Position numbers and translations under genes: made by a program. The notes under the pieces were generated by a model that did no database searches, was not told the origin of the DNA, and worked only from the letters and a program-made list of their open reading frames with translations. Of a stretch of DNA of 58,124 bases, positions 1 to 58,124 are shown one piece after another. Positions within the stretch are counted from its first letter, which is position 1. Every line of letters starts with the position of its first letter. Location of the stretch: positions 1-58,124 of the forward strand of contig NIVC01004146.1 of the NCBI GenBank assembly GCA_002269645.1, in the 5' to 3' direction. The stretch comes from Macrostomum lignano. Its lineage: Eukaryota.

Positions 1-477
1 ACTGGAAGCAGCCACCAACCTGGTCCTCCACAGCTTCCTCCATTCGCCGGCGGGCCTCAGCCTCGAACTCCCTGGCCCGTCGGTCCTCGGCTCGAGCCCC
101 GCGGAACACCCTGGCGTCGCTGCCAGGGCTGCGCTCCATGAACTGCCGGGGTACCGCCGGCTGACGAACAGGTGCAGAGCGCCAGCCTTGCCGCCGTCGG
201 GCCGCAGTGAGCTGAGCGACACCGGCATCGGCGAGGCGTCGGCGAAGCCCAGCCGGACTCTTCGGTTGGCAACGCAGCGTCGGGTGCTGTTGCCATGGAG
301 ACGGAGAGCGGCGCTGGCCGGCGCTTCCAGCGGCTGGCAGGCCTCAGAGCAGCCAATCAGTTCAGCCTGGCAGGTGAGCAGCCGGGTGCCCGGTTTGATG
401 AGGCCGGCGGAGGCTGCGCGGCACAGCAGGGGATCCAGCTGTGCGCCGATGCAGTACCAGCCGTCCGTGAGGGTCAC
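1..477 (-). CDS. BRCA2: BRCA2 exon encoding OB1 and the start of OB2/tower
   Basis: Acceptor AG at 478-479. Translates VTLTDGWYCIGAQLDPLLCRAASAGLIKPGTRLLTCQAELIGCSEACQPLEAPASAALRLHGNSTRR..RRYP, then after a frameshift QFMERSPGSDARVFRGARAEDRRARE. Matches human ELTDGWYAVKAQLD..SANSTR..RAYPIQWMEK. Confidence 0.92.
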   Translation of the reverse strand, partial: MTLTDGWYCIGAQLDPLLCRAASAGLIKPGTRLLTCQAELIGCSEACQPLEAPASAALRLHGNSTRRCVANRRVRLGFADASPMPVSLSSLRPDGGKAGALHLFVSRRYPGSSWSAALAATPGCSAGLEPRTDGPGSSRLRPAGEWRKLWRTRLVAASS

Positions 478-3400
478 CTAAATCGGGAAACTAATTAATG
501 CGTCAAATGATCACACGCTGCTTATAAACTACTGACCAACAGTAGCAAGTGGTAAATAGTATAGGCAGAGAAAAATGCTGGCGAGACAATTGTCAGACGG
601 CCAGACACAGACAGGTAGAGGGGAGACACAGACAGGTAGAGGGGAGACACAGACAGGTAGAGGGGAGACACAGACAGGTAGAGGGGAGACACAGACAGGT
701 AGAGGGGAGACACAGACAGGTAAAGGGAGACACAGACAGGTAGAGGGGAGACACAGACAGGTAGAGTGGCGACACAGACAGGTAGAGTGAAGACAGACAG
801 GTAGAGGGGAGACACAGACAGGTAGAGGGGAGACACAGACAGGTAGAGGGGAGACACAGACAGGTAGAGGGGAGACAAAGACAGGTAGAGGGGAGACACA
901 GACAGGTAAAGGGGAGACACAGACAGGTAGAGGGGAGACACAGACAGGTAGAGTGGCGACACAGACAGGTAGAGTGAAGACAGACAGGTAGAGGGGAGAC
1001 ACAGGCAGGTAGAGGGAGACACAGACAGGTAGAGGGAGACACAGACAGGTAGAGTGGCGACACAGACAGGTAGAGGGGAGACACAGACAGGTAGAGGGAA
1101 GACAGACAGGTAGAGGGAAGACACAGACAGCTAGAGGGAAGACACAGACAGGTAGAGGGGAGACACAGACAGGTAGAGTGGCGACACAGACAGGTAGAGG
1201 GGAGACATAAACAGGTAGAGGGGAGGGGAGGATACACACAGTCTGACAGGGCAATGGCAGCAAGGATTGAATAGAAGCCGGGAGTTTCCTAATAAAATGC
1301 AAAGCCAGCAAAGTGAACCTTGAGCTGCTGCTGCTGCTGTTGCGCTGGCTGCTTTCCAGTTTCTGTTCTGTCCGAGTTGCTGTTCCATTGCAGGCTGACC
1401 ACCTGCAGTGCTAGACGCGAGCTGGGCGGAGAGTCGCGCTCGAGAATTCGACGAATGCAGGGTCTGGTTGATGGAGGAATAAGCAGTAATATCTTGGTTC
1501 ATTTTGTTGAGCCGAAATCGAATTTTTATCTTGTTCGAGCAAGACTCTGCTAATTTGTCCCTAAGTACGAATTGTGCGCTAATAACATTTTCAGCTTTCA
1601 GACAATTATAAAGCACAATAATAAAACTATAATTGATTACACCTGCCCTAAATGGGCAGATGTGCAACCACAGCTCAGCCTCAGATATTGCGCGGCGCAT
1701 CTGAAGGCTGCGTACGGCTGTTCAGTCCAAGGACCTGGGGGGGGGTCGCCACACACAGCCTCAATTACCCCAGCTAGTGCTGGCACCCATTTTACAGCTG
1801 GGTGAACTGAAGAAACGCAGAGTTTAGTGTCTTGCTAAAGGACACAAATCGTTCCGGTGAGATCAGGAATCGAACCCCGACCTTCAAGTCGTGAGTCCGA
1901 CGCTCCAACCACTGGCTACAGAGTGCAAGTAGTATACAATAAATATATGCCACAGGAGACAAAGTGCAACAGAGGTCAGTACATTGTACGTAGAAGTGTG
2001 TACGCGAGAGTGTGTTGCATCACCTTGGCAACAAAACTGAGTCTGTAAGATAGAATAGACCCCCTCGTACACACGCAGGAGCATTTTTATTGCTCTACCA
2101 TTTTGCGTCTTATAAGACAAACTACTCAGCGCAAAATGGTAGCAGAAGAAACACAGTAGACAGCCACATCTTTGCACACGCAGTAAATCTCTGCAGAGTA
2201 GAATGAAAATATTTGAGAACAGATGCATTCAAAGTACGCAACGCGCACCGCCTTTTAACAGCTTTCATGTCTCCAGCGCACAGAGCACAGAGCTATTCGA
2301 GTCTAACGGGGGTGTCGAGGGCATAAGAGACGGACTAACAATAGAGCTCAGAGCTTTCCAGAGCTACTCAACAAGGAGGGCTGGGCTGCAAGTGCGCTTG
2401 AGCAGAAGAGCAAGAGAAAGAGATAAAAATTCTTAAATCTTCATGCTTTTTCACCTGCTAACAAAGATAGAAGTTTAGAGTAAAGACTAAAGCCCAATAT
2501 CTGAGTAGTTGAAATCTGAGCTTAACAGAAGCTGACAGAAAACCTGCAGCTCACAGCTGAGGATGCCAGAAGTTCGTCGAATGACCTTGGCCGCTCGGCC
2601 GAAAAATCAAGTGGTTGTGAGTTACTAACTGTCTAACTGTTGGATACTTTACTAAAATGTTGCATTTTAACATTGGTTAATGACACCCAAAATATTTCAG
2701 TTCGGCGTGGTAGACAACACGCCCAAGCTGCAGTTGGACATGACCGACGAGAGGAGCGTAGAGAACCTATCCAGGGTGTGCCACTTTCTCATGCGAGAGG
2801 GCAAGGCGTGCTTGAGAAGCCTATTCGATTCCAAGCATCCAACGGACGAGCTAACGGAACACTTGGCCTCGCCGGACATTCACCGGACGCTGAGGCGACT
2901 TAAGATCAAAGACATGCTAACCGAAGACGACTGGCAGACGCTCTACCCGAAGGAGAAATCTTCCGTGTCCGCTGACAACTACGACCTGCGTCTGCTGCTC
3001 CTGTTAGTAAAATACACCTGCGATGTGACGAAGCCGCAGCCAAACGGCTGGATGGGAGATCCGGAACCTCGCGATGACAGCCAGGGCGCAGCGCTGCAAC
3101 GCCTACTGGGCATTCAACGCGAGCTCGCCTCGCTGCAGACCTTAAAGGCGAGCGCAGCTAACAGACTGTTTAGCCGCATTGCCGAGCAGCTCCAGCGACT
3201 GGGACACTCGGGTGCAGCAGACTGTATGAACGCATACAAGCAGGACACTAGCATGGACGAGACTGAATCGCGCTTCATTCTGGGCGAATTCCTCGTCTGG
3301 TACCGCCAAGAGGTCAGCCAGTTGAAGAGAGAAATCGAAAACCAAGAACGAAAGAAGAAGCGCGAAGAGATTCCTATTCTGCAGAAACGGCTCAAGACGC

Positions 3401-6400
3401 GCGATTTGGACACGTCGGAAACGAAAAAACGCCAGTCGGTTGTTGGAAAGGCGACGATGGACATGAGCGACAAGTCGCGCTGTCAGAGATGGGCTCATAT
3501 CAAAACTGGCATGGTATTAGCGGAGCGCCTCATTCTCGACAAGTACTACGAACAGTTGCTCAACGATGTAAAAGCGGACACAGTGGTTGAGCATCTGATG
3601 AACAAGGAGATTATTACCCAAGACGAGAGCACGGAAATATTTTCTACTCTGCGCAACAACGAGCAGATGTCGACGTTGATCGACTTTCTAGTGCCAAAAT
3701 CTGGCAATGTGTTGGATGAGTTCGTTGAATCGCTGAAACCCAAGAACGAACAGGTGTACCAGCAGATGCACCAGGACTACCAGGCCGCTAAGGCCGACAT
3801 CCTTGCTAATAAACCACGTAAGTATTTATAGTAATTAATAAATCCTCTTTTAAGAGTTGATCATAGGATTTTTCTGTTTCTTCTGTTTCTTCAGAGGGTC
3901 TGCCTTACTGTAACAACATTCTTCGAGAGCGGTACTCCACCGCGTACGCCAAATGGAATCCGATTCCATGGTACACTAAAGTTGAAACAGACATTGCCGA
4001 ATTCTACTGTCAACAGCAGCTGCTCAATTTGAATGGGTAAGTAGCAGGAAAACAGATCAGATCATTAAGCCAGACATAATTTTCAACTTTGATTTCTCAA
4101 TTTAAAATTGCAGAAAGTCAGTCAACGCCTTCCAAGTTTTTGATTATAAGGAAGGCGAAAAAGACCCGCATACAGTAGTCATTGAGGGTGACCCCGGAAC
4201 AGGGAAGAGTACGCTGGCTAAGTATATGGCCTACAAATGGTCTTTGGACGAAAACGTATTCGGACGGCCTTTCCAACTGCTAATCTTGCTTGATCTCAAA
4301 GTGACAGCGCCCACAGTGAAAGTGATGATGATGGAACAGCTTTTCGGAGGCGACTGCAAGCTGGCCGAACGCGAAATTTGGGAGGTGATGAACATGCACC
4401 AGGCGAGCACACTGCTCATCATAGATGGCTACGAAGACAATCTAAATGATGAGATGAAGAGTTTGCTATTTGAGAACATCATGCCGGAACTGCACATTCT
4501 GGTATTTAGTCAGACTAACTTTACAGTCAGACTGATGCACCGCTACCAGCGAAAGGTAATTCTGACCGGATTCGCCAAATCCCAGGCAGAGGAGTACGTT
4601 CAGAAGTACGTCAAACTAGCTAAGAAGCCGTGGGAACACTTTTCCTCGTTTCTAAACAAGCTAGTAGTGGCAAAAAAATCAACTGAGCTTCAAAAGCTGC
4701 TGGATGCAGCGAAAAAGTCGCAGGAGCCGCAGAGGCGACGCGGGTCGTCAGAATCGGCGACATCTGTGACCTCGGCAAAGCCCAGAGACGAGCGACCTTT
4801 GGAGAGGGAAAACACGGACAAAGTCAGCACAAAACTAAGCCGCAGCTCTAGCAAGGGTCAAGGAAACGATCAGCAGCAACAACAGGATTCAAACGGTGAA
4901 AATTCAAATCAAAGCAAAATAGCGTCCCTGCGACATTACTCACAGGTGCCTTTGTACTGTTCGTTCTTCTGCCTGCTGACCGACATGCGCATGAGTATTG
5001 ATCTGAACTCTCCGACAACAATTGTGGAACAGTTTGTCTCCTGCATCAAGTTGAAGCTGATCGAACGCGAAAAGGAGAGTCGCTTCGAAGCGAATCGCGC
5101 CTACGCAATGCTGTCCGAACGCGCTATGGACACCATAAAGAAAGGCAGCGCAACTTTCATTTTGGCCAAGGAGGACCACATGATGACTAAGTTCGGCCTG
5201 ATTCAACTGGCTACAAACCTCACCGCAGAGGATAACCAGCGCTACATGTTTGGCAATCGTCTTATTCAAGAGTATCTCGCCGCGAAAAATCTAGACACTA
5301 GTGGAACAGATGAAGCTAGCCGCTTCTTCCAGAACATGAGTATGACTCCGATCTCCTACAATGTTGTTGTGTTCTACTGCAGCATCCGCAAGTCGGACAA
5401 CGACACGCCGGCCACCCGGGAACTGTTTGCAAAGATACTGCAGTATAACAAACGGCGAGGCAAAGCGAGTCGCATGAAAATGCCAGCGGCTACGTCGCCA
5501 GAAGACAGTCAACTGGTCGAGGGCAAGATCATGGACTACCAGCTCAGTCTGGAATGCGTGGCGGTCATGGACATGGCCCGCAGAGATCTTGGCAAGAAAA
5601 TTGTTGAATCGCTGCCAGAGCGATTCACCGTGAAGCACGAGGGCATCATTCCGAGATTGTCGCTTACAGGCCTGTCCAAGATGATCAAGTTTAACCACAC
5701 GACCATCCAAGAGGTGGACTTGCGCCTAGATCTGCTAGCCAAAGAGACGCTTGAGGCATACAAAAGTCTGGCTACCGCAATGAAAACGAACGTTCACATC
5801 AAGACGCTCCGCATCTACTGGACAGAGAAGGATCTAATGGCAGACTTCCTTCAAACCGTGTGCTGTCCGGAGCCAGAGGACCCCGCCAATTCTACAGGCC
5901 AGATGGAAATCAGGCGTAAGAAGCCCGATCAGACCGGCTTTCATCTGAAGAATCTTGAGTGCATCGACGAGTCAGGAAAGAAGCTGGACCAGTTGTCGCC
6001 AAAAATGCTAAACAACATGCGCGAAGCCTGCTCGAACATGACTAAACTAGAAACGTTCGCATTTCAAAATTGTCACCACATGTCGCTGGTTGGAAGCATA
6101 ATAAAAAATTTGCCAACTAAATTTGCGGACAACCTGCGCATTCTAGACTTTTCTGGCTGCCAGATGAGCATAGTGGCATCGCAGGATCTCAACGGAAAGC
6201 TGATGGAGAGCAAGAGTCTAGAAGGCCTGATCTTGGCTAACCTCAAGATTGATGCGATGGCCTTTAACACTTTCATCGCCGCATTCTCTAGCAATCGGAC
6301 CATTGTCCTGCTGGATTTGAGCGGAATCCGCCTGGACAATGTCTGCTTCTTCTCTCTATCCGAAGCGCTGAAAATTAATAACAAGCTTGAGAAGCTATTC

Positions 6401-9400
6401 TTACGCCAGGTGCCAATGGACACGAGAGCTTGCAAAGAGGTGGCTAGAATTCTAAAGATTAATAAGATGCTGAAACTTCTCACGGTCACGCAGGAGATCG
6501 TCAGCGAGGAGGGTCGCCGGGTTCTGGGCGAGGAGAGCCAGACGGAGACGCGCAAGAATCGGGCGGTCGTGGACGGCATCGGGGTGGAGTATCGGCAGAG
6601 ACCGACGAACGAGAGGGCCAATACTAAGAGAAACCCGCTGTCAGTCAAGTGAGGAAACCATGGCCGATGATGAAGACGCATCCTAACTATTATTATCAAA
6701 TAACAGTGAATTTCAATAACTTTTTAAAAGTTGTGAATAGTTTTTGTTTAGCACTGCCCTCCTTCGTTAATACGGCCCACAAGAACTTTGTAACTGTTTG
6801 CACAGAACGAGAAATCCTAGAATTTAAGCGATATCTTACTGAGACAAAGATGATTTTTTCTAAAGTAAAAACTGTACGTAAAACATACAGTATTGTTTTA
6901 AGTTTATTTATTCTCTATAATAACATTAAGCTAAATGATACAATATAATTTTCAATTTTTTAACAGACAGCTTTGTAACAGACTAACAGGAAAAGTTCTT
7001 GTCAATTTTTCTAGAAAAAATATAAACAAGTGAATAATAGTTTTTACACTTGGTTGGTTTTAAATGAAAATTTAAGACAGTGGGTACTTTAAACAAGATG
7101 ATGATGAAGCGGCCCCAGTCGCTAAACACAGAATCCCAGCTCCAGTTCCATATAAGACCGATCGTCCTTCTCTCTTGCCGTAGAGGGAGAAGATTAATTT
7201 GCCTGTCGATAAGAAGCCGAGCGACGAAGTTTGGGGTTGCTATGGGGGGAGGGGGGGTTAATGAATCGAATGGAGGCAAAGTGTCAGACAGTAGTGAGAT
7301 AGATAGGACCCATTCAATCGCGGCATCGATAGCGCTCACACTTATACTGTAAGAACTATATAGATTCTATATTCGAAAGTCTTGAGCGCATTGGCAGTTT
7401 GATTAAAATGCCCATAGCTATAGAGGTTGAAGCCACCAAACTCGCGCTGTCCCATCTTATCGTTGGGAGGGGGAGCCATAAATGGGAAAGAAAGAGAGAG
7501 AGAGACCAACAGGAGCTAGATCGGATAGAGAGAGAGCGAGTGAGCAATTATAAGAAACTGGGGAATGTGAAGTTCCGAATGAGAATAAGGCGGAAATGAA
7601 TAGGCCAGAGGCAAATGGTGAGGGGTGATATATAGGGATTCTGAGCAGTATAGACTCAAATAGAATAGGAATGATAGAGATAGAAGAAAGTAAAATGCGG
7701 AGGCACCAAATTCCAGAGCTTCGACCGGTTCGAAGAGTTGATTGGTTGCAAAGAGGCACTGATTTATATACGAGCGTGTATATAATAATACATAGAAGGG
7801 AGAAGACTGCAGGGGCTTGGGATTGAATTTTGTTCGGTTTGCTTTTCAATGGGAGATAATGACAGTGCATAAGAATGAGGAGGTGGTTGGGAGAGGGCAA
7901 GGAGACTCAGAACTTGGACTGACAACTCTTATTCAAGCCTTACATTTTTGGACAACTATAAAACTTGATTGTAGCTTAGTGTCTTTTAACTTCTCTTTTA
8001 TTACTAGGTCGCATTTATATTGCTCAGAATGCAGTTAATTGTGTTTAAGGAATTAGCAATCTGCGCTCCTTCTGTTGGTGACGCAACAAAGAAAGGAATA
8101 ACAGTTTTGAGTAAACTATATGTAAGTAACTACATGTAAGTCTTTTTATATGCAAACCGACAGCTCAGCCGCAGCTATTTCGCGGCGCATTTGAAGGTTG
8201 CGTACGGCTGTTCAGTCCAAGGACTGGGGGGTCGCCACACACCCTCAATTACCCCAGCTAATGCTGGCAACCATTTTACAGCTGGGTGAACTGAAGCAAT
8301 GCAGAGTTAAGTGTCTTGCTCAAGGACGCAAATTGTTTCAGTGGGATCGGAAATCGAACCCCTGACCTTCAAATTGTGAGTCCGACGCTCTAACCACTAG
8401 GCTACAACAGCCGTAGTACAGTCAAGTCAGTATTGCTAATCTCTTCAGGAAAATGATGTTTAAAGGAAAGCAGCATCAGTCTTGAGAAACAGCTATCTAG
8501 CTGAAGATATGAGATTCCCTATGAGTTTTTTTGGCTCAAAACATCTGAGTAACCACCAAGAGCCACAGAATTTCAGCAATTCCCCCCAATGAGCCTTGAC
8601 ATCTCAGCATTTCCCACACGAACCTTGGCATGTCCCAATTACCACACTGTCATTTTAAAATGTTTTCTCTGTGTTTTTGGCATGATTTTCTACACACTTT
8701 AGTTCCTTATCTGAACCTTTCTGAATTTAGGGCAATGGGAATCACACTTTAGGGCAATGAGAATCACACTTTAGGGCAATGGGAATCACACTTTAGGGCA
8801 ATGAGAATCACACTTTAGGGCAATTAGAATCACACTTTAGGGCAATGAGAATCACACTTTAGGGCAATGGGAATCACACTTTAGGGCAATGAGAATCACA
8901 CTTTAGGGCAATGAGAATCACACTTTAGGGCAATGAGAATCATACTTTAGGGCAATGAGAATTACTTTATACTTAAAAGTTCAAACAAAATGACTCGAAA
9001 CAGTCAGAAACTCGCAGACTGGGATAGAGGAAGGTTCTTGTTTTTTGCGTTTTTATTTGTTTACTCAATCCTAGCACGCCAAGTTCTAGCTGTGGGCCTC
9101 CTTGACACGAGGGAGAAAGGGGAAGAAAAGGAAAAAAGGAAGGACGAGGTGCGTCAGTCGAAGGTACACACAGTCGAGCACGGGCGAATAAAATCGAAAG
9201 CTGGTGTGATAGGCCTTGAGACGCAGCCAACAAATGGCCTTTAATATTTTAGCATTGCGGCAGGAAAATCCGCTGTAATCTGACACCGGCAATACAGTTT
9301 ACAAACGAGAGCTGGCCAGCCCACTAAACCAGCTGTCGGATTTCCTCCGCAAAGATGAGCGACAATGAGGAACGAATCTGCCTCGTACCAAAAGACGACG

Positions 9401-12400
9401 ACGAATGGAAGCAGCAAAAGCCGACGGTGACACAAGGAGACACGATCGATGCTACCATAGTAGAGGAGGCTTCAACTTCTTCATCGACGGCTGCAGTCAC
9501 TACGGCACTGTCAGCAACAGCATCGGCACCATCGGCAGCCTCAAACAGCAGCAGCAGCAACAACAAGCGAAGGAGAAAGCTAAGAAGAGCCGGTACAGTT
9601 ATTGGTGGAAGCAAGAGATTTTCGAGCCATGGTGGCGGCGGGAGCGGCAGCGGCGGAGTGGCTGGAGGCAGACGGGTGCTGGCTAAGAAGGCCAGTCTGG
9701 TTGCTATCGCATCGTCCAAGAGGCACACAAGTAAAAAAGTGAGTAGATCGGAGGCCACAAGATGTTGCATCAAGCAGAGGGGGGGGGGGGTTGTAGCCTA
9801 CTGGTTAGGGGGTTCGATTCTTGACCCACCCAGAACAACTTGTGTCCTTGAGAAAGACACCTCAACTCTGCATTGCTTCAGTTCACCCAGCAGTAAAATG
9901 GGTGACAGCATTACCTGGGGTAATTGAGGGCTTGTGTGGCGATGGCAACCCCCAGATTTTAGACTCAACAGCCGCAAGCAGCCTTCAGATGCGCCACGCA
10001 ATAGCCAGTTGTACGAGCTACATCTGCCTATTAAGGCAGGTGTAGTAAAAAAGCTGTCAGTGAAGATGCTATGATAGTGGAGATGAGATCTCACTGGAGA
10101 TCAGATATTAGTAGATAACATGAGAAAGAAATAGGGTTAAGGTGAAGGTAAAGATTATACATCCGTGAATATAAGAGCTCAGTGGAGATTCAATATCAAT
10201 AAGGACGAGATTTCATTAGGGATGAAGGTTGAGATGTCAGTAGGGATAAGGGGATAAGTTCTCAATATGTCATTTCATCACTCGTAGGTAGCTGTAGCCG
10301 ACTGAAACTATAAATAATGATCAAATATGAATACAAGTCAATAAGATTGCAATCAAACAATTCTTTTTCAAAACTATCAATTGCTCGGCCGTATTAATTC
10401 CCCTATAGAACATTAGGGCGCCCAATTATGCTGAAGAAGAGATAAAGAAATTGACTATGAAAAAAGGATGGGAAACGCGCATATTTTTATTTGCATATAA
10501 CAACGCTTGTCCCCTAATTGCGATTGAAATTCAATTATCCAGTACTAAATTTTCTATTTTGAGTTATGGCACGCATTATAGCTATATTGGATTAGAAGAT
10601 AAGCAAATATATATTGGAATAAATTCGGCAAGGGGTGCTTAGGAAAATGAGTAGTGGTTGGGAGTACCAACTAGTTTTCTCCTCTATTCTCCGATTCCAA
10701 CAATCTATAGTGCGAAATGCCAAATTCAGTGTGTTAAGGAAATGATGACGGCTCGAGTTACGAGCCGGTTTCTGGAGAGGATTTAAAAAGCGCCAAACAG
10801 TCCTTCTCCCGTCAACTCACGTCTAGTTGGCAGATACCTGGGTACACGCAAGAGACACCCGCTGAGGACTTAGAGAACTCTTATTCAACTCGCATCAAAA
10901 CTTCTTACAGATATCGGATCATTTTAACAGCATCAACAAGCTGGCTCAGAAGAGGGCTCTGATGCGTTCGAAGCAAATTGACCAGCTGTTGCTGACTGAC
11001 CAGGAAGCCAAGCGCAAGGAGATTCACCTGCTGCTGATTGGTTTGTTTTTTACTCTAGTACAACACGACACACGTTAAAACAGTTTCTTTCTTAAACATC
11101 TAATAATTCCAAATACCTCGACGTCTTAAGTGTGTCTACCATATCCTGAAGTGTGTCTACCACAGCCTGAAGTGTGACTACCACAGCCTGAAGTGTGTCT
11201 AACATAGCATGAAGTGTGTCTACCACAGCCTGAAGTGTGTCTCTCGACAGACTAAAGTGTTTTTACCTCAGACTAAAGTGTCTCACGGCCTCTGTAGTGT
11301 CTCGACAGGATAAAATATGTCTAGTACAGTCTACAAGTGTGTCTATCAATCAAAGTGTGTCTCACCATAAAGTTTAAGTATATTATGCACTTAAAACGAT
11401 TACAGTATATATTAATATTATCCGTTGTTCAGCGCTATTCCGTTAGATTAATTTTTTAACTGCCGATTTTTTTTCAACAAAAACGTATATTAACGTTAAA
11501 TCCATGTTTCACTTTTTCACATTAACCTAGGCGGCAACGGATGCGGCAAGAGTACGTTAGTGAAACAGTTTCGAATTCACTACGGAGACGCATTCCCGGA
11601 CGAGCAACGCAAGGCGCTGATCGGTCAGGTGCTGGAGAATCTAGCAGATGCGGTGCACATTGTGCTGGAGAATATGCGCACTAGGGACATCTGGTTTCAC
11701 GATCCCTACATCAAGGTAGGAAGGTAGCGGTTTTTATTCTACATCAAAGTTTGATTGCAGCTGTTGTTGGTCAAAGGGACTGTTTCGAAATTCTAGAAAT
11801 TATCTATCAGAGGACTTGGGCCAGAAGGCTTTCGCTCGATTCCAGGCGTAGCTACATCAAATTTGAATCCACATATTGGGATATTTTTGCTCGACCCATG
11901 GCAGACAAAGTCGGGGCTGCAGTGCATCTTTAGTGCGCCCCTCATGTCTCTGTACTTGTGTAGCTTTGGCTTTAGGGAACCGCAAAAATTCAAGGGTTCA
12001 CTTCCTCAGTGCCAGGGTTTTGGAGTTGGTTTTCTTGAACAAGCCCCAGGCAAATATTCATACACCAGACCCGAATTCTGTGGCCCCGCATGGAATGCAA
12101 CTCACACGGAGATTTAAGACCATTGTTAATCGCGCACCCAACCAGGACATGGTTGAAGAATTCCAAGCCTACTGTCCGAAATTCAACAGTCTAATATTTC
12201 GCCACTCCGGCAAACAAGTGGACATTGAGAACAGCATTCACTACGCGCACGTTGATTTTGTGGACGACGATACGCTGGCATCGGCGCCGACTGACACTGA
12301 CCTGCCTAGCAGTTGCGGTCACGACAACGCGCATGAACTACTATTATTCGATGTTAGCTACCGAGAGGCCAGGCGAAACAACTTAGACTTGAACGGACTT

Positions 12401-15400
12401 GACGGACTGGCTTCGGGTGGGGACGGCAACGGAGGCGACACGGCGTCAGCTTCGTTAATAATCTATTATAATACGCAGGTGAGAAAGACGCGTCTCACCG
12501 GATGAGTCTTTTTGGAGCATCGTATTAAATAGATAAAGAATAAGAAGTCCACGAGGATTATAAAAAACCAGTTATTTTCTTCTTATCATGTTTTCTTCTA
12601 CATGTAAAATGAAGTCATTCTACAAGCGCACATTAAGATCTTAGTACATTTTGGTCCTCATAAATGTGAATTAATGTAACTATAAGGTCATTTCAAGCAT
12701 GTGAATGCACATTTTTGTCCTTGTTTAGCGCGGCCCGGCGCCTCTAAAGGCTGCGTACGGCTGTTCAGTCCAAGGACTGGCACCCATTTTACAGCTGGGT
12801 GAACTGCAGCAATGCAGAGTAAAGTGTCTTGCTCAAGGACACAAATTTAAACTCAAGGTCCTTTCTATCCGATATATAAAAACACCGCAGGGCCTCGAGG
12901 ACAGCCAGTCCGAAGCGGACGACCGAGACCGTGAGCGAGAGACGCACACGGCCAGGACCTACATTAGCAGTCTGGAATTTGGCAAATTCTCCAGACGTCA
13001 AAGACGCCAACAACTGCAAAACCTGAGCGGAGAGGATGCCGGACTGAACCAGCTGGACGATGGCAGCTCCGACAGCAGCTGCGCCAGGCTGGTTGAGCAC
13101 CTTCACCTAGGCGACGCGCACGACACCGACTCCTCGGGAGGTCGGCGCGCCTCGTCAACCCTGGACGGCTTGCCGCCTCACGACGAAATCGTGTTCTGCT
13201 TCGTGCGACACATAAAGAACTGCATTGTGCAGCCGGAGTTCGAATTGTGCCTCGCTGATCACGAGTACTTCAAGCCGGAGATTACCTACGCCGAGATGTA
13301 GTGAGTTACTTCGTTTCTTTTTTGAGGGTCTGACCGACAGTCTAGCTGTCCTCTTGATTGTTAATCTGTTTTTTTATATTCAATAGTGACTAGTTCAGTA
13401 GGGCAGCGATTCTCATTGCCCTAAAGTGTGATTCTCATTGCCCTAAAGTGTGATTCTCATTGCCCTAAAGTGTGATTCTCATTGCCCTAAAGTGTGATTC
13501 TCATTGCCCTAAAGTGTGATTCTCATTGCCCTAAAGTGTGATTCTCATTGCCCTAAAGTGTGATTCTCATTGTCCTAAAGTGTGATTCTCATTGCCCTAA
13601 AGTGTGATTCTCATTGCCCTAAAGTGTCATTCTCATTGCCCTAAAGTGTGATTCTCATTGCCCTAAAGTGTCATTCTCATTGCCCTAAAGTGTCATTCTC
13701 ATTGCCCTAAAGTGTGATTCTCATTGCCCTAAAGTGTGATTCTCATTGCCCTAAAGTGTGATTCTCATTGCCCTAAAGTGTGATTCTCATTGCCCTAAAG
13801 TGTGATTCTCATTGCCCTAAAGTGTGATTCTCATTGTCCTAAAGTGTGATTCTCATTGCCCTAAAGTGTGATTCTCATTGCCCTAAAGTGTCATTCTCAT
13901 TGCCCTAAAGTGTGATTCTCATTGCCCTAAAGTGTGATTCTCATTGCCCTAAAGTGTGATTCTCATTGCCCTAAAGTGTGATTCTCATTGCCATAAAGTG
14001 TGATTCTCATTGCCCTAAAGTGTGATTCTCATTGCCCTAAAGTGTGATTCTCATTGCCATAAAGTGTGATTCTCATTGCCCTAAAGTGTGATTCTCATTG
14101 CTATAAAGTGTGATTCTCATTGCCCTAAAGTGTGATTCTCATTGCCCTAAAGTGTCATTCTCATTGCCCTAAAGTGTGATTCTCATTGCCCTAAAGTGTG
14201 ATTCTCATTGCCCTAAAGGGTGATTCTCATTGCCCTAAAGTGTGATTCTCATTGTCATAAAGTGTGATTCTCATTGCCCTAAAGTGTGATTCTCATTGTC
14301 ATAAAGTGTGATTCTCATTGCCCTAAAGTGTGATTCTCATTGCCCTAAAGGGTGATTCTCATTGCCATAAAATGTAATTCTCATTGCCCTAAAGGGTGAT
14401 TCAACATCAGTCTGATTACAGTTTTCAAGTTAGCGACAATTTTAACTTAAAACACTAAAAACTTACTAAAATGTTTAAGGCTCTGTAAAATAAAGATCAC
14501 CAATCTAAATAAATCTACAGCTTTATACAACACGTGGATCGCGTCATTCAAGAGGACTATGTGCCAACGCTGCAAGATATTTTGGCCATTCGCAAGCCGA
14601 GCGACGCAGTCAGACAGACCGAATTTCAAATTGCTGGCACCACTTTTCGGTGAGCTTAAAGCGGATGCAGAATGTTCTGTGTCTACTTTCCTGTCGCTTC
14701 TGTGTCCACCTCTTTGTACTCGCTTTGTCCACCTCCCTGTCGCTGTAGTGTCCACCTCTTTGCATCCGCTGTGTCCACCTCTCTGTCGCTGTTATGTCCA
14801 TCTTCCTGTCACTGTTGTGTCCATCTTCCTGTCACTGTTGTGTCCATCTTCCTGTCACTGTTGTGTTCATCTTCCTGTCGCTGTTATGTCCATCTTCCTG
14901 TCACTGTTGTGTTCATCTTCCTGTCGCTGTTATGTCCATCTTCCTGTCACTGTTGTGTTCATCTTCCTGTCGCTGTTATGTCCATCTTCCTGTCACTGTT
15001 GTGTCCATCTTCCTGTCGCTGTGTGTGTCCACCTCTCTGTCGCTGTTATGTCAATCTTCCTGTCGCTGTTATGTCCATCTTCCTGTCACTGTTGTGTCCA
15101 TCTTCCTGTCACTGTTGTGTCCATCTTCCTGTCACTGTTGTGTCCATCTTCCTGTCACTGTTGTGTTCATCTTCCTGTCGCTGTGTGTTTCTACCTCTCT
15201 GTCGCTGTTATGTCCATCTTCCTGTCACTGTGTGTGTCCAGCTCTCTGTCGCTGTGTGTGTCCAGCTCTCTGTCGCTGTGTGTGTCCAGCTCTCTGTCGC
15301 TGTTGTGTCCATTTCCCGGTCGCTGTTGAGTCCACCTTTTTGCATCCGCTGTGTCCACCTCCCAGCCTCCAATGTGTCTATTTCCCTAAATTCCCTAAAT

Positions 15401-18400
15401 TCAACTCCCTAAAATGTTTTGTGTCCACCTCCTTGAATCTGAATCATCTGTGTACACCCCCTGTCTATCTGTGTACACCCCCTGTCTGTGTACACCCCCT
15501 ATCTGTGTACACCCCTGTCTATCTGTGTACACCCCCTGTCTATCTGTGTACATCCCTGTCTATCTGTGTACACCCCCTGTCTATCTGTGTACACCCCCTG
15601 TCTATCTGTGTACACCCCTGTCTATCTGTGTACACCTCCTGTCTATCTGTGTACACCCCTATCTGTGTACACCCCCTGTCTATCTGTGTACACCCCCTGT
15701 CTGTGTACACCCCCTATCTGTGTAAAACCCCTGTCTATCTGTGTACACCTCCTGTCTATCTGTGTACATCCCTGTCTATCTGTGTACACCCCCTGTCTAT
15801 CTGTGTACACCCCCTGTCTATCTGTGTACACCCCTGTCTATCTGTGTACACCTCCTGTCTATCTGTGTACACCCCTATCTGTGCGCACCCCCTGTCTATC
15901 TGTGTCCGACCTCCTTGGCTTTTTCATCACATCTGGATATCATCAGCCAAGTCAATCAATTTATCTGCAATAAAAATCCGCCCAATTTTCATTCAAAACG
16001 ACAGCATGATCGATCTGGCAGGCCAGAGAAGCCAGCGGCACAAGTGGATTCACTATTTCGAAGACGTCAACGCAGTGCTATTCGTCAGCTCTCTGTCTGG
16101 CTTCGGCGAGCTTGTCGAAGAGGAGGACAGAACGGTGAGAAACCACGCACGTCTTTCTAAATCATTAATCATCATAAATCATGTCATAAACAGACAATCC
16201 ATCCGTACATTCTCCAGACAATTAAAATGTCCGACTGTCTATCAACATTCAGCGAGATCATCAGCAACAAGTACCTGTGGAAGAAGGATTTCTTTCTGTT
16301 CTTAAACAAATTGGACGTGTTCGAGCAGAAGTTGAAGTCCAAGAGTATTACAGGACTGTTTCCGGACTATCGAGGTGAGATTTTTCAGAGAAATCGCCCC
16401 TGGTTATCCAAGCAAATCACCCTGATTATCCATCAAAATCGCCCTGATTATCCATCAAAATCGCCCTGATTATCCATCAAAATCGCCCTGATTATCCAAG
16501 CAAATCGCCTTGATTAACCAGGAAAATCGACCTGATTATCCATCAAAATCGCCCCGATTATCCATCAAAATCGCCCTCATTATCCATCAAAATCGCCCTG
16601 ATTATCCATCAAAATCGCCCTCATTATCCATCAAAATCGCCCTGATTATCCATCAAAATCGCCCTGATTATCCAAGAAAATCGCCCTAATTATCAAGAAA
16701 ATCGCCCTGGCTATCGAAGAAAATCGCCCTGATTATCCAAGAAAATCGCCCTGATTTTCCAACGAAATCTCCCACATTATCCAACGAAATCGCCATTTTT
16801 TTCTTGAAAATCGCTCCGATTATCCAAGAAAATTACCCTGATTATTCAAGAAAATCACCCTGATTATCCAAGAAAATTGCCCTGATTATCTGAAAAAATC
16901 GCCCCTAATATAGATAACAACGAACAAACAGAATCGAGACATCAAGTTTGATCCTCCTCAATCGTCCTCAATCTCCAGGCCACGACGAGGTGAACCAGTG
17001 CGCGCAGTACATCAAGGAGAAGTTCACCAGCCTCATACCGAAGAACATGCCAAAGTCCAAGAGAATCTACACGCACCTCATCACGGCCATAGACATTGAC
17101 AGCATGAAGCCCCTGTTCAAAGAAGTGCTGCATCGAATCGCTGAGGCGAACTTGAAGAAGAGCATCACGATTTTTTAGTCTAGCTTGCAAATTCTATGAA
17201 CTAAACAGTCAAATTACTAACTTATGTACTTTTGTCACCAAAGGGATCAAACAGGCTTATTATACGCAACAGTACCTTGCACCTTGCAAATCAAATTGTT
17301 GCGACTTTGTATAAATGTAACTAAACACTAATAAATACATAGATACTGACACAAACAAACAATCGATTGACACAAACCATTACTCTTAATAACACAAATC
17401 ATTACTCTACTGACACAAATCATTACTTTACTGACACAAATCATTACTTTACTGACACAAATCATTACTTTACTGACATAATTATTACTTTACTGACACA
17501 AATCATAAACCTACTGACACAAATAATTACTCTACTGACACAAATCATTAATCTACTGACACAATTTATAAACCTACTGGCACAAATCATTAATCTACTG
17601 ACAGAAATCATTAATCTACTGGCACAAATCATAAACCTACTGACACAAATCATTAATCTACTGGCACAAATCATAAACCTACTGACAGAAATCATTAATC
17701 TATTGACACAAATTATTAATCTACTGACACAAGTTATTAATCTACTGACACAAATCATAAACCTACTGACACAAATCATTAATCTACTGACACAAATCAT
17801 TAATCTACTGACACAAGTGATTAATCTACTGACACAAGTTATTAATCTACTGACACAAATCATTAATCTACTGACACAAATCATTAATCTACTGACACAA
17901 GTGATTAATCTACTGACACAAGTTATTAATCTACTGACACAAGTTATTAATCTACTGACACAAATCATAAATCTACTGACACAAATCATAAACCTACTAA
18001 CACAAATCATTAATCTACTGACACAAGTTATTAATCTACTGACACAAATCATAAACCTACTGACACAAATCATTAATCTACTGACACAAATCATTAATCT
18101 ACTGACACAAGTGATTAATCTACTGACACAAGTTATTAATCTACTGACACAAATCATTAATCTACTGACACAAATCATTAATCTACTGACACAAGTTATT
18201 AATCTACTGACACAAATCATTAATCTACTGACACAAATCATTAATCTACTGACACAAGTTATTAATCTACTGACACAAGTGATTAATCTACTGACACAAG
18301 TTATTAATCTACTGACACAAATCATAAATCTACTGACACAAATCATAAACCTACTGACACAAATCATTAATCTACTGACACAAGTTATTAATCTACTGAC

Positions 18401-21400
18401 ACAAATTTTAAATCTGCTCACACAATATAAGAAGCGGTCAATCCCACATAAGCAAGACAACAACAGGATCCACTAGTTAAAGCACTCACCGGTGTCCTAA
18501 AACGAACTCTCTATCATAGCGATACCTCAGCTGGTGCAGCAGATGTTCCGGGCTGAAATAATTCACCCCAAAATCTTCATCGGGCGAAGCTGCGCCTCTG
18601 GCCGACATTCGCCACACCAGCAACCGGTAATGATTGCGAAGCCAAGCCTCTGTGAGGGCCGGGGCTCGAATCCCAGGCTGAGAGCGCAACTTCGTGAGCA
18701 GCTCCGACCAACCCGTACCGTCAGAGAAACGAAAATCGCCGGCCAATTCAAAATCCATGGTCGGCTGGAGACCGGCGGAGTCGGGAATCGGGGAGGCAGA
18801 CAGGCTGACTCGCTCGCCCGATGCGGCAAGGCGGAGTCTGGCCAGGCTGAGTTCGCCGAGGCCCTTCTCCGTGGCCTGCTAAGGGGGCGCAAAAACATGA
18901 TTGAACTGCATTCACCTTTGACGGACGTCTGCGCTGCTCGACAGCTTTGTTAGCAGGAAAAATTTTATGTTTAAGTTTGAGGCAGACCGACCCAGCAACT
19001 GAGGATCTGGGAGGCTGGTGGGCCATCAAGTGAGGATCTGGGAGGCTGGCCCAGCAACTGAGGATCTGAGAATGGAGGCCCAGCAACTAGGGACCTGGGA
19101 GGGTTGCCCAGCAACTGGGGATCTGAGGGGCTGGCCCAGCAACTGTGGATCTGAGAATGGAGGCCCAGCAACTGTGGATCTGAGAATGGGGGCCCAGCAA
19201 CTGTGGATCTGAGAATGGGGGCCCAGCAACTGAGGACCTGAGAATGGGGGCCCAGCAACTGTGGATCTGAGAATGGAGGCCCAGCAACTGTGGATCTGAG
19301 AATGGGGGCCCAGCAACTGTGGATCTGAGAATGGGGGCCCAGCAACTGAGGACCTGAGAATGGGGGCCCAGCAACTGTGGATCTGAGAATGGGGGCCCAG
19401 CAAATGTGGATCTGAGAATGGGGGCCCAGCAACTGTGGATCTAAGAATGGGGGCCCAGCAATTGGGGATCTAAGAATGGGGGCCCAGCAACTGGGGATCT
19501 GAGGGGCTGGCCCAGCAACTGGGGATCTGAGGGGCTGGCCCAGCAACTGAGGACCTGAGAATGGAGGCCCAGCAACTGTGGATCTGAGAATGGGGGCCCA
19601 GCAACTGTGGATCTGAGAATGGGGGCCCAGCAACTGGGGATCTGAGAATGGGGGCCCAGCAACTGTGGATCTGAAAATGGAGGCCCAGCAATTGGGGACC
19701 TGAGAATGGGGGCCCAGCAACTGTGGATCTGAGAATGGGGGCCCAGCAACTGTGGATCTGAGAATGGGGGCCCAGCAACTGTGGATCTGAGAATGGGGGC
19801 CCAGCAACTGTGGATCTAAGAATGGGGGCCCAGCAATTGGGGATCTAAGAATGGGGGCCCAGCAACTGGGGATCTGAGGGGCTGGCCCAGCAACTGGGGA
19901 TCTGAGGGGCTGGCCCAGCAACTGTGGATCTGAGAATGGGGGCCCAGCAACTGAGGACCTGAGAATGGAGGCCCAGCAACTGGGGATCTGAGAATGGGGG
20001 CCCAGCAACTGTGGATCTGAGAATGGGGGCCCAGCAACTGGGGATCTGAGAATGGGGGCCCAGCAACTGTGGATCTGAAAATGGAGGCCCAGCAATTGGG
20101 GACCTGAGAATGGAGGCCCAGCAATTGGGGATCTGAGAATGGAGGCCCAGCAACACAGAATCTGTAACCCGCAGTTCACACAAACCGCAGCAGCAGTCGG
20201 AGCAGTCGGAGTCTGCGGCTGCAACTGTCGCCGAGGAGCAGCGGCAGGCGAGGGCGCGGGCTTGAACCGGTAGAACGCACCCTTAGTAGCCGGAGTCGCC
20301 GAAGACGCCGAAGCAGCCCCACCTACTGGCGTGTTCAGCCGAGGCGTCCGATGCTGCACCAGCATGGGGGTGGTCCGTGGCCTCGGCATCTGCTGTCTGG
20401 GAGTGGACATGGAATTCGGAGTCTGCGGACTTGGTTGAGCAGCTTTGGTCGAAGGATTTGCCGGAGCGGAATCCTCATTCTCAGCGGCCGCAGCCAGGGC
20501 TTTGGCCCGAGCCATGGCGCTGGCCGAGACCTGCACAGTTCGACCGCCCGCTGTGGAGAAGCCGCCGCCAGCCCCGCCACTAGAAGTACTTGGAGCTGTG
20601 GCAGCCGAGCTGCATCTGGGACTGTCTTTATCGGCTTCATCAAGCAGTTTCTGTGCTCGCTTCAACGCCGAAGCTGAAACGCCAACCGAACGACCGCCTG
20701 CGGTGGAGAAGCCGGCCGGACCCTGATTGACAGGCCTGTTGTTACTAACGGGTTCCAGTTCCGCGTCCTCGGCTAGCTGCCGCGCCTTACGCAGAGCGGA
20801 CGTCGATACTTGCAAAGATTTACCACCGGCGGTTGAAAACCCACCCTTCATATCGACGCTTTCTGGCGACAATTTCCTACCAGATTCGGCAAGATTCTCG
20901 TTGCTCCGATGGTTGGCCGCCTCATCCTCCAATTGTTTGGCTTTTCGCATGGCCTCAGCTGAGAAGCTGACCAATCTGCCTGAGGCTGTACAGAACCCAG
21001 CAGGATTTTTCAAAGCACTGTTCACACCGCTGGAAGGTTTACCAATGTTACTTCGCAGCCAGCTAGTGTCCTCGTCCTCCTCTTCGAGGTCTTTGTCTCT
21101 AAGATCTTTATCCGTTAGGTCTTTGTCCCTAAGATCATTATCCGTTAAGTCTTTGTCCCTGTCCAGCCTAGCTGCACTTTCAGCCAGCACATTCTGTGTA
21201 AAGTTCAAGCTGCAGTCGGCTAGAAGAGCCTCGACGCCTTCTTTCACGTCGCGAATTTGCGTAGCAGTCAAATCGCCGTAATCCATTTCGCCTACTGAGT
21301 TCGAGTCGGTTGCTGCTAGCTTATTTTGTGCTTCGTCTGTCAGCCGGACAGGTGGAACTGGGTCAGGACAGTTGCTACGCGGCTCTGGTGGGCTGGTGCG

Positions 21401-23100
21401 CCGCCTGGATGCAATCCGACAGTCCAAAGCCTCGCGAGCTTCCGCGGTGACAATGGCGACATCTTGGCGCGTCTCGGCGTCAGTAGGATAAACCAGAGGC
21501 ACCGACCAGTGGGCCAAGAGTTTCAGAAGGTCTCGATGTGGCCGCAACGATGGAATGTTGTCCAGATAGAATGGCTGCGGGAGAATGCCCTTTGCTACTG
21601 TTACTCCAGTTAGCATTTGTACCCCGGCGCCTGACTACTGAGCACACAAGCGAGCCAACACAGTACTGCAGGCACTCATGCACACGCTCACACAGGGTGT
21701 ACACGAACCTCGAAAGCTACGGTGGTCTCGGCAGCAGCAGCAGCTGTGGCAGTGGCGGGCCGTAGCGCTGGATCGCAACAGTCCAGATCGTCATCAAGCC
21801 AGGCAGCGCACTGCTGATTGACAGCTGCTGCTGATGTTGCTGCTGGAGCAGCTGCAGCTGTCGGCTCGGGGGTTGCCGGCTTTGAGACTGCGGGATGGAC
21901 AGATTTTTATCAACATGAGATCTGGTAAGCTTGCCTAGCAACTGAGGATCTGGTAAGCTTGCCTAGCAACTGAGGATCTAGTAAGCTTGCCTAGCAACTG
22001 AGGATCTGGTAAGCTTGCCTAGCAACTGAGGATCTGGTAAGCTTGCCTAGCAACTGAGGATCTGGTAAGCTTGCCTAGCAACTGAGGATCTAGTAAGCTT
22101 GCCTAGCAACTGAGGATCTGGTAAGCTTGCCTAGCAACTGAGGATCTAGTAAGCTTGCCTAGCAACTGAGGATCTGGTAAGCTTGCCTAGCAACTGAGGA
22201 TCTGGTAAGCTTGCCTAGCAACTGAGGATCTGGTAAGCTTGCCTAGCAACTAAGGATCTGGTAAGCTCGCCTAGCAACTGAGGATCTGGTAAGCTTGCCT
22301 AGCAACTGAGGATCTGGTAAGCTTGCCTAGCAACTAAGGATCTGGTAAGCTCGCCTAGCAACTGAGGATCTGGTAAGCTTGCCTAGCAACTGAGGATCTG
22401 GTAAGCTCGCCTAGCAACTGAGTATCTGGTAAGCTTGCCTAGCAACTGAGGATCTGGTAAGCTTGCCTAGCAACTGAGGATCTGGTAAGCTTGCCTAGCA
22501 ACTGAGGATCTGGTAAGCTCGCCTAGCAACTGAGTATCTGGTAAGCTTGCCTAGCAACTGAGGATCTGGTAAGCTCGCCTAGCAACTGAGGATCTGGTAA
22601 GCTTGCCTAGCAACTGAGGATCTGGTAAGCTTGCCTAGCAACTGAGGATCTGGTAAGCTCGCCTAGCAACTGAGGATCTGGTAAGCTTGCCTAGCAACTG
22701 AGGATCTGGGAGGCTTAGCGGTCGCCCAGCAAATGAGGGTCCAGAAGGCTTCGGTTTCAACACTGAACTAAAGACGTTATTGCAATCGCAGAACTCATTT
22801 GTAAACTGCATTGTATGCATTAGAGACGTATTTTGCTAGACTATTTGTTGATTTCTAGAAGGGTAAATATAAAACCCTAAAGATGCTACTAACTTGACAA
22901 AGTAGTTCAGTAAGTTCGGTAAATCCCCACTCACGCGACTGAGCAATCTCGGGCGTGACCAACGCCCAGAAGTCATTCTGCTGCCCAGCTGAGTCGCCGG
23001 TGTCGCCCAGGTCGTCCCGGTGCAAACTGTCGTGTACGAATTCGATCAGACTGGCCACGCTGGCTTTCAATTCGACATTGTGCCCGATGGGTATCGACAT
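1..23100 (-). CDS. BRCA2: BRCA2 ortholog, multi-exon, 3' end beyond the left edge of the window
   Basis: Exons in transcript order: 23100-22935, 21887-21709, 21574-~20182, 18944-18916, 18878-18490, 1463-1319, 477-<1. All junctions are GT-AG and phase-compatible; the 20182 donor and 21574 acceptor are the least certain. Four FxTAxG BRC repeats, helical-domain motif WLRNHYRLLVWR..LLHQLRYRYDRE, then RRILERD..LALQV and VTLTDGWY..AQLD..LHGNSTR of OB1. One -1 frameshift at 148-151. Confidence 0.93.
603..1224. repeat. 21-bp minisatellite (ACAGGTAGAGGGGAGACACAG)x~30 in a BRCA2 intron
   Basis: Direct tandem periodicity; produces the spurious 7-aa-repeat ORFs in the track. Confidence 0.97.
1319..1463 (-). 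CDS. BRCA2: BRCA2 exon linking the helical domain to OB1
   Basis: 145 nt. Its first base A completes the split codon CG from exon 18490, giving RPCIRRILERDSPPSSRLALQVVSLQW..QQLK (human [22 protein letters not shown]). The donor GTTCAC is weak. Confidence 0.85.
1671..1920 (-). mobile_element. tRNA-derived SINE, full-length copy 1 (CORE-like central domain)
   Basis: Minus strand has an A box TAGCCAGTGG and a B box GGTTCGATTCC, then GTGTCCTT..GCAAGACACT..CACCCAGCTGTAAAATGGG. Homologous to copies at 8161, 9792 and 12729. Confidence 0.85.
2563..6652 (+). CDS. NLR-type protein (~1283 aa): DZIP3-like HEPN, coiled coil, CARD, NACHT, LRR
   Basis: Exons 2563-2616, 2701-3817, 3895-4036, 4114-6652, all GT-AG and in phase. 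HEPN-like 2761-3204; CARD-like 3526-3770; Walker A GDPGTGKST 4187-4213; Walker B LLIIDGYED; C-terminal ribonuclease-inhibitor-type LRRs. Confidence 0.9.
8161..8405 (-). mobile_element. tRNA-derived SINE, full-length copy 2
   Basis: Colinear with and highly similar by eye to 1671-1920; A and B boxes present. Confidence 0.85.
8727..8963. repeat. 22-bp minisatellite (TTAGGGCAATGAGAATCACACT)x~11
   Basis: Tandem periodicity; reverse complement of the 13408-14402 array. Confidence 0.97.
9355..17178 (+). CDS. Atypical extra-large heterotrimeric G-protein alpha subunit (~717 aa)
   Basis: Exons 9355-9738, 10911-11040, 11531-11715, ~12050-12478, 12891-13300, 14521-14649, 16005-16134, 16218-16374, 16979-17178, all in phase. 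Motifs: RSKQID..IHLLLIG-GNGCGKST, YVPTLQDILAIR, DLAGQRSQRHKWIHYFE, LFLNKLD, IYTHLITAID, C-terminus NLKKSITIF. The acceptors at 10911 and 12050 are the least certain. Confidence 0.88.
9792..10010 (+). mobile_element. tRNA-derived SINE copy 3 (deletion between A and B boxes), in G-alpha intron 1
   Basis: TGTAGCCTACTGGTT..GGTTCGATT, then TGTGTCCTTGAGAAAGACAC..CACCCAGCAGTAAAATGGG. Reverse complement of copies 1 and 2. Confidence 0.8.
11128..11370. repeat. Degenerate 21-bp minisatellite (GAAGTGTGTCTACCACAGCCT) in G-alpha intron 2
   Basis: About five good units, then decaying copies. Confidence 0.8.
12729..12845 (-). mobile_element. Truncated SINE copy 4, in G-alpha intron 4
   Basis: Matches the 3' and central parts of copies 1 and 2; internal deletion joined at CTGG microhomology; no tRNA head. 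Confidence 0.8.
13408..14402. repeat. 22-bp minisatellite (GATTCTCATTGCCCTAAAGTGT)x~45 in G-alpha intron 5
   Basis: Highly homogeneous tandem array. Confidence 0.98.
14677..15365. repeat. ~21-bp pyrimidine-rich minisatellite (TGTCCATCTTCCTGTCRCTGT-type) in G-alpha intron 6
   Basis: Tandem periodicity; 7-aa repeats in the ORF track. Confidence 0.93.
15446..15907. repeat. 21-bp minisatellite (CTGTGTACACCCCCTGTCTAT) in G-alpha intron 6
   Basis: Tandem periodicity with shorter variant units. Confidence 0.95.
16391..16908. repeat. 22-bp minisatellite (GCCCTGATTATCCATCAAAATC)x~23 in G-alpha intron 8
   Basis: Tandem periodicity. Confidence 0.93.
17330..17335 (+). terminator. Candidate polyadenylation signal of the G-alpha gene
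   Basis: AATAAA about 150 nt after the stop codon; position and motif only. Confidence 0.5.
17345..18425. repeat. 21-bp minisatellite (ACTGACACAAATCATTAATCT)x~50 at the 5' end of the 17 kb BRCA2 intron
   Basis: Tandem periodicity; gives stop-free frames on both strands. Confidence 0.97.
18490..18944 (-). CDS. BRCA2: BRCA2 helical-domain exon (18878-18490) plus a 29-nt micro-exon (18944-18916)
   Basis: LRSQPGIRAPALTEAWLRNHYRLLVWRMSA..FSPEHLLHQLRYRYDRE matches the BRCA2 helical domain. Donor GTGAGT at 18489; 37-nt intron at 18879-18915. Confidence 0.9.
18991..20153. repeat. 29-bp minisatellite (GGGGCCCAGCAACTGTGGATCTGAGAATG)x~40 in a BRCA2 intron
   Basis: Tandem periodicity; shares a core with the arrays at 21919 and 25313. 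Confidence 0.97.
20182..21574 (-). CDS. BRCA2: BRCA2 large exon with four BRC repeats (~20495-20995)
   Basis: FCTASGRLVSFSAEAMRKAKQL, FSTAGGKSLQVSTSALRKARQL, FSTAGGRSVGVSASALKRAQKLLDE, FSTAGGRTVQVSASAMARAKAL. Boundaries are inferred. Confidence 0.88.
21709..23100 (-). CDS. BRCA2: BRCA2 first two coding exons (23100-22935 and 21887-21709)
   Basis: ATG at 23100; phase-1 donor GTGAGT at 22934; acceptor cccgcag at 21888. The frame stays open across both exons. Confidence 0.7.
21919..22709. repeat. 28-bp minisatellite (GCCTAGCAACTGAGGATCTGGTAAGCTT)x~28 in BRCA2 intron 1
   Basis: Homogeneous tandem array. Confidence 0.97.
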
Positions 23101-23597
23101 TCGATTGCTATTTAGTTGCTATGCACTATTTTTAGATATCGGTACGGGTTAGTAGGCAGTCTGGTACTTGTTAGAGATTGATTCTTGGTCGCTGAAAGTA
23201 GTATATAAGTACGATAAGTACACACGAGTGCCATTGAATTTCCTCAAAAAAATATGACTGAAGATGTATCCGTGAGGTAAATTATGTTCTGATGTTTAGT
23301 TGTGCTCGGTATTTCAATTACTTGTCTGCTAATTCTACATTGCATAAGTCATATTATTTACTCGTAGATTGTTGCTATGCGAGTGCAAATAGACAGCTGA
23401 AGTCAATTAATGTCAGTTGTGCCAGACAACACTAGTTAGTCGTAATAGACTTGCATTCCCTTTCACAATAATTTTGCTTTGTCGAAGTCGTGAAGATTTT
23501 TTAGCAAATTGGGCTACTGAAAGTGCCTAGGAAGACTTTTTGACGATGTTTATTATCGAACTCAAGAATTTTTTAGCTTGTCAAGCGTCGAGTTTGA

Positions 23598-24715
23598 AAA
23601 GCTTCAAGCTTGAGAAGTTTTGAGCTTGAGAGTTTTGAGCTTAAGAGTTTTGAGCTTGAGAATGTTTAGAGCTTGAGAGATTTTGAGCTTGAGAAGGTTT
23701 TGGGCTTGAGAAGGTTTTAAGCTTGAGAAACTTCGAGCTTGAGAAGTTTTGAGCTTGTGAAGCTTCGAGCCTGAGAAGTTTTGAGCTTGAGAAGTTTTGA
23801 GCTTGAGAAAGTTTTGAACTTGAGGTTTTGAGCTTGAGAAGTTTTGAGCATGAGAAGGTTTGAACTTGAGAAGGTTTTGAACTTGAGGTTTTGAGCATGA
23901 GGTTTTGAGCATGAGAAGGTTTTGAGCATGAGAAGGTTTGAGCTTGAGAAGGTTTTGAACTTGAGGTTTTGAGCATGAGAAGGTTTTGAGCATGAGAAGG
24001 TTTGAGCTTGAGGTTTTGAACTTGAGGTTTTGAGCTTGAGAAGTTTTGAGCTTGAGAAGTTTTGAGCTTGAGAAAGTTTTGAACTTGAGGTTTTGAGCTT
24101 GAGAAGTTTTGAGCATGAGAAGGTTTGAACTTGAGAAGGTTTTGAACTTGAGGTTTTGAGCATGAGGTTTTGAGCATGAGAAGGTTTTGAGCATGAGAAG
24201 GTTTGAGCTTGAGAAGGTTTTGAACTTGAGGTTTTGAGCATGAGAAGGTTTTGAGCATGAGAAGGTTTGAGCTTGAGGTTTTGAACTTGAGGTTTTGAGC
24301 TTGAGAAGTTTTGAGCTAGAGAAGTTTTGAGCTTGAGAAGTTTTGAGCTAGAGAAGTTTTGAGCTTGAGAAGTTTGAACTCGTAAAGCTTTGAGCTTGAG
24401 AAGTTTGAACTCGTAAAGCTTTGAGCTTGAGAGTTCAGAGCTTGAGAAGGTTTTGAGCTTGATAAGTTTTGAACTCGAGAAGCTTCGAGCTTGATAAGTT
24501 TTGAGCTTGTGAAGCTTCAAGCTTGAGAAGTTTTGAGCTTGTGAAGCTTCGAGCTTGAGAAGTTTTGAGCTTAAGAAGGAGGTTTTGAGCTTGAGAAGTT
24601 TAGACCTTGAGAAGGAGGTTTTGAGCTTGAGAAGTTTTGAGATTGCGAAGCTTCGAGCTTGAGAAGTTTTAAGCTTGAGAAGATTTTGAGCTCGAAAAAT
24701 TTTGAGCTTGAGAAA
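23598..24715. repeat. Complex ~17-18-bp satellite (TTTTGAGCTTGAGAAG-type) between CEP85-like and BRCA2
   Basis: Variable-length units with repeated higher-order blocks. Confidence 0.93.
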
Positions 24716-25312
24716 TTTAAAAACCCTTAAAATCGTTTAAATTTATTCATATCCTACACACCAGCTTTATTATAAAAATTTCAAAATTTCATAAATAAAT
24801 AAAAACGCTATGACAAAGCAGCGAACAAAAAAGAAATTTGAAATCAGCGACAGAAACACAGTGCTTTATTTGCTACTTTATGTCAATAGACAATTAATTG
24901 ACTGATTTGGTGTATTGATTGATTTGCGCTAGACTTTATCAGGCAAAATGAAGTCTAGCGCTACAGACACTGTAATAGTAACATTGGTAGTATTGGAATG
25001 GATGCAGTATTCTTTGTAAAACTGTGAATAATTTTATTTAATTTACCTGACTTCGAAGTTCATTTTTAGGACGGCAATAAATCATAAACTAGCAGCCAAG
25101 TCTCAGACAGGAGGGTGCTAATTAAATATGAAATACGCACGCGACCGGCACATTTTAAAAGCGAATTGAGAAGAGCATGCGGCTCTGTACTACGCAGCAG
25201 TTACTACTGAAATACTGAGGCGCTCAGTAAGTAGCATATGTACAGAGCAAAACGTTAATAAAAACTGCTATATTACAGCAGCAGCAGGAGCACTAACTTC
25301 TGATGCGATAAA

Positions 25313-25666
25313 GCCCAGCAACTGGGGACTTAGGAGGCTGGCCCAGCAACTCGGGATCTGGGAGGCTGGTGGCCCAGCAACTGGGGACTTAGGAGGCTGG
25401 CCCAGCAACTCGGGATCTGGGAGGCTGGTGGCCTAGCAACTGAGGATCTGGGAGGCTGGTGGCCTAGCAACTGAGGATCTGGGGCGCTGGTGGCCCAGCA
25501 ACTGAGGATCTGGGAGGCTGGCGGCCCAGCAACTGAGGATCTGGGAGGCTGGCGGCCCAGCAACTGAGGATCTGGGAGGCTGGCGGCCCAGCAACTGAGG
25601 ATCTGGGAGGCTGATGGCCCAGCAACTGAGGATCTGGGAGGCTGGTGGCTTAGCAACCGAGGATCT
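25313..25666. repeat. 28-31-bp minisatellite (GGCCCAGCAACTGAGGATCTGGGAGGCTGGC)x~12, downstream of the CEP85-like stop
   Basis: Tandem periodicity; same core as 18991 and 21919. Confidence 0.95.
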
Positions 25667-25737
25667 GGATCCGAATTCGGATCTATTAGAATGGAGCAAA
25701 GCTGGAGTGAATATTTACACACGCAGTCGCTGCCCAG

Positions 25738-28700
25738 TCACTGCACCAGGCAACTCTGCAGCTGGCCGCTGAGCTGATCTGCATACCGGGCAGCCACAGC
25801 CCGTCTGGCCGCATCCAGCCTCCGCCGCAAAGCTCGAACTCGCTCCATCTCGGCTAAAACAGCGGCAGTTCCAGCCTGAGCGTCGACCTGCTGCTGCTGC
25901 TGCTGTTGATGTTGATCTTCGATCTCGTCAGCAGACTCGCACTGCTTGCCACCTGCGACACCGTCCTCAGCAGAGCTGCCAGGCAGAAACAGCAGGCCCA
26001 GGTCCGGCTCCCGACCGTCCGCTAGCTGGCTGCACAGTTCAACAAAGCTTGTCAACTCGTCAACGGCTGAGCCTGTCTCGCGAGCCAGCCGTTGTCGGGC
26101 TCGTCGCCAGCCGGCGTCGGTGAGCTGGTCGAGCCGATTGGCTTTGGCTCTGGCCGAGACCAGCTCAGATAGGAGCGACTGGCGCGGGGTCAAGGGGATT
26201 GATTATTAACAAAATAGTCGGTCATATAAACAGTGATACAGTTGGTCATATACACAGTCATAGAGTTGGTCATGTACACAGTCATAAAGTCGGTCATATA
26301 AACAGTCATAGAGTTGGTCATGTACACAGTTATAAAGTCGGTCATATACACAGTCATAGAGTTGGTCATGTACACAGTCATAAAGTCGGTCATATAAACA
26401 GTCATAGAGTTGGTCATGCACACAGTCATAAAGTCGGTCATATACACAGTCATAGAGTTGGTCATGTACACAGTCATAAAGTCGGTCATATAAACAGTCA
26501 TAGAGTTGGTCATGCACACAGTCATAAAGTCGGTCATATACACAGTCATAGAGTTGGTCATGTACACAGTCATAAAGTCGGTCATATACACAGTCATAGA
26601 GTTGGTCATGTACACAGTCATAAAGTCGGTCATATAAACAGTCATAGAGTTGGTCATGTACACAGTCATAAAGTCGGTCATGTACACAGTCATAGAGTTG
26701 GTCATGTACACAGTCATAAAGTCGGTCATATACACAGTCATAGAGTTGGTCATGTACACAGTCATAAAGTCGGTCATGTACACAGTCATAGAGTTGGTCA
26801 TGTACACAGTCATAAAGTCGGTCATATACACAGTCATAGAGTTGGTCATGTACACAGTCATAAAGTCGGTCATGTACACAGTCAAAGAGTTGGTCATGTA
26901 CACAGTCATAAAGTCGGTCATATAAACAGTCATAGAGTTGGTCATATAAACAGTCATAGAGCTGGTCATATAAACAGTCATAGATTCGGTCATATAAACA
27001 GTCATAGAGCTGGTCATGTACACAGTCATAAAGTCGGTCATGTACACAGTCAAAGAGTTGGTCATGTACACAGTCATAAAGTCGGTCATATAAACAGTCA
27101 TAGAGTTGGTCATATAAACAGTCATAGAGCTGGTCATATAAACAGTCATAGATTCGGTCATATAAACAGTCATAGATTCGGTTATCTAAACAGTAATGGA
27201 GCCGTCGGTCATCTAAATAGTCGTGGAGTCATGGAGTCACAGTCATGGAGTCGGTTATTTAAGCATACATAGAATCAGTCATAGGATCAGTCATATAATC
27301 AGTCATGGAATCAGTCACAGAGTTAGTCATAACGTCAGTCACAGAATCAGTCATAGAATCAGTCATGGAATCAGTCATAGAGTCAGTCATGGAACCAGAG
27401 TCTGTCATAGTCTCATCCAGCTCTCCAACCTGTTTCTCCGCCATGCAGTCCAGCAATTGGCGTTGCAATTTTCCCAGATCCCGTTGCAATTCCGATGTCG
27501 CGCCTCGCGCAGAGCTGAGCGCAGCCTCCTTCTCGGCCAGCCTATTTGAGCAGTCAGTCCGACATCGCTCCAGCTCAGCTTTGACCGAGGCCAGCTGAGC
27601 CTGCCGGTCAGCCAGCACTCGCCGACAATCGTCGTATCTTCGACTGTGCCGAGCTGCTTCGGCCTTCAAATCGGCAATTAAGTCGCGAGGCTCAGCTGAT
27701 TGGTCGTCGACAGCAGTGGGCGATTGTAAACGGTTGCTAAGGACGCTGACGTGCTGACGCAACTCGGCAACAGTGTCCGTGAGTTTCTCGTTGGCTACTT
27801 GTTGCTCCGAGAGCTGCTTGGCCTGAAAAGGCATTAAATAAGACCATAAATAAGATGTCCTATTAGTCAGTAATGTGTTATTAGTGTGATGAGTCATGGT
27901 GTCATTTACAAGCTAAGTGCCACACGAGTCATAGAAAGTCAGACAGGTGTCATGAGTCAGTGAGGTGTCATATGCTATGAGTCAGTGAGGTGTCACATGA
28001 TATGAGTCTGTGAGGTGTCATGATTTGAGTCAGTGAGGTGTCATATGCTATGAGTCAGTGAGGTGTCATATGCTATGAGTCAGTGAGGTGTCACATGATA
28101 TGAGTCAGTGAGGTGTCATATGCTATGAGTCAGTGAGGTGTCACATGATATGAGTCAGTGAGGTGTCATATGCTATGAGTCAGTGAGGTGTCATATGCTA
28201 TGAGTCAGTGAGGTGTCACATGCTATGAGTCAGTGAGGTGTCACATGACTCAGTGAAGAGTCAGCAAGTACAAACCTGCTCATCCAGGCGCTGATTCTGA
28301 GTGGTGCATCGCTGCTTATACTTCCTGGACCTGGCGAGCAGCCTGGCGCGATCCGATTTCAATTTAGCCACCTCCTCCAAGGTGGGAAATTGGGCCAGAA
28401 AGTCTTCCAGATCCCGCTGCTCCCGTCTGCACTTGGCCAGCTCGCGTTCGGCAGTTTCTCGGCGATCAGTTTCGGCGGCAAATTGGGACTCCAGGTCCGA
28501 CGCGGTGGCGGCTTCTTTTGCTAGTTTTTCGTTGGCTTTGGAGGCTGCGGCAGTTGCAGCCTCTTCGGCTTGAGCCGCGGCGTATTCGGCTGCTGCGAGT
28601 TTCTGCTCGAACTCGGCGCTTTGTCTGACGTGATGAAGATGGCGGGAATACCGGATTTTGCAATTGGAATGATGGAGTGAGCGGGCAATCATGGATCGGA

Positions 28701-29729
28701 GCTATGGTGGTCATTGGGGAGTCAGTTTAGAGTTACAGAGGACAATGAGAATCATAAGTCAGTGAGCGATCATAGCAGTCATTCAAGAGTCATAGCAGTC
28801 ATTCAAGAGTCATGGCAGTCATTCAAGAGTCATGGCAGTGATTCAAGAGTCATAGCAGTCATTTAAGAGTTATAGCAGTCATTAAGGAGTCATAACAGTC
28901 ATTCAAAAGTCATAGCAGTGATTCAAGAGTCATAGCAGTCATTTAAGAGTCATAGCAGTGATTCAAGAGTCATAGCAGTCAGTGAGCGGTCATAATAGTC
29001 ATTCAAGAGTCATAGTAGTCATTCAAGAGTCATAGTAGTCATTCAAGAGTCATATCAGTCAGTGAACAGTCATAGCAGTCAGTGAGCGGTAATAACAGTC
29101 ATTCAAGGGTCATAGCAGTCAGTGAATAGTCATAGCAGTCAGTGAGCGGTCATAACAGTCATTCAAGAGTCATAGCAGTCAGTGAATAGTCATGAGTCAG
29201 TTCAAAGTAATCTGTCAGTAAAGGGTCATAGCAGTCAGTGAACAGTCGTGACCGCAACCAACAGGTTAAAAACGGTTTCGCAGCCAATATTAAACTACCT
29301 GGCCAGCTCGGCAGTCAGACTCTCAATCCGACTTCGCAGGGCGGCATTCTCGTAGGCCAAATCTCTAGCGTGTTGCCTTAAAAATGTTCCAGCTGCCGAG
29401 TTAGCAGACGCCTCATCAACAGCAACATGATGATGATGATTATGATTATTCCCAGCTAAGCGCATTGCCAGCAGGCGCCTGTTTGCCTCCTCCAGATGCA
29501 AGATCTGAGCTTTCTGTCGGTCCATCAGCTGATTGGAAGGCCCACTGCAATCAACTTCTGGCTGATCAGCTGAGCTGTAGCCAAGCATCGGAGCGGCAGC
29601 CAGTCGCTTCTGCGACATCAGCTGTTCGTGCCGACGCTGTCGATTGAGAATATCAGCTAGCGGGTCGGCACCGCAGCCGCCGCCGGCAATTTCTGTTGGC
29701 GAGTCCGTTGCTGCCGTAGCGGTGATCAT
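25738..29729 (-). CDS. CEP85: CEP85/CEP85L-family centrosomal coiled-coil protein (~537 aa; 5' end uncertain)
   Basis: Exons 29729-29299, 28624-28276, 27822-27430, 26178-25738, all in phase. FLAQFPTLEE resembles CEP85 YLADLPTLED. The C-terminus GREPDLGLLF..ARYADQLSGQLQSCLVQ resembles GHDPNLSLLL..DRYAQDMGENCVTQ. Confidence 0.8.
26220..27185. repeat. 24-bp minisatellite arranged as a 48-bp dimer (GGTCATATACACAGTCATAGAGTT / GGTCATGTACACAGTCATAAAGTC) in a CEP85-like intron
   Basis: Two variants alternate; 16-aa period in the ORF track. Confidence 0.96.
27274..27410. repeat. Degenerate 12-bp repeat (AGTCATAGAATC) in the same intron
   Basis: Tandem AGTCA units. Confidence 0.8.
27950..28255. repeat. 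25-bp minisatellite (GAGTCAGTGAGGTGTCATATGCTAT)x~12 in a CEP85-like intron
   Basis: Tandem periodicity. Confidence 0.95.
28775..29250. repeat. 20-bp minisatellite (CATAGCAGTCATTCAAGAGT)x~23 in a CEP85-like intron
   Basis: Tandem periodicity. Confidence 0.93.
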
Positions 29730-29751
29730 GAAATGATTGATAGGCTTAAGT

Positions 29752-30490
29752 CTGACATCCCTGAAACCTGACATCCTTGAAAACTGACGTCCCTGAAACC
29801 TGACATCCCTGAAACCTGACATCCTTGAAACCTGACATCCTTGAAATCTGACATCTATGAAGCCTGACATCCCTGAAACCTGACATCCTTGAAACCTGAC
29901 ATCCCTGAAACCTGACATCCTTGAAACCTGACATCCTTGAAATCTGACATCTATGAAGCCTGACATCCCTGAAACCTGACATCCTTGAAACCTGACACCC
30001 TTGAAATCTGATAACCTTGAAATCTGACATCCTTGAAACCTGACATCCTTGAAAACTGACATCCTTGAAACCTGACGTCCCTGAAACCTGACATTCTTGA
30101 AATTTGACATTCTTGAAATTTGACATCCTTGAAACTGACATCCCTGAAATCTGACATCCTTGAAACCTGACATCCTTGAAACCTGACATCCTTGAAACCT
30201 GACATCCTTGAAACCTGACATCCTTGAAACCTGACATCCTTGAAACCTGACATCCTTGAAACCTGACATCCCTGAAACCTGACATTCTTGAAATTTGACA
30301 TTCTTGAAATTTGACATCCTTGAAACTGACATCCCTGAAATCTGACATCCTTGAAACCGGACATCCTTGAAACCTGACATCCTTGAAACCTGACATCCTT
30401 GAAACCTGACATCCTTGAAATCTGACATCCTTGAAACCTGACATCCCTGAAATCTGACATCCTTGAAACCTGACATCCGTTTAAAACTGA
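29752..30490. repeat. 16-bp minisatellite (CTGACATCCTTGAAAC)x~46, upstream of the first recognised CEP85-like exon
   Basis: Tandem periodicity with duplicated variant blocks. Confidence 0.96.
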
Positions 30491-31184
30491 CATTTAAACA
30501 TGTAATCCAGTGGTCTAGCACAGTGCTGTAATGCGCCAAAATTTCTAAAATTCTAAAAATCTAAAATTTCACAGCTAAAAACAACAAATTAAAAAAACAA
30601 AAAAATCAACAGACTCAAAAGTGCTCACTCATTAATAGGGTTTCAGTTGAATTATTATAAAAGGAAAGCAGCAATGCACAAGTTAGCAATAAATTTATGT
30701 TCAAGCAGAAATTAAGATGAACTCATTCAGGGTCCTGACACAGATTACACTGAGTCCTTAAATATGTAACTAAATTTAGATATAGCTTGTAAGAAGAAAT
30801 CATCAAGCGTGCAGATAAACCATGCACACAGTATTGAATTAGAAGTTGATTTTGTGTACAAACATAACGATGATTGGGAATGAGCAATCACTAGGTGTAA
30901 ATCATAGATCGCTTCTATAACTCGAACGTTCATTTTTGAATCAGTTGAAATGGCTACATGATTGCAATATTAGCATTAGTATAACAAAATAAACAATTAA
31001 TTAACATGATAGCACATAAGCATTAATGCATATATAGCATATAATCATTTAATATCTAAACCAGATACCCCGAGGCATTTAATAACTGTTTACATAAAGC
31101 AACACTTGTATTTACTATAATTATATATGTTGTGTAGGGAACAAGGTGCTAAGTGTAGAGGTGTCAAGGTATTTAACGGGGTTG

Positions 31185-32570
31185 TCAGATAGGAACCAGC
31201 GGGTGTTAGATAGGTAATAGGGGTGTCAGATAGTTAATAGGGGCGGCAGATAGGAACCAGCGGGTGTCAGAAAGGTAATAGAGGATGTCAGATAGGTAAT
31301 TGGGGTGTCAGATGGGTTATAGGGTTGTCAGATAGGAACCAGCAGGTGTCAGATAGGTAATTGGGTTGTCAGATAGGAACCAGCAGGTGTCAGATAGGTA
31401 ATTGGGTTGTCAGATAGGAACCAGCAGGTGTCAGATAGGTAATTGGGTTGTCAGATAGGAACCATCGGGTGTCAGATAGGTAATTGGGTTGTCAGATAGG
31501 AACCATCGGGTGTCAGATAGGTAATTGGGTTGTCAGATAGGAACCAGCAGGTGTCAGACAGGTAATAGGGGTGTCAGATGGGTTATAGGGTTGTCAGATA
31601 GGAACGAGCGGGTGTCAGATAGGTAATTGGGGTGTCAGATAGGAACCAGCGGGTGTCAGACAGGTAATAGGGGTGTCAGATGGGTTATAGGGTTGTCAGA
31701 TAGGAACGAGCGGGTGTCAGATAGGTAATTGGGGTGTCAGGAACCATCGGGTGTCAGAGAGGTAATAGGGGTGTCAGATGGGTTATAGGGTTGTCAGATA
31801 GGAACCAGCAGGTGTCAGATAGGTAATTGGGTTGTCAGATAGGAACCATCGGGTGTCAGATAGGTAATTGGGTTGTCAGATAGGAACCATCGGGTGTCAG
31901 ATAGGTAATTGGGTTGTCAGATAGGAACCAGCAGGTGTCAGATAGGTAATTGGGTTGTCAGATAGGAACCAGCAGGTGTCAGATAGGTAATTGGGTTGTC
32001 AGATAGGAACCATCGGGTGTCAGATAGGTAATTGGGTTGTCAGATAGGAACCATCGGGTGTCAGATAGGTAATTGGGTTGTCAGATAGGAACCATTGGGT
32101 GTCAGATAGGTAATTGGGTTGTCAGATAGGAACCAGCAGGTGTCAGATAGGTAATTGGGTTGTCAGATAGGAACCAGCAGGTGTCAGATAGGTAATTGGG
32201 TTGTCAGATAGGAACCAGCAGGTGTCAGATAGGTAATTGGGTTGTCAGATAGGAACCAGCGGGTGTCAGACAAGTAATAGGGGTGTCAGATGGGTTATAG
32301 GGTTGTCAGATAGGAACGAGCGGGTGTCAGATAGGTAATTGGGGTGTCAGGAACCATCGGGTGTCAGAGAGGTAATAGGGGTGTCAGATGGGTTATAGGG
32401 TTGTCAGATAGGAACCAGCAGGTGTCAGATAGGTAATTGGGGTGTCAGATAGGAACCATCGGGTGTCAGAGAGGTAATAGGGGTGTCAGATGGGTTATAG
32501 GGTTGTCAGATAGGAACCAGCGGGTGTCAGATAGGTAATTGGGTTGTCAGATAGGAACCAGCGTGTGTCA
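31185..32570. repeat. 20/21-bp minisatellite forming a 41-bp dimer (AGGAACCAGCAGGTGTCAGAT / AGGTAATTGGGTTGTCAGAT), downstream of ARPC5
   Basis: Alternating tandem units. Confidence 0.96.
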
Positions 32571-32734
32571 GTGTAGGCATATTCACTGTCATATGCTAAT
32601 TTGGTCCCTCATACTACAAGCAGATAATGAAATAACTCAAAAGAAATACTAGTTGAACTATCAATAAAACCAGCGCACTCCAAAGGACACACAGTGGTTA
32701 AATAGTCAGTGGGGTAGCTCGCAGCCAGCCCCAG

Positions 32735-34125
32735 CTACACTCGCTTCCTGTCAGTGAGCGCCCGTACAACGCAGCCAATCTGACCCTTAGCCACCGCCTT
32801 CTCGTGCCAAGTCAACAGGTGCGCGTGATTGTCCTGGATGACCTCGAAGCCGCGATAGATGTACTTCATCAGGGGGTCCAGTAGGGGCTCCGGCAGAGCG
32901 GCGATGCAGCTTTCAATGCCATTGGCGCCGCGAACGTGCATCAGGACTCGGAGCACCTGCGAGGGATGATGTGAGATGTGAAAGCCTTAATTAAGGAAGA
33001 ACTCATACAAACATTCAAGACGGGTGCGAATTCAAGAGGGGAGAATCACCTGATTGGGCATTAGGAATCACCTCAAGGGGCACAGAGAATTACCTAAAGG
33101 GGCACTGAGAACACCTGAAGGGGCACTGAGAATCACCTGAAGGGGCACTGAGAATTACCTAAAGGGGCACTGAGATCACCTGAAGGGGCACTGAGAATCA
33201 CCTGAAGGGGCACTGAGAATCACCTGAAGGGGCACTGAGAATCACCTGAAGGGGCACTGATAATCAGCTGAAGGGGCACTGAGATCACCTGAAGGGGCAC
33301 TGAGAATCACCTGAAGGGGCACTGAGAATCACCTAAAGGGGCACTGAGAATCACCTGAAGGGGCACTGAGAATCACCTGAAGGGGCACTGAGATCACCTG
33401 AAGGGGCACTGAGAATCACCTGAAGGGGCACTGAGAATCACCTGAAGGGGCACTGAGAATCACCTGAAGGGGCACTGAGAATCACCTGAAGGGGCACTGA
33501 GAATCACCTGAAGGGGCACTGAGAATCACCTGAAGGGGCACTGAGAATCACCTGAAGGGGCACTGAGAATCACCTGAAGGGGCACTGAGAATCACCTGAA
33601 GGGGCACTGAGAATCACCTGAAGGGGCACTGAGAATCACCTGAAGGGGCACTGAGAATCACCTGAAGGGGCACTGAGAATCACCTGAAGGGGCACTGAGA
33701 ATCACCTGAAGGGGCACTGAGAATCACCTGAAGGGGCACTGAGAATCACCTGAAGGGGCACTGAGAATCACCTGAAGGGGCACTGAGAATCACCTGAAGG
33801 GGCACTGAGAATCACCTGAAGGGGCACTGAGATCACCTGAAGGGGCACTGAGAATCAGCAATAATCCAACAACGCCAACCTGTCCCAATGCCTGATCTTT
33901 CACAGCCTGACTCCTAGCATTCACAGGCGCCTTAGCCAGCAGTGCAGCCAGAGCCGCTGTGGCCTCATTGGAAGCCAGCAAGTCGGCCAGTTCAGCATCC
34001 GACATCGCTAGGGACACAGCGTCATCCAGTTCAGCGGCGTCGGCTGCTGCGAAGCCACCATCGTCGCCAGTGTACTGGTCAACATCGACGCGACGGAAAT
34101 TAGCATCTCGAGAGCGATTTGTCAT
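32735..34125 (-). CDS. ARPC5: Arp2/3 complex subunit 5 (p16-Arc), 155 aa, two exons
   Basis: Exons 34125-33880 and 32956-32735, phase 0. FRRVDVDQY, PVNARSQAVKD, LMKYIYRGFE, LLTWHEKA, IGCVVRALTDRKRV all match ARPC5. Confidence 0.96.
33045..33857. repeat. 22-bp minisatellite (GGGCACTGAGAATCACCTGAAG)x~36 filling the ARPC5 intron
   Basis: Homogeneous array; 15 of the first 16 bases match the 8727/13408 family unit. Confidence 0.98.
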
Positions 34126-36148
34126 GATTTATGATGCTGATTATTCTTGCTATGAAAATTGTCAATTAGTGTCAGCATGCAGCAAAATGTTAAAACCAAA
34201 GCTGAATTATATTTATGCTTTTTTAAATCACTAACATGTACTTTTAAGTAACAAGTCATCAGGCCAACCAAAGTTTGCTTGCTAGTTTGCTAGCGAGGAT
34301 TTTGCTAGCCGAAATCTGCTAGCGAGAATCCGACCAAAACCGGCAAGCAGCAATTTGGCTAGCCGAACTCAGGAAGTTGTAATTAGCTAGAGACAATTTG
34401 CTTAGTCAAGTTTCGCAAGAATTTCACTAAGTCCTCGATAGCGTCGCTCCACTTTTACCTTTACCAATCCTCTTCAAATTGGACACAATCAGTTTTCAAC
34501 TATTTTGACACAATCGTGTATAAAGTTCCGAATCTCGAAGTTAATTCTGAAAGGCACTGTGTACTTTTAAAGTTAGTCTGCTTTTCGTCAACGAGACAGC
34601 CACCCCAACCTCTGCCTCTCTCCTTCCTGCTCACTGGACAGATGTGTGAAAGGGATCTTTTTTTGACACTGGTTGCAAGAAGTTCGGTCAGCAAATTTAC
34701 AAATGCTAGCAAATCTTGTATTCCACATCAGGTTAGATATAATTATGATTTACAATAGGTACCTTAAATATTTCATATACAATCTGAGTTGTTATTTACC
34801 TTTCCACTTTGCTGTTTTTCATTTAATGAATTGGTTTTTAATACTTTGTCAGGCTAGCATTTTGTTACTAACAAATTGTTAGTTTTGTTAAAAATCCTCC
34901 TTTTACCTGATTATAGACTAGATAAAGTTAATTTTAAAGACATTGAAAGCAAATATTTGCCCTATAAAATTTCTATAAGCTTTAGTAAATTTAGTAATTT
35001 AGTAAAAAATGTTATTTAATAAAGCCTTACATATGGTAGTTATGATATGGATTTCAAGACATTCTTTAGTTTAATTATAAGGCTATGGGGCTTAATTTTA
35101 AAATATTAAATAAAACTCTATTATTAGCCGGAATGTTTTTGCCATTTTTAAAATATATTTTTAGCCTTGGTAACCTAGAAAATGATTCTTGTTCTAGTAA
35201 TCATTAGGTCTTAGGACTAGAAGGTATAATTGGAGTTTGGTAAGTAGTAGGTCTAAGTTAAGATTTAAAATTAAAATTAAAACAATTTCTATTCAAAGCT
35301 GGAGGGGCAATTTATTATCTATATTTTATGAAACCTCTATAGATAATATATTTTGTACAATATATAAAGTGGCATAGTACTATTTCATATTTCATAATAG
35401 AATTATAAAAGGCCAATATTTATATATTTATTTATTACAATAAGGGATAATTTAGAATGCTAAATTTTTAAGTTATAATATTCACAAAATACCAAATCTC
35501 TAAGGTCTGCCTGACTAGTATTTCAGTTTATATCCTAAATGCATAAACCATTTACTAAAAATGGTCTATTGGTGGATATTTATCTAGGTATCTAGGTATA
35601 TGATTGATTTTAACAAAAATGGCTTAACCAATTTCTTTCCAACTTGCATTGTTTGATCAGAAATCATATTCTAAAAGTAGATCTTTAACATAATTTTGGA
35701 TTATAGCAGTAGCTAGTATTCTGCCATAGCCGTAGCTACAGATATGCCTATGGTAGCTAGCTGCTCTTACAGCTATAACTATAGAAATATGGTAGTTGCT
35801 ATCATATTCTATAGATTCCTACAGCTATAGAACTAATAATTTTAATTTTTTTAAATTGAAAAAATATTAGAAACAGGTAGAATAAAAAATACTTTAGTAA
35901 ACTATATTGTCAACTTAGAAATTTATAAAATAAATACTTAAAAAGTACAGTAAAACACTAGCAAACTCTAATTTTCTAACTCTAGTATTGTTGCTCTAAA
36001 AAAGACAAAATATAATCTTACAAAGGTAATTGAGTGTTTCTTTTATTTTTTAACTTAATTTGCAGTTTTTTAGGCACTAGGTTATCTTTTTGATTCAAAA
36101 TATTTTGTTTTTTTAAGACTTTTTGTTAAAACTATGGCTACTATACAT

Positions 36149-36302
36149 GCACAACCTTGGGAATCACCTGGCCATTTCTATTGGCAACACACACATGTAA
36201 GTTGCTATTGGCTGAGAGCAGTCACATGACTACTATTCTGTCCAATAACAACATACATTTGTGTTGCCAATAGAAATGGCCGGGTGATTCCCAAGGTTGC
36301 GC
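36149..36302. repeat. ~154-bp palindromic (MITE-like) element
   Basis: GCACAACCTTGGGAATCACCTGGCCATTTCTATTGGCAACACA is inverted at the other end with two mismatches; the centre is AGTCACATGACT. Confidence 0.85.
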
Positions 36303-37347
36303 CCAAGCATGATGGCTATGGCTATGAGAACTATAGGAATATGTTAATATTGGGGTCCTTACAAATATGGAATATGGAAATTGGAATAAGCCATAGTTTT
36401 GCCTATGGCTATGGCTATATTACATGGACCCTCCTTATAACAGAACACTAGCAATAGCTAAGAATAACATATAAATGATTTATACATAGTATATAAATTG
36501 TCCCTAAAATTTATTCTAGTATATACTCATCACCTTCTTAACTATAAAAACCATAGGGGCCTATAAAGAAGATCAAACTAAATTAGTCAATTTTCTATAT
36601 ATTAATATTAGGAAAAGCCTGAAAAGGTTAGGCCTAAAAATAAGGCCCAATCAAAAAAACGTTTTCAGTATTTATACTAAACTTTTATATAACATTTATA
36701 GAATAATAGGCACTTAGTATCAAAAAGTTAGCTAAATGATCTAGCTATAAGGCTAGATCATTTAGCGCTATCAAGTCAGATATTATCAAATGTATTAAGG
36801 GCCTATTTAGAATTAGTATAATTTTTTTTAAATTGTTGATTTTTAGCAATAAGTTATTTTATAAAGTTAGTCTTTGTTAAATTTCTATATGAAACATCAG
36901 TAAAAGTATATAAGTAATAGGAACATTAGAAACCTTTGTACAACTTTTAGTGGCAAAAAATGAGATTTAAAGAGAGAAGTTTGACCTTTATATCAACTTT
37001 GTAATAGCATTCTAAAAGGTAGAAGTAACCCCTAGCCTAAGACAACATTGGTGCCTAACTGGTGGGATTTCTTGTAATATAAGAAAGAGGCCTGCATCAC
37101 TATTACTTGACTCAAGTCTCAACTTGAGGCATATATCATATCTAGGAAACATATTTTACTAGTTTAATTAATATGCCATTAATCTATTATAATATGTGCC
37201 TTTAACTGTATTGGGTATATATAATAAGGTTTTAGGCATAGTTCTAGTTTACTCTGTTATATTATTTCATAATTCTACTTTACTTCGTTATATTATTTTG
37301 ATGTTTTTTCTTGCATCTGTACTCTTACTACAACCCTTTCAGTCATT

Positions 37348-38318
37348 ATGACTGGTCGCCCAGCTGCACCAACAGTTATTTGTCCTGCAAATGAAATTGT
37401 TAATGCTGCCGAGCTTTTAAACTATATACTAAAAGAAACTTCGGAATTTGCGAGATGGTGTAAGCTAGTCAGGATGACTTCACCACCATCAAGTGGCTTG
37501 CGAAGCATCACCTGATTTCCAACTAGGTGAGATGCACTCAATGTGACATAGACATGCGTCTGCAATGTAGACAGGGAAGCATGTTTGTTGACGGCTATGC
37601 CTGGGCTTGCCGCAAATGTTGGGTGCAGCACTCCGTCATACGCGGATCGTTTTTTGCCAATTCGCACCTCCGACTGGCCCAGGTGTTGGAGTTCACATAC
37701 TACTGGGCTTTGGAGATGTTGCTGCAGGAGGCCTGCAAGCAGGTCAATGTTGCGCGCCAGACAGCCATGGACTGGCACCAATTCTTGCATGACATCTGCC
37801 AATAGTACCTGCTCGACCACCCAATAGAGCTTGGCAAACCTGGACGCACGGTGGAAGTGGATAAGTCAAAATTTATGCACCGTAAATACCACCAGGGTGC
37901 TTGGCACAAGGGCCATTGGGTACTTGTGAAACCAATTGGTGAAACCAATGCTGCCATGATGGTTGTTATACCTGATTGCGCTGCAGGGACGCTGCTGCCA
38001 ATTATCCAATGCCACATGCTACCAGGGACCCATATTATCACCGACAGCTGGCTGGCCTATGCCAGGCTCTAGAATCACGCGGTGATAAACCACCGTCTAC
38101 ACTTCATGGATCCGGCTGACCCAATGGTGCACACAAACTGCATCGAGGGGACATGGGCCCTGGCCAAGAGGTGCCTGCGCGCCATGCATGGAATGAGCAA
38201 TGCACTTTTTGAGGCCTATCTCGAGGAGTAGGCCTACATCTGGCGCCGCCGCTGCATGTACCCTAACAACCCCTTCGGCGCTGTGCTGTACTGGGCCTTT
38301 GTTTATTATCCTGTTTAG
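37348..38318 (+). mobile_element. Decayed Merlin/ISXO2 (IS1595-like) DDE transposase pseudogene
   Basis: Zn-ribbon C..C..DGYAWAC..C, RGSFFANSHL, GRTVEVDKSKF..RKYH.G, GTLLPII..HMLPGTHIITDSW, NH..HFMDP..VHTNCIEG.W. Four TAG stops and one frameshift. TIRs not found. Confidence 0.88.
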
Positions 38319-40699
38319 GACTTGACTTGACCTTAAACCTGAAATTGATAGAAAAATGGGGTTAAATAATTTAACGAAAAACATAATAATATAACAAAGT
38401 AAACTAGAACTATGCCAGGTTTTATAAACTAGTATAAAAATAGTTGACCATAGCATAGCAATTGTTCTACCCAATGACAAATGTATATAATTTGCTATTT
38501 AGGCCCTATGATCACATATGGCTATGGCCTAGGCCTAATAACCAGTCATTTTAGCAAAATAATATTTGCAAAAAAATTTTGGCAAAAGGGAATTTTGGAA
38601 ATCAATGTTTTGGCAAAGAGCTTTTGTTTTGCCTTTTCTTTATATATTTAAATATTTCTGTAGCAATGAACTCAATAATAAAATAGCTATAAGATTTGGG
38701 CGTCAGTTTTGAATAAAAAATTAAAATGTGTTAAAGATTCTAGTAAAAAATTTTAGTGCAATAGTACTTATAATTATATAAGACAGAAGAGTTAGCTTTT
38801 CAATTCTTTCTTTAATCTTGATGTAGTACTGACTCTGAAGTGCAGTCATGCACATATAGACTTTACGCATGTCATGACTCACATACACAATGCAGTATTA
38901 ATTCCATTAGTGTAATTTTAAGTTTGAACCTTTTTTTCTTTTTTAGAAACCATAATGATTTTTATTAATGGATTGCAATAAAGCAACATAAACTAACGGT
39001 AAAACTATATTTATTTTAAAATTGTTAAACCCTTTGAAATTGTTTAAGCTTTTCTTTAATAAATCCTAACTTTTTTGTCTTACCATAAAAATTTTTCTAA
39101 AAATTCCGGTATGAAAAAGACGGATGCATGCAAATTCGCTTGTAGCGCTTGGAGTGCCTCTATAGCGCTAAAAGGAGTGCCTGTGGCGCCAAAATGATCG
39201 GTGCTTGCGGCGCCAAAATGAGTGTCTGCGGCGTTAAATATGTGCCTGGAGAGCTAAAAATGAGCGCTGACAACACCGATTCTCAAAATAATGGACTATA
39301 AGAGTTAGAAATCTGAAGTTTTTACCCTGGTAGAAATTTATGAAATGCCCCGGCGAAGTGAAGGGCGCGAGGCAGAAAAGCACAATGGAACCCCCCAGAT
39401 AGCTATTAGAAGGGCAAACCGAAGCAGCATTAAGACAATTGACCAACTGTCAAGTCGGATATGAATGACCGAATCTCAAATAAAACCTCTTTCCATTTCA
39501 GTGAGTAGCAAATTAACACCCGCTGCAGGCACAAAGGCGCTCAAACCGGTCGGGATCTAAGCAAACCGAAAGAGGCCCGACTTAGGCAGCAAACGAATTC
39601 AAAAAGAGCAATAGGCCCGTGGCACGCGTCAGAACCTGGCAAACTTTGGAGGATCGGGAGAACGCACTGCCCGGCCCACGGACTTCTAGCAACCTACTAG
39701 AACTAACTAAATTTGTGTACAACTGGGGACTGAGTCTTGCAGATTTTTATTGCTTAAAACATCCAACCGTTGCTAACCACGCGAAGACACCCCACCGCGG
39801 CGGTGGGGGAGGTCAAAAATGCCAACCTGTATAAAATAGCTAGACGCTCATCTTAAACTTGGAGCGGCGCTGCGCTAATTTTTCCTCCCCAAGCGCGATT
39901 TCAGGTTTTAGAGCTCTACATAATTAGAGACCTGCAGCATGCACTTGTGCTGGTCTCTGAATTATCCAGTTGGCTCAAATCTAAGTCTTACTTGTTATAC
40001 TGTCTGTCTTATTTGTCTTAGTTATTATTTGTCTTGAAAGCTACGCAGAGCGAAATATTCGTGCGATCTAATTCAGCCTACATGTAGATACTAGGAGATC
40101 CCGTCAGTTTATACGGTTTTCTCTGATTGCCTGATAGAAGAATTAGAGAGCTGTAAGAACTTTAGACCGCTAGACACACATCATAGAAAGTGAGAACACA
40201 AAGGATAAGGCGCCAGAGAATAACGCGTACATGGACATTTAGGAATTTTGTAGTGTTCATGTACATGTTGAATTCTTGGCTTTGTCTAATTCCCCCCATA
40301 AAATCCATGGCGACGCCCCTGTTTGAATCTTATTGATTCTTTCAGATTTTAAAATAAATTCCACAAACTCTATAAAAGCTATTATTAGGTCTAGTCAAAA
40401 GATAAAGTTATCGAAATGCTACGCATTCATTGAACACAGCTACGCGTAGAAGATCCGTCTCATAACGATTTAGCTGTCATTATGAAAGTCATTCAGTCAT
40501 TTTGTCCGCAGTCAAATTGTGACAGTCAAATTGTGGAATCAATTGTCGTGCACCCTTGATTGGGTTCATTTGACAATTAATTTCGTCGAACAATATAGTT
40601 TTAGTTTTATCCCATCTAGATCGCACCCACACAGCGGATTCTAAACATGATCGAACCCATGCCAATGAAGTACATGTACGTACGATCCGTCACTCATCC

Positions 40700-41275
40700 T
40701 ACGCGACACTCACCCTTCTGCGCTACTCACCCTCAGTCTGCACGCTCCCGCGCCATTCACCCTTCCGCGACACTCACCCTCCCGCGACACTCACCTTTCC
40801 GCGACATTCACTCTCCCGCGACATTCACCCTCCCGCGACACTCACCCTCCCGCGACACTCACCCTTCCGCGACACTCACCCTTCCGCGACACTCACCCTT
40901 CCGCGACACTCACCTTCCCGCGACACTCACCCTTCCGCGACACTCACTCTTCCGCGACACTCACCCTTCCGCGACACTCACCCTTCCGCGACACTCACCT
41001 TTCCGCGACATTCACTCTCCCGCGACATTCACCCTCCCGCGACACTCACCCTCCCGCGACACTCACCTTCCCGCGACACTCACCCTCCCGCGACACTCAC
41101 CCTCCCGCGACACTCACCTTCCCGCGACACCCACCCTCCCGCGACACTCACCCTCCCGCGACACTCACCTTCCCGCGACACTCACCCTCCCGCGACACTC
41201 ACCTTCCCGCGACACTCACCTTCCCGCGACACTCACCCTTCCGCGACACTCACCCTCCCGCGACTTTCACCCTTC
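40700..41275. repeat. 17-bp CpG-rich minisatellite (ACCCTTCCGCGACACTC)x~33
   Basis: Tandem periodicity. Confidence 0.96.
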
Positions 41276-41301
41276 CGTGACACGATTCTAGTAAACTTCA
41301 C

Positions 41302-41560
41302 CTAAGGAGTTGCTAGTTGTTCGTCCGATACACGAAACTGCGGCCGCTTCCGCCGCCGACTTCGTAGTCCAGAGAGGTCGAGCCGCCCGTCTGGCCCACA
41401 ACGATGTACAGTTGGGTGTCGGCTGTCAGCTAGGTTGACTCTGGCGCTCACCTGGGCTCCTGGGCCACCTGTGGTGCTCGTCAAGGTGTTGCTGCCTCCT
41501 CTGGCTCCGGCAGCCTCAATCAGGTAGCAGCCGCTTGAAGCAATCAGGATGGCTTTGATT
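41302..41560 (-). pseudogene. Disrupted exon of an ALK/LTK-type glycine-rich-domain protein
   Basis: GCYLIEAAGARGGSNTLTSTTGGPGAQVSARVNL, a frameshift at ~41430, then TADTQLYIVVGQTGGSTSLDYEVGGGSGRSFVYRTNN*QLL. Donor GTGAAG at 41301. No following exon found. Confidence 0.65.
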
Positions 41561-42706
41561 GGTCCGTTTCTGCCTCAGCTGCTGTCTGCAATGCAATGGA
41601 ACAGCATTTGGTTCCACTGTTATCAATTAGTTAATCTGTTGATTCAGATTAACGGATGTCGAATGGTGAATGGGTTTGTTTGAGCATTTGTGCTCGACAA
41701 ACAGAAATATCAAATTTATCTGTTTCTTTCTGGTCAGTATATTTAACTTTACCTACGTGGAGGTGAAGAATGCAGCTTGCCGCTATCTGATTTTCAGTTT
41801 CGAAAGTTGAGCCAATACATTTAAGAGCGCTACTCGTACATGCTTGTGTACTCAGCAACATTGAAAAGTCGCCACTCCATGTGCCAGTGAGCAATGTATT
41901 ATTATCGAGAGGTCACGCTTCACACACAACTGCCATAGCGTCGAGGTTGAGGCCTTACCGCGTCTCGACCTACCGGCCTCGACGCTATGGCAGTTGTATG
42001 TGAAGCGTGACCTCTCGATAGTGGAATTGTGTCTATTTTCGTCCAAAAACCAATTCAAAACGGCTAGGACACAACTTCCCAGACGGTAATTGTTCACTAA
42101 GTGATTCTAGGGACTTGTGTCATAGGCATTTTCCACTTGGTGCAAGCCAAGTGATGGCCATAGACTAAACATCTGGAACGAAAAGTTAAGCGGAACAGTC
42201 TGAAATTACCATAGACGAAACATGTTAAATGAAGTTGTGGTTTTGAGAAAACACATTAAGGCACACCAGGACACATTGAGGAACTCCCATCGAAATACAC
42301 TAAGACACACCAGTCAGGACACACACGTGGGCACACTAAGCTATCAAGACACATTAAACATGCATCAGTAAGCAGTCGGGACCCGGGATCCACATTGTAG
42401 TGATGTGTGCTCATACAATTTTTATATAGCTAACCAAATACATGTAGTTTGATATTTGATATAAACTACAAGCGTATTATATAAACCACTACAAAATTCA
42501 CTCAATGTTATGTAATTAGTTGATAATTTTCAGCGGCATTAGTACCGTACTTTATTTTAATTTTTGGCGAAAACCTCACTTAAAAGTTCTAAATTTAAAA
42601 GTTCTCACGGTTTATGTAAACTTAAACACTTTGCTAAACCGCTGGGGAGAGTCAGTTTGCTCAGCTAACTAAATATTACGATTATATAGAAAGTGGACTG
42701 GGGGGA

Positions 42707-42754
42707 CTGTGCTCAGAACTTATATATCGTTGAGTATATAAGTTCTGAGCACAG
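42707..42754. other. Perfect 20-bp inverted repeat with an 8-nt loop
   Basis: CTGTGCTCAGAACTTATATA - TCGTTGAG - TATATAAGTTCTGAGCACAG. Confidence 0.9.
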
Positions 42755-43016
42755 ACAGAAGAGCAGGAGGAATCAATATTTGAGCTCTGAAAAAAAGTTT
42801 CCTAAATCTGTAAAAACTTTGAGGCAAAACTGTGTTTCAACTGCATAAGAAGAGTAATTGAACCGTCAGCTTCTCCATCCCTCATGGATTAACCAATCAG
42901 ATAAGAGCGGAATATCTGTGCATCCAGTAACTGCACTGTGAAGCTATAAATCAAGGACTTGTGAGTGGATGCCAAGTTTAACCGCCTAAAAATCTGAGTT
43001 CTAAATAGCTTCAACA

Positions 43017-44661
43017 ATGCTTCAGCCGATCGAAAAGTTCTTTAACGAGAGCACAGTTCACGCGCTGGTTCACTTCACTGGCCAGCGCAGGCTCTACGTG
43101 AAGCTGATTTGGTTTGTAGCTTTCGCTGTTTCCTTCACATTCTGCGGCTTGCGAATAGCGGAAGCTTTCAATAAGTTCTTCGGAGGGGAAGTGACCACCA
43201 TGGTAAAGGAAGGCGCTGTCGACTTTGAGTTTCCTGATTTGTACATCTGCAACGAGAGCCCCATTTCGGGGAGCTATTCCGTGTCTTTGAGCCGTGAAAA
43301 TGACCAGTTTATCAACCGGTACAGGGACATGATTAACGACACCGTTCTGAAATACGCACCTCCGGACAGTCAAATGGAGGAGTACGCAGTGAGAATGATC
43401 AACAGCCTGCCATTCAAGTTCCTGTCGGACGTTTTGGGCCGCCAGACTTGGCAATCCATCATTGATCTGACCATTAACGACGTCGACATGCGAAATAAGG
43501 TCATTGCATCACAGCAACATCTACCTGAACTGCTTCCTATTGAATCTATCAGACGCTGATAGGATTAGTCTAAGTGCCCCAGCTAGCAGGCTGACTGTCA
43601 CGCTGTTCTCCGATCCCCAGGTGTCGGCACCGATCGAAAACAACACCCGTCAGGACGTATTCGAAGGCTACGCCGGCAGAACCAACCTCAAGCCGAGCGA
43701 TTGGGATTTCAACTATGGCTTCGACTACACGAGAACGGACGGCTTTCGGACCTTTATTACACCTAAAGGCATGCTACCCAACGACTTTAGCACTCAGTTT
43801 GTACTTGGTGGCGGCCAGAAGCTTGAGCTAGAGCTAGGAATGGAGGATGTCATCATGAAGCCGAATGACTTTGTCGGACAGTGCCTCGATGTAGAGGGCA
43901 CAGAAGGAGTTGACTACTGGAATCCGTACACTGGGGAGAGAGAGACTTTCCAGTTCGAGTACTACGCCTGCTTGCACAGGGAGGTTCACAAGGTCTCGAA
44001 GTCCATGCTGAACTGCTCGCTGCTGCGAACTCCGACACCGTGGGAGTACCGCGACCTCCAGTCCTGCTTCAACATGACGGCCTTCCCCAATCAGAGCACC
44101 CAGATGTCCAGCTATGATGCGCTTCGCAGCTTGATTTCTATCACTGCGCTCAGAAATTGTCGCGGCCAAAAGCCCTGCAAACGAAGGTTCTACTCGTTCA
44201 AGCCATCCTCTTCACCCTGGCCTTCCCCGAGACTGTACAACGAGTACCTGAAAGGCTTTATCAACTACAAGTTGGTCACTAGCCGGGTGACCAGCGATAT
44301 AAAGCCTCTGCCAGGCATTCAATACTTGTTCAATAACGCGTCGGGAAGCGAGGCGAGCAGGTCGCTCATGCAGATGACTCTGTCAGCAGACGATGATAAA
44401 TGTTCAGAGACGCAGCTGGCCGTCTCCTACACGATCAACTCGTTGACAGCTGATATTGGCGGCCTTCTCGGCCTGTTCCTGGGCATGTCGCTTCTGTCAG
44501 TGATGGAACTAGTGGAACTGCTGCATGACTGCGTGTTAGCTGGTTACCATCGTTACAAAGACGAGCAGAAAACTTTAGAAGCTGAAGTTCCATCGTCGGA
44601 GCTTCGAGACGTCAAGCAAGTGGCGTCGGACGATGCATCGAAAATGCCCAACGTGCAGTGA
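43017..44661 (+). CDS. Intronless DEG/ENaC (ASIC/FaNaC-like) sodium channel, ~547 aa, with one frameshift at ~43503-43512
   Basis: FFNESTVHAL, TM1, FPDLYICNESP, YLNCFLLN, WPS, TM2 ADIGGLLGLFLGMSLLSVMELVE with a GxS filter. The two track ORFs overlap by a +1 shift. Confidence 0.88.
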
Positions 44662-45764
44662 TGGCGCAAACCTGCCTCCAGGGAAGCTTTCAAAATTATT
44701 CGAAAATTGAGACTATCTTTGATCGATGACGATTTAAGACAAAAGCCAATGCGTTCTGAGGTTTGATTTTTTTTCTATGCCCTTAGTAATTCGTCGTTAT
44801 TCGCTGGTCCCAAGGGAGCGCCAGAGTTGACTATTCTATCCAAAAGTATATTTTTCACAAATTTAAATATTTGCCTTTGTTTCGCGCTACTGTAGTATGT
44901 TCATATGCTAATTTAGTAGAAAATCTAGGATTGGGAGTCGTCTATGGCCATAAACTATTTTTACTGAAAAGTCAAAATTGAAAAATTGAAATGGAATGTT
45001 AATATAACGATGCCGCGTGATAAAATAGTCTATGGCACTCGTGCTCTCCGCACGATTTAATCGTCCATTGTTTGATGAATAGCATAGCCCTAAGTGAGGA
45101 TTTACCACAGACAGTCGCCTCGGGCACGAAATGCGTTTTTTTTCTGAAATCAAAAGCGAATTTGAACCGGGGACTATACCAAGATTGGGGGTTTGGGTTG
45201 GGGCCACAGCATTTCGCAGACCTGATTCCTTCATCCCAGGTTTTAACCTCGTTACCTTTTGCCATATACCTTTTGGTCATAGACAGGAACAGAAAGCGGT
45301 CCCCAGCCGTCGTTTCCTTGTAATACACATTTCCTCTTTTGTGTCTTAGATCTTGCTCTCTCATTTTAGCATCTGTTTTGAGGTAAAAACTAACCTTTAG
45401 CTAAGCCTTACTTAGTTGGATTAGTTTCATTAGACACTGAGGATGGCCGAGATATTCGTTCGCGCTGTCATGCAACATGCTTAGTGTCTGCTGGATAAAG
45501 AAAAGACCCCCATGCCATTTAAACACAGTGAATGCTTCTTAACCAGTGAATTGCTATACAGAGGAGACTCAACTCTGGCTGAGCAAGATCCCCAGAAATT
45601 TATTTTATGGCCGAGGATCAATGACCAAATAAATTTGAGTTTTTGCTCACTTTATTCATACGGCTTATACTGTCTTGAAAAACGCGTAGAAAAAAATTTG
45701 TAATTTCCAATTTAAAAAAACTTGGTTTCTCCTGCACCACCAGCTGTGGACAGTACAGTTACAG

Positions 45765-45990
45765 TACAGTCGGCGCGGATGATGAGGCCTGCCAGCTGGA
45801 GTCTCCGACGCTGCAACTGGTCGCTTGTGCTTGAGGGAGTCCAGTTAGCTTTCAGCGTTGTACAGCAGGACGGTCTCGACGACAACTGCCTGGAACGGCG
45901 CCAAAGTCTGGTGGTCAGACGACACCGGGAACCAGACTGCTGAGGTAAGACAAACTGCTGACAACGCAGAAGCCTCGACGCCTGTCTATC
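45765..45990 (-). mobile_element. Fragment of an RTE-like non-LTR retrotransposon (post-RT region)
   Basis: FQAVVVETVLLYNAES* and QRRRLQLAGLIIRA resemble the RTE motifs ..VE.VLLY..E.W and RRL..AGH..R; broken by indels. Confidence 0.7.
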
Positions 45991-46473
45991 AGCGCCTGAT
46001 CGGCGCAAAACTGCAGCCTTGATGCAAGGACTACTATAGACTAGTCAGACGCAACACTTGCAAATCTTGCAAAAATAGTTGAAGGCGATTATTAAAATAT
46101 CCGTACCTCCGAATTGATTGAATGTACATGTAGAAGGTTAATTTTTCGCCTGATTGTTCAGATTTTTGTCCTTTTCCAAGTAAGTCATTTAGTTTATTTT
46201 CCCACTAGATGTTGATGCAAGAGAAAATCCTGTACAATGGAGAAATTGGAATGTAAGATACTGTTAACAACCTAATAATACGACTAAACCACAAAGTAAT
46301 ATAATACATATAGTGTGTTTCTGGTTTACACAGCAAAATTTTTGAAAGAAATAGCCTGCAGGAGCTACTGCAATCAGCACATATTATGTTGAAAATCGTG
46401 CAATTTATCTATCTCGCGAATGCATACGTACGACAACACAAGGACAACTAGACTATATAACGAAGTGTTCCTA

Positions 46474-46775
46474 CCCACTGGGAAAGGGTACATCGAAACG
46501 ACGTCGAAACGACATCAAGATATCGAAATCATGTCGTTTTTTAAAAAATGAAAATGGGATCGAAAAAACGATTAATTATTGCATAATTGTCCCTTTTTTA
46601 GCCTTTTTCGTATTTATTTAGCTTAAATTGGGTATTTTTTCCATGTCATAAGTAAGTCGTTTTGTACGACATCGAAGTATTATGTCGTATTGATGTTGTA
46701 ACGACATCATTTTTTGCAATTGAACCCATATCCAAAGCATGACGTACTGACATTGTCGAAACGACATTGGTTACA
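46474..46775. mobile_element. Possible end of a non-autonomous DNA transposon with subterminal GTCGAAACGAC/CGACATC repeats
   Basis: Starts CCCACTGGG; the motif recurs at ~46492, 46503, 46667, 46701 and 46755. No matching opposite end found. Confidence 0.35.
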
Positions 46776-48099
46776 CACGGCATCACAGTTCTCCGTTCCA
46801 GTGACAGTTCAAAATGAAATTGCTATTTCACGTCATGCTTTAGTCAATAAACAATTCTTAGTGAGCAGGCTGAGGAGTTTTACTTATTTAGATCTGTATT
46901 AATTGTATTAGTTGTGCAAATCCACACTGGCTAGGCCTAGCCTAGCTACTGCTACTGCACACATTACAAGTTAATTCAGTTTACAGTAGATATGATCATG
47001 CTTCATGTACATGGTTCTATTAGTAAATTTTTTTCAAACATGTGCATGTTATCTAAAATCATTACACTGACTAGACTAGATTGAAGGTGTGCCACCTTAG
47101 CAGGTCGAAGTGCATTAATTGCTCAATATTTCGAAATTATTTTTGATTTCTTTGAGTACAGTTTTGCAACACATAAAACCCTAAAAATGTTAAACTATTG
47201 TAAACTACTTAGATGCTACGTATTTTAGTTACATATGTCCTATGTGACTAATTAATTATAATTTACCATTCATTAATTTTTTAATCACAAAGTTCTATTA
47301 AATAGACTCAAAAAATCAAACTGAGACACATGAATTAACATCATATACTAAGGTCCAAGAAATAATACTCATAATAAATATCTTGGACATTTGGACTTAC
47401 GAAAAATAATCTTGCAATTAACAACGAAATTAGTTAAAAAAAATTTTCGCCGCTCCGATTCTGTTCACTGTAATTTGAAATGAGATTTTCCTAGAAATTC
47501 AGCATTTCAAATGTACAGTTTAACGCCCACAGGTACGTGAAACCACCGGATGCGACTTTGCAGTGAAATGCTTTGCCATTTGATACAAGTTACCCAACAT
47601 TAGGTAGCCTGATCATTTAGCTAAATCCATAATTAGGCACAGCAGCTTTCAAAACTCCGAAAAAACGAATTAATCAATAAATATGTAAACTATTATATGA
47701 GAAAAATACTGCCGTGTCTAAAACAAAAAGCGTCGAGCATTTAACTAACCTCACACAGTGCAATGAGAATTAAAAACAAAGATATTTTTATGGAAACTTT
47801 ACACCATTTTTTACACTGTAAATTTTTTTACACTGTGAAAGGTTAATCAATGCTACTCACACTTTTAGGGACTTTCACTGCACATTTTGTGGGCGGTGCT
47901 GCGCGCAATAATAGTTTCGCAAATTTGTATCAAAACCGCCAAACGGCAAACATGCGCGCAGTACCCACTCAATAGAGTGTTCGTTTTTGGAAAGAATATT
48001 TAAATTGTAACTCGAGCAGACATTAGCTTTTTAAGTGCTTTGCTTATGAGAATTCAGCAGCCACTGCAACGCAAATTACGCAATTTATCGTAAATAATT

Positions 48100-51000
48100 G
48101 GATGGTTGTTGACTGGACGTATGGTTGTGACTGGATTGTTGCTGACTGGATGGTTGCTGACTGGATGGACGGTTGCTGACTGGATGGTTGCTGACTGGAC
48201 GTATGGTTGTGACTGGATTGTTGCTGACTGGAATGGTTGCTGACTGGACGGATGGTTGCTGACTGGATGGTTGCTGACTGGACGTATGGTTGTGACTGGA
48301 TTGTTGCTGACTGGATGGTTGCTAACTGGATGGACGGTTGCTCACTGTATGGCTGCTGACTCGATGGCTGCTGACTAGATGGCTGCTGACTGGATGGTTG
48401 CTGACTGGATGTATGGTTGTGACTGGATTGTTGCTGACTGGATTGTTGCTGACTGGATGGACTGTTGCTGACTGGATGGTTGCTGACTGGATGGATGTTT
48501 GCTGACTGGATGGTTGCTGACTGGATGGTTGCTGACTGGATGGTCGCTGACTGGATGGTTGTTGACTGGATGGGTGCTGACTGGATGGATGGTTGCTGAC
48601 TGGATGGATGTTTGCTGACTGGATGGCTGCTGACAGGATGGCTGCTGACTGGATGGTTGCTGACTGGACGGTTGCTGACTCGATGGATGGTTGCTGACTA
48701 GATGGTTGCTGCCTGGATGGTTTCCGACTGGATGGATGTTTGCTGACTGGATGGTTGCTGACTGGACGGATGGTTGTGACTGGATTGTTGCTGACTGGAT
48801 GGACGGTTGCTGACTGGATGGTTGCTGACTGGATGGTTGCTGACTGGATTGTTCCTGACTGGATTGTTGCTGACTGGACGGACGGTTGCTGACTGGATGG
48901 TTGCTGACTGGATGTATGGTTGTGACTGGATTGTTGCTGACTGGATTGTTGCTGACTGGATTGTTGCTGACTGGATGGACGGTTGCTGACTGGATGGTTG
49001 CTGACTGGATGTATGGTTGTGACTGGATTGTTGCTGACTGGATGGATGGTTGCTGACTGGATGGACTGTTGTTGACTGGATGGTTGCTGACTGGATGGAT
49101 GTTTGCTGACTGGATGGTTGCTGACTGGATGGTTGCTGACTGGATGGTTGCTGACTGGATGGTCGCTGACTGGATGGTTGTTGACTGGATGGTTGCTGAC
49201 TGGATGGACGGTTGTTGACTGGATGGTTGCTGACTGGATGGATGATTGCTGACTGGATGGTTGCTGACTGGACGGTTGCTGACTGGATGGATGGTTGCTG
49301 ACTGGATAGTTGCTGACTGGATGGACGGTTGCTGACTGGATTGTTGCTGACTGGATTGTTGCTGACTGGATGGACGGTTGCTGACTGGATGGTTGCTGAC
49401 TGGATGTATGGTTGTGACTGGATTGTTGCTGACTGGATTGTTGCTGACTGGATTGTTGCTGACTGGATGATTGGTTGCTGACTTGATGGACTGTTGTTGA
49501 CTGGATGGTTGCTGACTGGATGGATGTTTGCTGACTGGATGGTTGCTGACTGGATGGTTGCTGACTGGATGGTCGCTGACTGGATGGTTGCTGACTGGAT
49601 GGGTGCTGACTGGATGGACGGTTGCTGACTGGATGGCTGCTGACTGGATGGCTGCTGACAGGATGGCTGCTGACTGGATGGTTGCTGACTGGACGGATGG
49701 TTGCTGACTGGATGGTTGCTAACTGGATGGACGGTTGCTCACTGGATGGCTGCTGACTCGATGGCTGCTGACTAGATGGCTGCTGACTGGATGGTTGCTG
49801 ACTGGATGTATGGTTGTGACTGGATTGTTGCTGACTGGATTGTTGCTGACTGGATGGACTGTTGTTGACTGGATGGTTGCTGACTGGATGGATGTTTGCT
49901 GACTGGATGGTTGCTGACTGGATGGTTGCTGACTGGATGGTCGCTGACTGGATGGTTGTTGACTGGATGGGTGCTGACTGGATGGATGGTTGCTGACTGG
50001 ATGAATGTTTGCTGACTGGATGGCTGCTGACAGGATGGCTGCTGACAGGATGGTTGCTGACTGGACGGTTGCTGACTCGATGGATGGTTGCTGACTAGAT
50101 GGTTGCTGCCTGGATGGTTTCCGACTGGATGGATGTTTGCTGACTGGATGGTTGCTGACTGGACGGATGGTTGTGACTGGATTGTTGCTGACTGGATGGA
50201 CGGTTGCTGACTGGATGGTTGCTGACTGGATGGTTGCTGACTGGATTGTTCCTGACTGGATTGTTGCTGACTGGATGGACGGTTGCTGACTGGATGGTTG
50301 CTGACTGGATGTATGGTTGTGACTGGATTGTTGCTGACTGGATTGTTGCTGACTGGATGGACGGTTGCTGACTGGATGGTTGCTGACTGGATGTATGGTT
50401 GTGACTGGATTGTTGCTGACTGGATGGATGGTTGCTGACTGGATGGACTGTTGTTGACTGGATGGTTGCTGACTGGATGGATGTTTGCTGACTGGATGGT
50501 TGCTGACTGGATGGTTGCTGACTGGATGGTTGCTGACTGGATGGTCGCTGACTGGATGGTTGTTGACTGGATGGTTGCTGACTGGATGGACGGTTGTTGA
50601 CTGGATGGTTGCTGACTGGATGGATGATTGCTGACTGGATGGTTGCTGACTGGACGGTTGCTGACTGGATGGATGGTTGCTGACTGGATAGTTGCTGACT
50701 GGATGGACGGTTGCTGACTGGATTGTTGCTGACTGGATTGTTGCTGACTGGATGGACGGTTGCTGACTGGATGGTTGCTGACTGGATGTATGGTTGTGAC
50801 TGGATTGTTGCTGACTGGATTGTTGCTGACTGGATTGTTGCTGACTGGATGATTGGTTGCTGACTTGATGGACTGTTGTTGACTGGATGGTTGCTGACTG
50901 GATGGATGTTTGCTGACTGGATGGTTGCTGACTGGATGGATGTTTGCTGACTGGATGGTTGCTGACTGGATGGTTGCTGACTGGATGGTCGCTGACTGGA

Positions 51001-54000
51001 TGGTTGTTGACTGGATGGGTGCTGACTGGATGGATGGTTGCTGACTGGATGACTGTTTGCTGACTGGATGGCTGCTGACAGGATGGCTGCTGACTGGATG
51101 GTTGCTGACTGGACGGTTGCTGACTCGATGGATGGTTGCTGACTAGATGGTTGCTGCCTGGATGGTTTCCGACTGGATGGATGTTTGCTGACTGGATGGT
51201 TGCTGACTGGACGGATGGTTGTGACTGGATTGTTGCTGACTGGATGGACGGTTGCTGACTGGATGGTTGCTGACTGGATGGTTGCTGACTGGATTGTTCC
51301 TGACTGGATTGTTGCTGACTGGATGGACGGTTGCTGACTGGATGGTTGCTGACTGGATGTATGGTTGTGACTGGATTGTTGCTGACTGGATTGTTGCTGA
51401 CTGGATGGACGGTTGCTGACTGGATGGTTGCTGACTGGATGTATGGTTGTGACTGGATTGTTGCTGACTGGATGGATGGTTGCTGACTGGATGGACTGTT
51501 GTTGACTGGATGGTTGCTGACTGGATGGATGTTTGCTGACTGGATGGTTGCTGACTGGATGGTTGCTGACTGGATGGTTGCTGACTGGATGGTCGCTGAC
51601 TGGATGGTTGTTGACTGGATGGTTGCTGACTGGATGGACGGTTGTTGACTGGATGGTTGCTGACTGGATGGATGATTGCTGACTGGATGGTTGCTGACTG
51701 GACGGTTGCTGACTGGATGGATGGTTGCTGACTGGATAGTTGCTGACTGGATGGACGGTTGCTGACTGGATTGTTGCTGACTGGATTGTTGCTGACTGGA
51801 TGGACGGTTGCTGACTGGATGGTTGCTGACTGGATGTATGGTTGTGACTGGATTGTTGCTGACTGGATTGTTGCTGACTGGATTGTTGCTGACTGGATGA
51901 TTGGTTGCTGACTTGATGGACTGTTGTTGACTGGATGGTTGCTGACTGGATGGATGTTTGCTGACTGGATGGTTGCTGACTGGATGGTTGCTGACTGGAT
52001 GGTCGCTGACTGGATGGTTGTTGACTGGATGGGTGCTGACTGGATGGACGGTTGCTGACTGGATGGCTGCTGACTGGATGGCTGCTGACAGGATGGCTGC
52101 TGACTGGATGGTTGCTGACTGGACGGATGGTTGCTGACTGGATGGTTGCTGACTGGATGTATGGTTGTGACTGGATTGTTGCTGACTGGATGGATGGTTG
52201 CTGACTGGATGGACTGTTGTTGACTGGATGGTTGCTGACTGGATGGATGTTTGCTGACTGGATGGACTGTTGTTGACTGGATGGTTGCTGACTGGATGGT
52301 TGCTGACTGGATGGTCGCTGACTGGATGGTTGTTGACTGGACGGTTGCTGACTGGATGGATGGTTGCTGACTGGATAGTTGCTGACTGGATGGATGGTTG
52401 CTGACTGGATTGTTGCTGACTGGATTGTTGCTGACTGGATGGACGGTTGCTGACTGGATGGTTGCTGACTGGATGTATGGTTGTGACTGGATTGTTGCTG
52501 ACTGGATTGTTGCTGACTGGATTGTTGCTGACTGGATGATTGGTTGCTGACTTGATGGACTGTTGTTGACTGGATGGTTGCTGACTGGATGGATGTTTGC
52601 TGACTGGATGGTTGCTGACTGGATGGTTGCTGACTGGATGGTCGCTGACTGGATGGTTGCTGACTGGATGGGTGCTGACTGGATGGACGGTTGCTGACTG
52701 GATGGCTGCTGACTGGATGGCTGCTGACAGGATGGCTGCTGACTGGATGGTTGCTGACTGGACGGATGGTTGCTGACTGGATGGTTGCTGACTGGATGTA
52801 TGGTTGTGACTGGATTGTTGCTGACTGGATGGATGGTTGCTGACTGGATGGACTGTTGTTGACTGGATGGTTGCTGACTGGATGGATGTTTGCTGACTGG
52901 ATGGACTGTTGTTGACTGGATGGTTGCTGACTGGATGGTTGCTGACTGGATGGTCGCTGACTGGATGGTTGTTGACTGGATGGGTGCTGACTGGATGGAC
53001 GGTTGCTGACTGGATGGCTGCTGACTGGATGGCTGCTGACAGGATGGCTGCTGACTGGATGGTTGCTGACTGGACGGATGGTTGCTGACTGGATGGTTGC
53101 TGACTGGATGGTTGCTGACTGGATTGTTGCTGACTGGATGGATGGTTGCTGGACGAATGGTTGCTGACTGGATGGTTGCTGACTGGATGGTTGCTGACTG
53201 GATGGTTGCTGAATGGATGGATGGTTGCTGACTGGATGGTTGCTGACTGGATGGTTGCTGACTGGACGTATGGTTGTGACTGGATGGTTGCCGACTGGAT
53301 GGTCGCTGACTGGACGGATGATTGCTGACTGGACGGATGGTTGCTGACTGGACGGATGGTTGCTGACTGGATGACTGCTGACTGGATGGTTGTGACTGGA
53401 TGGTTGCTGACTGGATGATTGCTGACTGGATTGTTGCTGACTGGATGGACGGTTGCTGACTGGATGGCTGCTGACTGGACGGATGCTGACTGGATGGTTG
53501 CTGACTGGATGGTTGCTGACTGGATGGATGCTGACTGGACGAATGGTTGCTGACTGGATGGATGTTTGCTGACTGGATGGTTGCTGACTGGATTGTTGCT
53601 GACTGGATGGATGGTTGCTGGACGAATGGTTGCTGACTGGATGGTTGCTGACTGGATGGTTGCTGACTGGATGGTTGCTGAATGGATGGATGGTTGCTGA
53701 CTGGATGGTTGCTGACTGGATGGTTGCTGACTGGACGTATGGTTGTGACTGGATGGTTGCCGACTGGATGGTCGCTGACTGGACGGATGATTGCTGACTG
53801 GACGGATGGTTGCTGACTGGACGGATGGTTGCTGACTGGATGACTGCTGACTGGATGGTTGTGACTGGATGGTTGCTGACTGGATGATTGCTGACTGGAT
53901 TGTTGCTGACTGGATGGACGGTTGCTGACTGGATGGCTGCTGACTGGATGGATGCTGACTGGACGAATGGTTGCTGACTGGATGGATGTTTGCTGACTGG

Positions 54001-54090
54001 ATGGTTGCTGACTGGATGGTTGCTGACTGGATTGTTGCTGACTGACGGCTGCTGACTGGACGGATGCTGACTGGATGGATAGTTGCTGAC
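48100..54090. repeat. ~6 kb 15-bp satellite (GGATGGTTGCTGACT) with GGAT/GGAC stutters and kb-scale higher-order duplications
   Basis: Rare variants recur at ~1.4 kb and ~1.05 kb spacing; a 469-bp duplication lies near the right end. Confidence 0.98.
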
Positions 54091-54119
54091 TAAATAGTTG
54101 CCGACTTTAGAATAGCAAG

Positions 54120-57100
54120 TTAGCGGCTATCAGAATTCGCGGATGAGCACATTCTCAGCAAACGCTTTTGCTCATGCAACTGCGTCTGCACTTTTTGTGC
54201 AGAAAAAAGGCTCACGAAATTGTTGTAATCGCAACTTGATACTCGCAAATCTGCAAATGCACGAACTCTACTCACCGCAGTATAAAATAATCCAGCTGGA
54301 ATAGCTTTCCTGGCGCCTCCTTTGCTAAACGCCACGTACGCTTTTGGAATTGTAAGTCCTTGGCTCTTGTGAATCGTACTAGCCCAAGCCAATCGTAGTG
54401 GAAATTGTTGACGCGACAATTGGGCTCCTCCTTTAAACTTTTCATTCGTTACTGACAGAATTGGCACTACACGAATTGCACGATTATCTTGTACAATTGC
54501 CCCCATTGCTGGGCCAGAATAATTGTCAAATTCAACCCAAATACAATCTGGCCAATCCTTTGGTGATTGCCTTCCAGGAGCGTAGCAAATTCCTCGTACA
54601 GTTCCAACTGATCCATTCACAAGTCCATTGCGTACTGACAGATTTCTAGTTAGCATTACTCGAGCACCAATACACAAATAGAGTCGCTTCTCCAGATTCG
54701 TATCCGATTTTTTATGTTCCTTCTTTTTGCCACACAATTTTGCTTCGTCTCCTTTACAAATTGCGTTAATTTGCCGCACAGGATTCAATTCGGAAACCAT
54801 CTTTCCCAATAGCATGTAGTTGCGATTTCTCACATCCTCGTTAGTGTGATATAAAAATGTACACCCGCTTTGGAAACCTTCAGGCAAAAGGTCGGGAGCA
54901 TAGACGCGACAATTGTTCATCAACGAATTCCAGCAGGCTTCGTCGGCCTTGCCTTCGCGAAGTTTATCCAACAACTGGGCGAATTCCGTATCGTTTGCTT
55001 GTCGGACTTGTTCTGTCAGATGCACAACCTTTTTGAACTCCATGTACAATTTATAGCCTTCAGATTTCAATATATCGTGCTTCTTTTGATTTGGATTGTA
55101 AACGTACAGTTGCGTGTCCAAAACTGGAGGCAATTGAAACACGTCGCCAATTAGGATTACAGATCGACCACCAAAACTCTGTTTACTGTGTTCTGGAAAC
55201 AATTCGCGCAAACGAGCATCCACCTTACGGAGTAACCTTTGGCCAAGCATGCTAAATTCGTCAATAAAAATGTAGCGCACATCTTTCCACTGCTCTTGCA
55301 TCTCCATTAGGGATTTCTTGCCAACACCAGCACTAAAATTTACATTCAATTTCAAAGCCGAGTGCAAAGTTTCGCCTGCAATATTGAAAGCGGCTACGCC
55401 TGTTGATGCCATAATTCTGCATCTTGATTCTCCAATCAACCGACGCAATGTAGAAATCAAGTAGCTTTTTCCAGTTCCAGCGCTACCATACAAAATTGCT
55501 TTGAGAGGCTCCGGCTTTTCGCCTTGGTTTTCTTCGGCTAGTCTTGAAAGCTGCAAATGACTTTCAATTAGGTTGTACATTTCTCGCTGCCGAACATTAA
55601 GCGATTCAACACTGTTTATCGGCATGTCAGCGACCTCTCTTGCGCCAAGTTTTAGGTCGCTACTTAAAAACGCCTTTGCTTCTCCAACCGTTGGAAACTG
55701 GCCGCCACTAGCTGCGCTCCAGTCAAAATTTTCTGGCGGCTTTGGCAATTGATCTTCTGGACAGGCCAATAGATTTCTCTCGCGATGAAGTGCCCCCACT
55801 GCAACCATCCAATCTTCTTGCTCTTCGTGCTCATAAGTTGGCTGAGCAGCAGATTGCGCATTTGCGTTGGTCATTTCGGGTAGCTCCGCAACTGCTTCGA
55901 CTTCTTCGTCAGCTTCGTCGTTGCGCAAATCGTCCAAATTGGGCAGCTGCAGCTCGCATCGATTCTCAGCAGGCATGGCTTCGTACGCTTGCTGCCAGCT
56001 TGTGTGCAAACCTTTGCTTCTCGCTCATTTCGCCAACAACTGTACAACAAAACCTGCTGCGATAATAGCCTTCGCGTCTTTCGTCTGATTGCTCATTCGG
56101 TCGAAAAAATGGACTGATTAGCAAAACTACTTGTTTCGGCCTTTTTGTGCACCTCCCATTAGGGCTGAGACAGTAGTCGAAAAGAAACGAAACATTGTTA
56201 CATTTTCCAAATTCTTTGCACGCTTTGAATACTTGTCGCAACTATTCCTGCAAACACCCTTTTCCTCCACTGCGCGGGTTTCGCCAGTCTGAACAAAAAC
56301 AAATTCTCGCGAACCCTTGTACATTGACGTCTGCAATAGCAAATGCATTGCCTCTTGCGCCGAATAATCACGCGCTCCAACTTGCGCCATCAAGTGTTGT
56401 TGTACAACACGCCTTGCAGTGTTGCTACGCTGAAAATTGTTATCGGCATTCTGTTCTGCATTATCTTCCAACTCCTTATGAAGACGCTTTGTCAGCTCCG
56501 CCATATAATCCGACTCCTTTTCGCTTTTTGTCGCATACTTGATCAAATAGCGAATCAAATTCTTCACGGACGAAATCATTTGAACATCGACATTGGCTCT
56601 CCACATGCCAGCAACTGCGGACTGTGAGAAATCATTCGCTCGTCGTTGCGCTGCGTCTCAACTTGCCAATTTAAACGGGATACTCGCTTTGCAACAGTCT
56701 TTTGCGGCTCGCGCGGATACTTGAATCGGCACTCTTGTTTGCCTTTTCTGTTCGCAAGCACTTTTTACTGCAAATAGTGTGCCTCTCTGTCAAATGCGAA
56801 ATTAACTGCAAATCTTGCTTGTCATTTTCAATCTCTTCCGGTTTCAGTTGAGCTGGATGACCTTGACCTGCTAAACTGCCATTCAAAACTTGATTTCCAT
56901 AATCCGATTCGTCCATGGCCAAATTCCAACTACAGATGTACTTGTCAACAAAGCTCGTCAATTCTTCTGCATTCAATGTATTCGATGTCACATCAACACC
57001 ATCTGGCATCCAAATGCAACCGTGAACGTGTGGACTTCCGCGACTCTGATATTCTATGCGAAACCAATAATCGTTTACTTTCCAGTGCTCGACCAAAAAA

Positions 57101-58124
57101 CGTTTCAAACATGTTTCAAATCGCAACCAAAACACAGTGTCTGCCATTCCGGGATCTTTTTGCAACTTTGACAACATTTCTGCTCTTAGTTCTACATTGC
57201 TTTCATATTGCTCTGCATCGATTCCCCAGGCATGCTGCAACTCTGGCCAATGTACATCTGCTGCCGATAGTGTCACGAAAAAATGAGGAACACCAAGCGT
57301 TCGAATCATGGCTTCCAATTGCCGTCCTTTACTCTGCAATAAGCGCTTGTGCCTCGCAAATCTGATGCTCGAACTGACACGCTAGCCAATACTGCCGGGT
57401 CATTTAGTGCTTCAATCATTTCCTTGCACTTAATCCAGCATACTTTTTGTTGTCGTGTACAAACACGCGACCAACTTCCAGCGCCCTCCAACGCATCACC
57501 ATATTTTCAATGTAAAATTTAAACCGCAAATCGGTACGAAATCTTGGACACCGGAATTGCATCAAATGCTTTGCATAGTCGCCCAAACTTAGTCCAAAAT
57601 TACGTGGCGTACTATAATCTCCTGCTCCATCCGGAAAGAGATGAGGATAAGCCAATGTAAAATATCCTTCATCCTGAAATTCGTTTACCGGCTCGTTGCT
57701 TCTTGCTGGCCATTTCAATTTTTCACTCAAAAATTTGTCTCGTACTGCCGATTCCAATCGACGCAAAGGAGTCTCCAAAGCGAACTAATTGTTTCCTCGA
57801 GCTCGTTCGTCTCGTCCGCATTTTTTTCTACTTGTTGCTGCAATCGCTCAGCTCTGGCTGAGCGCCTTCTTGCTGTGCCGCCTCGAAATTCACTTCATTG
57901 TCAGACTGCATTTCGACAATCATACCTTCTACTTGATGAGCATAACATCTTCAGGCAGATGTAGCAACGCATCATTATTCATTGAAACCTGATACTGTCT
58001 AAAGTACTTGTTGTTTGCCATTAAATAGCGCATCGCATTAGTCACTTTGTCGCGTCGAACTCGCAAATTGTTCATTGTGGCCGCTTTGCGCTTCTCCAGG
58101 CTGAACACGGGCTCTTTCGTCGTA
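54120..58124 (-). mobile_element. Helitron-type rolling-circle transposon Rep/PIF1-helicase ORF (5' end beyond the window), interrupted by ~10 single-base deletions
   Basis: LRVRRDKV..YL..NN.YF, DEGYFTLAYPHLFP.G, FFVTLSAAD.HWPEL, IEYQSRGSPHVHGCIW (HUH), CRFKYP, YLIKYATKSE, GARDYSAQEA. Helicase: GSAGTGKS, IDEFSM, GDVFQLPPV, NGLVNG, QFPLRLAWASTIHKSQGLT, YTAVSRV. No endonuclease domain after the helicase. Confidence 0.93.

What the first reader, a model, noticed from the sequence alone, without database searches (positions are those of the whole stretch)
1464..18489. A 17 kb BRCA2 intron contains two complete antisense genes (an NLR and a giant G-alpha)
The exon ending at 18490 (CAC CG|gtgagt) joins in phase to the exon starting at 1463 (cag|A) and restores the contiguous motif YRYDRE..HR-PCIRRILERD. 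Between them lie a 4-exon NLR and a 9-exon G-alpha, both on the opposite strand. Double nesting inside the DNA-binding domain of a core repair gene is unusual. It implies transcriptional collision or mutually exclusive expression, for example stem cells versus differentiated cells; this part is inference.
Basis: partly seen in the sequence, partly recalled or inferred. Interest (0 to 1): 0.75.

Follow-up and report, generated by a model that had tools for sequence, protein, structure and literature searches.

The report
Two genes nested in BRCA2 intron
In the flatworm Macrostomum lignano, one 17 kb intron of the DNA-repair gene BRCA2 really does hold two complete genes on the opposite strand (an immune-type NLR and an enlarged G-protein alpha subunit), but genes nested in introns are common in animals, so this is a sound annotation and not a surprise.

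Summary
The window is a whole 58 kb contig of the Macrostomum lignano Mlig_3_7 assembly. On the minus strand, the BRCA2 helical-domain exon ends at 18490 (CACCG|gtgagt). The next exon starts at 1463 (cag|A). The spliced product aligns without a gap across the junction to the mammalian BRCA2 DNA-binding domain (E 1.7e-50).

The 17,026-nt intron holds two plus-strand genes:
- A 4-exon HEPN-CARD-NACHT-LRR gene. It reproduces GenBank protein PAA48443.1 (1283 aa) exactly.
- A G-alpha gene with 8 secure exons plus at least one N-terminal exon. Pfam covers positions 3-331 of 333.

The same gene order is found on two other contigs that span the whole intron, and on partial contigs, so it is not a misjoin.

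Corrections:
- The G-alpha is about 640 aa, enlarged but not giant.
- The window's OB1 exon has a 1-nt homopolymer deletion, either a consensus error or a dead copy.
- No RNA evidence for the BRCA2 junction could be reached.
- Antisense nested genes are routine in metazoans and do not imply collision or mutually exclusive expression.

Verdict: a real feature, a new example of a known arrangement, low interest.

The parts
20186..21634 (-). BRCA2 exon with four BRC (RAD51-binding) repeats. The 5' limit is not defined: 21634 is only the start of the open frame.
   Evidence: Pfam PF00634, 4 stretches, 103 bits. Candidate donor GCG|gtttgt after 20186 is in phase 0 and matches the acceptor at 18878.
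18879..20185 (-). BRCA2 intron, mostly a 29-bp satellite (18991-20154) that happens to stay open in frame.
   Evidence: TRF: period 29, 40 copies. About 80% identical arrays lie on more than 30 other contigs.
18490..18878 (-). BRCA2 helical-domain exon, ending CAC CG|gtgagt.
   Evidence: Pfam PF09169 positions 115-183 of 187. The donor is conserved in 4 genomic copies.
1464..18489 (-). The 17,026-nt BRCA2 intron of the finding (GT at 18489-18488, AG at 1465-1464). About 34% is coding sequence of the two nested genes and about 23% is tandem repeats.
1319..1463 (-). BRCA2 exon of 145 nt (R)PCIRRILERD...QQQQLK, the start of OB1. The first base completes the Arg codon. It ends in phase 0 at AAG|gttcac.
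   Evidence: The Pfam OB1 profile starts at its first residue. The acceptor 35-mer is identical in all 8 genomic copies.
20..477 (-). BRCA2 OB1 exon (VTLTDGWY...EDQ, donor CAG|gttggt after base 20). It carries a 1-nt deletion in the C run at 148-151 that shifts the frame.
   Evidence: Pfam OB1. Alignments to C262, C3379 and C870 show C5 there, against C4 in the window and in C4236.
2563..6652 (+). Nested gene 1: an NLR with domains HEPN_DZIP3 - CARD - NACHT - RI-type LRR, 1283 aa. Coding exons 2563-2616, 2701-3817, 3895-4036, 4114-6652.
   Evidence: Exact translation match to P0015/PAA48443.1 (BOX15_Mlig026612). Pfam. The C-terminus matches ribonuclease inhibitor and NLRP LRRs, E = 4e-9.
9355..17178 (+). 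Nested gene 2: a divergent G-protein alpha subunit, about 640 aa. Exons 9355-9738 (uncertain), 10911-11040, 11531-11715, 12119-12478, 13053-13300 (the acceptor may be 13098), 14521-14649, 16005-16134, 16218-16374, 16979-17178.
   Evidence: tblastn with GNAI1. Splice and phase analysis. Pfam G-alpha 3-331 of 333, 263.6 bits. Best PDB matches are Gq/Gi/Go, E about 2e-48.
17344..18425 (.). 21-bp satellite (51 copies) that ends 64 nt from the BRCA2 donor.
   Evidence: TRF.
13408..14402 (.). 22-bp satellite in a G-alpha intron. It is the reverse complement of the array at 8726-8962. Several redundant contigs break here.
   Evidence: TRF. Ends of contigs C3379 and C871.

Best explanation
This is a genuine long intron of the Macrostomum lignano BRCA2 gene. 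It separates the helical-domain exon from the first OB1 exon, and it hosts two independent, intact, antisense protein-coding genes.

Shown: the exon order, the splice-site consensus, the phase, the homology across the join, the completeness of both nested reading frames, and the same layout on several paralogous or allelic contigs.

Inferred: BRCA2 pre-mRNA is transcribed through the 17 kb and the spliceosome joins 18490 to 1463. The NLR and the G-alpha are transcribed from their own promoters on the other strand and spliced separately. Nothing is shared between host and guests apart from DNA.

The layout most likely arose neutrally, by gene insertion or duplication into an intron that also collected satellites. 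It predates the recent genome multiplication of this species. Interference between the converging polymerases is possible but is neither required nor implied.
For: Junction:
- Searches show GT and AG at the stated bases and the split Arg codon.
- One search gives a single alignment to mouse/rat BRCA2 across the join, E = 1.7e-50.
- One search shows the OB1 profile starting at the exon's first residue.

Not a misjoin:
- C4236 spans OB2-OB1-exon X-NLR-G-alpha-helical exon, collinear with the window, with an intron of 19,391 nt.
- C262 has the same order, with an intron of 20,631 nt.
- C3379 and C4237 cover OB2 through the 5' half of the G-alpha. C870 and C871 cover the two ends.
- Donor and acceptor are conserved in all copies.
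- The window's helical exon differs from the other three copies at about 10 sites, so these are distinct molecules. By my own count on the alignment, about 8 of the differences are synonymous and 2 are not.

NLR: exact match to a GenBank protein. The GenBank annotation was derived from genome-guided transcript assemblies (PMC5730564), so the NLR is transcribed.

G-alpha: open frame through 8 GT-AG introns with full Pfam coverage. GxxxxGKS, the switch-I Arg, DxxGQ and NKxD are all present (alignment). A 55-64% identical paralog with the same exon pattern lies on C1174/C3517.

Context: the assembly is Mlig_3_7. About 70-85% of that genome is present in 3 paralogous copies that differ by about 2% (PMC10733133, PMC5730564). 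This explains the redundant contigs.
Against: - No transcript or protein record containing the BRCA2 helical exon of this species was found in either protein library. The 18490/1463 splice therefore rests on sequence logic and homology, not on RNA.
- The window's OB1 exon is frameshifted (C4 against C5), and so is C4236's. At least these two copies may not encode a full BRCA2.
- C262 and C870 each carry two tandem copies of exon X + OB1 (plus all or part of the NLR), so the true transcript structure there is ambiguous.
- UTRs and promoters of the nested genes were not mapped, and the G-alpha has no transcript support from these tools.
Confidence: 0.85

Rival explanations
1. The window's copy is a decaying or non-functional BRCA2 paralog of this neopolyploid genome. 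The nested layout would still be real, but here the 'host gene' would be a pseudogene, and a functional BRCA2 would be encoded by another copy, such as C262 or C3379.
For: A 1-nt deletion in the OB1 exon shifts the frame in C4146 and identically in C4236. C262 (both copies), C3379 and C870 have the intact C5 run. The genome holds 3-4 copies of most loci (PMC10733133), so one copy can be lost.
Against: The difference is a single base in a homopolymer, in a PacBio/Canu assembly, within 150 and 1,200 nt of a contig end. The surrounding 520 nt are otherwise 100% identical to C262. All other exons are open. By my count, differences in the helical exon are mostly synonymous. C3379 overlaps the window's first 14 kb at about 100% identity and has C5.
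Confidence: 0.12
2. BRCA2 is split here into two transcription units: BRC repeats + helical domain, and OB folds, the latter perhaps started by spliced-leader trans-splicing at 1463. The NLR and G-alpha would then be intergenic and not nested.
For: 38.8% of M. lignano genes are SL trans-spliced (PMC5730564). No annotated full-length BRCA2 protein of this species was found. At 17 kb the intron is more than ten times the species' mean intron length of 1.1-1.4 kb (PMC5730564).
Against: The junction splits a codon (CG|A), and the join restores a sequence that is contiguous in mammalian BRCA2. A consensus GTGAGT donor sits exactly at the end of the helical exon in all four copies. The downstream part has no in-frame start codon at its beginning. 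In solved BRCA2 structures (1MIU, 1IYJ), the helical domain and OB1 form one unit.
Confidence: 0.04
3. Assembly artefact: the contig falsely joins two loci across one of its satellites, so the two BRCA2 halves are not really 17 kb apart.
For: The contig is short (58 kb) and is one of several redundant contigs. Satellites make up 23% of the intron. Other contigs break at the 22-bp array 13408-14402. The published assembly is described as redundant and error-prone in copy number (PMC10733133).
Against: Three contigs with different variants and different satellite lengths span the full interval in the same order. Partial contigs agree on both sides. A switch between paralogous copies inside a satellite would not change the gene order.
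Confidence: 0.03

Closest known systems
Nested (intronic) protein-coding genes of metazoans. Examples: Drosophila 2mit inside a timeless2 intron (PMC3786989), LRRTM genes inside alpha-catenin introns (PMC3933685), and, from general knowledge and not tested here, human NF1 intron 27b with OMG, EVI2A and EVI2B on the opposite strand.
   Same: Whole guest genes, with their own introns, lie inside one host intron on the opposite strand. More than one guest can share an intron. The host can be a tumour-suppressor or repair gene.
   Different: This host/guest combination (BRCA2 with an NLR and a G-alpha) and this species have not been described in the papers I could search. Conservation outside M. 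lignano is untested.
Mammalian BRCA2 DNA-binding domain (PDB 1MIU, 1IYJ, 1MJE).
   Same: The helical domain end, OB1 and Tower start align over 273 residues, E = 1.7e-50. There are four BRC repeats upstream. Downstream exons on C262 continue through the Tower region into what corresponds to the start of OB2.
   Different: The helical domain is much shorter: only Pfam positions 115-183 match. OB2 and OB3 were not recognised by Pfam on raw ORFs. From memory, the human exon 17/18 boundary lies 10 codons upstream in the same phase, so the intron position is probably not shared. This was not tested.
CARD-NACHT-LRR receptors (NOD1/NOD2-type NLRs).
   Same: CARD, NACHT and ribonuclease-inhibitor-type LRRs occur in the canonical order.
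   Different: There is an extra N-terminal DZIP3-type HEPN domain. LRRs were seen only by comparison with PDB sequences, not by Pfam. There is no close paralog family in this genome: only the copies of this locus score E <= 1e-20.
Heterotrimeric G-protein alpha subunits, and the 'extra-large' forms (XL-alpha-s, plant XLGs).
   Same: The G-alpha domain is full length with nucleotide-binding and catalytic motifs. There is added N-terminal low-complexity sequence.
   Different: It cannot be assigned to the Gs, Gi/o, Gq or G12 class: Gq, Gi and Go score alike. The P-loop is GGNGCGKS, not GAGESGKS. There is no N-terminal MG(C) lipidation motif. An insert of about 150 aa sits in the helical domain. 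At about 640 aa it is well below XL-alpha-s or XLG size.

Membership tests
Nested intronic gene arrangement | The guest's coding region lies wholly inside one intron of the host, with no shared exon. | tested here: met
   NLR CDS 2563-6652 and G-alpha CDS 9355-17178 lie inside intron 1464-18489. The nearest host exon bases are 1,100 and 1,312 nt away. UTRs were not mapped.
Nested intronic gene arrangement | The flanking host exons belong to one transcript. | tested here: inconclusive
   This is supported by the split codon, the GT-AG sites, the phase and the contiguous homology. No cDNA or protein record for this BRCA2 was reachable.
Nested intronic gene arrangement | The guests are independently expressed genes. 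| tested here: inconclusive
   The NLR equals a transcript-derived GenBank protein (PMC5730564). For the G-alpha there is only an intact frame and a conserved paralog. Seven candidate models are not in the protein collection.
Nested intronic gene arrangement | The layout is real in the genome and not an assembly join. | tested here: met
   The same order is found on C4236 and C262 (full span) and on C3379, C4237, C870 and C871 (partial).
BRCA2 | BRC repeats. | tested here: met
   PF00634, 4 stretches, 103 bits against a cut-off of 20.3.
BRCA2 | Helical domain followed by OB1 and Tower. | tested here: met
   PF09169 43-46 bits, PF09103 109 bits, Tower weak at 18 bits and below cut-off. PDB alignment E = 1.7e-50.
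BRCA2 | OB2 and OB3 folds and the C-terminal region. | tested here: inconclusive
   These lie outside the window. On C262 the downstream ORFs align to mouse BRCA2 through Tower and into what corresponds to the start of OB2, but Pfam finds no OB3 on the raw ORFs.
NLR (NACHT-LRR receptor) | A central NACHT NTPase with a P-loop. | tested here: met
   PF05729, 56-57 bits. GDPGTGKS is present.
NLR (NACHT-LRR receptor) | C-terminal leucine-rich repeats. | tested here: met
   phmmer to ribonuclease inhibitor E = 4.4e-9, and to NLRP14/5/9/1 E = 1e-5 to 1e-3. Pfam LRR models were not significant.
NLR (NACHT-LRR receptor) | An N-terminal effector (death-fold) domain. | tested here: met
   CARD PF00619, 36-37 bits, plus HEPN_DZIP3 PF18738, 63-68 bits.
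Heterotrimeric G-alpha | A full G-alpha domain (Ras-like plus helical). | tested here: met
   PF00503 positions 3-331 of 333, 263.6 bits against a cut-off of 48.8.
Heterotrimeric G-alpha | Catalytic and nucleotide-binding motifs: GxxxxGKS/T, switch-I Arg, DxxGQ, NKxD. | tested here: met
   GGNGCGKST, AIRKPS, DLAGQ and NKLD are seen in the alignment to Gq/Gi. GTP binding itself is not testable here.
Heterotrimeric G-alpha | Membership of a named class (Gs, Gi/o, Gq, G12, Gv). | tested here: inconclusive
   Gq, Gi, Go and Gz chains all score E = 1e-48 to 1e-45. No tree was built.

The most novel reading that the evidence does not exclude
The antisense NLR/G-alpha pair is kept inside the BRCA2 intron because convergent transcription through it tunes BRCA2 output. 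For example, BRCA2 would be high in neoblasts and germline and the guests high in differentiated cells. This would make it a selected regulatory module, retained in all subgenomes after polyploidisation.
Probability: 0.04. Interest if true: 0.5.

Novelty: new member of a known kind. Interest (0 to 1): 0.15.

Why it matters
The main value is for annotation. No BRCA2 protein of this species turned up in the two large protein collections I searched, and this work supplies exon coordinates for the part of the gene on this contig. It also shows that the large gap in the gene is a gene-bearing intron and not an assembly break.

It flags three practical problems for anyone designing knock-outs or RNAi against BRCA2, the NLR or the G-alpha in this transgenesis-capable stem-cell model:
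- There are 3-4 near-identical copies of the locus.
- Two of those copies carry a frameshift in OB1.
- Two contigs carry tandemly duplicated BRCA2 exons.

Biologically it adds one more host/guest pair to a common class. It also documents a canonical CARD-NACHT-LRR receptor with an extra HEPN domain, and an unusual enlarged G-alpha, in a flatworm.

Tried and rejected
- The search for homologous proteins with the concatenated G-alpha returned nothing, probably because low-complexity words filled the candidate list.
- Exact look-up of seven alternative G-alpha models found none in the collection, so the 5' exon and the e5 acceptor stay open.
- The look-up of encoding contigs for the NLR protein returned nothing, because records of the window's own genome are withheld.
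- A BRCA2 search by words and an exhaustive HMMER search with the helical exon found no relative above 39% or 35% identity. No close species was available for a synteny test, and there was no transcript-derived BRCA2 of M. lignano.
- The locus of the best ENA hit (P0002) is a distant eukaryote in which the helical domain and OB1 lie in one uninterrupted ORF. It says nothing about flatworms.
- Supplement searches for Mlig026612, Mlig016872 and BRCA2 in three M. lignano expression papers gave no gene-level expression values. BRCA2 appears only as a name in GO-enrichment lists, and I did not determine which lists.
- Rfam and tRNA scans of the window were empty.
- I considered and rejected the idea that the 887-aa ORF 18971-21634 is one exon. 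Its lower 1.2 kb is a dispersed 29-bp satellite.
- Python could not read other contigs of this genome, so copies were compared through the genome search, DNA alignment and pattern searches.


Full report
**Source of the window**

The window is the whole contig C4146 (58,124 bp) of a 764 Mb assembly in 5,269 contigs. The NACHT-containing ORF is 100% identical to GenBank proteins of Macrostomum lignano with locus tags BOX15_Mlig026612g2/g3. Size and contig number match the Mlig_3_7 assembly of the DV1 line: 764 Mb, 5,270 scaffolds, Canu on PacBio reads, 15% tandem repeats, and 180 Mb in duplicated blocks at >=95% identity (PMC5730564). A later study found about 70-85% of that assembly in three paralogous copies, differing by about 2.2% overall and 1.1% in coding sequence, and found that many 4-copy blocks are assembly redundancy (PMC10733133).

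**The junction**

On the minus strand the helical-domain exon ends ...GGA CAC CG at 18490, followed by GTGAGT. The next exon begins with A at 1463 after ...caaccag.

The split codon CG|A is Arg. The following exon (1463-1319, 145 nt) ends in phase 0 at AAG|gttcac. The OB1 exon starts in phase 0 at 477 after ...gatttag.

Pfam places BRCA-2_helical in 18486-18878, four BRC repeats in the ORF above it, and BRCA-2_OB1 in 1-477. On the spliced product the OB1 profile begins at position 1, exactly at the first residue of the 1463 exon. The spliced sequence aligns as one block of 273 residues to rat and mouse BRCA2 (1IYJ, 1MIU, 1MJE), E = 1.7e-50, with no gap at the join. No extra exon is needed or missing between the two.

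**Upstream part of BRCA2**

The 887-aa ORF 18971-21634 is not one exon. Its lower part is a 29-bp satellite (18991-20154) that occurs at about 80% identity on dozens of contigs. A phase-0 donor after 20186 matches the phase-0 acceptor at 18878.

**Nested gene 1, the NLR**

Four coding exons reproduce the 1283-aa annotated protein letter for letter: 2563-2616, 2701-3817, 3895-4036 and 4114-6652. The introns are 84, 77 and 77 nt.

The domains are HEPN_DZIP3, CARD and NACHT. The C-terminal 340 residues match ribonuclease inhibitor and the LRR regions of NLRP14/5/9/1.

The GenBank annotation of this genome comes from genome-guided transcript assemblies (PMC5730564), so this gene is transcribed. 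The 848-aa NACHT-LRR exon is intact and 99-100% identical on six contigs. It has no other close relative in the genome.

**Nested gene 2, the G-alpha**

A tblastn search with human GNAI1 found six pieces. Inspection of splice sites and phases links eight exons from 10911 to 17178 by GT-AG introns into one open frame. An upstream ORF starting at ATG 9355 has phase-compatible donors at 9738 and 9803.

A 640-aa model gives Pfam G-alpha positions 3-331 of 333 at 263.6 bits. The best solved relatives are Gq, Gi and Go alike, at E about 1e-48.

Compared with ordinary G-alpha subunits of 350-400 aa it has:
- an N-terminal Ser/Gly-rich extension of about 130-150 aa;
- an insert of about 150 aa in the helical domain;
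- the P-loop GGNGCGKS.

The switch-I Arg, DLAGQ and NKLD are kept. 'Enlarged and divergent' describes it better than 'giant'. A 55-64% identical paralog with the same exon pattern lies on C1174/C3517, which argues for a functional family. None of seven candidate full-length models is in the protein collection, so the first exon and the e5 acceptor (13053 or 13098) remain uncertain.

**Is the layout real?**

Searches of the whole assembly with the G-alpha, the NACHT exon, and the OB1 and OB2 exons, with the helical-domain Pfam model and with the DNA around 1300-1700 gave the following picture.

| Contig | Content, in order |
|---|---|
| C4236 (29.9 kb) | OB2, OB1, exon X, NLR, all G-alpha exons, helical exon. 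Collinear with the window. Intron 19,391 nt. |
| C262 (427 kb, BRCA2 on the plus strand) | Helical exon at 354.6 kb, G-alpha at 357.5-366.2 kb, NLR at 370.3-372.8 kb, exon X at 375.5 kb. Intron 20,631 nt. |
| C3379, C4237 | OB2-OB1-exon X-NLR-5' half of G-alpha, then they end. |
| C870 | Ends inside the NLR. |
| C871 | Starts in the G-alpha and runs to the helical exon. |

The 35-nt acceptor region is identical in all eight copies. The donor is GTGAGT in three copies and GTAAGT in C262. The window's helical exon differs from the other three copies at about ten sites, so these are different molecules and not one sequence assembled repeatedly. By my count on the alignment, about eight of those differences are synonymous and two are not. 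Differences in intron length lie in the satellites.

**Caveats**

1. The window's OB1 exon has CCCC at 148-151. C262 (both copies), C3379 and C870 have CCCCC. C4236 shares the deletion. The frame shifts after ...VSRRYP. Both affected sites lie near contig ends, and the flanking 520 nt are otherwise identical to C262, so a homopolymer consensus error is likely. A real dead copy in this multi-copy genome cannot be excluded.
2. No protein or transcript record containing this BRCA2 was found. The published GenBank gene set excluded transcripts overlapping repeats (PMC5730564), which may explain the gap. The splice is therefore inferred.
3. C262 and C870 each carry two tandem copies of exon X + OB1, with part or all of the NLR. 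Including both copies in one mRNA would shift the frame, because the unit starts in phase 2 and ends in phase 0. One copy must be skipped, or the duplication is an assembly artefact.

**Composition of the intron**

About 34% is coding sequence of the two guests and 23% is tandem repeats: six arrays with 21-23-bp units (one is also reported at period 46). It also holds copies of a SINE-like element. The NLR start codon is 1,100 nt from the BRCA2 acceptor. The G-alpha stop codon is 1,312 nt from the BRCA2 donor. The mean intron in this species is 1.1-1.4 kb (PMC5730564), so the guests and the satellites account for the unusual length.

**Interpretation**

Nested genes are common. Intronic genes make up about 6% of Drosophila genes, and most of them are protein-coding (PMC3786989). 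About 63% of human nested genes are antisense to the host. [quoted passage not shown] Several guests in one intron of a tumour-suppressor gene is also a textbook case: NF1 with OMG, EVI2A and EVI2B (from general knowledge). Which protein domain the flanking exons encode has no bearing on an intron.

Transcriptional interference can occur at nested loci (PMC3192792), but nothing here shows it. A BRCA2 homolog is named in GO-enrichment gene lists of the M. lignano neoblast/germline study (PMC5173321, supplement). I could not determine which list, and found no expression values for the NLR or the G-alpha.

**Verdict**

The feature is real and correctly described in structure. It is a new instance of a well-known arrangement in a redundant, repeat-rich assembly. 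Its value lies in annotation and in practical use for the M. lignano community. It is not conceptually new.

Noticed in passing
window 148-151 (also C4236 about 1187-1190): The BRCA2 OB1 exon has a C4 run where four other copies have C5. This shifts the frame after ...VSRRYP. Two short contigs share it, and in both the site lies near a contig end.
   Followed up: yes
G000 C262:375.2-382.9 kb and C870:266.7-310.3 kb: There are tandem duplications of BRCA2 exon X + OB1. In C262 the unit also includes the 5' part of the NLR, with 5.9 kb spacing. In C870 it includes OB2 and the whole NLR, with 37.5 kb spacing. Splicing both copies into one mRNA would break the frame. It is not known whether the duplications are real or artefacts.
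   Followed up: partly
window 18991-20154; also between OB1 and OB2 on C262 (382.86-383.32 kb): A 29-bp satellite stays open in all reading frames, so it fuses with neighbouring exons in ORF lists. It encodes ...PPFSDPQLLGPHSQI... It occurs in two different BRCA2 introns and, at about 80% identity, on more than 30 other contigs.
   Followed up: partly
window 8726-8962 and 13408-14402: The same 22-bp satellite occurs in opposite orientations on either side of the 5' half of the G-alpha gene. Contigs C3379 and C871 end or begin at this array.
   Followed up: partly
window about 1617-1900, 9808-10044, 12729-12830: This is a SINE/MITE-like dispersed repeat, whose ORFs read ...LNSALLQFTQL / GELQQCRV... 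Its first roughly 85 nt (window 1617-1700) match dozens of contigs at 84-93% identity.
   Followed up: no
G000 C1174:93.0-96.1 kb and C3517:40.7-43.7 kb: A paralog of the enlarged G-alpha, 55-64% identical, has the same exon pattern and also an insert in the helical domain. This suggests a small lineage-specific G-alpha family.
   Followed up: no
window 54123-57784 (-): Helitron-type element: PIF1-like helicase (97 bits) and a Helitron_like_N/Rep domain (78 bits) in adjacent ORFs separated by stops.
   Followed up: partly
window 43005-44658 (+) and 33793-34128 (-): Two other genes lie on the contig: a DEG/ENaC (ASC family) channel in two large ORFs, and the first exon of ARPC5 (p16-Arc). A coiled-coil gene with satellite-filled introns lies at about 25.7-30.6 kb (-).
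   Followed up: partly
window 48000-54100: A block of about 6 kb of short tandem repeats is strongly strand-asymmetric (GC skew +0.45 to +0.48) and open in several frames (Ser/Gln/Pro-rich). It is probably a satellite and not a coding sequence.
   Followed up: no
whole assembly G000: Unrelated G-alpha loci mostly appear as triplets of near-identical hits on different contigs. This fits the three-subgenome structure reported for this species (PMC10733133).
   Followed up: yes

What the first reader, a model, noticed from the sequence alone, without database searches (positions are those of the whole stretch)
2563..6652. NLR with a HEPN - coiled coil - CARD - NACHT - LRR architecture
DZIP3-type HEPN N-termini are known from expanded cnidarian and mollusc NLR repertoires, and CARD-NACHT-LRR is the vertebrate NOD/NLRC pattern. 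Both effector domains in tandem on one receptor is uncommon. A complete NLR in an apparently flatworm-like genome is of interest for invertebrate innate immunity. Its three introns are only 77-84 nt and repeat-free, unlike the neighbouring genes.
Basis: partly seen in the sequence, partly recalled or inferred. Interest (0 to 1): 0.75.

Follow-up and report, generated by a model that had tools for sequence, protein, structure and literature searches.

The report
Flatworm NLR with dead HEPN and CARD
This is an intact gene of the flatworm Macrostomum lignano for an intracellular NOD-like receptor (HEPN, CARD, NACHT, leucine-rich repeats); it belongs to an old family found in molluscs, annelids, brachiopods and nemerteans, and its HEPN "nuclease" domain has lost the catalytic motif.

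Summary
Window 2563-6652 (+) is a four-exon gene with introns of 84, 77 and 77 nt, all GT..AG, encoding 1283 aa. It is identical to the deposited Macrostomum lignano CDS BOX15_Mlig026612g2/g3.

Pfam matches above the curated cut-offs:
- HEPN_DZIP3, aa 68-206
- CARD, aa 297-376
- NACHT, aa 457-605

The C-terminus matches ribonuclease-inhibitor-type LRRs of NLRP proteins. A model built with an alignment superposes the CARD on the Apaf-1 CARD (TM 0.89, 1.5 Å).

The interpretation needs two corrections.
- The architecture is not an oddity. An exhaustive HMMER search finds co-linear full-length relatives with the same domain order in Lingula, Tubulanus, Owenia, Capitella, Lottia, Haliotis and Mizuhopecten. 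It is therefore a conserved spiralian family.
- All eight members lack the HEPN Rx4-6H catalytic motif that canonical DZIP3-type HEPN domains keep, so HEPN is probably not a second enzymatic effector. The family also replaces the conserved winged-helix His with Asn or Cys.

The most likely mechanism is an NLR that oligomerises and signals through CARD-CARD recruitment, with a non-catalytic HEPN as a binding or regulatory module.

It is a new member of a known kind and is already in GenBank and UniProt. Interest is moderate to low.

The parts
2563..2616 (+). Exon 1, aa 1-18 (start codon at 2563). This is the least certain part of the model.
   Evidence: matches the deposited CDS. The N-terminus is not conserved among orthologues. 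An in-frame ATG at 2680 inside intron 1 would give an intron-less alternative start.
2617..2700 (+). Intron 1, 84 nt, GT..AG
2701..3817 (+). Exon 2, aa 19-390. It encodes HEPN, the linker and CARD on a single exon.
   Evidence: the uninterrupted ORF 2680-3831 covers it.
2848..3264 (+). DZIP3/hRUL138-type HEPN domain, aa 68-206. The conserved core extends to about aa 36-220 (2752-3306).
   Evidence: Pfam PF18738, 63.4 bits against a cut-off of 27. Orthologues score 88-138 bits. AF2 pLDDT is about 90 and the domain is all-helical. No solved structure matches by sequence or among the listed fold matches.
3112..3138 (+). The site where canonical DZIP3 HEPN domains carry RNxxx(x)H. Here it reads IQRELASLQ (aa 156-164), with no His and no Asn.
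   Evidence: Alignment of 122 HEPN segments. Coordinates.
3307..3516 (+).
   Evidence: AF2 shows a helix to about aa 246, then pLDDT below 50 for about aa 241-280. The region is variable and gapped among orthologues.
3535..3774 (+). CARD (death-fold) domain, aa 297-376
   Evidence: Pfam PF00619, 36.2 bits against a cut-off of 23.9. Foldseek: Apaf-1 CARD 8xqk/1cy5, TM 0.88-0.89, rmsd 1.5 Å over 90 columns. The family profile hits RAIDD CARD at E 3.6e-10, and also BCL10, CARD9 and Apaf-1.
3818..3894 (+). Intron 2, 77 nt, GT..AG
3895..4036 (+). Exon 3, aa 391-438 (partial codons at both ends). Conserved pre-NACHT segment.
   Evidence: The invariant residues L400, Y404, P413 and W416 lie in this exon. 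The invariant G438 is encoded across the exon 3/4 junction.
4037..4113 (+). Intron 3, 77 nt, GT..AG
4114..6652 (+). Exon 4, aa 438-1283 plus the stop codon. It encodes NACHT, the helical/winged-helix region and the LRRs.
4169..4615 (+). NACHT NTPase domain, aa 457-605. Walker A is GDPGTGKST (4187-4213) and Walker B is LLIIDGYED (4412-4438).
   Evidence: Pfam PF05729, 56.3 bits against a cut-off of 26.7. PDB NLRP1 and NLRP14 NACHT matches. G463, G466, G468 and D542 are invariant. Coordinates.
4676..4918 (+). M. lignano-specific low-complexity insertion, aa 626-706 (rich in Ser, Lys and Gln), after the NACHT core.
   Evidence: Absent from all seven orthologues.
5249..5284 (+). Winged-helix motif FGNRLIQEYLAA, aa 817-828. 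Asn819 stands where related NLRs have the conserved His (F-x-H-K/R-S/T-F-Q-E-F).
   Evidence: Motif comparison of the family against 10 other NLR relatives in which the motif was found.
5618..6535 (+). Leucine-rich-repeat region, aa about 940-1245. The best-supported part is aa 1107-1244 (6119-6532), with about five ribonuclease-inhibitor-type repeats. A 22-aa lineage-specific insertion lies at aa 1022-1043.
   Evidence: phmmer against the PDB: NLRP1, NLRP5, NLRP14 and RNH1 LRRs, E 1e-5 to 1e-7. Orthologues hit Pfam LRR_6. Pfam LRR models do not hit this protein itself. The repeat count comes from reading the sequence.

Best explanation
An intact nuclear gene of Macrostomum lignano encodes an intracellular STAND/NOD-like receptor. 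It belongs to an old spiralian family with a fixed architecture: non-catalytic DZIP3-type HEPN, disordered linker, CARD, NACHT, helical/winged-helix region, LRR.

Shown:
- the gene structure
- the four domains
- the CARD fold
- intact Walker A and B motifs
- co-linear relatives in five other spiralian phyla
- loss of the HEPN Rx4-6H motif across the family
- replacement of the winged-helix His

Inferred from the NLR/apoptosome paradigm:
- The LRR and nucleotide-bound NACHT hold the protein closed.
- A ligand triggers nucleotide exchange and NACHT oligomerisation.
- The clustered CARDs nucleate homotypic CARD-CARD recruitment of a CARD-bearing caspase or adaptor.
- HEPN lacks the catalytic Arg/His dyad, so it most likely acts as an RNA- or ligand-binding, dimerising or regulatory module rather than as an RNase effector.
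For: - Gene model and identity with the deposited CDS.
- Domains above Pfam cut-offs.
- LRR and NACHT matches to solved NLRPs.
- AF2 with an 8-sequence alignment: pLDDT 77 overall, about 90 in HEPN and CARD.
- The CARD superposes on Apaf-1, NLRC4, caspase-1 and ASC CARDs, with TM up to 0.89. The family profile hits RAIDD, BCL10, CARD9 and Apaf-1 CARDs.
- Exhaustive HMMER over 1.84 billion representatives finds seven full-length co-linear relatives at 24-29% identity. All have HEPN_DZIP3 + CARD + NACHT. They come from Lingula, Tubulanus, Owenia, Lottia, Capitella, Mizuhopecten and Haliotis.
- 49 invariant columns span all regions, including the linkers.
- Canonical DZIP3 HEPN domains show RNxxx(x)H, whereas all eight family members have no His there.
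- The winged-helix His is replaced by Asn or Cys only in this family.
Against: - There is no expression, interaction or biochemical evidence of any kind.
- HEPN families can use alternative catalytic residues (PMC3710099), so inactivity is a prediction.
- The HEPN fold itself could not be checked against a solved structure.
- No CARD partner in M. lignano was looked for.
- Low copy number with conservation across phyla is unlike typical fast-evolving immune receptor expansions, so an immune role is assumed, not shown.
- The NACHT-only neighbour-joining tree recovers the family as an exclusive group in only 31 of 100 bootstraps.
Confidence: 0.62

Rival explanations
1. Dual-effector receptor. 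On oligomerisation the HEPN domains dimerise into an active RNase that uses non-canonical residues, while the CARD signals in parallel.
For: - HEPN-NACHT proteins with an intact motif are common in cnidarians and bivalves and are proposed to be RNases (PMC9646362; PMC8260672).
- Some HEPN families cleave RNA with alternative residues (PMC3710099).
- The family keeps an invariant Asp143 and a mostly conserved Arg in 'ADIVRLQ' upstream of the lost motif.
Against: None of the eight members keeps His at or near the motif position. The motif Arg is itself replaced by Lys, Gln or Ala in six of the eight. The retained Asp and Arg are also present in canonical members, so they are not compensatory replacements.
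Confidence: 0.13
2. A conserved housekeeping or developmental cell-death and signalling scaffold, not a pathogen receptor. It would be a low-copy orthologue kept for an endogenous function, such as caspase activation in tissue turnover.
For: - One protein cluster per species among the top hits across distant phyla, and a fixed architecture.
- All M. lignano copies are more than 99% identical, i.e. assembly or polyploidy copies rather than a diversified expansion.
- The best structural match of the CARD is the Apaf-1 CARD.
Against: The library is clustered at 50% identity, so paralogues of 50-90% identity would be hidden. The NACHT-LRR architecture and its closest solved relatives (NLRP1, NLRP14, NLRP5) are immune or inflammasome-type, and some have reproductive roles. 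There are no expression data.
Confidence: 0.2
3. Annotation artefact: two neighbouring genes (a HEPN gene and a CARD-NACHT-LRR gene), or a pseudogene, wrongly merged into one model.
For: One copy in the assembly is annotated as a 224-aa HEPN-only protein (P0006) and another as a 1013-aa protein that starts before the CARD (P0005).
Against: - HEPN, linker and CARD lie in one uninterrupted exon and ORF (2680-3831).
- The CARD-to-NACHT junctions preserve invariant residues, including G438, which is split across a splice site.
- Seven species have the same full-length arrangement.
- P0006 differs only by a frameshifted tail.
Confidence: 0.03

Closest known systems
HEPN-NLRs of cnidarians and bivalves (DZIP3/hRUL138-type HEPN fused N-terminally to NACHT, often with LRR)
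   Same: The same Pfam HEPN family sits at the N-terminus of a NACHT-LRR protein. Such proteins are described in PMC3710099, PMC8260672, PMC9646362 and PMC8662601.
   Different: Those proteins usually keep Rx4-6H (194 of 202 HEPN-domain proteins in Pinctada, PMC9646362) and occur as large lineage-specific expansions. Those checked here (Montipora, Nematostella, Saccoglossus) have no CARD. This family lacks the motif, inserts a CARD between HEPN and NACHT, and appears to be low-copy.
Vertebrate NLRC proteins (NOD1, NOD2, NLRC4) and invertebrate CARD-NACHT-LRR proteins
   Same: CARD followed by NACHT and ribonuclease-inhibitor-type LRRs. The CARD fold is close to the NLRC4, NOD1 and Apaf-1 CARDs. 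Automatic names of the orthologues are 'NLRC3-like' and 'NLRC4-like'.
   Different: The CARD is internal, behind about 290 aa of HEPN plus linker. The winged-helix His is Asn. NACHT similarity to any vertebrate NLR is weak (E 1e-8 at best, to NLRP1). There is no evidence of orthology.
Apaf-1 / CED-4 apoptosome
   Same: A STAND NTPase carrying a CARD. The best structural match of this CARD is the Apaf-1 CARD (TM 0.89, rmsd 1.5 Å). The inferred mode of action is the same: oligomerisation followed by CARD-CARD recruitment of a caspase.
   Different: The NTPase is NACHT, not NB-ARC. The C-terminal sensor is LRR, not WD40. There is an extra N-terminal HEPN.
Human DZIP3 (hRUL138), the founding member of the HEPN family
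   Same: The HEPN domain belongs to the same Pfam family, PF18738.
   Different: According to PMC3710099 Table 1, DZIP3-family HEPN domains are fused to TPR, Zn-ribbon, RING and other domains in various animal lineages. There is no NACHT/LRR context in DZIP3 itself (from general knowledge). It was not compared directly here.

Membership tests
Animal NOD-like receptors (NACHT-LRR proteins) | Central NACHT NTPase domain with Walker A and Walker B motifs | tested here: met
   PF05729, 56.3 bits against a cut-off of 26.7. Walker A is GDPGTGKST and Walker B is LLIIDGYED. G463, G466, G468 and D542 are invariant in the family.
Animal NOD-like receptors (NACHT-LRR proteins) | C-terminal leucine-rich repeats of the ribonuclease-inhibitor type | tested here: met
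   Aa 1107-1244 align to NLRP1, NLRP5, NLRP14 and RNH1 LRRs, E 1e-5 to 1e-7. Orthologues hit LRR_6. Caveat: Pfam LRR models give no hit on this protein itself.
Animal NOD-like receptors (NACHT-LRR proteins) | N-terminal effector or adaptor domain | tested here: met
   CARD at aa 297-376, confirmed by profile and by fold, preceded by HEPN_DZIP3.
Animal NOD-like receptors (NACHT-LRR proteins) | Conserved winged-helix His (F-x-H-x-S-F-Q-E-F) that contacts the bound nucleotide. Its role is known from Apaf-1, NLRC4, NOD2 and NLRP3 structures (from memory). | tested here: not met
   The motif reads F-G-N-R-L-I-Q-E-Y. The residue is Asn in five family members and Cys in two molluscs (the motif scan did not cover Haliotis; its aligned residue is also Cys). 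Nine of the ten other NLR relatives in which the motif was found have His. This is a conserved feature rather than a strictly defining one.
Vertebrate NLRC subfamily (NOD1, NOD2, NLRC3/4/5), by orthology | N-terminal CARD directly preceding NACHT, and phylogenetic grouping with the vertebrate NLRCs | tested here: not met
   The CARD is internal. The best solved NACHT matches are NLRP1 and NLRP14, not NLRCs, and they are weak. The closest relatives are spiralian proteins. No phylogeny with vertebrate NLRCs was made.
DZIP3/hRUL138-like HEPN (PF18738) | Profile match above the curated threshold | tested here: met
   63.4 bits against 27. Orthologues score 88-138 bits.
DZIP3/hRUL138-like HEPN (PF18738) | Rx4-6H endoRNase motif ('mostly conserved' in this family, PMC3710099) | tested here: not met
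   The site reads IQRELASLQ. No His is present in any of the eight family members, whereas most other aligned segments show RNxxx(x)H.
DZIP3/hRUL138-like HEPN (PF18738) | All-alpha HEPN fold | tested here: inconclusive
   The AF2 model is confidently all-helical (pLDDT about 90). No solved HEPN structure appeared among the Foldseek or profile hits, which were dominated by CARDs.
CARD (death-fold superfamily) | Six-helix death fold matching CARD profiles | tested here: met
   PF00619, 36.2 bits against 23.9. Foldseek probability 1.00, TM 0.89, rmsd 1.5 Å to the Apaf-1 CARD. RAIDD CARD at E 3.6e-10 with the family profile.
CARD (death-fold superfamily) | Homotypic binding to another CARD protein | not testable with these tools
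   Needs an M. lignano CARD-protein inventory and a binding assay.
Spiralian HEPN-CARD-NACHT-LRR family (defined here) | Full-length co-linear similarity with the same domain order | tested here: met
   Single HMMER stretches cover query aa 26-621 in Lingula, Tubulanus, Owenia and Capitella. The full-length alignment has 49 invariant columns. Pfam architectures are identical.
Spiralian HEPN-CARD-NACHT-LRR family (defined here) | Monophyly in a phylogeny | tested here: inconclusive
   In a neighbour-joining tree of NACHT segments, the family forms an exclusive group in 31 of 100 bootstraps. In the point tree it groups with 10 N-terminally truncated NACHT proteins of unknown source.

The most novel reading that the evidence does not exclude
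This would be an ancient, low-copy, pan-spiralian NLR lineage and the NLR type retained in an early-branching free-living flatworm. A catalytically dead HEPN has been repurposed as an RNA- or ligand-sensing or autoinhibitory module in front of a caspase-recruiting CARD. The nucleotide switch is altered (winged-helix His replaced by Asn or Cys). In effect it would be a conserved invertebrate 'inflammasome/apoptosome hybrid' that has not been described as a family.
Probability: 0.2. Interest if true: 0.6.

Novelty: new member of a known kind. Interest (0 to 1): 0.35.

Why it matters
- Flatworm innate immunity is poorly charted, and parasitic flatworms appear to have no NACHT proteins (Schistosoma mansoni: 0 in PMC9646362). 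A complete NLR in M. lignano, the flatworm model with working transgenesis, gives a tractable entry point for asking what an NLR does in a flatworm and when the family was lost.
- The protein belongs to a conserved spiralian family with a motif-less HEPN. This argues against simply reading 'HEPN-NLR' as 'RNase effector NLR', and it gives a clean comparison with the motif-bearing expansions in corals and oysters.
- The gene is already deposited and the domain combination has been recorded in general terms since 2013. The advance is therefore one of annotation and classification, not of principle.

Tried and rejected
- The word-indexed protein search was of little use. The full protein found only itself and two weak NLR hits. 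The N-terminal 420 aa found nothing, not even the protein itself. The 8-sequence alignment again found only the query and two unrelated NLRs. The family was found only by the exhaustive HMMER search.
- The single-sequence AlphaFold model of aa 1-438 was unusable (pLDDT 41). It was replaced by the alignment-based model.
- Foldseek of the two-domain model listed only CARD matches, so the HEPN fold was not tested against solved structures. The profile search of the PDB likewise gave no HEPN hit.
- Pfam LRR models do not detect the C-terminal repeats, and nothing in Pfam matches aa 613-969.
- A first bootstrap script failed on a missing family member. The faster neighbour-joining run gave weak support.
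- Zhu et al. 2022 (Gene 843:146807), on NLR families in lophotrochozoans, is the paper most likely to have described this family. It is not held, so I could not check it.
- No paper in the library mentions the locus tags or M. lignano together with a NACHT domain in a relevant way.
- Contamination or horizontal transfer was rejected: the gene has spliceosomal introns, sits among M. lignano-type minisatellites, and occurs in several assembly copies.

Full report
**1. What is in the sequence**

Joining 2563-2616, 2701-3817, 3895-4036 and 4114-6652 on the + strand gives an open 3852-nt CDS of 1283 aa. The introns are 84, 77 and 77 nt, all GT..AG.

The protein is 100% identical to Macrostomum lignano BOX15_Mlig026612g2/g3 (PAA48443.1, PAA51667.1; UniProt A0A267DGN7, 'CARD domain-containing protein'). 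The window is the whole of contig NIVC01004146.1 of assembly GCA_002269645.1, and the gene called there has exactly these coordinates.

The 90%-identity cluster holds six near-identical sequences. The differences are a few substitutions or truncated models. A second contig overlaps the first 14 kb of the window at 99.8% identity. These are therefore assembly or polyploidy copies, not a diversified gene family.

**2. Domains**

Pfam gives three matches above the curated cut-offs:
- HEPN_DZIP3, aa 68-206, 63.4 bits (cut-off 27)
- CARD, aa 297-376, 36.2 bits (cut-off 23.9)
- NACHT, aa 457-605, 56.3 bits (cut-off 26.7)

Against solved structures, the NACHT aligns to NLRP1 and NLRP14. Aa 1107-1244 align to the ribonuclease-inhibitor-type LRRs of NLRP1, NLRP5, NLRP14 and RNH1, at E 1e-5 to 1e-7. 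Pfam's LRR models do not reach this C-terminus, but orthologues hit LRR_6.

HEPN, linker and CARD all lie in exon 2, inside one uninterrupted ORF (2680-3831). Their tandem arrangement therefore does not depend on any splice. The CARD-to-NACHT connection does depend on introns 2 and 3. The spliced product keeps the family-invariant residues L400, Y404, P413 and W416 (exon 3) and G438, whose codon is split across the exon 3/4 junction. Exon 1 is the least certain part. The N-terminus is unconserved, and an in-frame ATG at 2680 offers an alternative start.

**3. Structure**

A single-sequence AlphaFold model was poor (pLDDT 41). With an 8-sequence alignment the model of aa 30-445 reached a mean pLDDT of 77, with about 90 over HEPN and CARD.

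Foldseek against the PDB put Apaf-1 CARD structures first (TM 0.88-0.89, rmsd 1.5 Å, 90 columns, probability 1.00). NLRC4, caspase-1, ASC, CARD8, NLRP1 and NOD1 CARDs followed. The family profile also hits RAIDD CARD (E 3.6e-10), BCL10, CARD9, MDA5 and Apaf-1 by sequence.

It is variable in length and unalignable among orthologues. I did not run a coiled-coil predictor and treat the label as unverified.

The HEPN part is confidently all-helical, but no solved HEPN structure appeared among the matches. The evidence for HEPN is therefore profile-based only.

**4. Relatives**

The word-indexed searches were nearly blind to this family. The exhaustive HMMER search with aa 1-622 against 1.84 billion representatives found 1044 proteins at E ≤ 0.001.

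The best non-self hits match co-linearly, four of them as a single stretch from HEPN through NACHT and three as two stretches. All seven carry HEPN_DZIP3 + CARD + NACHT in the same order. They come from:
- Lingula anatina (brachiopod)
- Tubulanus polymorphus (nemertean)
- Owenia fusiformis and Capitella teleta (annelids)
- Lottia gigantea and Haliotis spp. (gastropods)
- Mizuhopecten yessoensis (bivalve)

Each species appears as one cluster, with isoforms only. The full-length alignment (21-26% identity to M. lignano) has 49 invariant columns spread over HEPN, the pre-NACHT segment, NACHT and the LRRs.

Other hits have only part of the architecture:
- HEPN-NACHT(-LRR) without CARD in Montipora, Nematostella and Saccoglossus
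- CARD-NACHT without HEPN in Plakobranchus and Branchiostoma

Short fragments at 39-52% identity from unnamed sequencing-run assemblies (P0012, P0158, P0015) probably represent a closer flatworm relative. Their source could not be looked up.

A neighbour-joining tree of NACHT segments gave only weak support for exclusivity of the family: 31 of 100 bootstraps, and the point tree adds ten N-terminally truncated NACHT proteins. Common origin therefore rests mainly on co-linearity and on the shared derived features described next.

**5. Two family-specific features**

(a) HEPN catalytic motif. In an alignment of 122 HEPN segments, most DZIP3-type members show RNxxx(x)H. All eight CARD-containing proteins have no His at or near that position; M. 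lignano reads IQRELASLQ. The motif Arg is itself Lys, Gln or Ala in six of the eight. Anantharaman et al. describe the motif as the RNase active site. They regard HEPN domains without conserved polar residues as probably inactive nucleic-acid binders, while noting that some families use alternative residues (PMC3710099).

(b) Winged-helix His. The motif that reads F-x-H-K/R-S/T-F-Q-E-F in nine of the ten other NLR relatives in which it was found has Asn in M. lignano, Lingula, Tubulanus, Owenia and Capitella. It has Cys in Lottia and Mizuhopecten and, by the full-length alignment, in Haliotis. From memory, this His contacts the bound nucleotide in Apaf-1, NLRC4, NOD2 and NLRP3, and its mutation activates NLRC4. 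That role was not tested here.

M. lignano additionally has two lineage-specific insertions. One is 81 aa of low complexity after the NACHT core (aa 626-706). The other is 22 aa within the LRR region (aa 1022-1043).

**6. How it most likely works**

Shown:
- an intact gene
- four domains
- a bona fide CARD fold
- intact Walker A (GDPGTGKST) and Walker B (LLIIDGYED)
- conservation across spiralian phyla

Inferred from the NLR/apoptosome paradigm: LRR-mediated autoinhibition and sensing, then nucleotide-dependent NACHT oligomerisation, then clustering of CARDs that recruit a CARD-bearing caspase or adaptor. The HEPN domain lacks the catalytic dyad throughout the family. It is more likely a binding, dimerising or regulatory module than a second enzymatic effector.

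Rivals:
- a non-canonical active RNase
- a conserved non-immune cell-death scaffold, suggested by low copy number and fixed architecture
- a merged gene model, which the single-exon HEPN-CARD arrangement and the orthologues make very unlikely

**7. Comparison with what is known**

- Fusions of DZIP3-type HEPN to CARD, NACHT, DEATH and LRR in animals were tabulated in 2013 (PMC3710099).
- HEPN-NACHT proteins are reported as large expansions in anthozoans (PMC8260672) and in the pearl oyster, where 194 of 202 HEPN-domain proteins keep Rx4-6H (PMC9646362).
- HEPN-NLRs were noted in nine invertebrate taxa (PMC8662601).
- The pearl-oyster paper counts zero NACHT proteins in Schistosoma mansoni.
- No paper in the library links M. 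lignano to NACHT or NLR genes or names the locus tags.
- A dedicated paper on lophotrochozoan NLR families (Zhu et al. 2022, Gene 843:146807) could not be read and may already describe this family.

**8. Verdict**

The architecture is a conserved spiralian family, the HEPN is predicted to be catalytically dead, and the gene is already in public databases with these domains. It is a new member of a known kind.

The parts worth keeping are the family-wide loss of the HEPN motif, the winged-helix His replacement, and the presence of this NLR in an experimentally tractable flatworm.

Noticed in passing
window 603-54106 (for example 13408-14402, 17344-18425, 18991-20154, 31179-32535 and 48099-54106): More than 20 minisatellite arrays with 15-48 nt units fill the window outside the NLR gene. 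The largest is about 6 kb of a 15-nt unit (TGGATGGTTGCTGAC) with GC skew near +0.48.
   Followed up: partly
window 18971-21616 (-): An 881-aa ORF carries four BRCA2 repeats (PF00634, E 5e-30). Its 3' part runs through a 29-nt minisatellite (18991-20154). This is probably an exon of a BRCA2-like gene read through into a repeat-filled intron.
   Followed up: partly
window 43504-44661 (+): This ORF matches the C-terminal two thirds of the amiloride-sensitive sodium channel family (PF00858, E 5e-21). It is part of a DEG/ENaC channel gene.
   Followed up: no
window 54120-57339 (-): A PIF1-like helicase ORF (54120-56009) and a Helitron_like_N ORF (56671-57339) together look like a Helitron transposon, sitting directly beside the 6-kb satellite.
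   Followed up: no
window 1-14054 against L001 7430-21486: The end of contig NIVC01003379.1 overlaps the start of this contig at 99.8% identity and carries an identical copy of the gene. This is an allelic, homeologous or redundantly assembled copy.
   Followed up: partly
window 4676-4918 and 5864-5929: There are M. lignano-specific insertions of 81 aa (low complexity, rich in Ser, Lys and Gln) after the NACHT core and of 22 aa in the LRR region. Both are absent from all seven orthologues.
   Followed up: partly
window 4490-4520 (aa about 565-575, HILVFSQTNF): Many NLRs have a sensor-1 Arg (T-S-R-P) after the fourth strand of the NACHT (from memory). At that position the family shows no conserved Arg: Gln, Glu, Lys, Asn, Ser or Pro (read from the alignment). 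This depends on the alignment and was not tested further.
   Followed up: no
window 2680-2700: An in-frame ATG inside annotated intron 1 (MTPKIFQ...) would give an intron-less alternative start to the same reading frame.
   Followed up: no
proteins P0022, P0027-P0029, P0033, P0038-P0042: A set of short HEPN-only proteins, mostly from unnamed environmental or sequencing-run assemblies, also lack the His of the Rx4-6H motif. They are the closest HEPN-only relatives of this family (up to 40% identity). This suggests a wider His-less subgroup of DZIP3-type HEPN domains.
   Followed up: no

Follow-up and report, generated by a model that had tools for sequence, protein, structure and literature searches.

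Textbooks and most reviews recognize four or five classes of heterotrimeric G-protein alpha subunit (G-alpha) and regard the P-loop sequence GAGESGKST as essentially fixed. A subunit reportedly described by Knol et al. in 1995 in J Biol Chem, from Lymnaea, was a novel G protein alpha subunit with atypical guanine nucleotide-binding domains. To our knowledge, the biochemistry, partners and physiology of the G-alpha-a family have remained unstudied since that first cloning from a snail. Gz-alpha (GNAZ) is a natural metazoan G-alpha in which Gly42 and Glu43 (Gi-alpha-1 numbering) are both replaced, its human loop being GTSNSGKST, and serves as the precedent for a subunit with slow hydrolysis. Casey et al. 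reportedly found in 1990 that GTP hydrolysis by Gz is about 200 times slower than by Gi; Gz is RGS-sensitive (RGSZ/RGS20). In Gi and Go, replacement of Gly183 by Ser is said, after work by Lan et al. in 1998, to be the standard RGS-insensitive mutation. As for position 42 itself, G42V in Gi1 displaces Gln204 and thereby strongly lowers GTPase activity; G42R leaves the kcat of Go at the wild-type value, yet this mutant neither binds RGS domains nor reaches the active switch conformation; and G12P in Ras is tolerated and not GTPase-deficient (PMC3285607).

The 58,124-nucleotide stretch of Macrostomum lignano DNA analyzed here (the window) contains, on its + strand, a G-alpha gene with a loop unlike any of these. 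Positions 11531-11560 read gc ggc aac gga tgc ggc aag agt acg tta g, and splicing of the G at 11040 to 11531-11556 (acceptor cctag|GC) gives ...H-L-L-L-I-G-G-N-G-C-G-K-S-T-L. The loop had been read as GGNGCGKST in a preliminary description of this DNA, and this reading was correct; the gene has no other P-loop-coding stretch. Alignment to human Gi-alpha-1 agreed with the placement of Asn at Gly42 (Ras Gly12) and Gly at Glu43, and showed in addition that Gly40 is the same, Ala41 is replaced by Gly and Ser44 by Cys, and Gly45-Lys46-Ser47-Thr48 are kept. The sequence satisfies the Walker-A pattern GxxxxGK[ST] and departs, at Asn42 and Gly43, from the canonical G-alpha form G[ATSP]GESGKST. However, to call GAGESGKST near-invariant, as had been done, was an overstatement: among 221 G-alpha P-loops fetched from outside the family discussed below, GAGESGK was present in 114, Gly42 in 193 and Glu43 in 172, and human Gz has neither residue.

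The residue map bore out the other features attributed to the protein, namely that the catalytic Arg and Gln and the NKxD motif are kept and that the switch-I Thr is Ser. Switch I retains Arg178 (ILAIR) and has Ser for Thr181 (KPS), Asp for Thr182 and Ala for Gly183. Switch II (DLAGQ) retains Asp200, Gly203, Gln204 and Trp211 and has Ala for Gly202, and helix alpha-3 has Ile for Asn241 and Lys for Arg242. Both the built-in arginine finger (Arg178) and the catalytic Gln204 of DxxGQ are there, and the G-beta contact region of switch II, QRSQRHKWIHYFE, resembles the canonical QRSERKKWIHCFE. The G4 and G5 boxes (NKLD and ITAID) are intact and match NKxD and (T/S)(C/T)A; ITAID, the G5 sequence noted earlier, is not abnormal because human G12 has TTAID.

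The P-loop is encoded by a 185-nt exon (11531..11715) that, with the G at 11040, specifies GGNGCGKST (codons to 11556), the signature LVKQFRIHYGDAFP, common to 60 family P-loops, and helix alpha-A; its span of 61 codons is that of exon 2 in relatives. The exon before it (10911..11040; acceptor ttacag|ATA, donor ATTG|gtttgt) encodes the N-terminal helix and strand beta-1, with similarity to relatives reaching upstream of an internal ATG at 10962, and ends with KLAQKRALMRSKQIDQLLLTDQEAKRKEIHLLLI and the first base of the Gly40 codon, the point at which the corresponding exons of the Opisthorchis and Potamilus genes also stop. The phase-1 intron between the two (11041..11530, GT...AG) splits the Gly40 codon directly 5' of the P-loop and holds a 21-bp minisatellite at 11128-11281 (TRF). 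The 11040/11531 splice of the preliminary description appears sound on comparison: the family members of Opisthorchis felineus and Potamilus streckersoni also have this Gly codon interrupted by a phase-1 intron. A search of the window revealed no second, alternative or duplicated P-loop exon, and a mutually exclusive P-loop exon was rejected on that ground.

The predicted first coding exon (9354..9738) has its ATG in a 199-codon open frame and ends at a perfect phase-0 donor, AAA|gtgagt at 9739. It would add a 128-residue N-terminal extension (MSDNEE...KRHTSKK) that is rich in Ser, Ala and Gly, has polybasic stretches and includes a motif, RRVLAKKASLVAI, that resembles the N-terminal KRVKKTLSLSAV / KRVRKTFSLSNM of bivalve and gastropod family members. 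The predicted product lacks a Gly2 myristoylation site, and the N-terminus MSDNEE offers no site for myristoylation or palmitoylation; a shorter alternative start would give MRSKQ. Two exons are predicted to encode the rest of the helical domain. The predicted exon at 12119..12478 (5' border perhaps 12146; phase-0 acceptor, donor CAG|gtgaga) opens with the conserved DMVEEFQ, of which EEFQ was aligned with AEEFQ of Mactra and AEEL of Opisthorchis, and continues into a lineage-specific acidic and Ser-rich insert, all within a 212-codon open frame with a chance probability of about 4e-5. The second (12891..13300, in a 190-codon open frame; donor TA|gtgagt) encodes the remaining insert followed by the conserved VQPEFELCLADHEYFKPEITYAEM and two bases of a Tyr codon, and this 3' end aligns with Opisthorchis EQPEFQEAMQRRTFLTPPIVYADF|Y, in which the Tyr codon is split identically. 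The boundaries of exon 1 and of exons 4 and 5 are predictions only.

Downstream, linker 2 and switch I (YVPTLQDILAIRKPSDAVRQTEF) are encoded by a 129-nt exon (14521..14649) with the size and borders found in Opisthorchis and Potamilus. Conserved borders are likewise found in the 130-nt switch II exon (16005..16134; MIDLAGQRSQRHKWIHYFEDV) and in the 157-nt exon (16218..16374) for helix alpha-3 (TIKMSDCLSTF) and the G4 box FLNKLD. The last exon (16979..17178) encodes the G5 box HLITAID and the C-terminal helix, ending ...LKKSITIF before a TAG stop, and an AATAAA signal lies at 17330, about 150 nt past the stop. Every splice site of the nine exons is GT-AG, and the 694-codon frame is intact, with neither frameshift nor in-frame stop. 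All seven core intron positions are common to this gene and those of Opisthorchis and Potamilus, from which it differs by one additional intron within the insert and one additional 5' exon; the exon sizes of 185, 129, 130 and 157 nt match the seven-exon GNAQ-type plan. The gene is nested antisense inside a BRCA2-like gene, among dense minisatellites. Together, these data indicated that the loop is the G1 box of a real and apparently intact gene for a heterotrimeric G-protein alpha subunit.

The G-alpha identity of the product was supported by a match to Pfam G-alpha (PF00503), with the helical domain between G1 and G2, that scored 263 bits (cut-off 48.8) and was broken into two stretches by the insert; a chance match is no concern because its E-value is 3.8e-78. 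The best solved structures were those of Go, Gz, Gi and Gq, at 165-173 bits. Searches with the full 549-residue model were dominated by low-complexity candidates and gave distant matches only, and a trimmed core yielded the first true relative, from Mactra. Profile queries were then built by aligning the translations of single exons with two relatives from the databases. The nearest proteins, at 340-550 bits, were the Lymnaea 'G protein alpha-a subunit', the Terebratalia 'alpha 12a' and proteins of molluscs, annelids, nemerteans, brachiopods, amphioxus, hemichordates, cnidarians and flatworms; Gi/o reached at most 324 bits in the same searches. The protein itself scored 210-308 bits against G-alpha-a relatives and no higher than 205 against canonical G-alphas.

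Trees were built by neighbor-joining only, from 339 columns, with reference G-alpha sequences that Rawlinson et al. 2019 provide as a supplement and with Gv represented by two sequences. The G-alpha-a family was monophyletic (100/100) and apart from Gi/o/z, Gq, G12/13, Gs and Gv, and the Macrostomum protein grouped with those of Neodermata (100/100). After removal of the flatworm sequences it still fell within the family (97/100) and within its spiralian part (82/100). We rejected long-branch attraction as the source of family membership because the placement was stable without the flatworm sequences. Membership of G12/13, prompted by the name of the Terebratalia protein, was rejected, as GNA12/13 clustered with Gq, far from the family, and are 26-28% identical to the window protein. 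Gv, which has a similar taxon spread, was rejected since Tribolium Gv has GAGESGKST and an MGAC N-terminus and adjoins Gi/o (two Gv-like sequences were sampled), and Gz was rejected since human GNAZ falls within Gi/o. A passage of de Mendoza et al. 2014 (PMC3971589) that names Nematostella vectensis and Lottia gigantea was also counted towards the family identity. Based on these results, the gene very probably belongs to the atypical G-alpha-a family, with a non-standard loop that is family-wide. It is a divergent spiralian member, to which the copies of parasitic flatworms are nearest.

Members of this family were found in cnidarians, amphioxus, hemichordates, molluscs, annelids, brachiopods, nemerteans and flatworms, and the family goes back at least to the cnidarian-bilaterian ancestor; it was not found among the vertebrate and insect sequences sampled. 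Glu43 is missing from all 60 family loops, and position 42 in these is Ala in 30, Pro in 19 and Gly in six, the typical bilaterian form being GGAGSGKST. The signature after the loop is KQ(L/F)R(I/L)(H/N)YGD(G/A)FP (KQFRIHYGDAFP in the window), switch II is DxAGQ with Ala for Gly202, Thr182 is replaced, position 242 is Lys in the window protein and Ser, Asn or Cys in most members, and no member has an MG start or an N-terminal Cys cluster. The Gly42-Glu43 pair of GAGESGKST was probably replaced early in the family, together with linked changes in and around the pocket (DVGGQ to DVAGQ, loss of Arg242, replacement of Thr182 and absence of a myristoyl or palmitoyl motif). The preliminary description had called for a check of conservation in related species, and the outcome was divided: the non-canonical loop as such is found throughout the family, but Asn42 itself occurs in none of the 281 P-loops fetched for comparison. 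Judged by sequence, the non-canonical loop is therefore an inherited trait of an ancient family, which had been overlooked. Since the loop is never standard in this family, the gene is not an isolated anomaly but a new and divergent representative of a known family.

Lymnaea stagnalis G-alpha-a (P0181), whose orthologues include the Terebratalia 'G alpha 12a', Lottia LOTGIDRAFT_188884 and Nematostella A7RLH8, is in the same clade as the window protein (100/100, neighbor-joining) and its gene has the same seven-intron plan. Lymnaea-type members and the window protein have in common GxxxxGKST-x3-KQxR(I/L)HYGDxFP, the lack of Glu43, DxAGQ, the lack of Arg242 and an N-terminus without an MG or Cys lipidation site. 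However, they are just 36-46% identical. The window protein has GGNGC in the loop where Lymnaea-type members have GG(A/P)G(S/A), Asp-Ala rather than (L/V)-Gly at positions 182-183 of switch I, in addition to Ser for Thr181, and TAID rather than SCA(T/I)D in G5, and it differs further by a helical-domain insert of about 216 residues and a predicted N-terminal extension of about 130 residues. The parasitic-flatworm members (for example Opisthorchis felineus CRM22_002084, Fasciola hepatica D915_002867, and proteins of 620-780 residues in Schistosoma and Trichobilharzia) form its sister group (100/100) and have identical intron positions, a large helical-domain insert at the same site and the motifs R.PS.AVR (switch I), HYFE, LNKLD and A.D.D.MK. 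In the parasites, the loop has Pro42-Asn43 and GKNT, with Asn for Ser47, and the DxxGQ and Trp211 region is disrupted, whereas the window protein retains these residues; its branch is also far shorter than theirs. Gz, a retrogene of vertebrates, belongs to the Gi class and, unlike the window protein, has Thr182-Gly183, DVGGQ, Arg242 and an MGC lipidation site. Its likeness to the window protein is a functional analogy, not a homologous state.

The preliminary description had predicted a subunit that binds GTP but hydrolyzes it slowly or is insensitive to RGS proteins. Slow hydrolysis or RGS insensitivity is plausible on the precedents of Gz and of the Gi1 variants G42V and G42R, and the premise that substitutions at Gly42 impair hydrolysis or switch closure agrees with the literature on G42V and G42R (PMC3285607). 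The protein retains all residues for Mg-GTP binding and catalysis (Lys46, Ser47, Thr48, Arg178, Ser181, Asp200, Gly203, Gln204, NKLD and TAID), and we infer that it binds guanine nucleotide and is still a switch. The Asn42 side chain would crowd Gln204 and the gamma-phosphate and so slow intrinsic hydrolysis. Glu43 is the partner of Arg178 over the nucleotide, and without it GDP retention would be looser. With Asp182-Ala183 in switch I, the contact surface for classical RGS domains would be gone; this pair of replacements, absent from the earlier account, is the best sequence argument for RGS insensitivity. Jointly, these changes would favor a long-lived GTP state that is not shortened by RGS proteins. 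We put forward this kinetic mechanism tentatively. Gly43 and other co-varying changes may accommodate Asn42, and the normal kcat of G42R shows that hydrolysis is not necessarily slow when position 42 carries a side chain. G42V and G42R place a side chain at the same position but are lone substitutions in a canonical pocket. Extrapolation from single Gi1 mutants is thus unsafe and their effects are not directly transferable, because the change at Gly42 is accompanied by differences at Glu43, Gly202 (G202A), Arg242, Thr182 and Gly183.

A different outcome of the same changes would be a kinetically ordinary switch, in which the pocket co-evolved (Gly43, Ala202, no Arg242) such that Gly42 became dispensable and GTP is turned over at normal G-alpha rates, perhaps with a dedicated GAP. 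Position 42 does vary freely in the family (Ala, Pro, Gly, Ser, Thr and Asn), and a re-tuned but efficient family pocket is possible because Ras tolerates Pro12 and 19 of the 60 members have Pro42. Moreover, Arg178, Gln204, NKxD and the loop Lys-Ser/Thr have been conserved for more than 600 Myr in non-parasitic members; conservation of the catalytic residues while the loop varies suggests selection on catalysis, not a crippled enzyme. The wild-type kcat of G42R in Go and the behavior of Ras G12P (PMC3285607) are in keeping with this. However, G42V and the natural Ser42-Asn43 of Gz indicate that small changes here usually slow hydrolysis, and Asn42, although beta-unbranched, is polar and adjoins the gamma-phosphate and Gln204; we consider normal kinetics rather unlikely. 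Less likely still is a subunit that binds and even hydrolyzes GTP without reaching the active conformation and is held on G-beta-gamma, or one that serves as a scaffold en route to the nucleotide-independent state of the parasites. The flatworm lineage may be leaving GTPase function, because the nearest relatives of the window protein have lost Ser47 and Gly203: the trematode sisters have GKNT, in which Asn occupies the site of classical dominant-negative mutations, and in place of DxxGQ they have DLGLQ, DLAEQ or NLGEQ/H/Y. The window protein has the trematodes' form of switch I (PS.AVR), HYFE and large insert, and in G42R the substitution blocks the active conformation and RGS binding (PMC3285607). 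Yet Ser47, Gly203, Gln204, Arg178, Trp211 and NKLD are all intact in the window protein, which also has a much shorter branch than the parasites.

We consider it very improbable that the gene is a pseudogene or that the Asn codon is an artifact of sequencing, of assembly or of wrong splicing in the model. The nested antisense position among minisatellites and the poor conservation of the helical-domain exons are the grounds for such a suspicion, but the open nine-exon frame, the GT-AG borders, the conserved core intron positions and phases, the polyadenylation signal, the conserved fold and the intact catalytic residues argue against it, and the codon, AAC, is two substitutions from GGN (Gly) or GCN (Ala). 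Taken as a whole, we modestly favor the explanation that the gene is a G-alpha-a member for which a long-lived, RGS-independent GTP state is inferred. A broader reading, which we regard as doubtful, is that G-alpha-a constitutes a sixth ancient holozoan/metazoan G-alpha class, a non-lipidated, fast-exchanging, slow-hydrolyzing, RGS-independent 'self-activating' switch with a more Ras-like pocket (Gly43, Ala202, neither Glu43-Arg178 nor Arg242 contacts). Flatworms would then record a stepwise pseudo-GTPase conversion in which the window gene, with Asn42, Asp182-Ala183 and its catalytic residues still present, would be an intermediate.

By itself, the window gene is a modest gain, one additional and unusually divergent member. 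It points, however, to a widely conserved additional G-alpha family, from cnidarians to amphioxus, in which the Gly-Glu pair is gone. If G-alpha-a subunits are long-lived or RGS-independent switches, they would represent a new signaling mode in invertebrate GPCR biology and offer a natural test of the roles of Gly42 and Glu43, and this mode would extend to parasitic flatworms, in which the family has degenerated further.

The G-alpha gene of this eukaryotic DNA was modelled on the plus strand with GT-AG borders at every intron, its exons lying at 9354-9738 (a predicted upstream exon), 10911-11040, 11531-11715 (the P-loop exon), 12119-12478 (with 12146 as an alternative acceptor), 12891-13300, 14521-14649, 16005-16134, 16218-16374 and 16979-17178. 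The model has 694 codons with no frameshifts or internal stops, an AATAAA signal lies ~150 nt 3' of the stop, and the 549-aa core of the protein matched the Pfam G-alpha family with E=3.8e-78. The exon upstream of the loop ends CTG CTG ATT G at 11040, followed by gtttgt, and the next exon begins at 11531 after the AG acceptor at 11529-11530; the spliced translation reads H-L-L-L-I-G-G-N-G-C-G-K-S-T-L-V-K-Q-F-R-I-H-Y-G-D-A-F-P. Alignment to human Gi-alpha-1, whose numbering is used here, gave Gly40, Ala41 to Gly, Gly42 to Asn, Glu43 to Gly, Ser44 to Cys and an unchanged Gly45-Lys46-Ser47-Thr48, with Arg178, Asp200, Gly203, Gln204, Asn269-Lys270-x-Asp272 and Ala326 retained and Thr181 replaced by Ser. 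The preliminary description had therefore read the loop and its neighbouring motifs correctly (Asn42, Gly43, Ser181, with Arg178, Gln204 and NKxD kept). The upstream exon, the 5' border at 12119 and the inclusion of the insert exons are predictions, and the P-loop is unaffected by all three. A search across the window for a second P-loop exon found none.

The 11040/11531 junction, which had been named as the weak point of this reading, was supported when the proteins of two relatives, the trematode Opisthorchis felineus (L001) and the mussel Potamilus streckersoni (L002), were mapped onto their own genomic loci. At both loci the first coding exon stops one base into the Gly40 codon (GTTG and CTAG, respectively, each followed by gt), and the second exon opens with the remaining two bases and then the loop, an arrangement identical to that in the window. 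The remaining six core exon borders also coincide at all three loci, including the one that splits a Tyr codon ahead of switch I. The window exons of 185, 129, 130 and 157 nt agree with the seven-exon plan of GNAQ-type genes described by Lokits et al. The window gene differs from the two loci in having one more intron, within its helical-domain insert, and the predicted upstream exon.

The surroundings of the gene were also annotated. A BRCA2-like gene occupies the minus strand (1-477, 18489-18878 and 18974-21634), with BRC repeats, helical domain and OB1 recognized by Pfam. Its helical-domain and OB1 exons flank, in antisense orientation, the G-alpha gene and a putative HEPN_DZIP3-CARD-NACHT gene (together within 2671-17178), so that both are nested in BRCA2 intron(s). 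The latter comprises two long plus-strand open frames, with DZIP3-type HEPN and CARD at 2671-3828 followed by a NACHT NTPase (P-loop GDPGTGKST) at 4106-6649, an NLR-like innate-immunity or death-domain architecture. Minisatellites (80-96% matches) fill nearly every G-alpha intron and much of the window. Those of the G-alpha region (11128-11281, 13408-14402, 14688-15338, 15446-15905, 16391-16904 and 17344-18425) have periods of 21-23 bp in the introns, and those elsewhere (603-1225, 18991-20154, 21911-22716, 23607-24718, 26216-27194, 29752-30493, 31179-32535, 33041-33857 and 40741-41283) have periods of 15-48 bp; several give rise to spurious long frames, open in each of the three phases. A tandem array of ~6 kb at 48099-54106 (periods 15/34/49, unit TGGATGGTTGCTGAC) is strand-asymmetric, with GC skew of about +0.45 to +0.48 and AT skew of about -0.35 to -0.39, and directly adjoins the helicase ORF of a Helitron-like element on the minus strand (54123-57784; Helitron_like_N/Rep at 56674-57381, then a PIF1-type helicase at 54123-56024). 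Of two overlapping plus-strand frames, 43005-43556 matches the N-terminal and 43471-44658 the C-terminal part of an amiloride-sensitive sodium channel (ASC/DEG/ENaC), probably a single gene with a short intron or frameshift, and an exon at 32738-32986 on the minus strand encodes the C-terminal half of Arp2/3 complex subunit 5 (p16-Arc, E=3.8e-21).

As a query the whole G-alpha model returned mainly low-complexity matches, and the trimmed core was used next. This identified a Mactra antiquata G-alpha (43% identity, loop GGACCGKST) and trematode proteins with a GPPNAGKNT loop and a long helical-domain insert like that of the window protein. From an exhaustive profile search (1.84 billion cluster representatives) and then a named profile search, the relatives form one coherent family by sequence, here G-alpha-a, whose members include the Lymnaea stagnalis "G protein alpha-a subunit", the Terebratalia "G protein subunit alpha 12a", many gastropods and bivalves, one cephalopod, Lingula, the nemertean Lineus, the annelids Owenia and Paralvinella, Branchiostoma, the hemichordates Ptychodera and Glandiceps, the cnidarians Nematostella, Exaiptasia and Actinostola, and trematodes and cestodes. 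Members scored 340-550 bits against the family profile and Gi/o at most 324; the window protein scored 210-308 bits against members and at most 205 against canonical subunits.

A neighbour-joining tree of 339 well-occupied columns, with references for all five classical classes taken from supplementary data of Rawlinson et al. 2019, recovered the family as monophyletic (100/100 bootstraps), apart from Gi/o/t/z, Gq, G12/13, Gs and Gv, and adjoined by unicellular-holozoan sequences (89/100). The window protein was sister to the parasitic flatworms (100/100). Long-branch attraction was rejected as the source of its membership, since with the flatworms removed it remained within the family (97/100) and within the spiralian part of it (82/100), nearest to Lineus (45.7% identity). 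By this gene the source of the DNA groups as a spiralian near the flatworms. The family is not Gv, because Tribolium Gv has the canonical GAGESGKST loop and an MGAC N-terminus. The name of the Terebratalia transversa protein (P0019; M9V136 / AGJ70286), which is listed as Ga12 in a published data table, is misleading as to G12/13 identity; in the tree it fell outside G12/13, as a G-alpha-a member. The family had already been noticed in earlier literature. Knol et al. reportedly cloned Lymnaea G-alpha-a (J Biol Chem 1995) as a subunit whose guanine-nucleotide-binding domains are atypical. The family description by de Mendoza et al. fits both the taxa recovered and the unicellular-holozoan neighbours. 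In the literature we came across no biochemical work on any of its members.

We then compared 60 family loops with 221 non-family loops. In the family, position 41 is Gly (25), Ser (19), Leu (10), Pro (5) or Ala (1); position 42 is Ala (30), Pro (19), Gly (6), Ser (4) or Thr (1); position 43 is Gly (31), Asn (14), Cys (4), Gln (4), Tyr (3), Ser (3) or Asp (1); and position 44 is Ser (42), Ala (13), Cys (2), Val (2) or Thr (1), the most frequent loop being GGAGSGKST. Non-family loops have Gly42 in 193/221 and Glu43 in 172/221, the exceptions including human Gz (GTSNSGKST) and many fungal and protist proteins. Among the relatives, chytrid fungal proteins (P0001, P0002 and P0174 of Kappamyces spp., and P0036) carry two or three complete tandem G-alpha domains, each with the loop GSSDSGKST, and one unnamed 2766-aa protein had 17 stretches matching the profile. 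The family loop is followed by the signature KQLR(I/L)HYGDGFP; the Lys before LLxLG is Gln, switch I is IR.PT(L/V)GV with Thr182 replaced, switch II is DVAGQ (Gly202 to Ala, compare Ras Ala59), helix alpha-3 is N(S/N/C)L.DSL with Arg242 lost, and the N-terminus is basic, without Gly2 or a Cys cluster. Together, these aligned changes indicate that the loss of Gly42 and Glu43 is ancestral in the family, with most of the pocket altered alongside.

The trematode and cestode members and the window protein have in common a large insert at one site, between (A)EEFQ and QPEF(Q/E) flanks, a switch I of the form R.PS.AVR, and the motifs HYFE, LNKLD and A.D.D.MK. The trematode members (P0003, P0014, P0016, P0018, P0040, P0180, P0195 and that of L001; 620-780 aa) all have a GKNT loop end, in which Ser47 is Asn, the change that is classically dominant-negative in Ras-like GTPases, together with a disrupted DxxGQ (DLGLQ, DLAEQ or NLGEQ/H/Y); the Trp211 region is changed in the parasitic-flatworm members. 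By these substitutions the trematode proteins look like naturally inactivated or pseudo-GTPase proteins. In contrast, the window protein retains Ser47, DxxGQ and the Trp211 region and has a much shorter branch, and is therefore either a less derived relative of the parasite copies or an intermediate. Peculiar to it are Cys at 44, Ser at 181, Asp-Ala at 182-183, Lys at 242, TAID in G5, a predicted N-terminal extension, and an acidic, Ser/Gly-rich helical-domain insert of ~216 aa (disorder-promoting residues 71%, versus 56% in the core). Conservation in relatives extended to a non-canonical loop, Glu43 occurring in 0/60 family members, but not to Asn42 itself, which occurred in 0/281 fetched loops. 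The G5 sequence ITAID had been flagged as unusual; human G12, however, has TTAID.

By alignment, the window protein has all known residues that bind phosphate, Mg2+ and the guanine ring and that catalyse hydrolysis, and the G-beta-contacting part of switch II is nearly canonical. Glu43 is paired in Gi1 structures both with Arg178, across the nucleotide, and with Arg242; without it GDP may be retained less tightly. The RGS4 pocket buries Thr182, and the standard RGS-insensitive mutation is Gly183 to Ser; on these grounds Asp182-Ala183 should abolish classical RGS binding. Gz, with Ser42-Asn43, is reportedly ~200-fold slower than Gi. On this, and on the loss of most GTPase activity in Gi1 G42V through a side chain against Gln204 and the gamma-phosphate (PMC3285607), Asn42, whose side chain would adjoin the same groups, probably slows intrinsic hydrolysis. 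G42R alone abolishes RGS binding (PMC3285607). Slow hydrolysis, looser GDP retention and RGS insensitivity would together predict a long-lived GTP-bound state.

The same G42R substitution lends real weight to two other readings. It has a normal kcat, consistent with the window protein being a kinetically normal enzyme, and yet it cannot reach the active conformation (PMC3285607), consistent with a non-switching subunit. What a substitution at position 42 leads to is set by the side chain together with what surrounds it, and in the window protein the surroundings are different; we therefore hold the long-lived GTP state, which is argued by analogy, only tentatively and at somewhat under an even chance.

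The preliminary observation is thus confirmed and its interpretation partly supported: the loop and the residue mapping stand, but ITAID is not abnormal and the non-canonical loop is, from the sequences compared, a family trait, with Asn42 lineage-specific. On the same comparisons the window gene is a new, unusually divergent member of a known, biochemically unexplored G-alpha family. It does not represent a new kind of system; rather, it points to an under-appreciated class of G-alpha subunits with directly testable enzymology.
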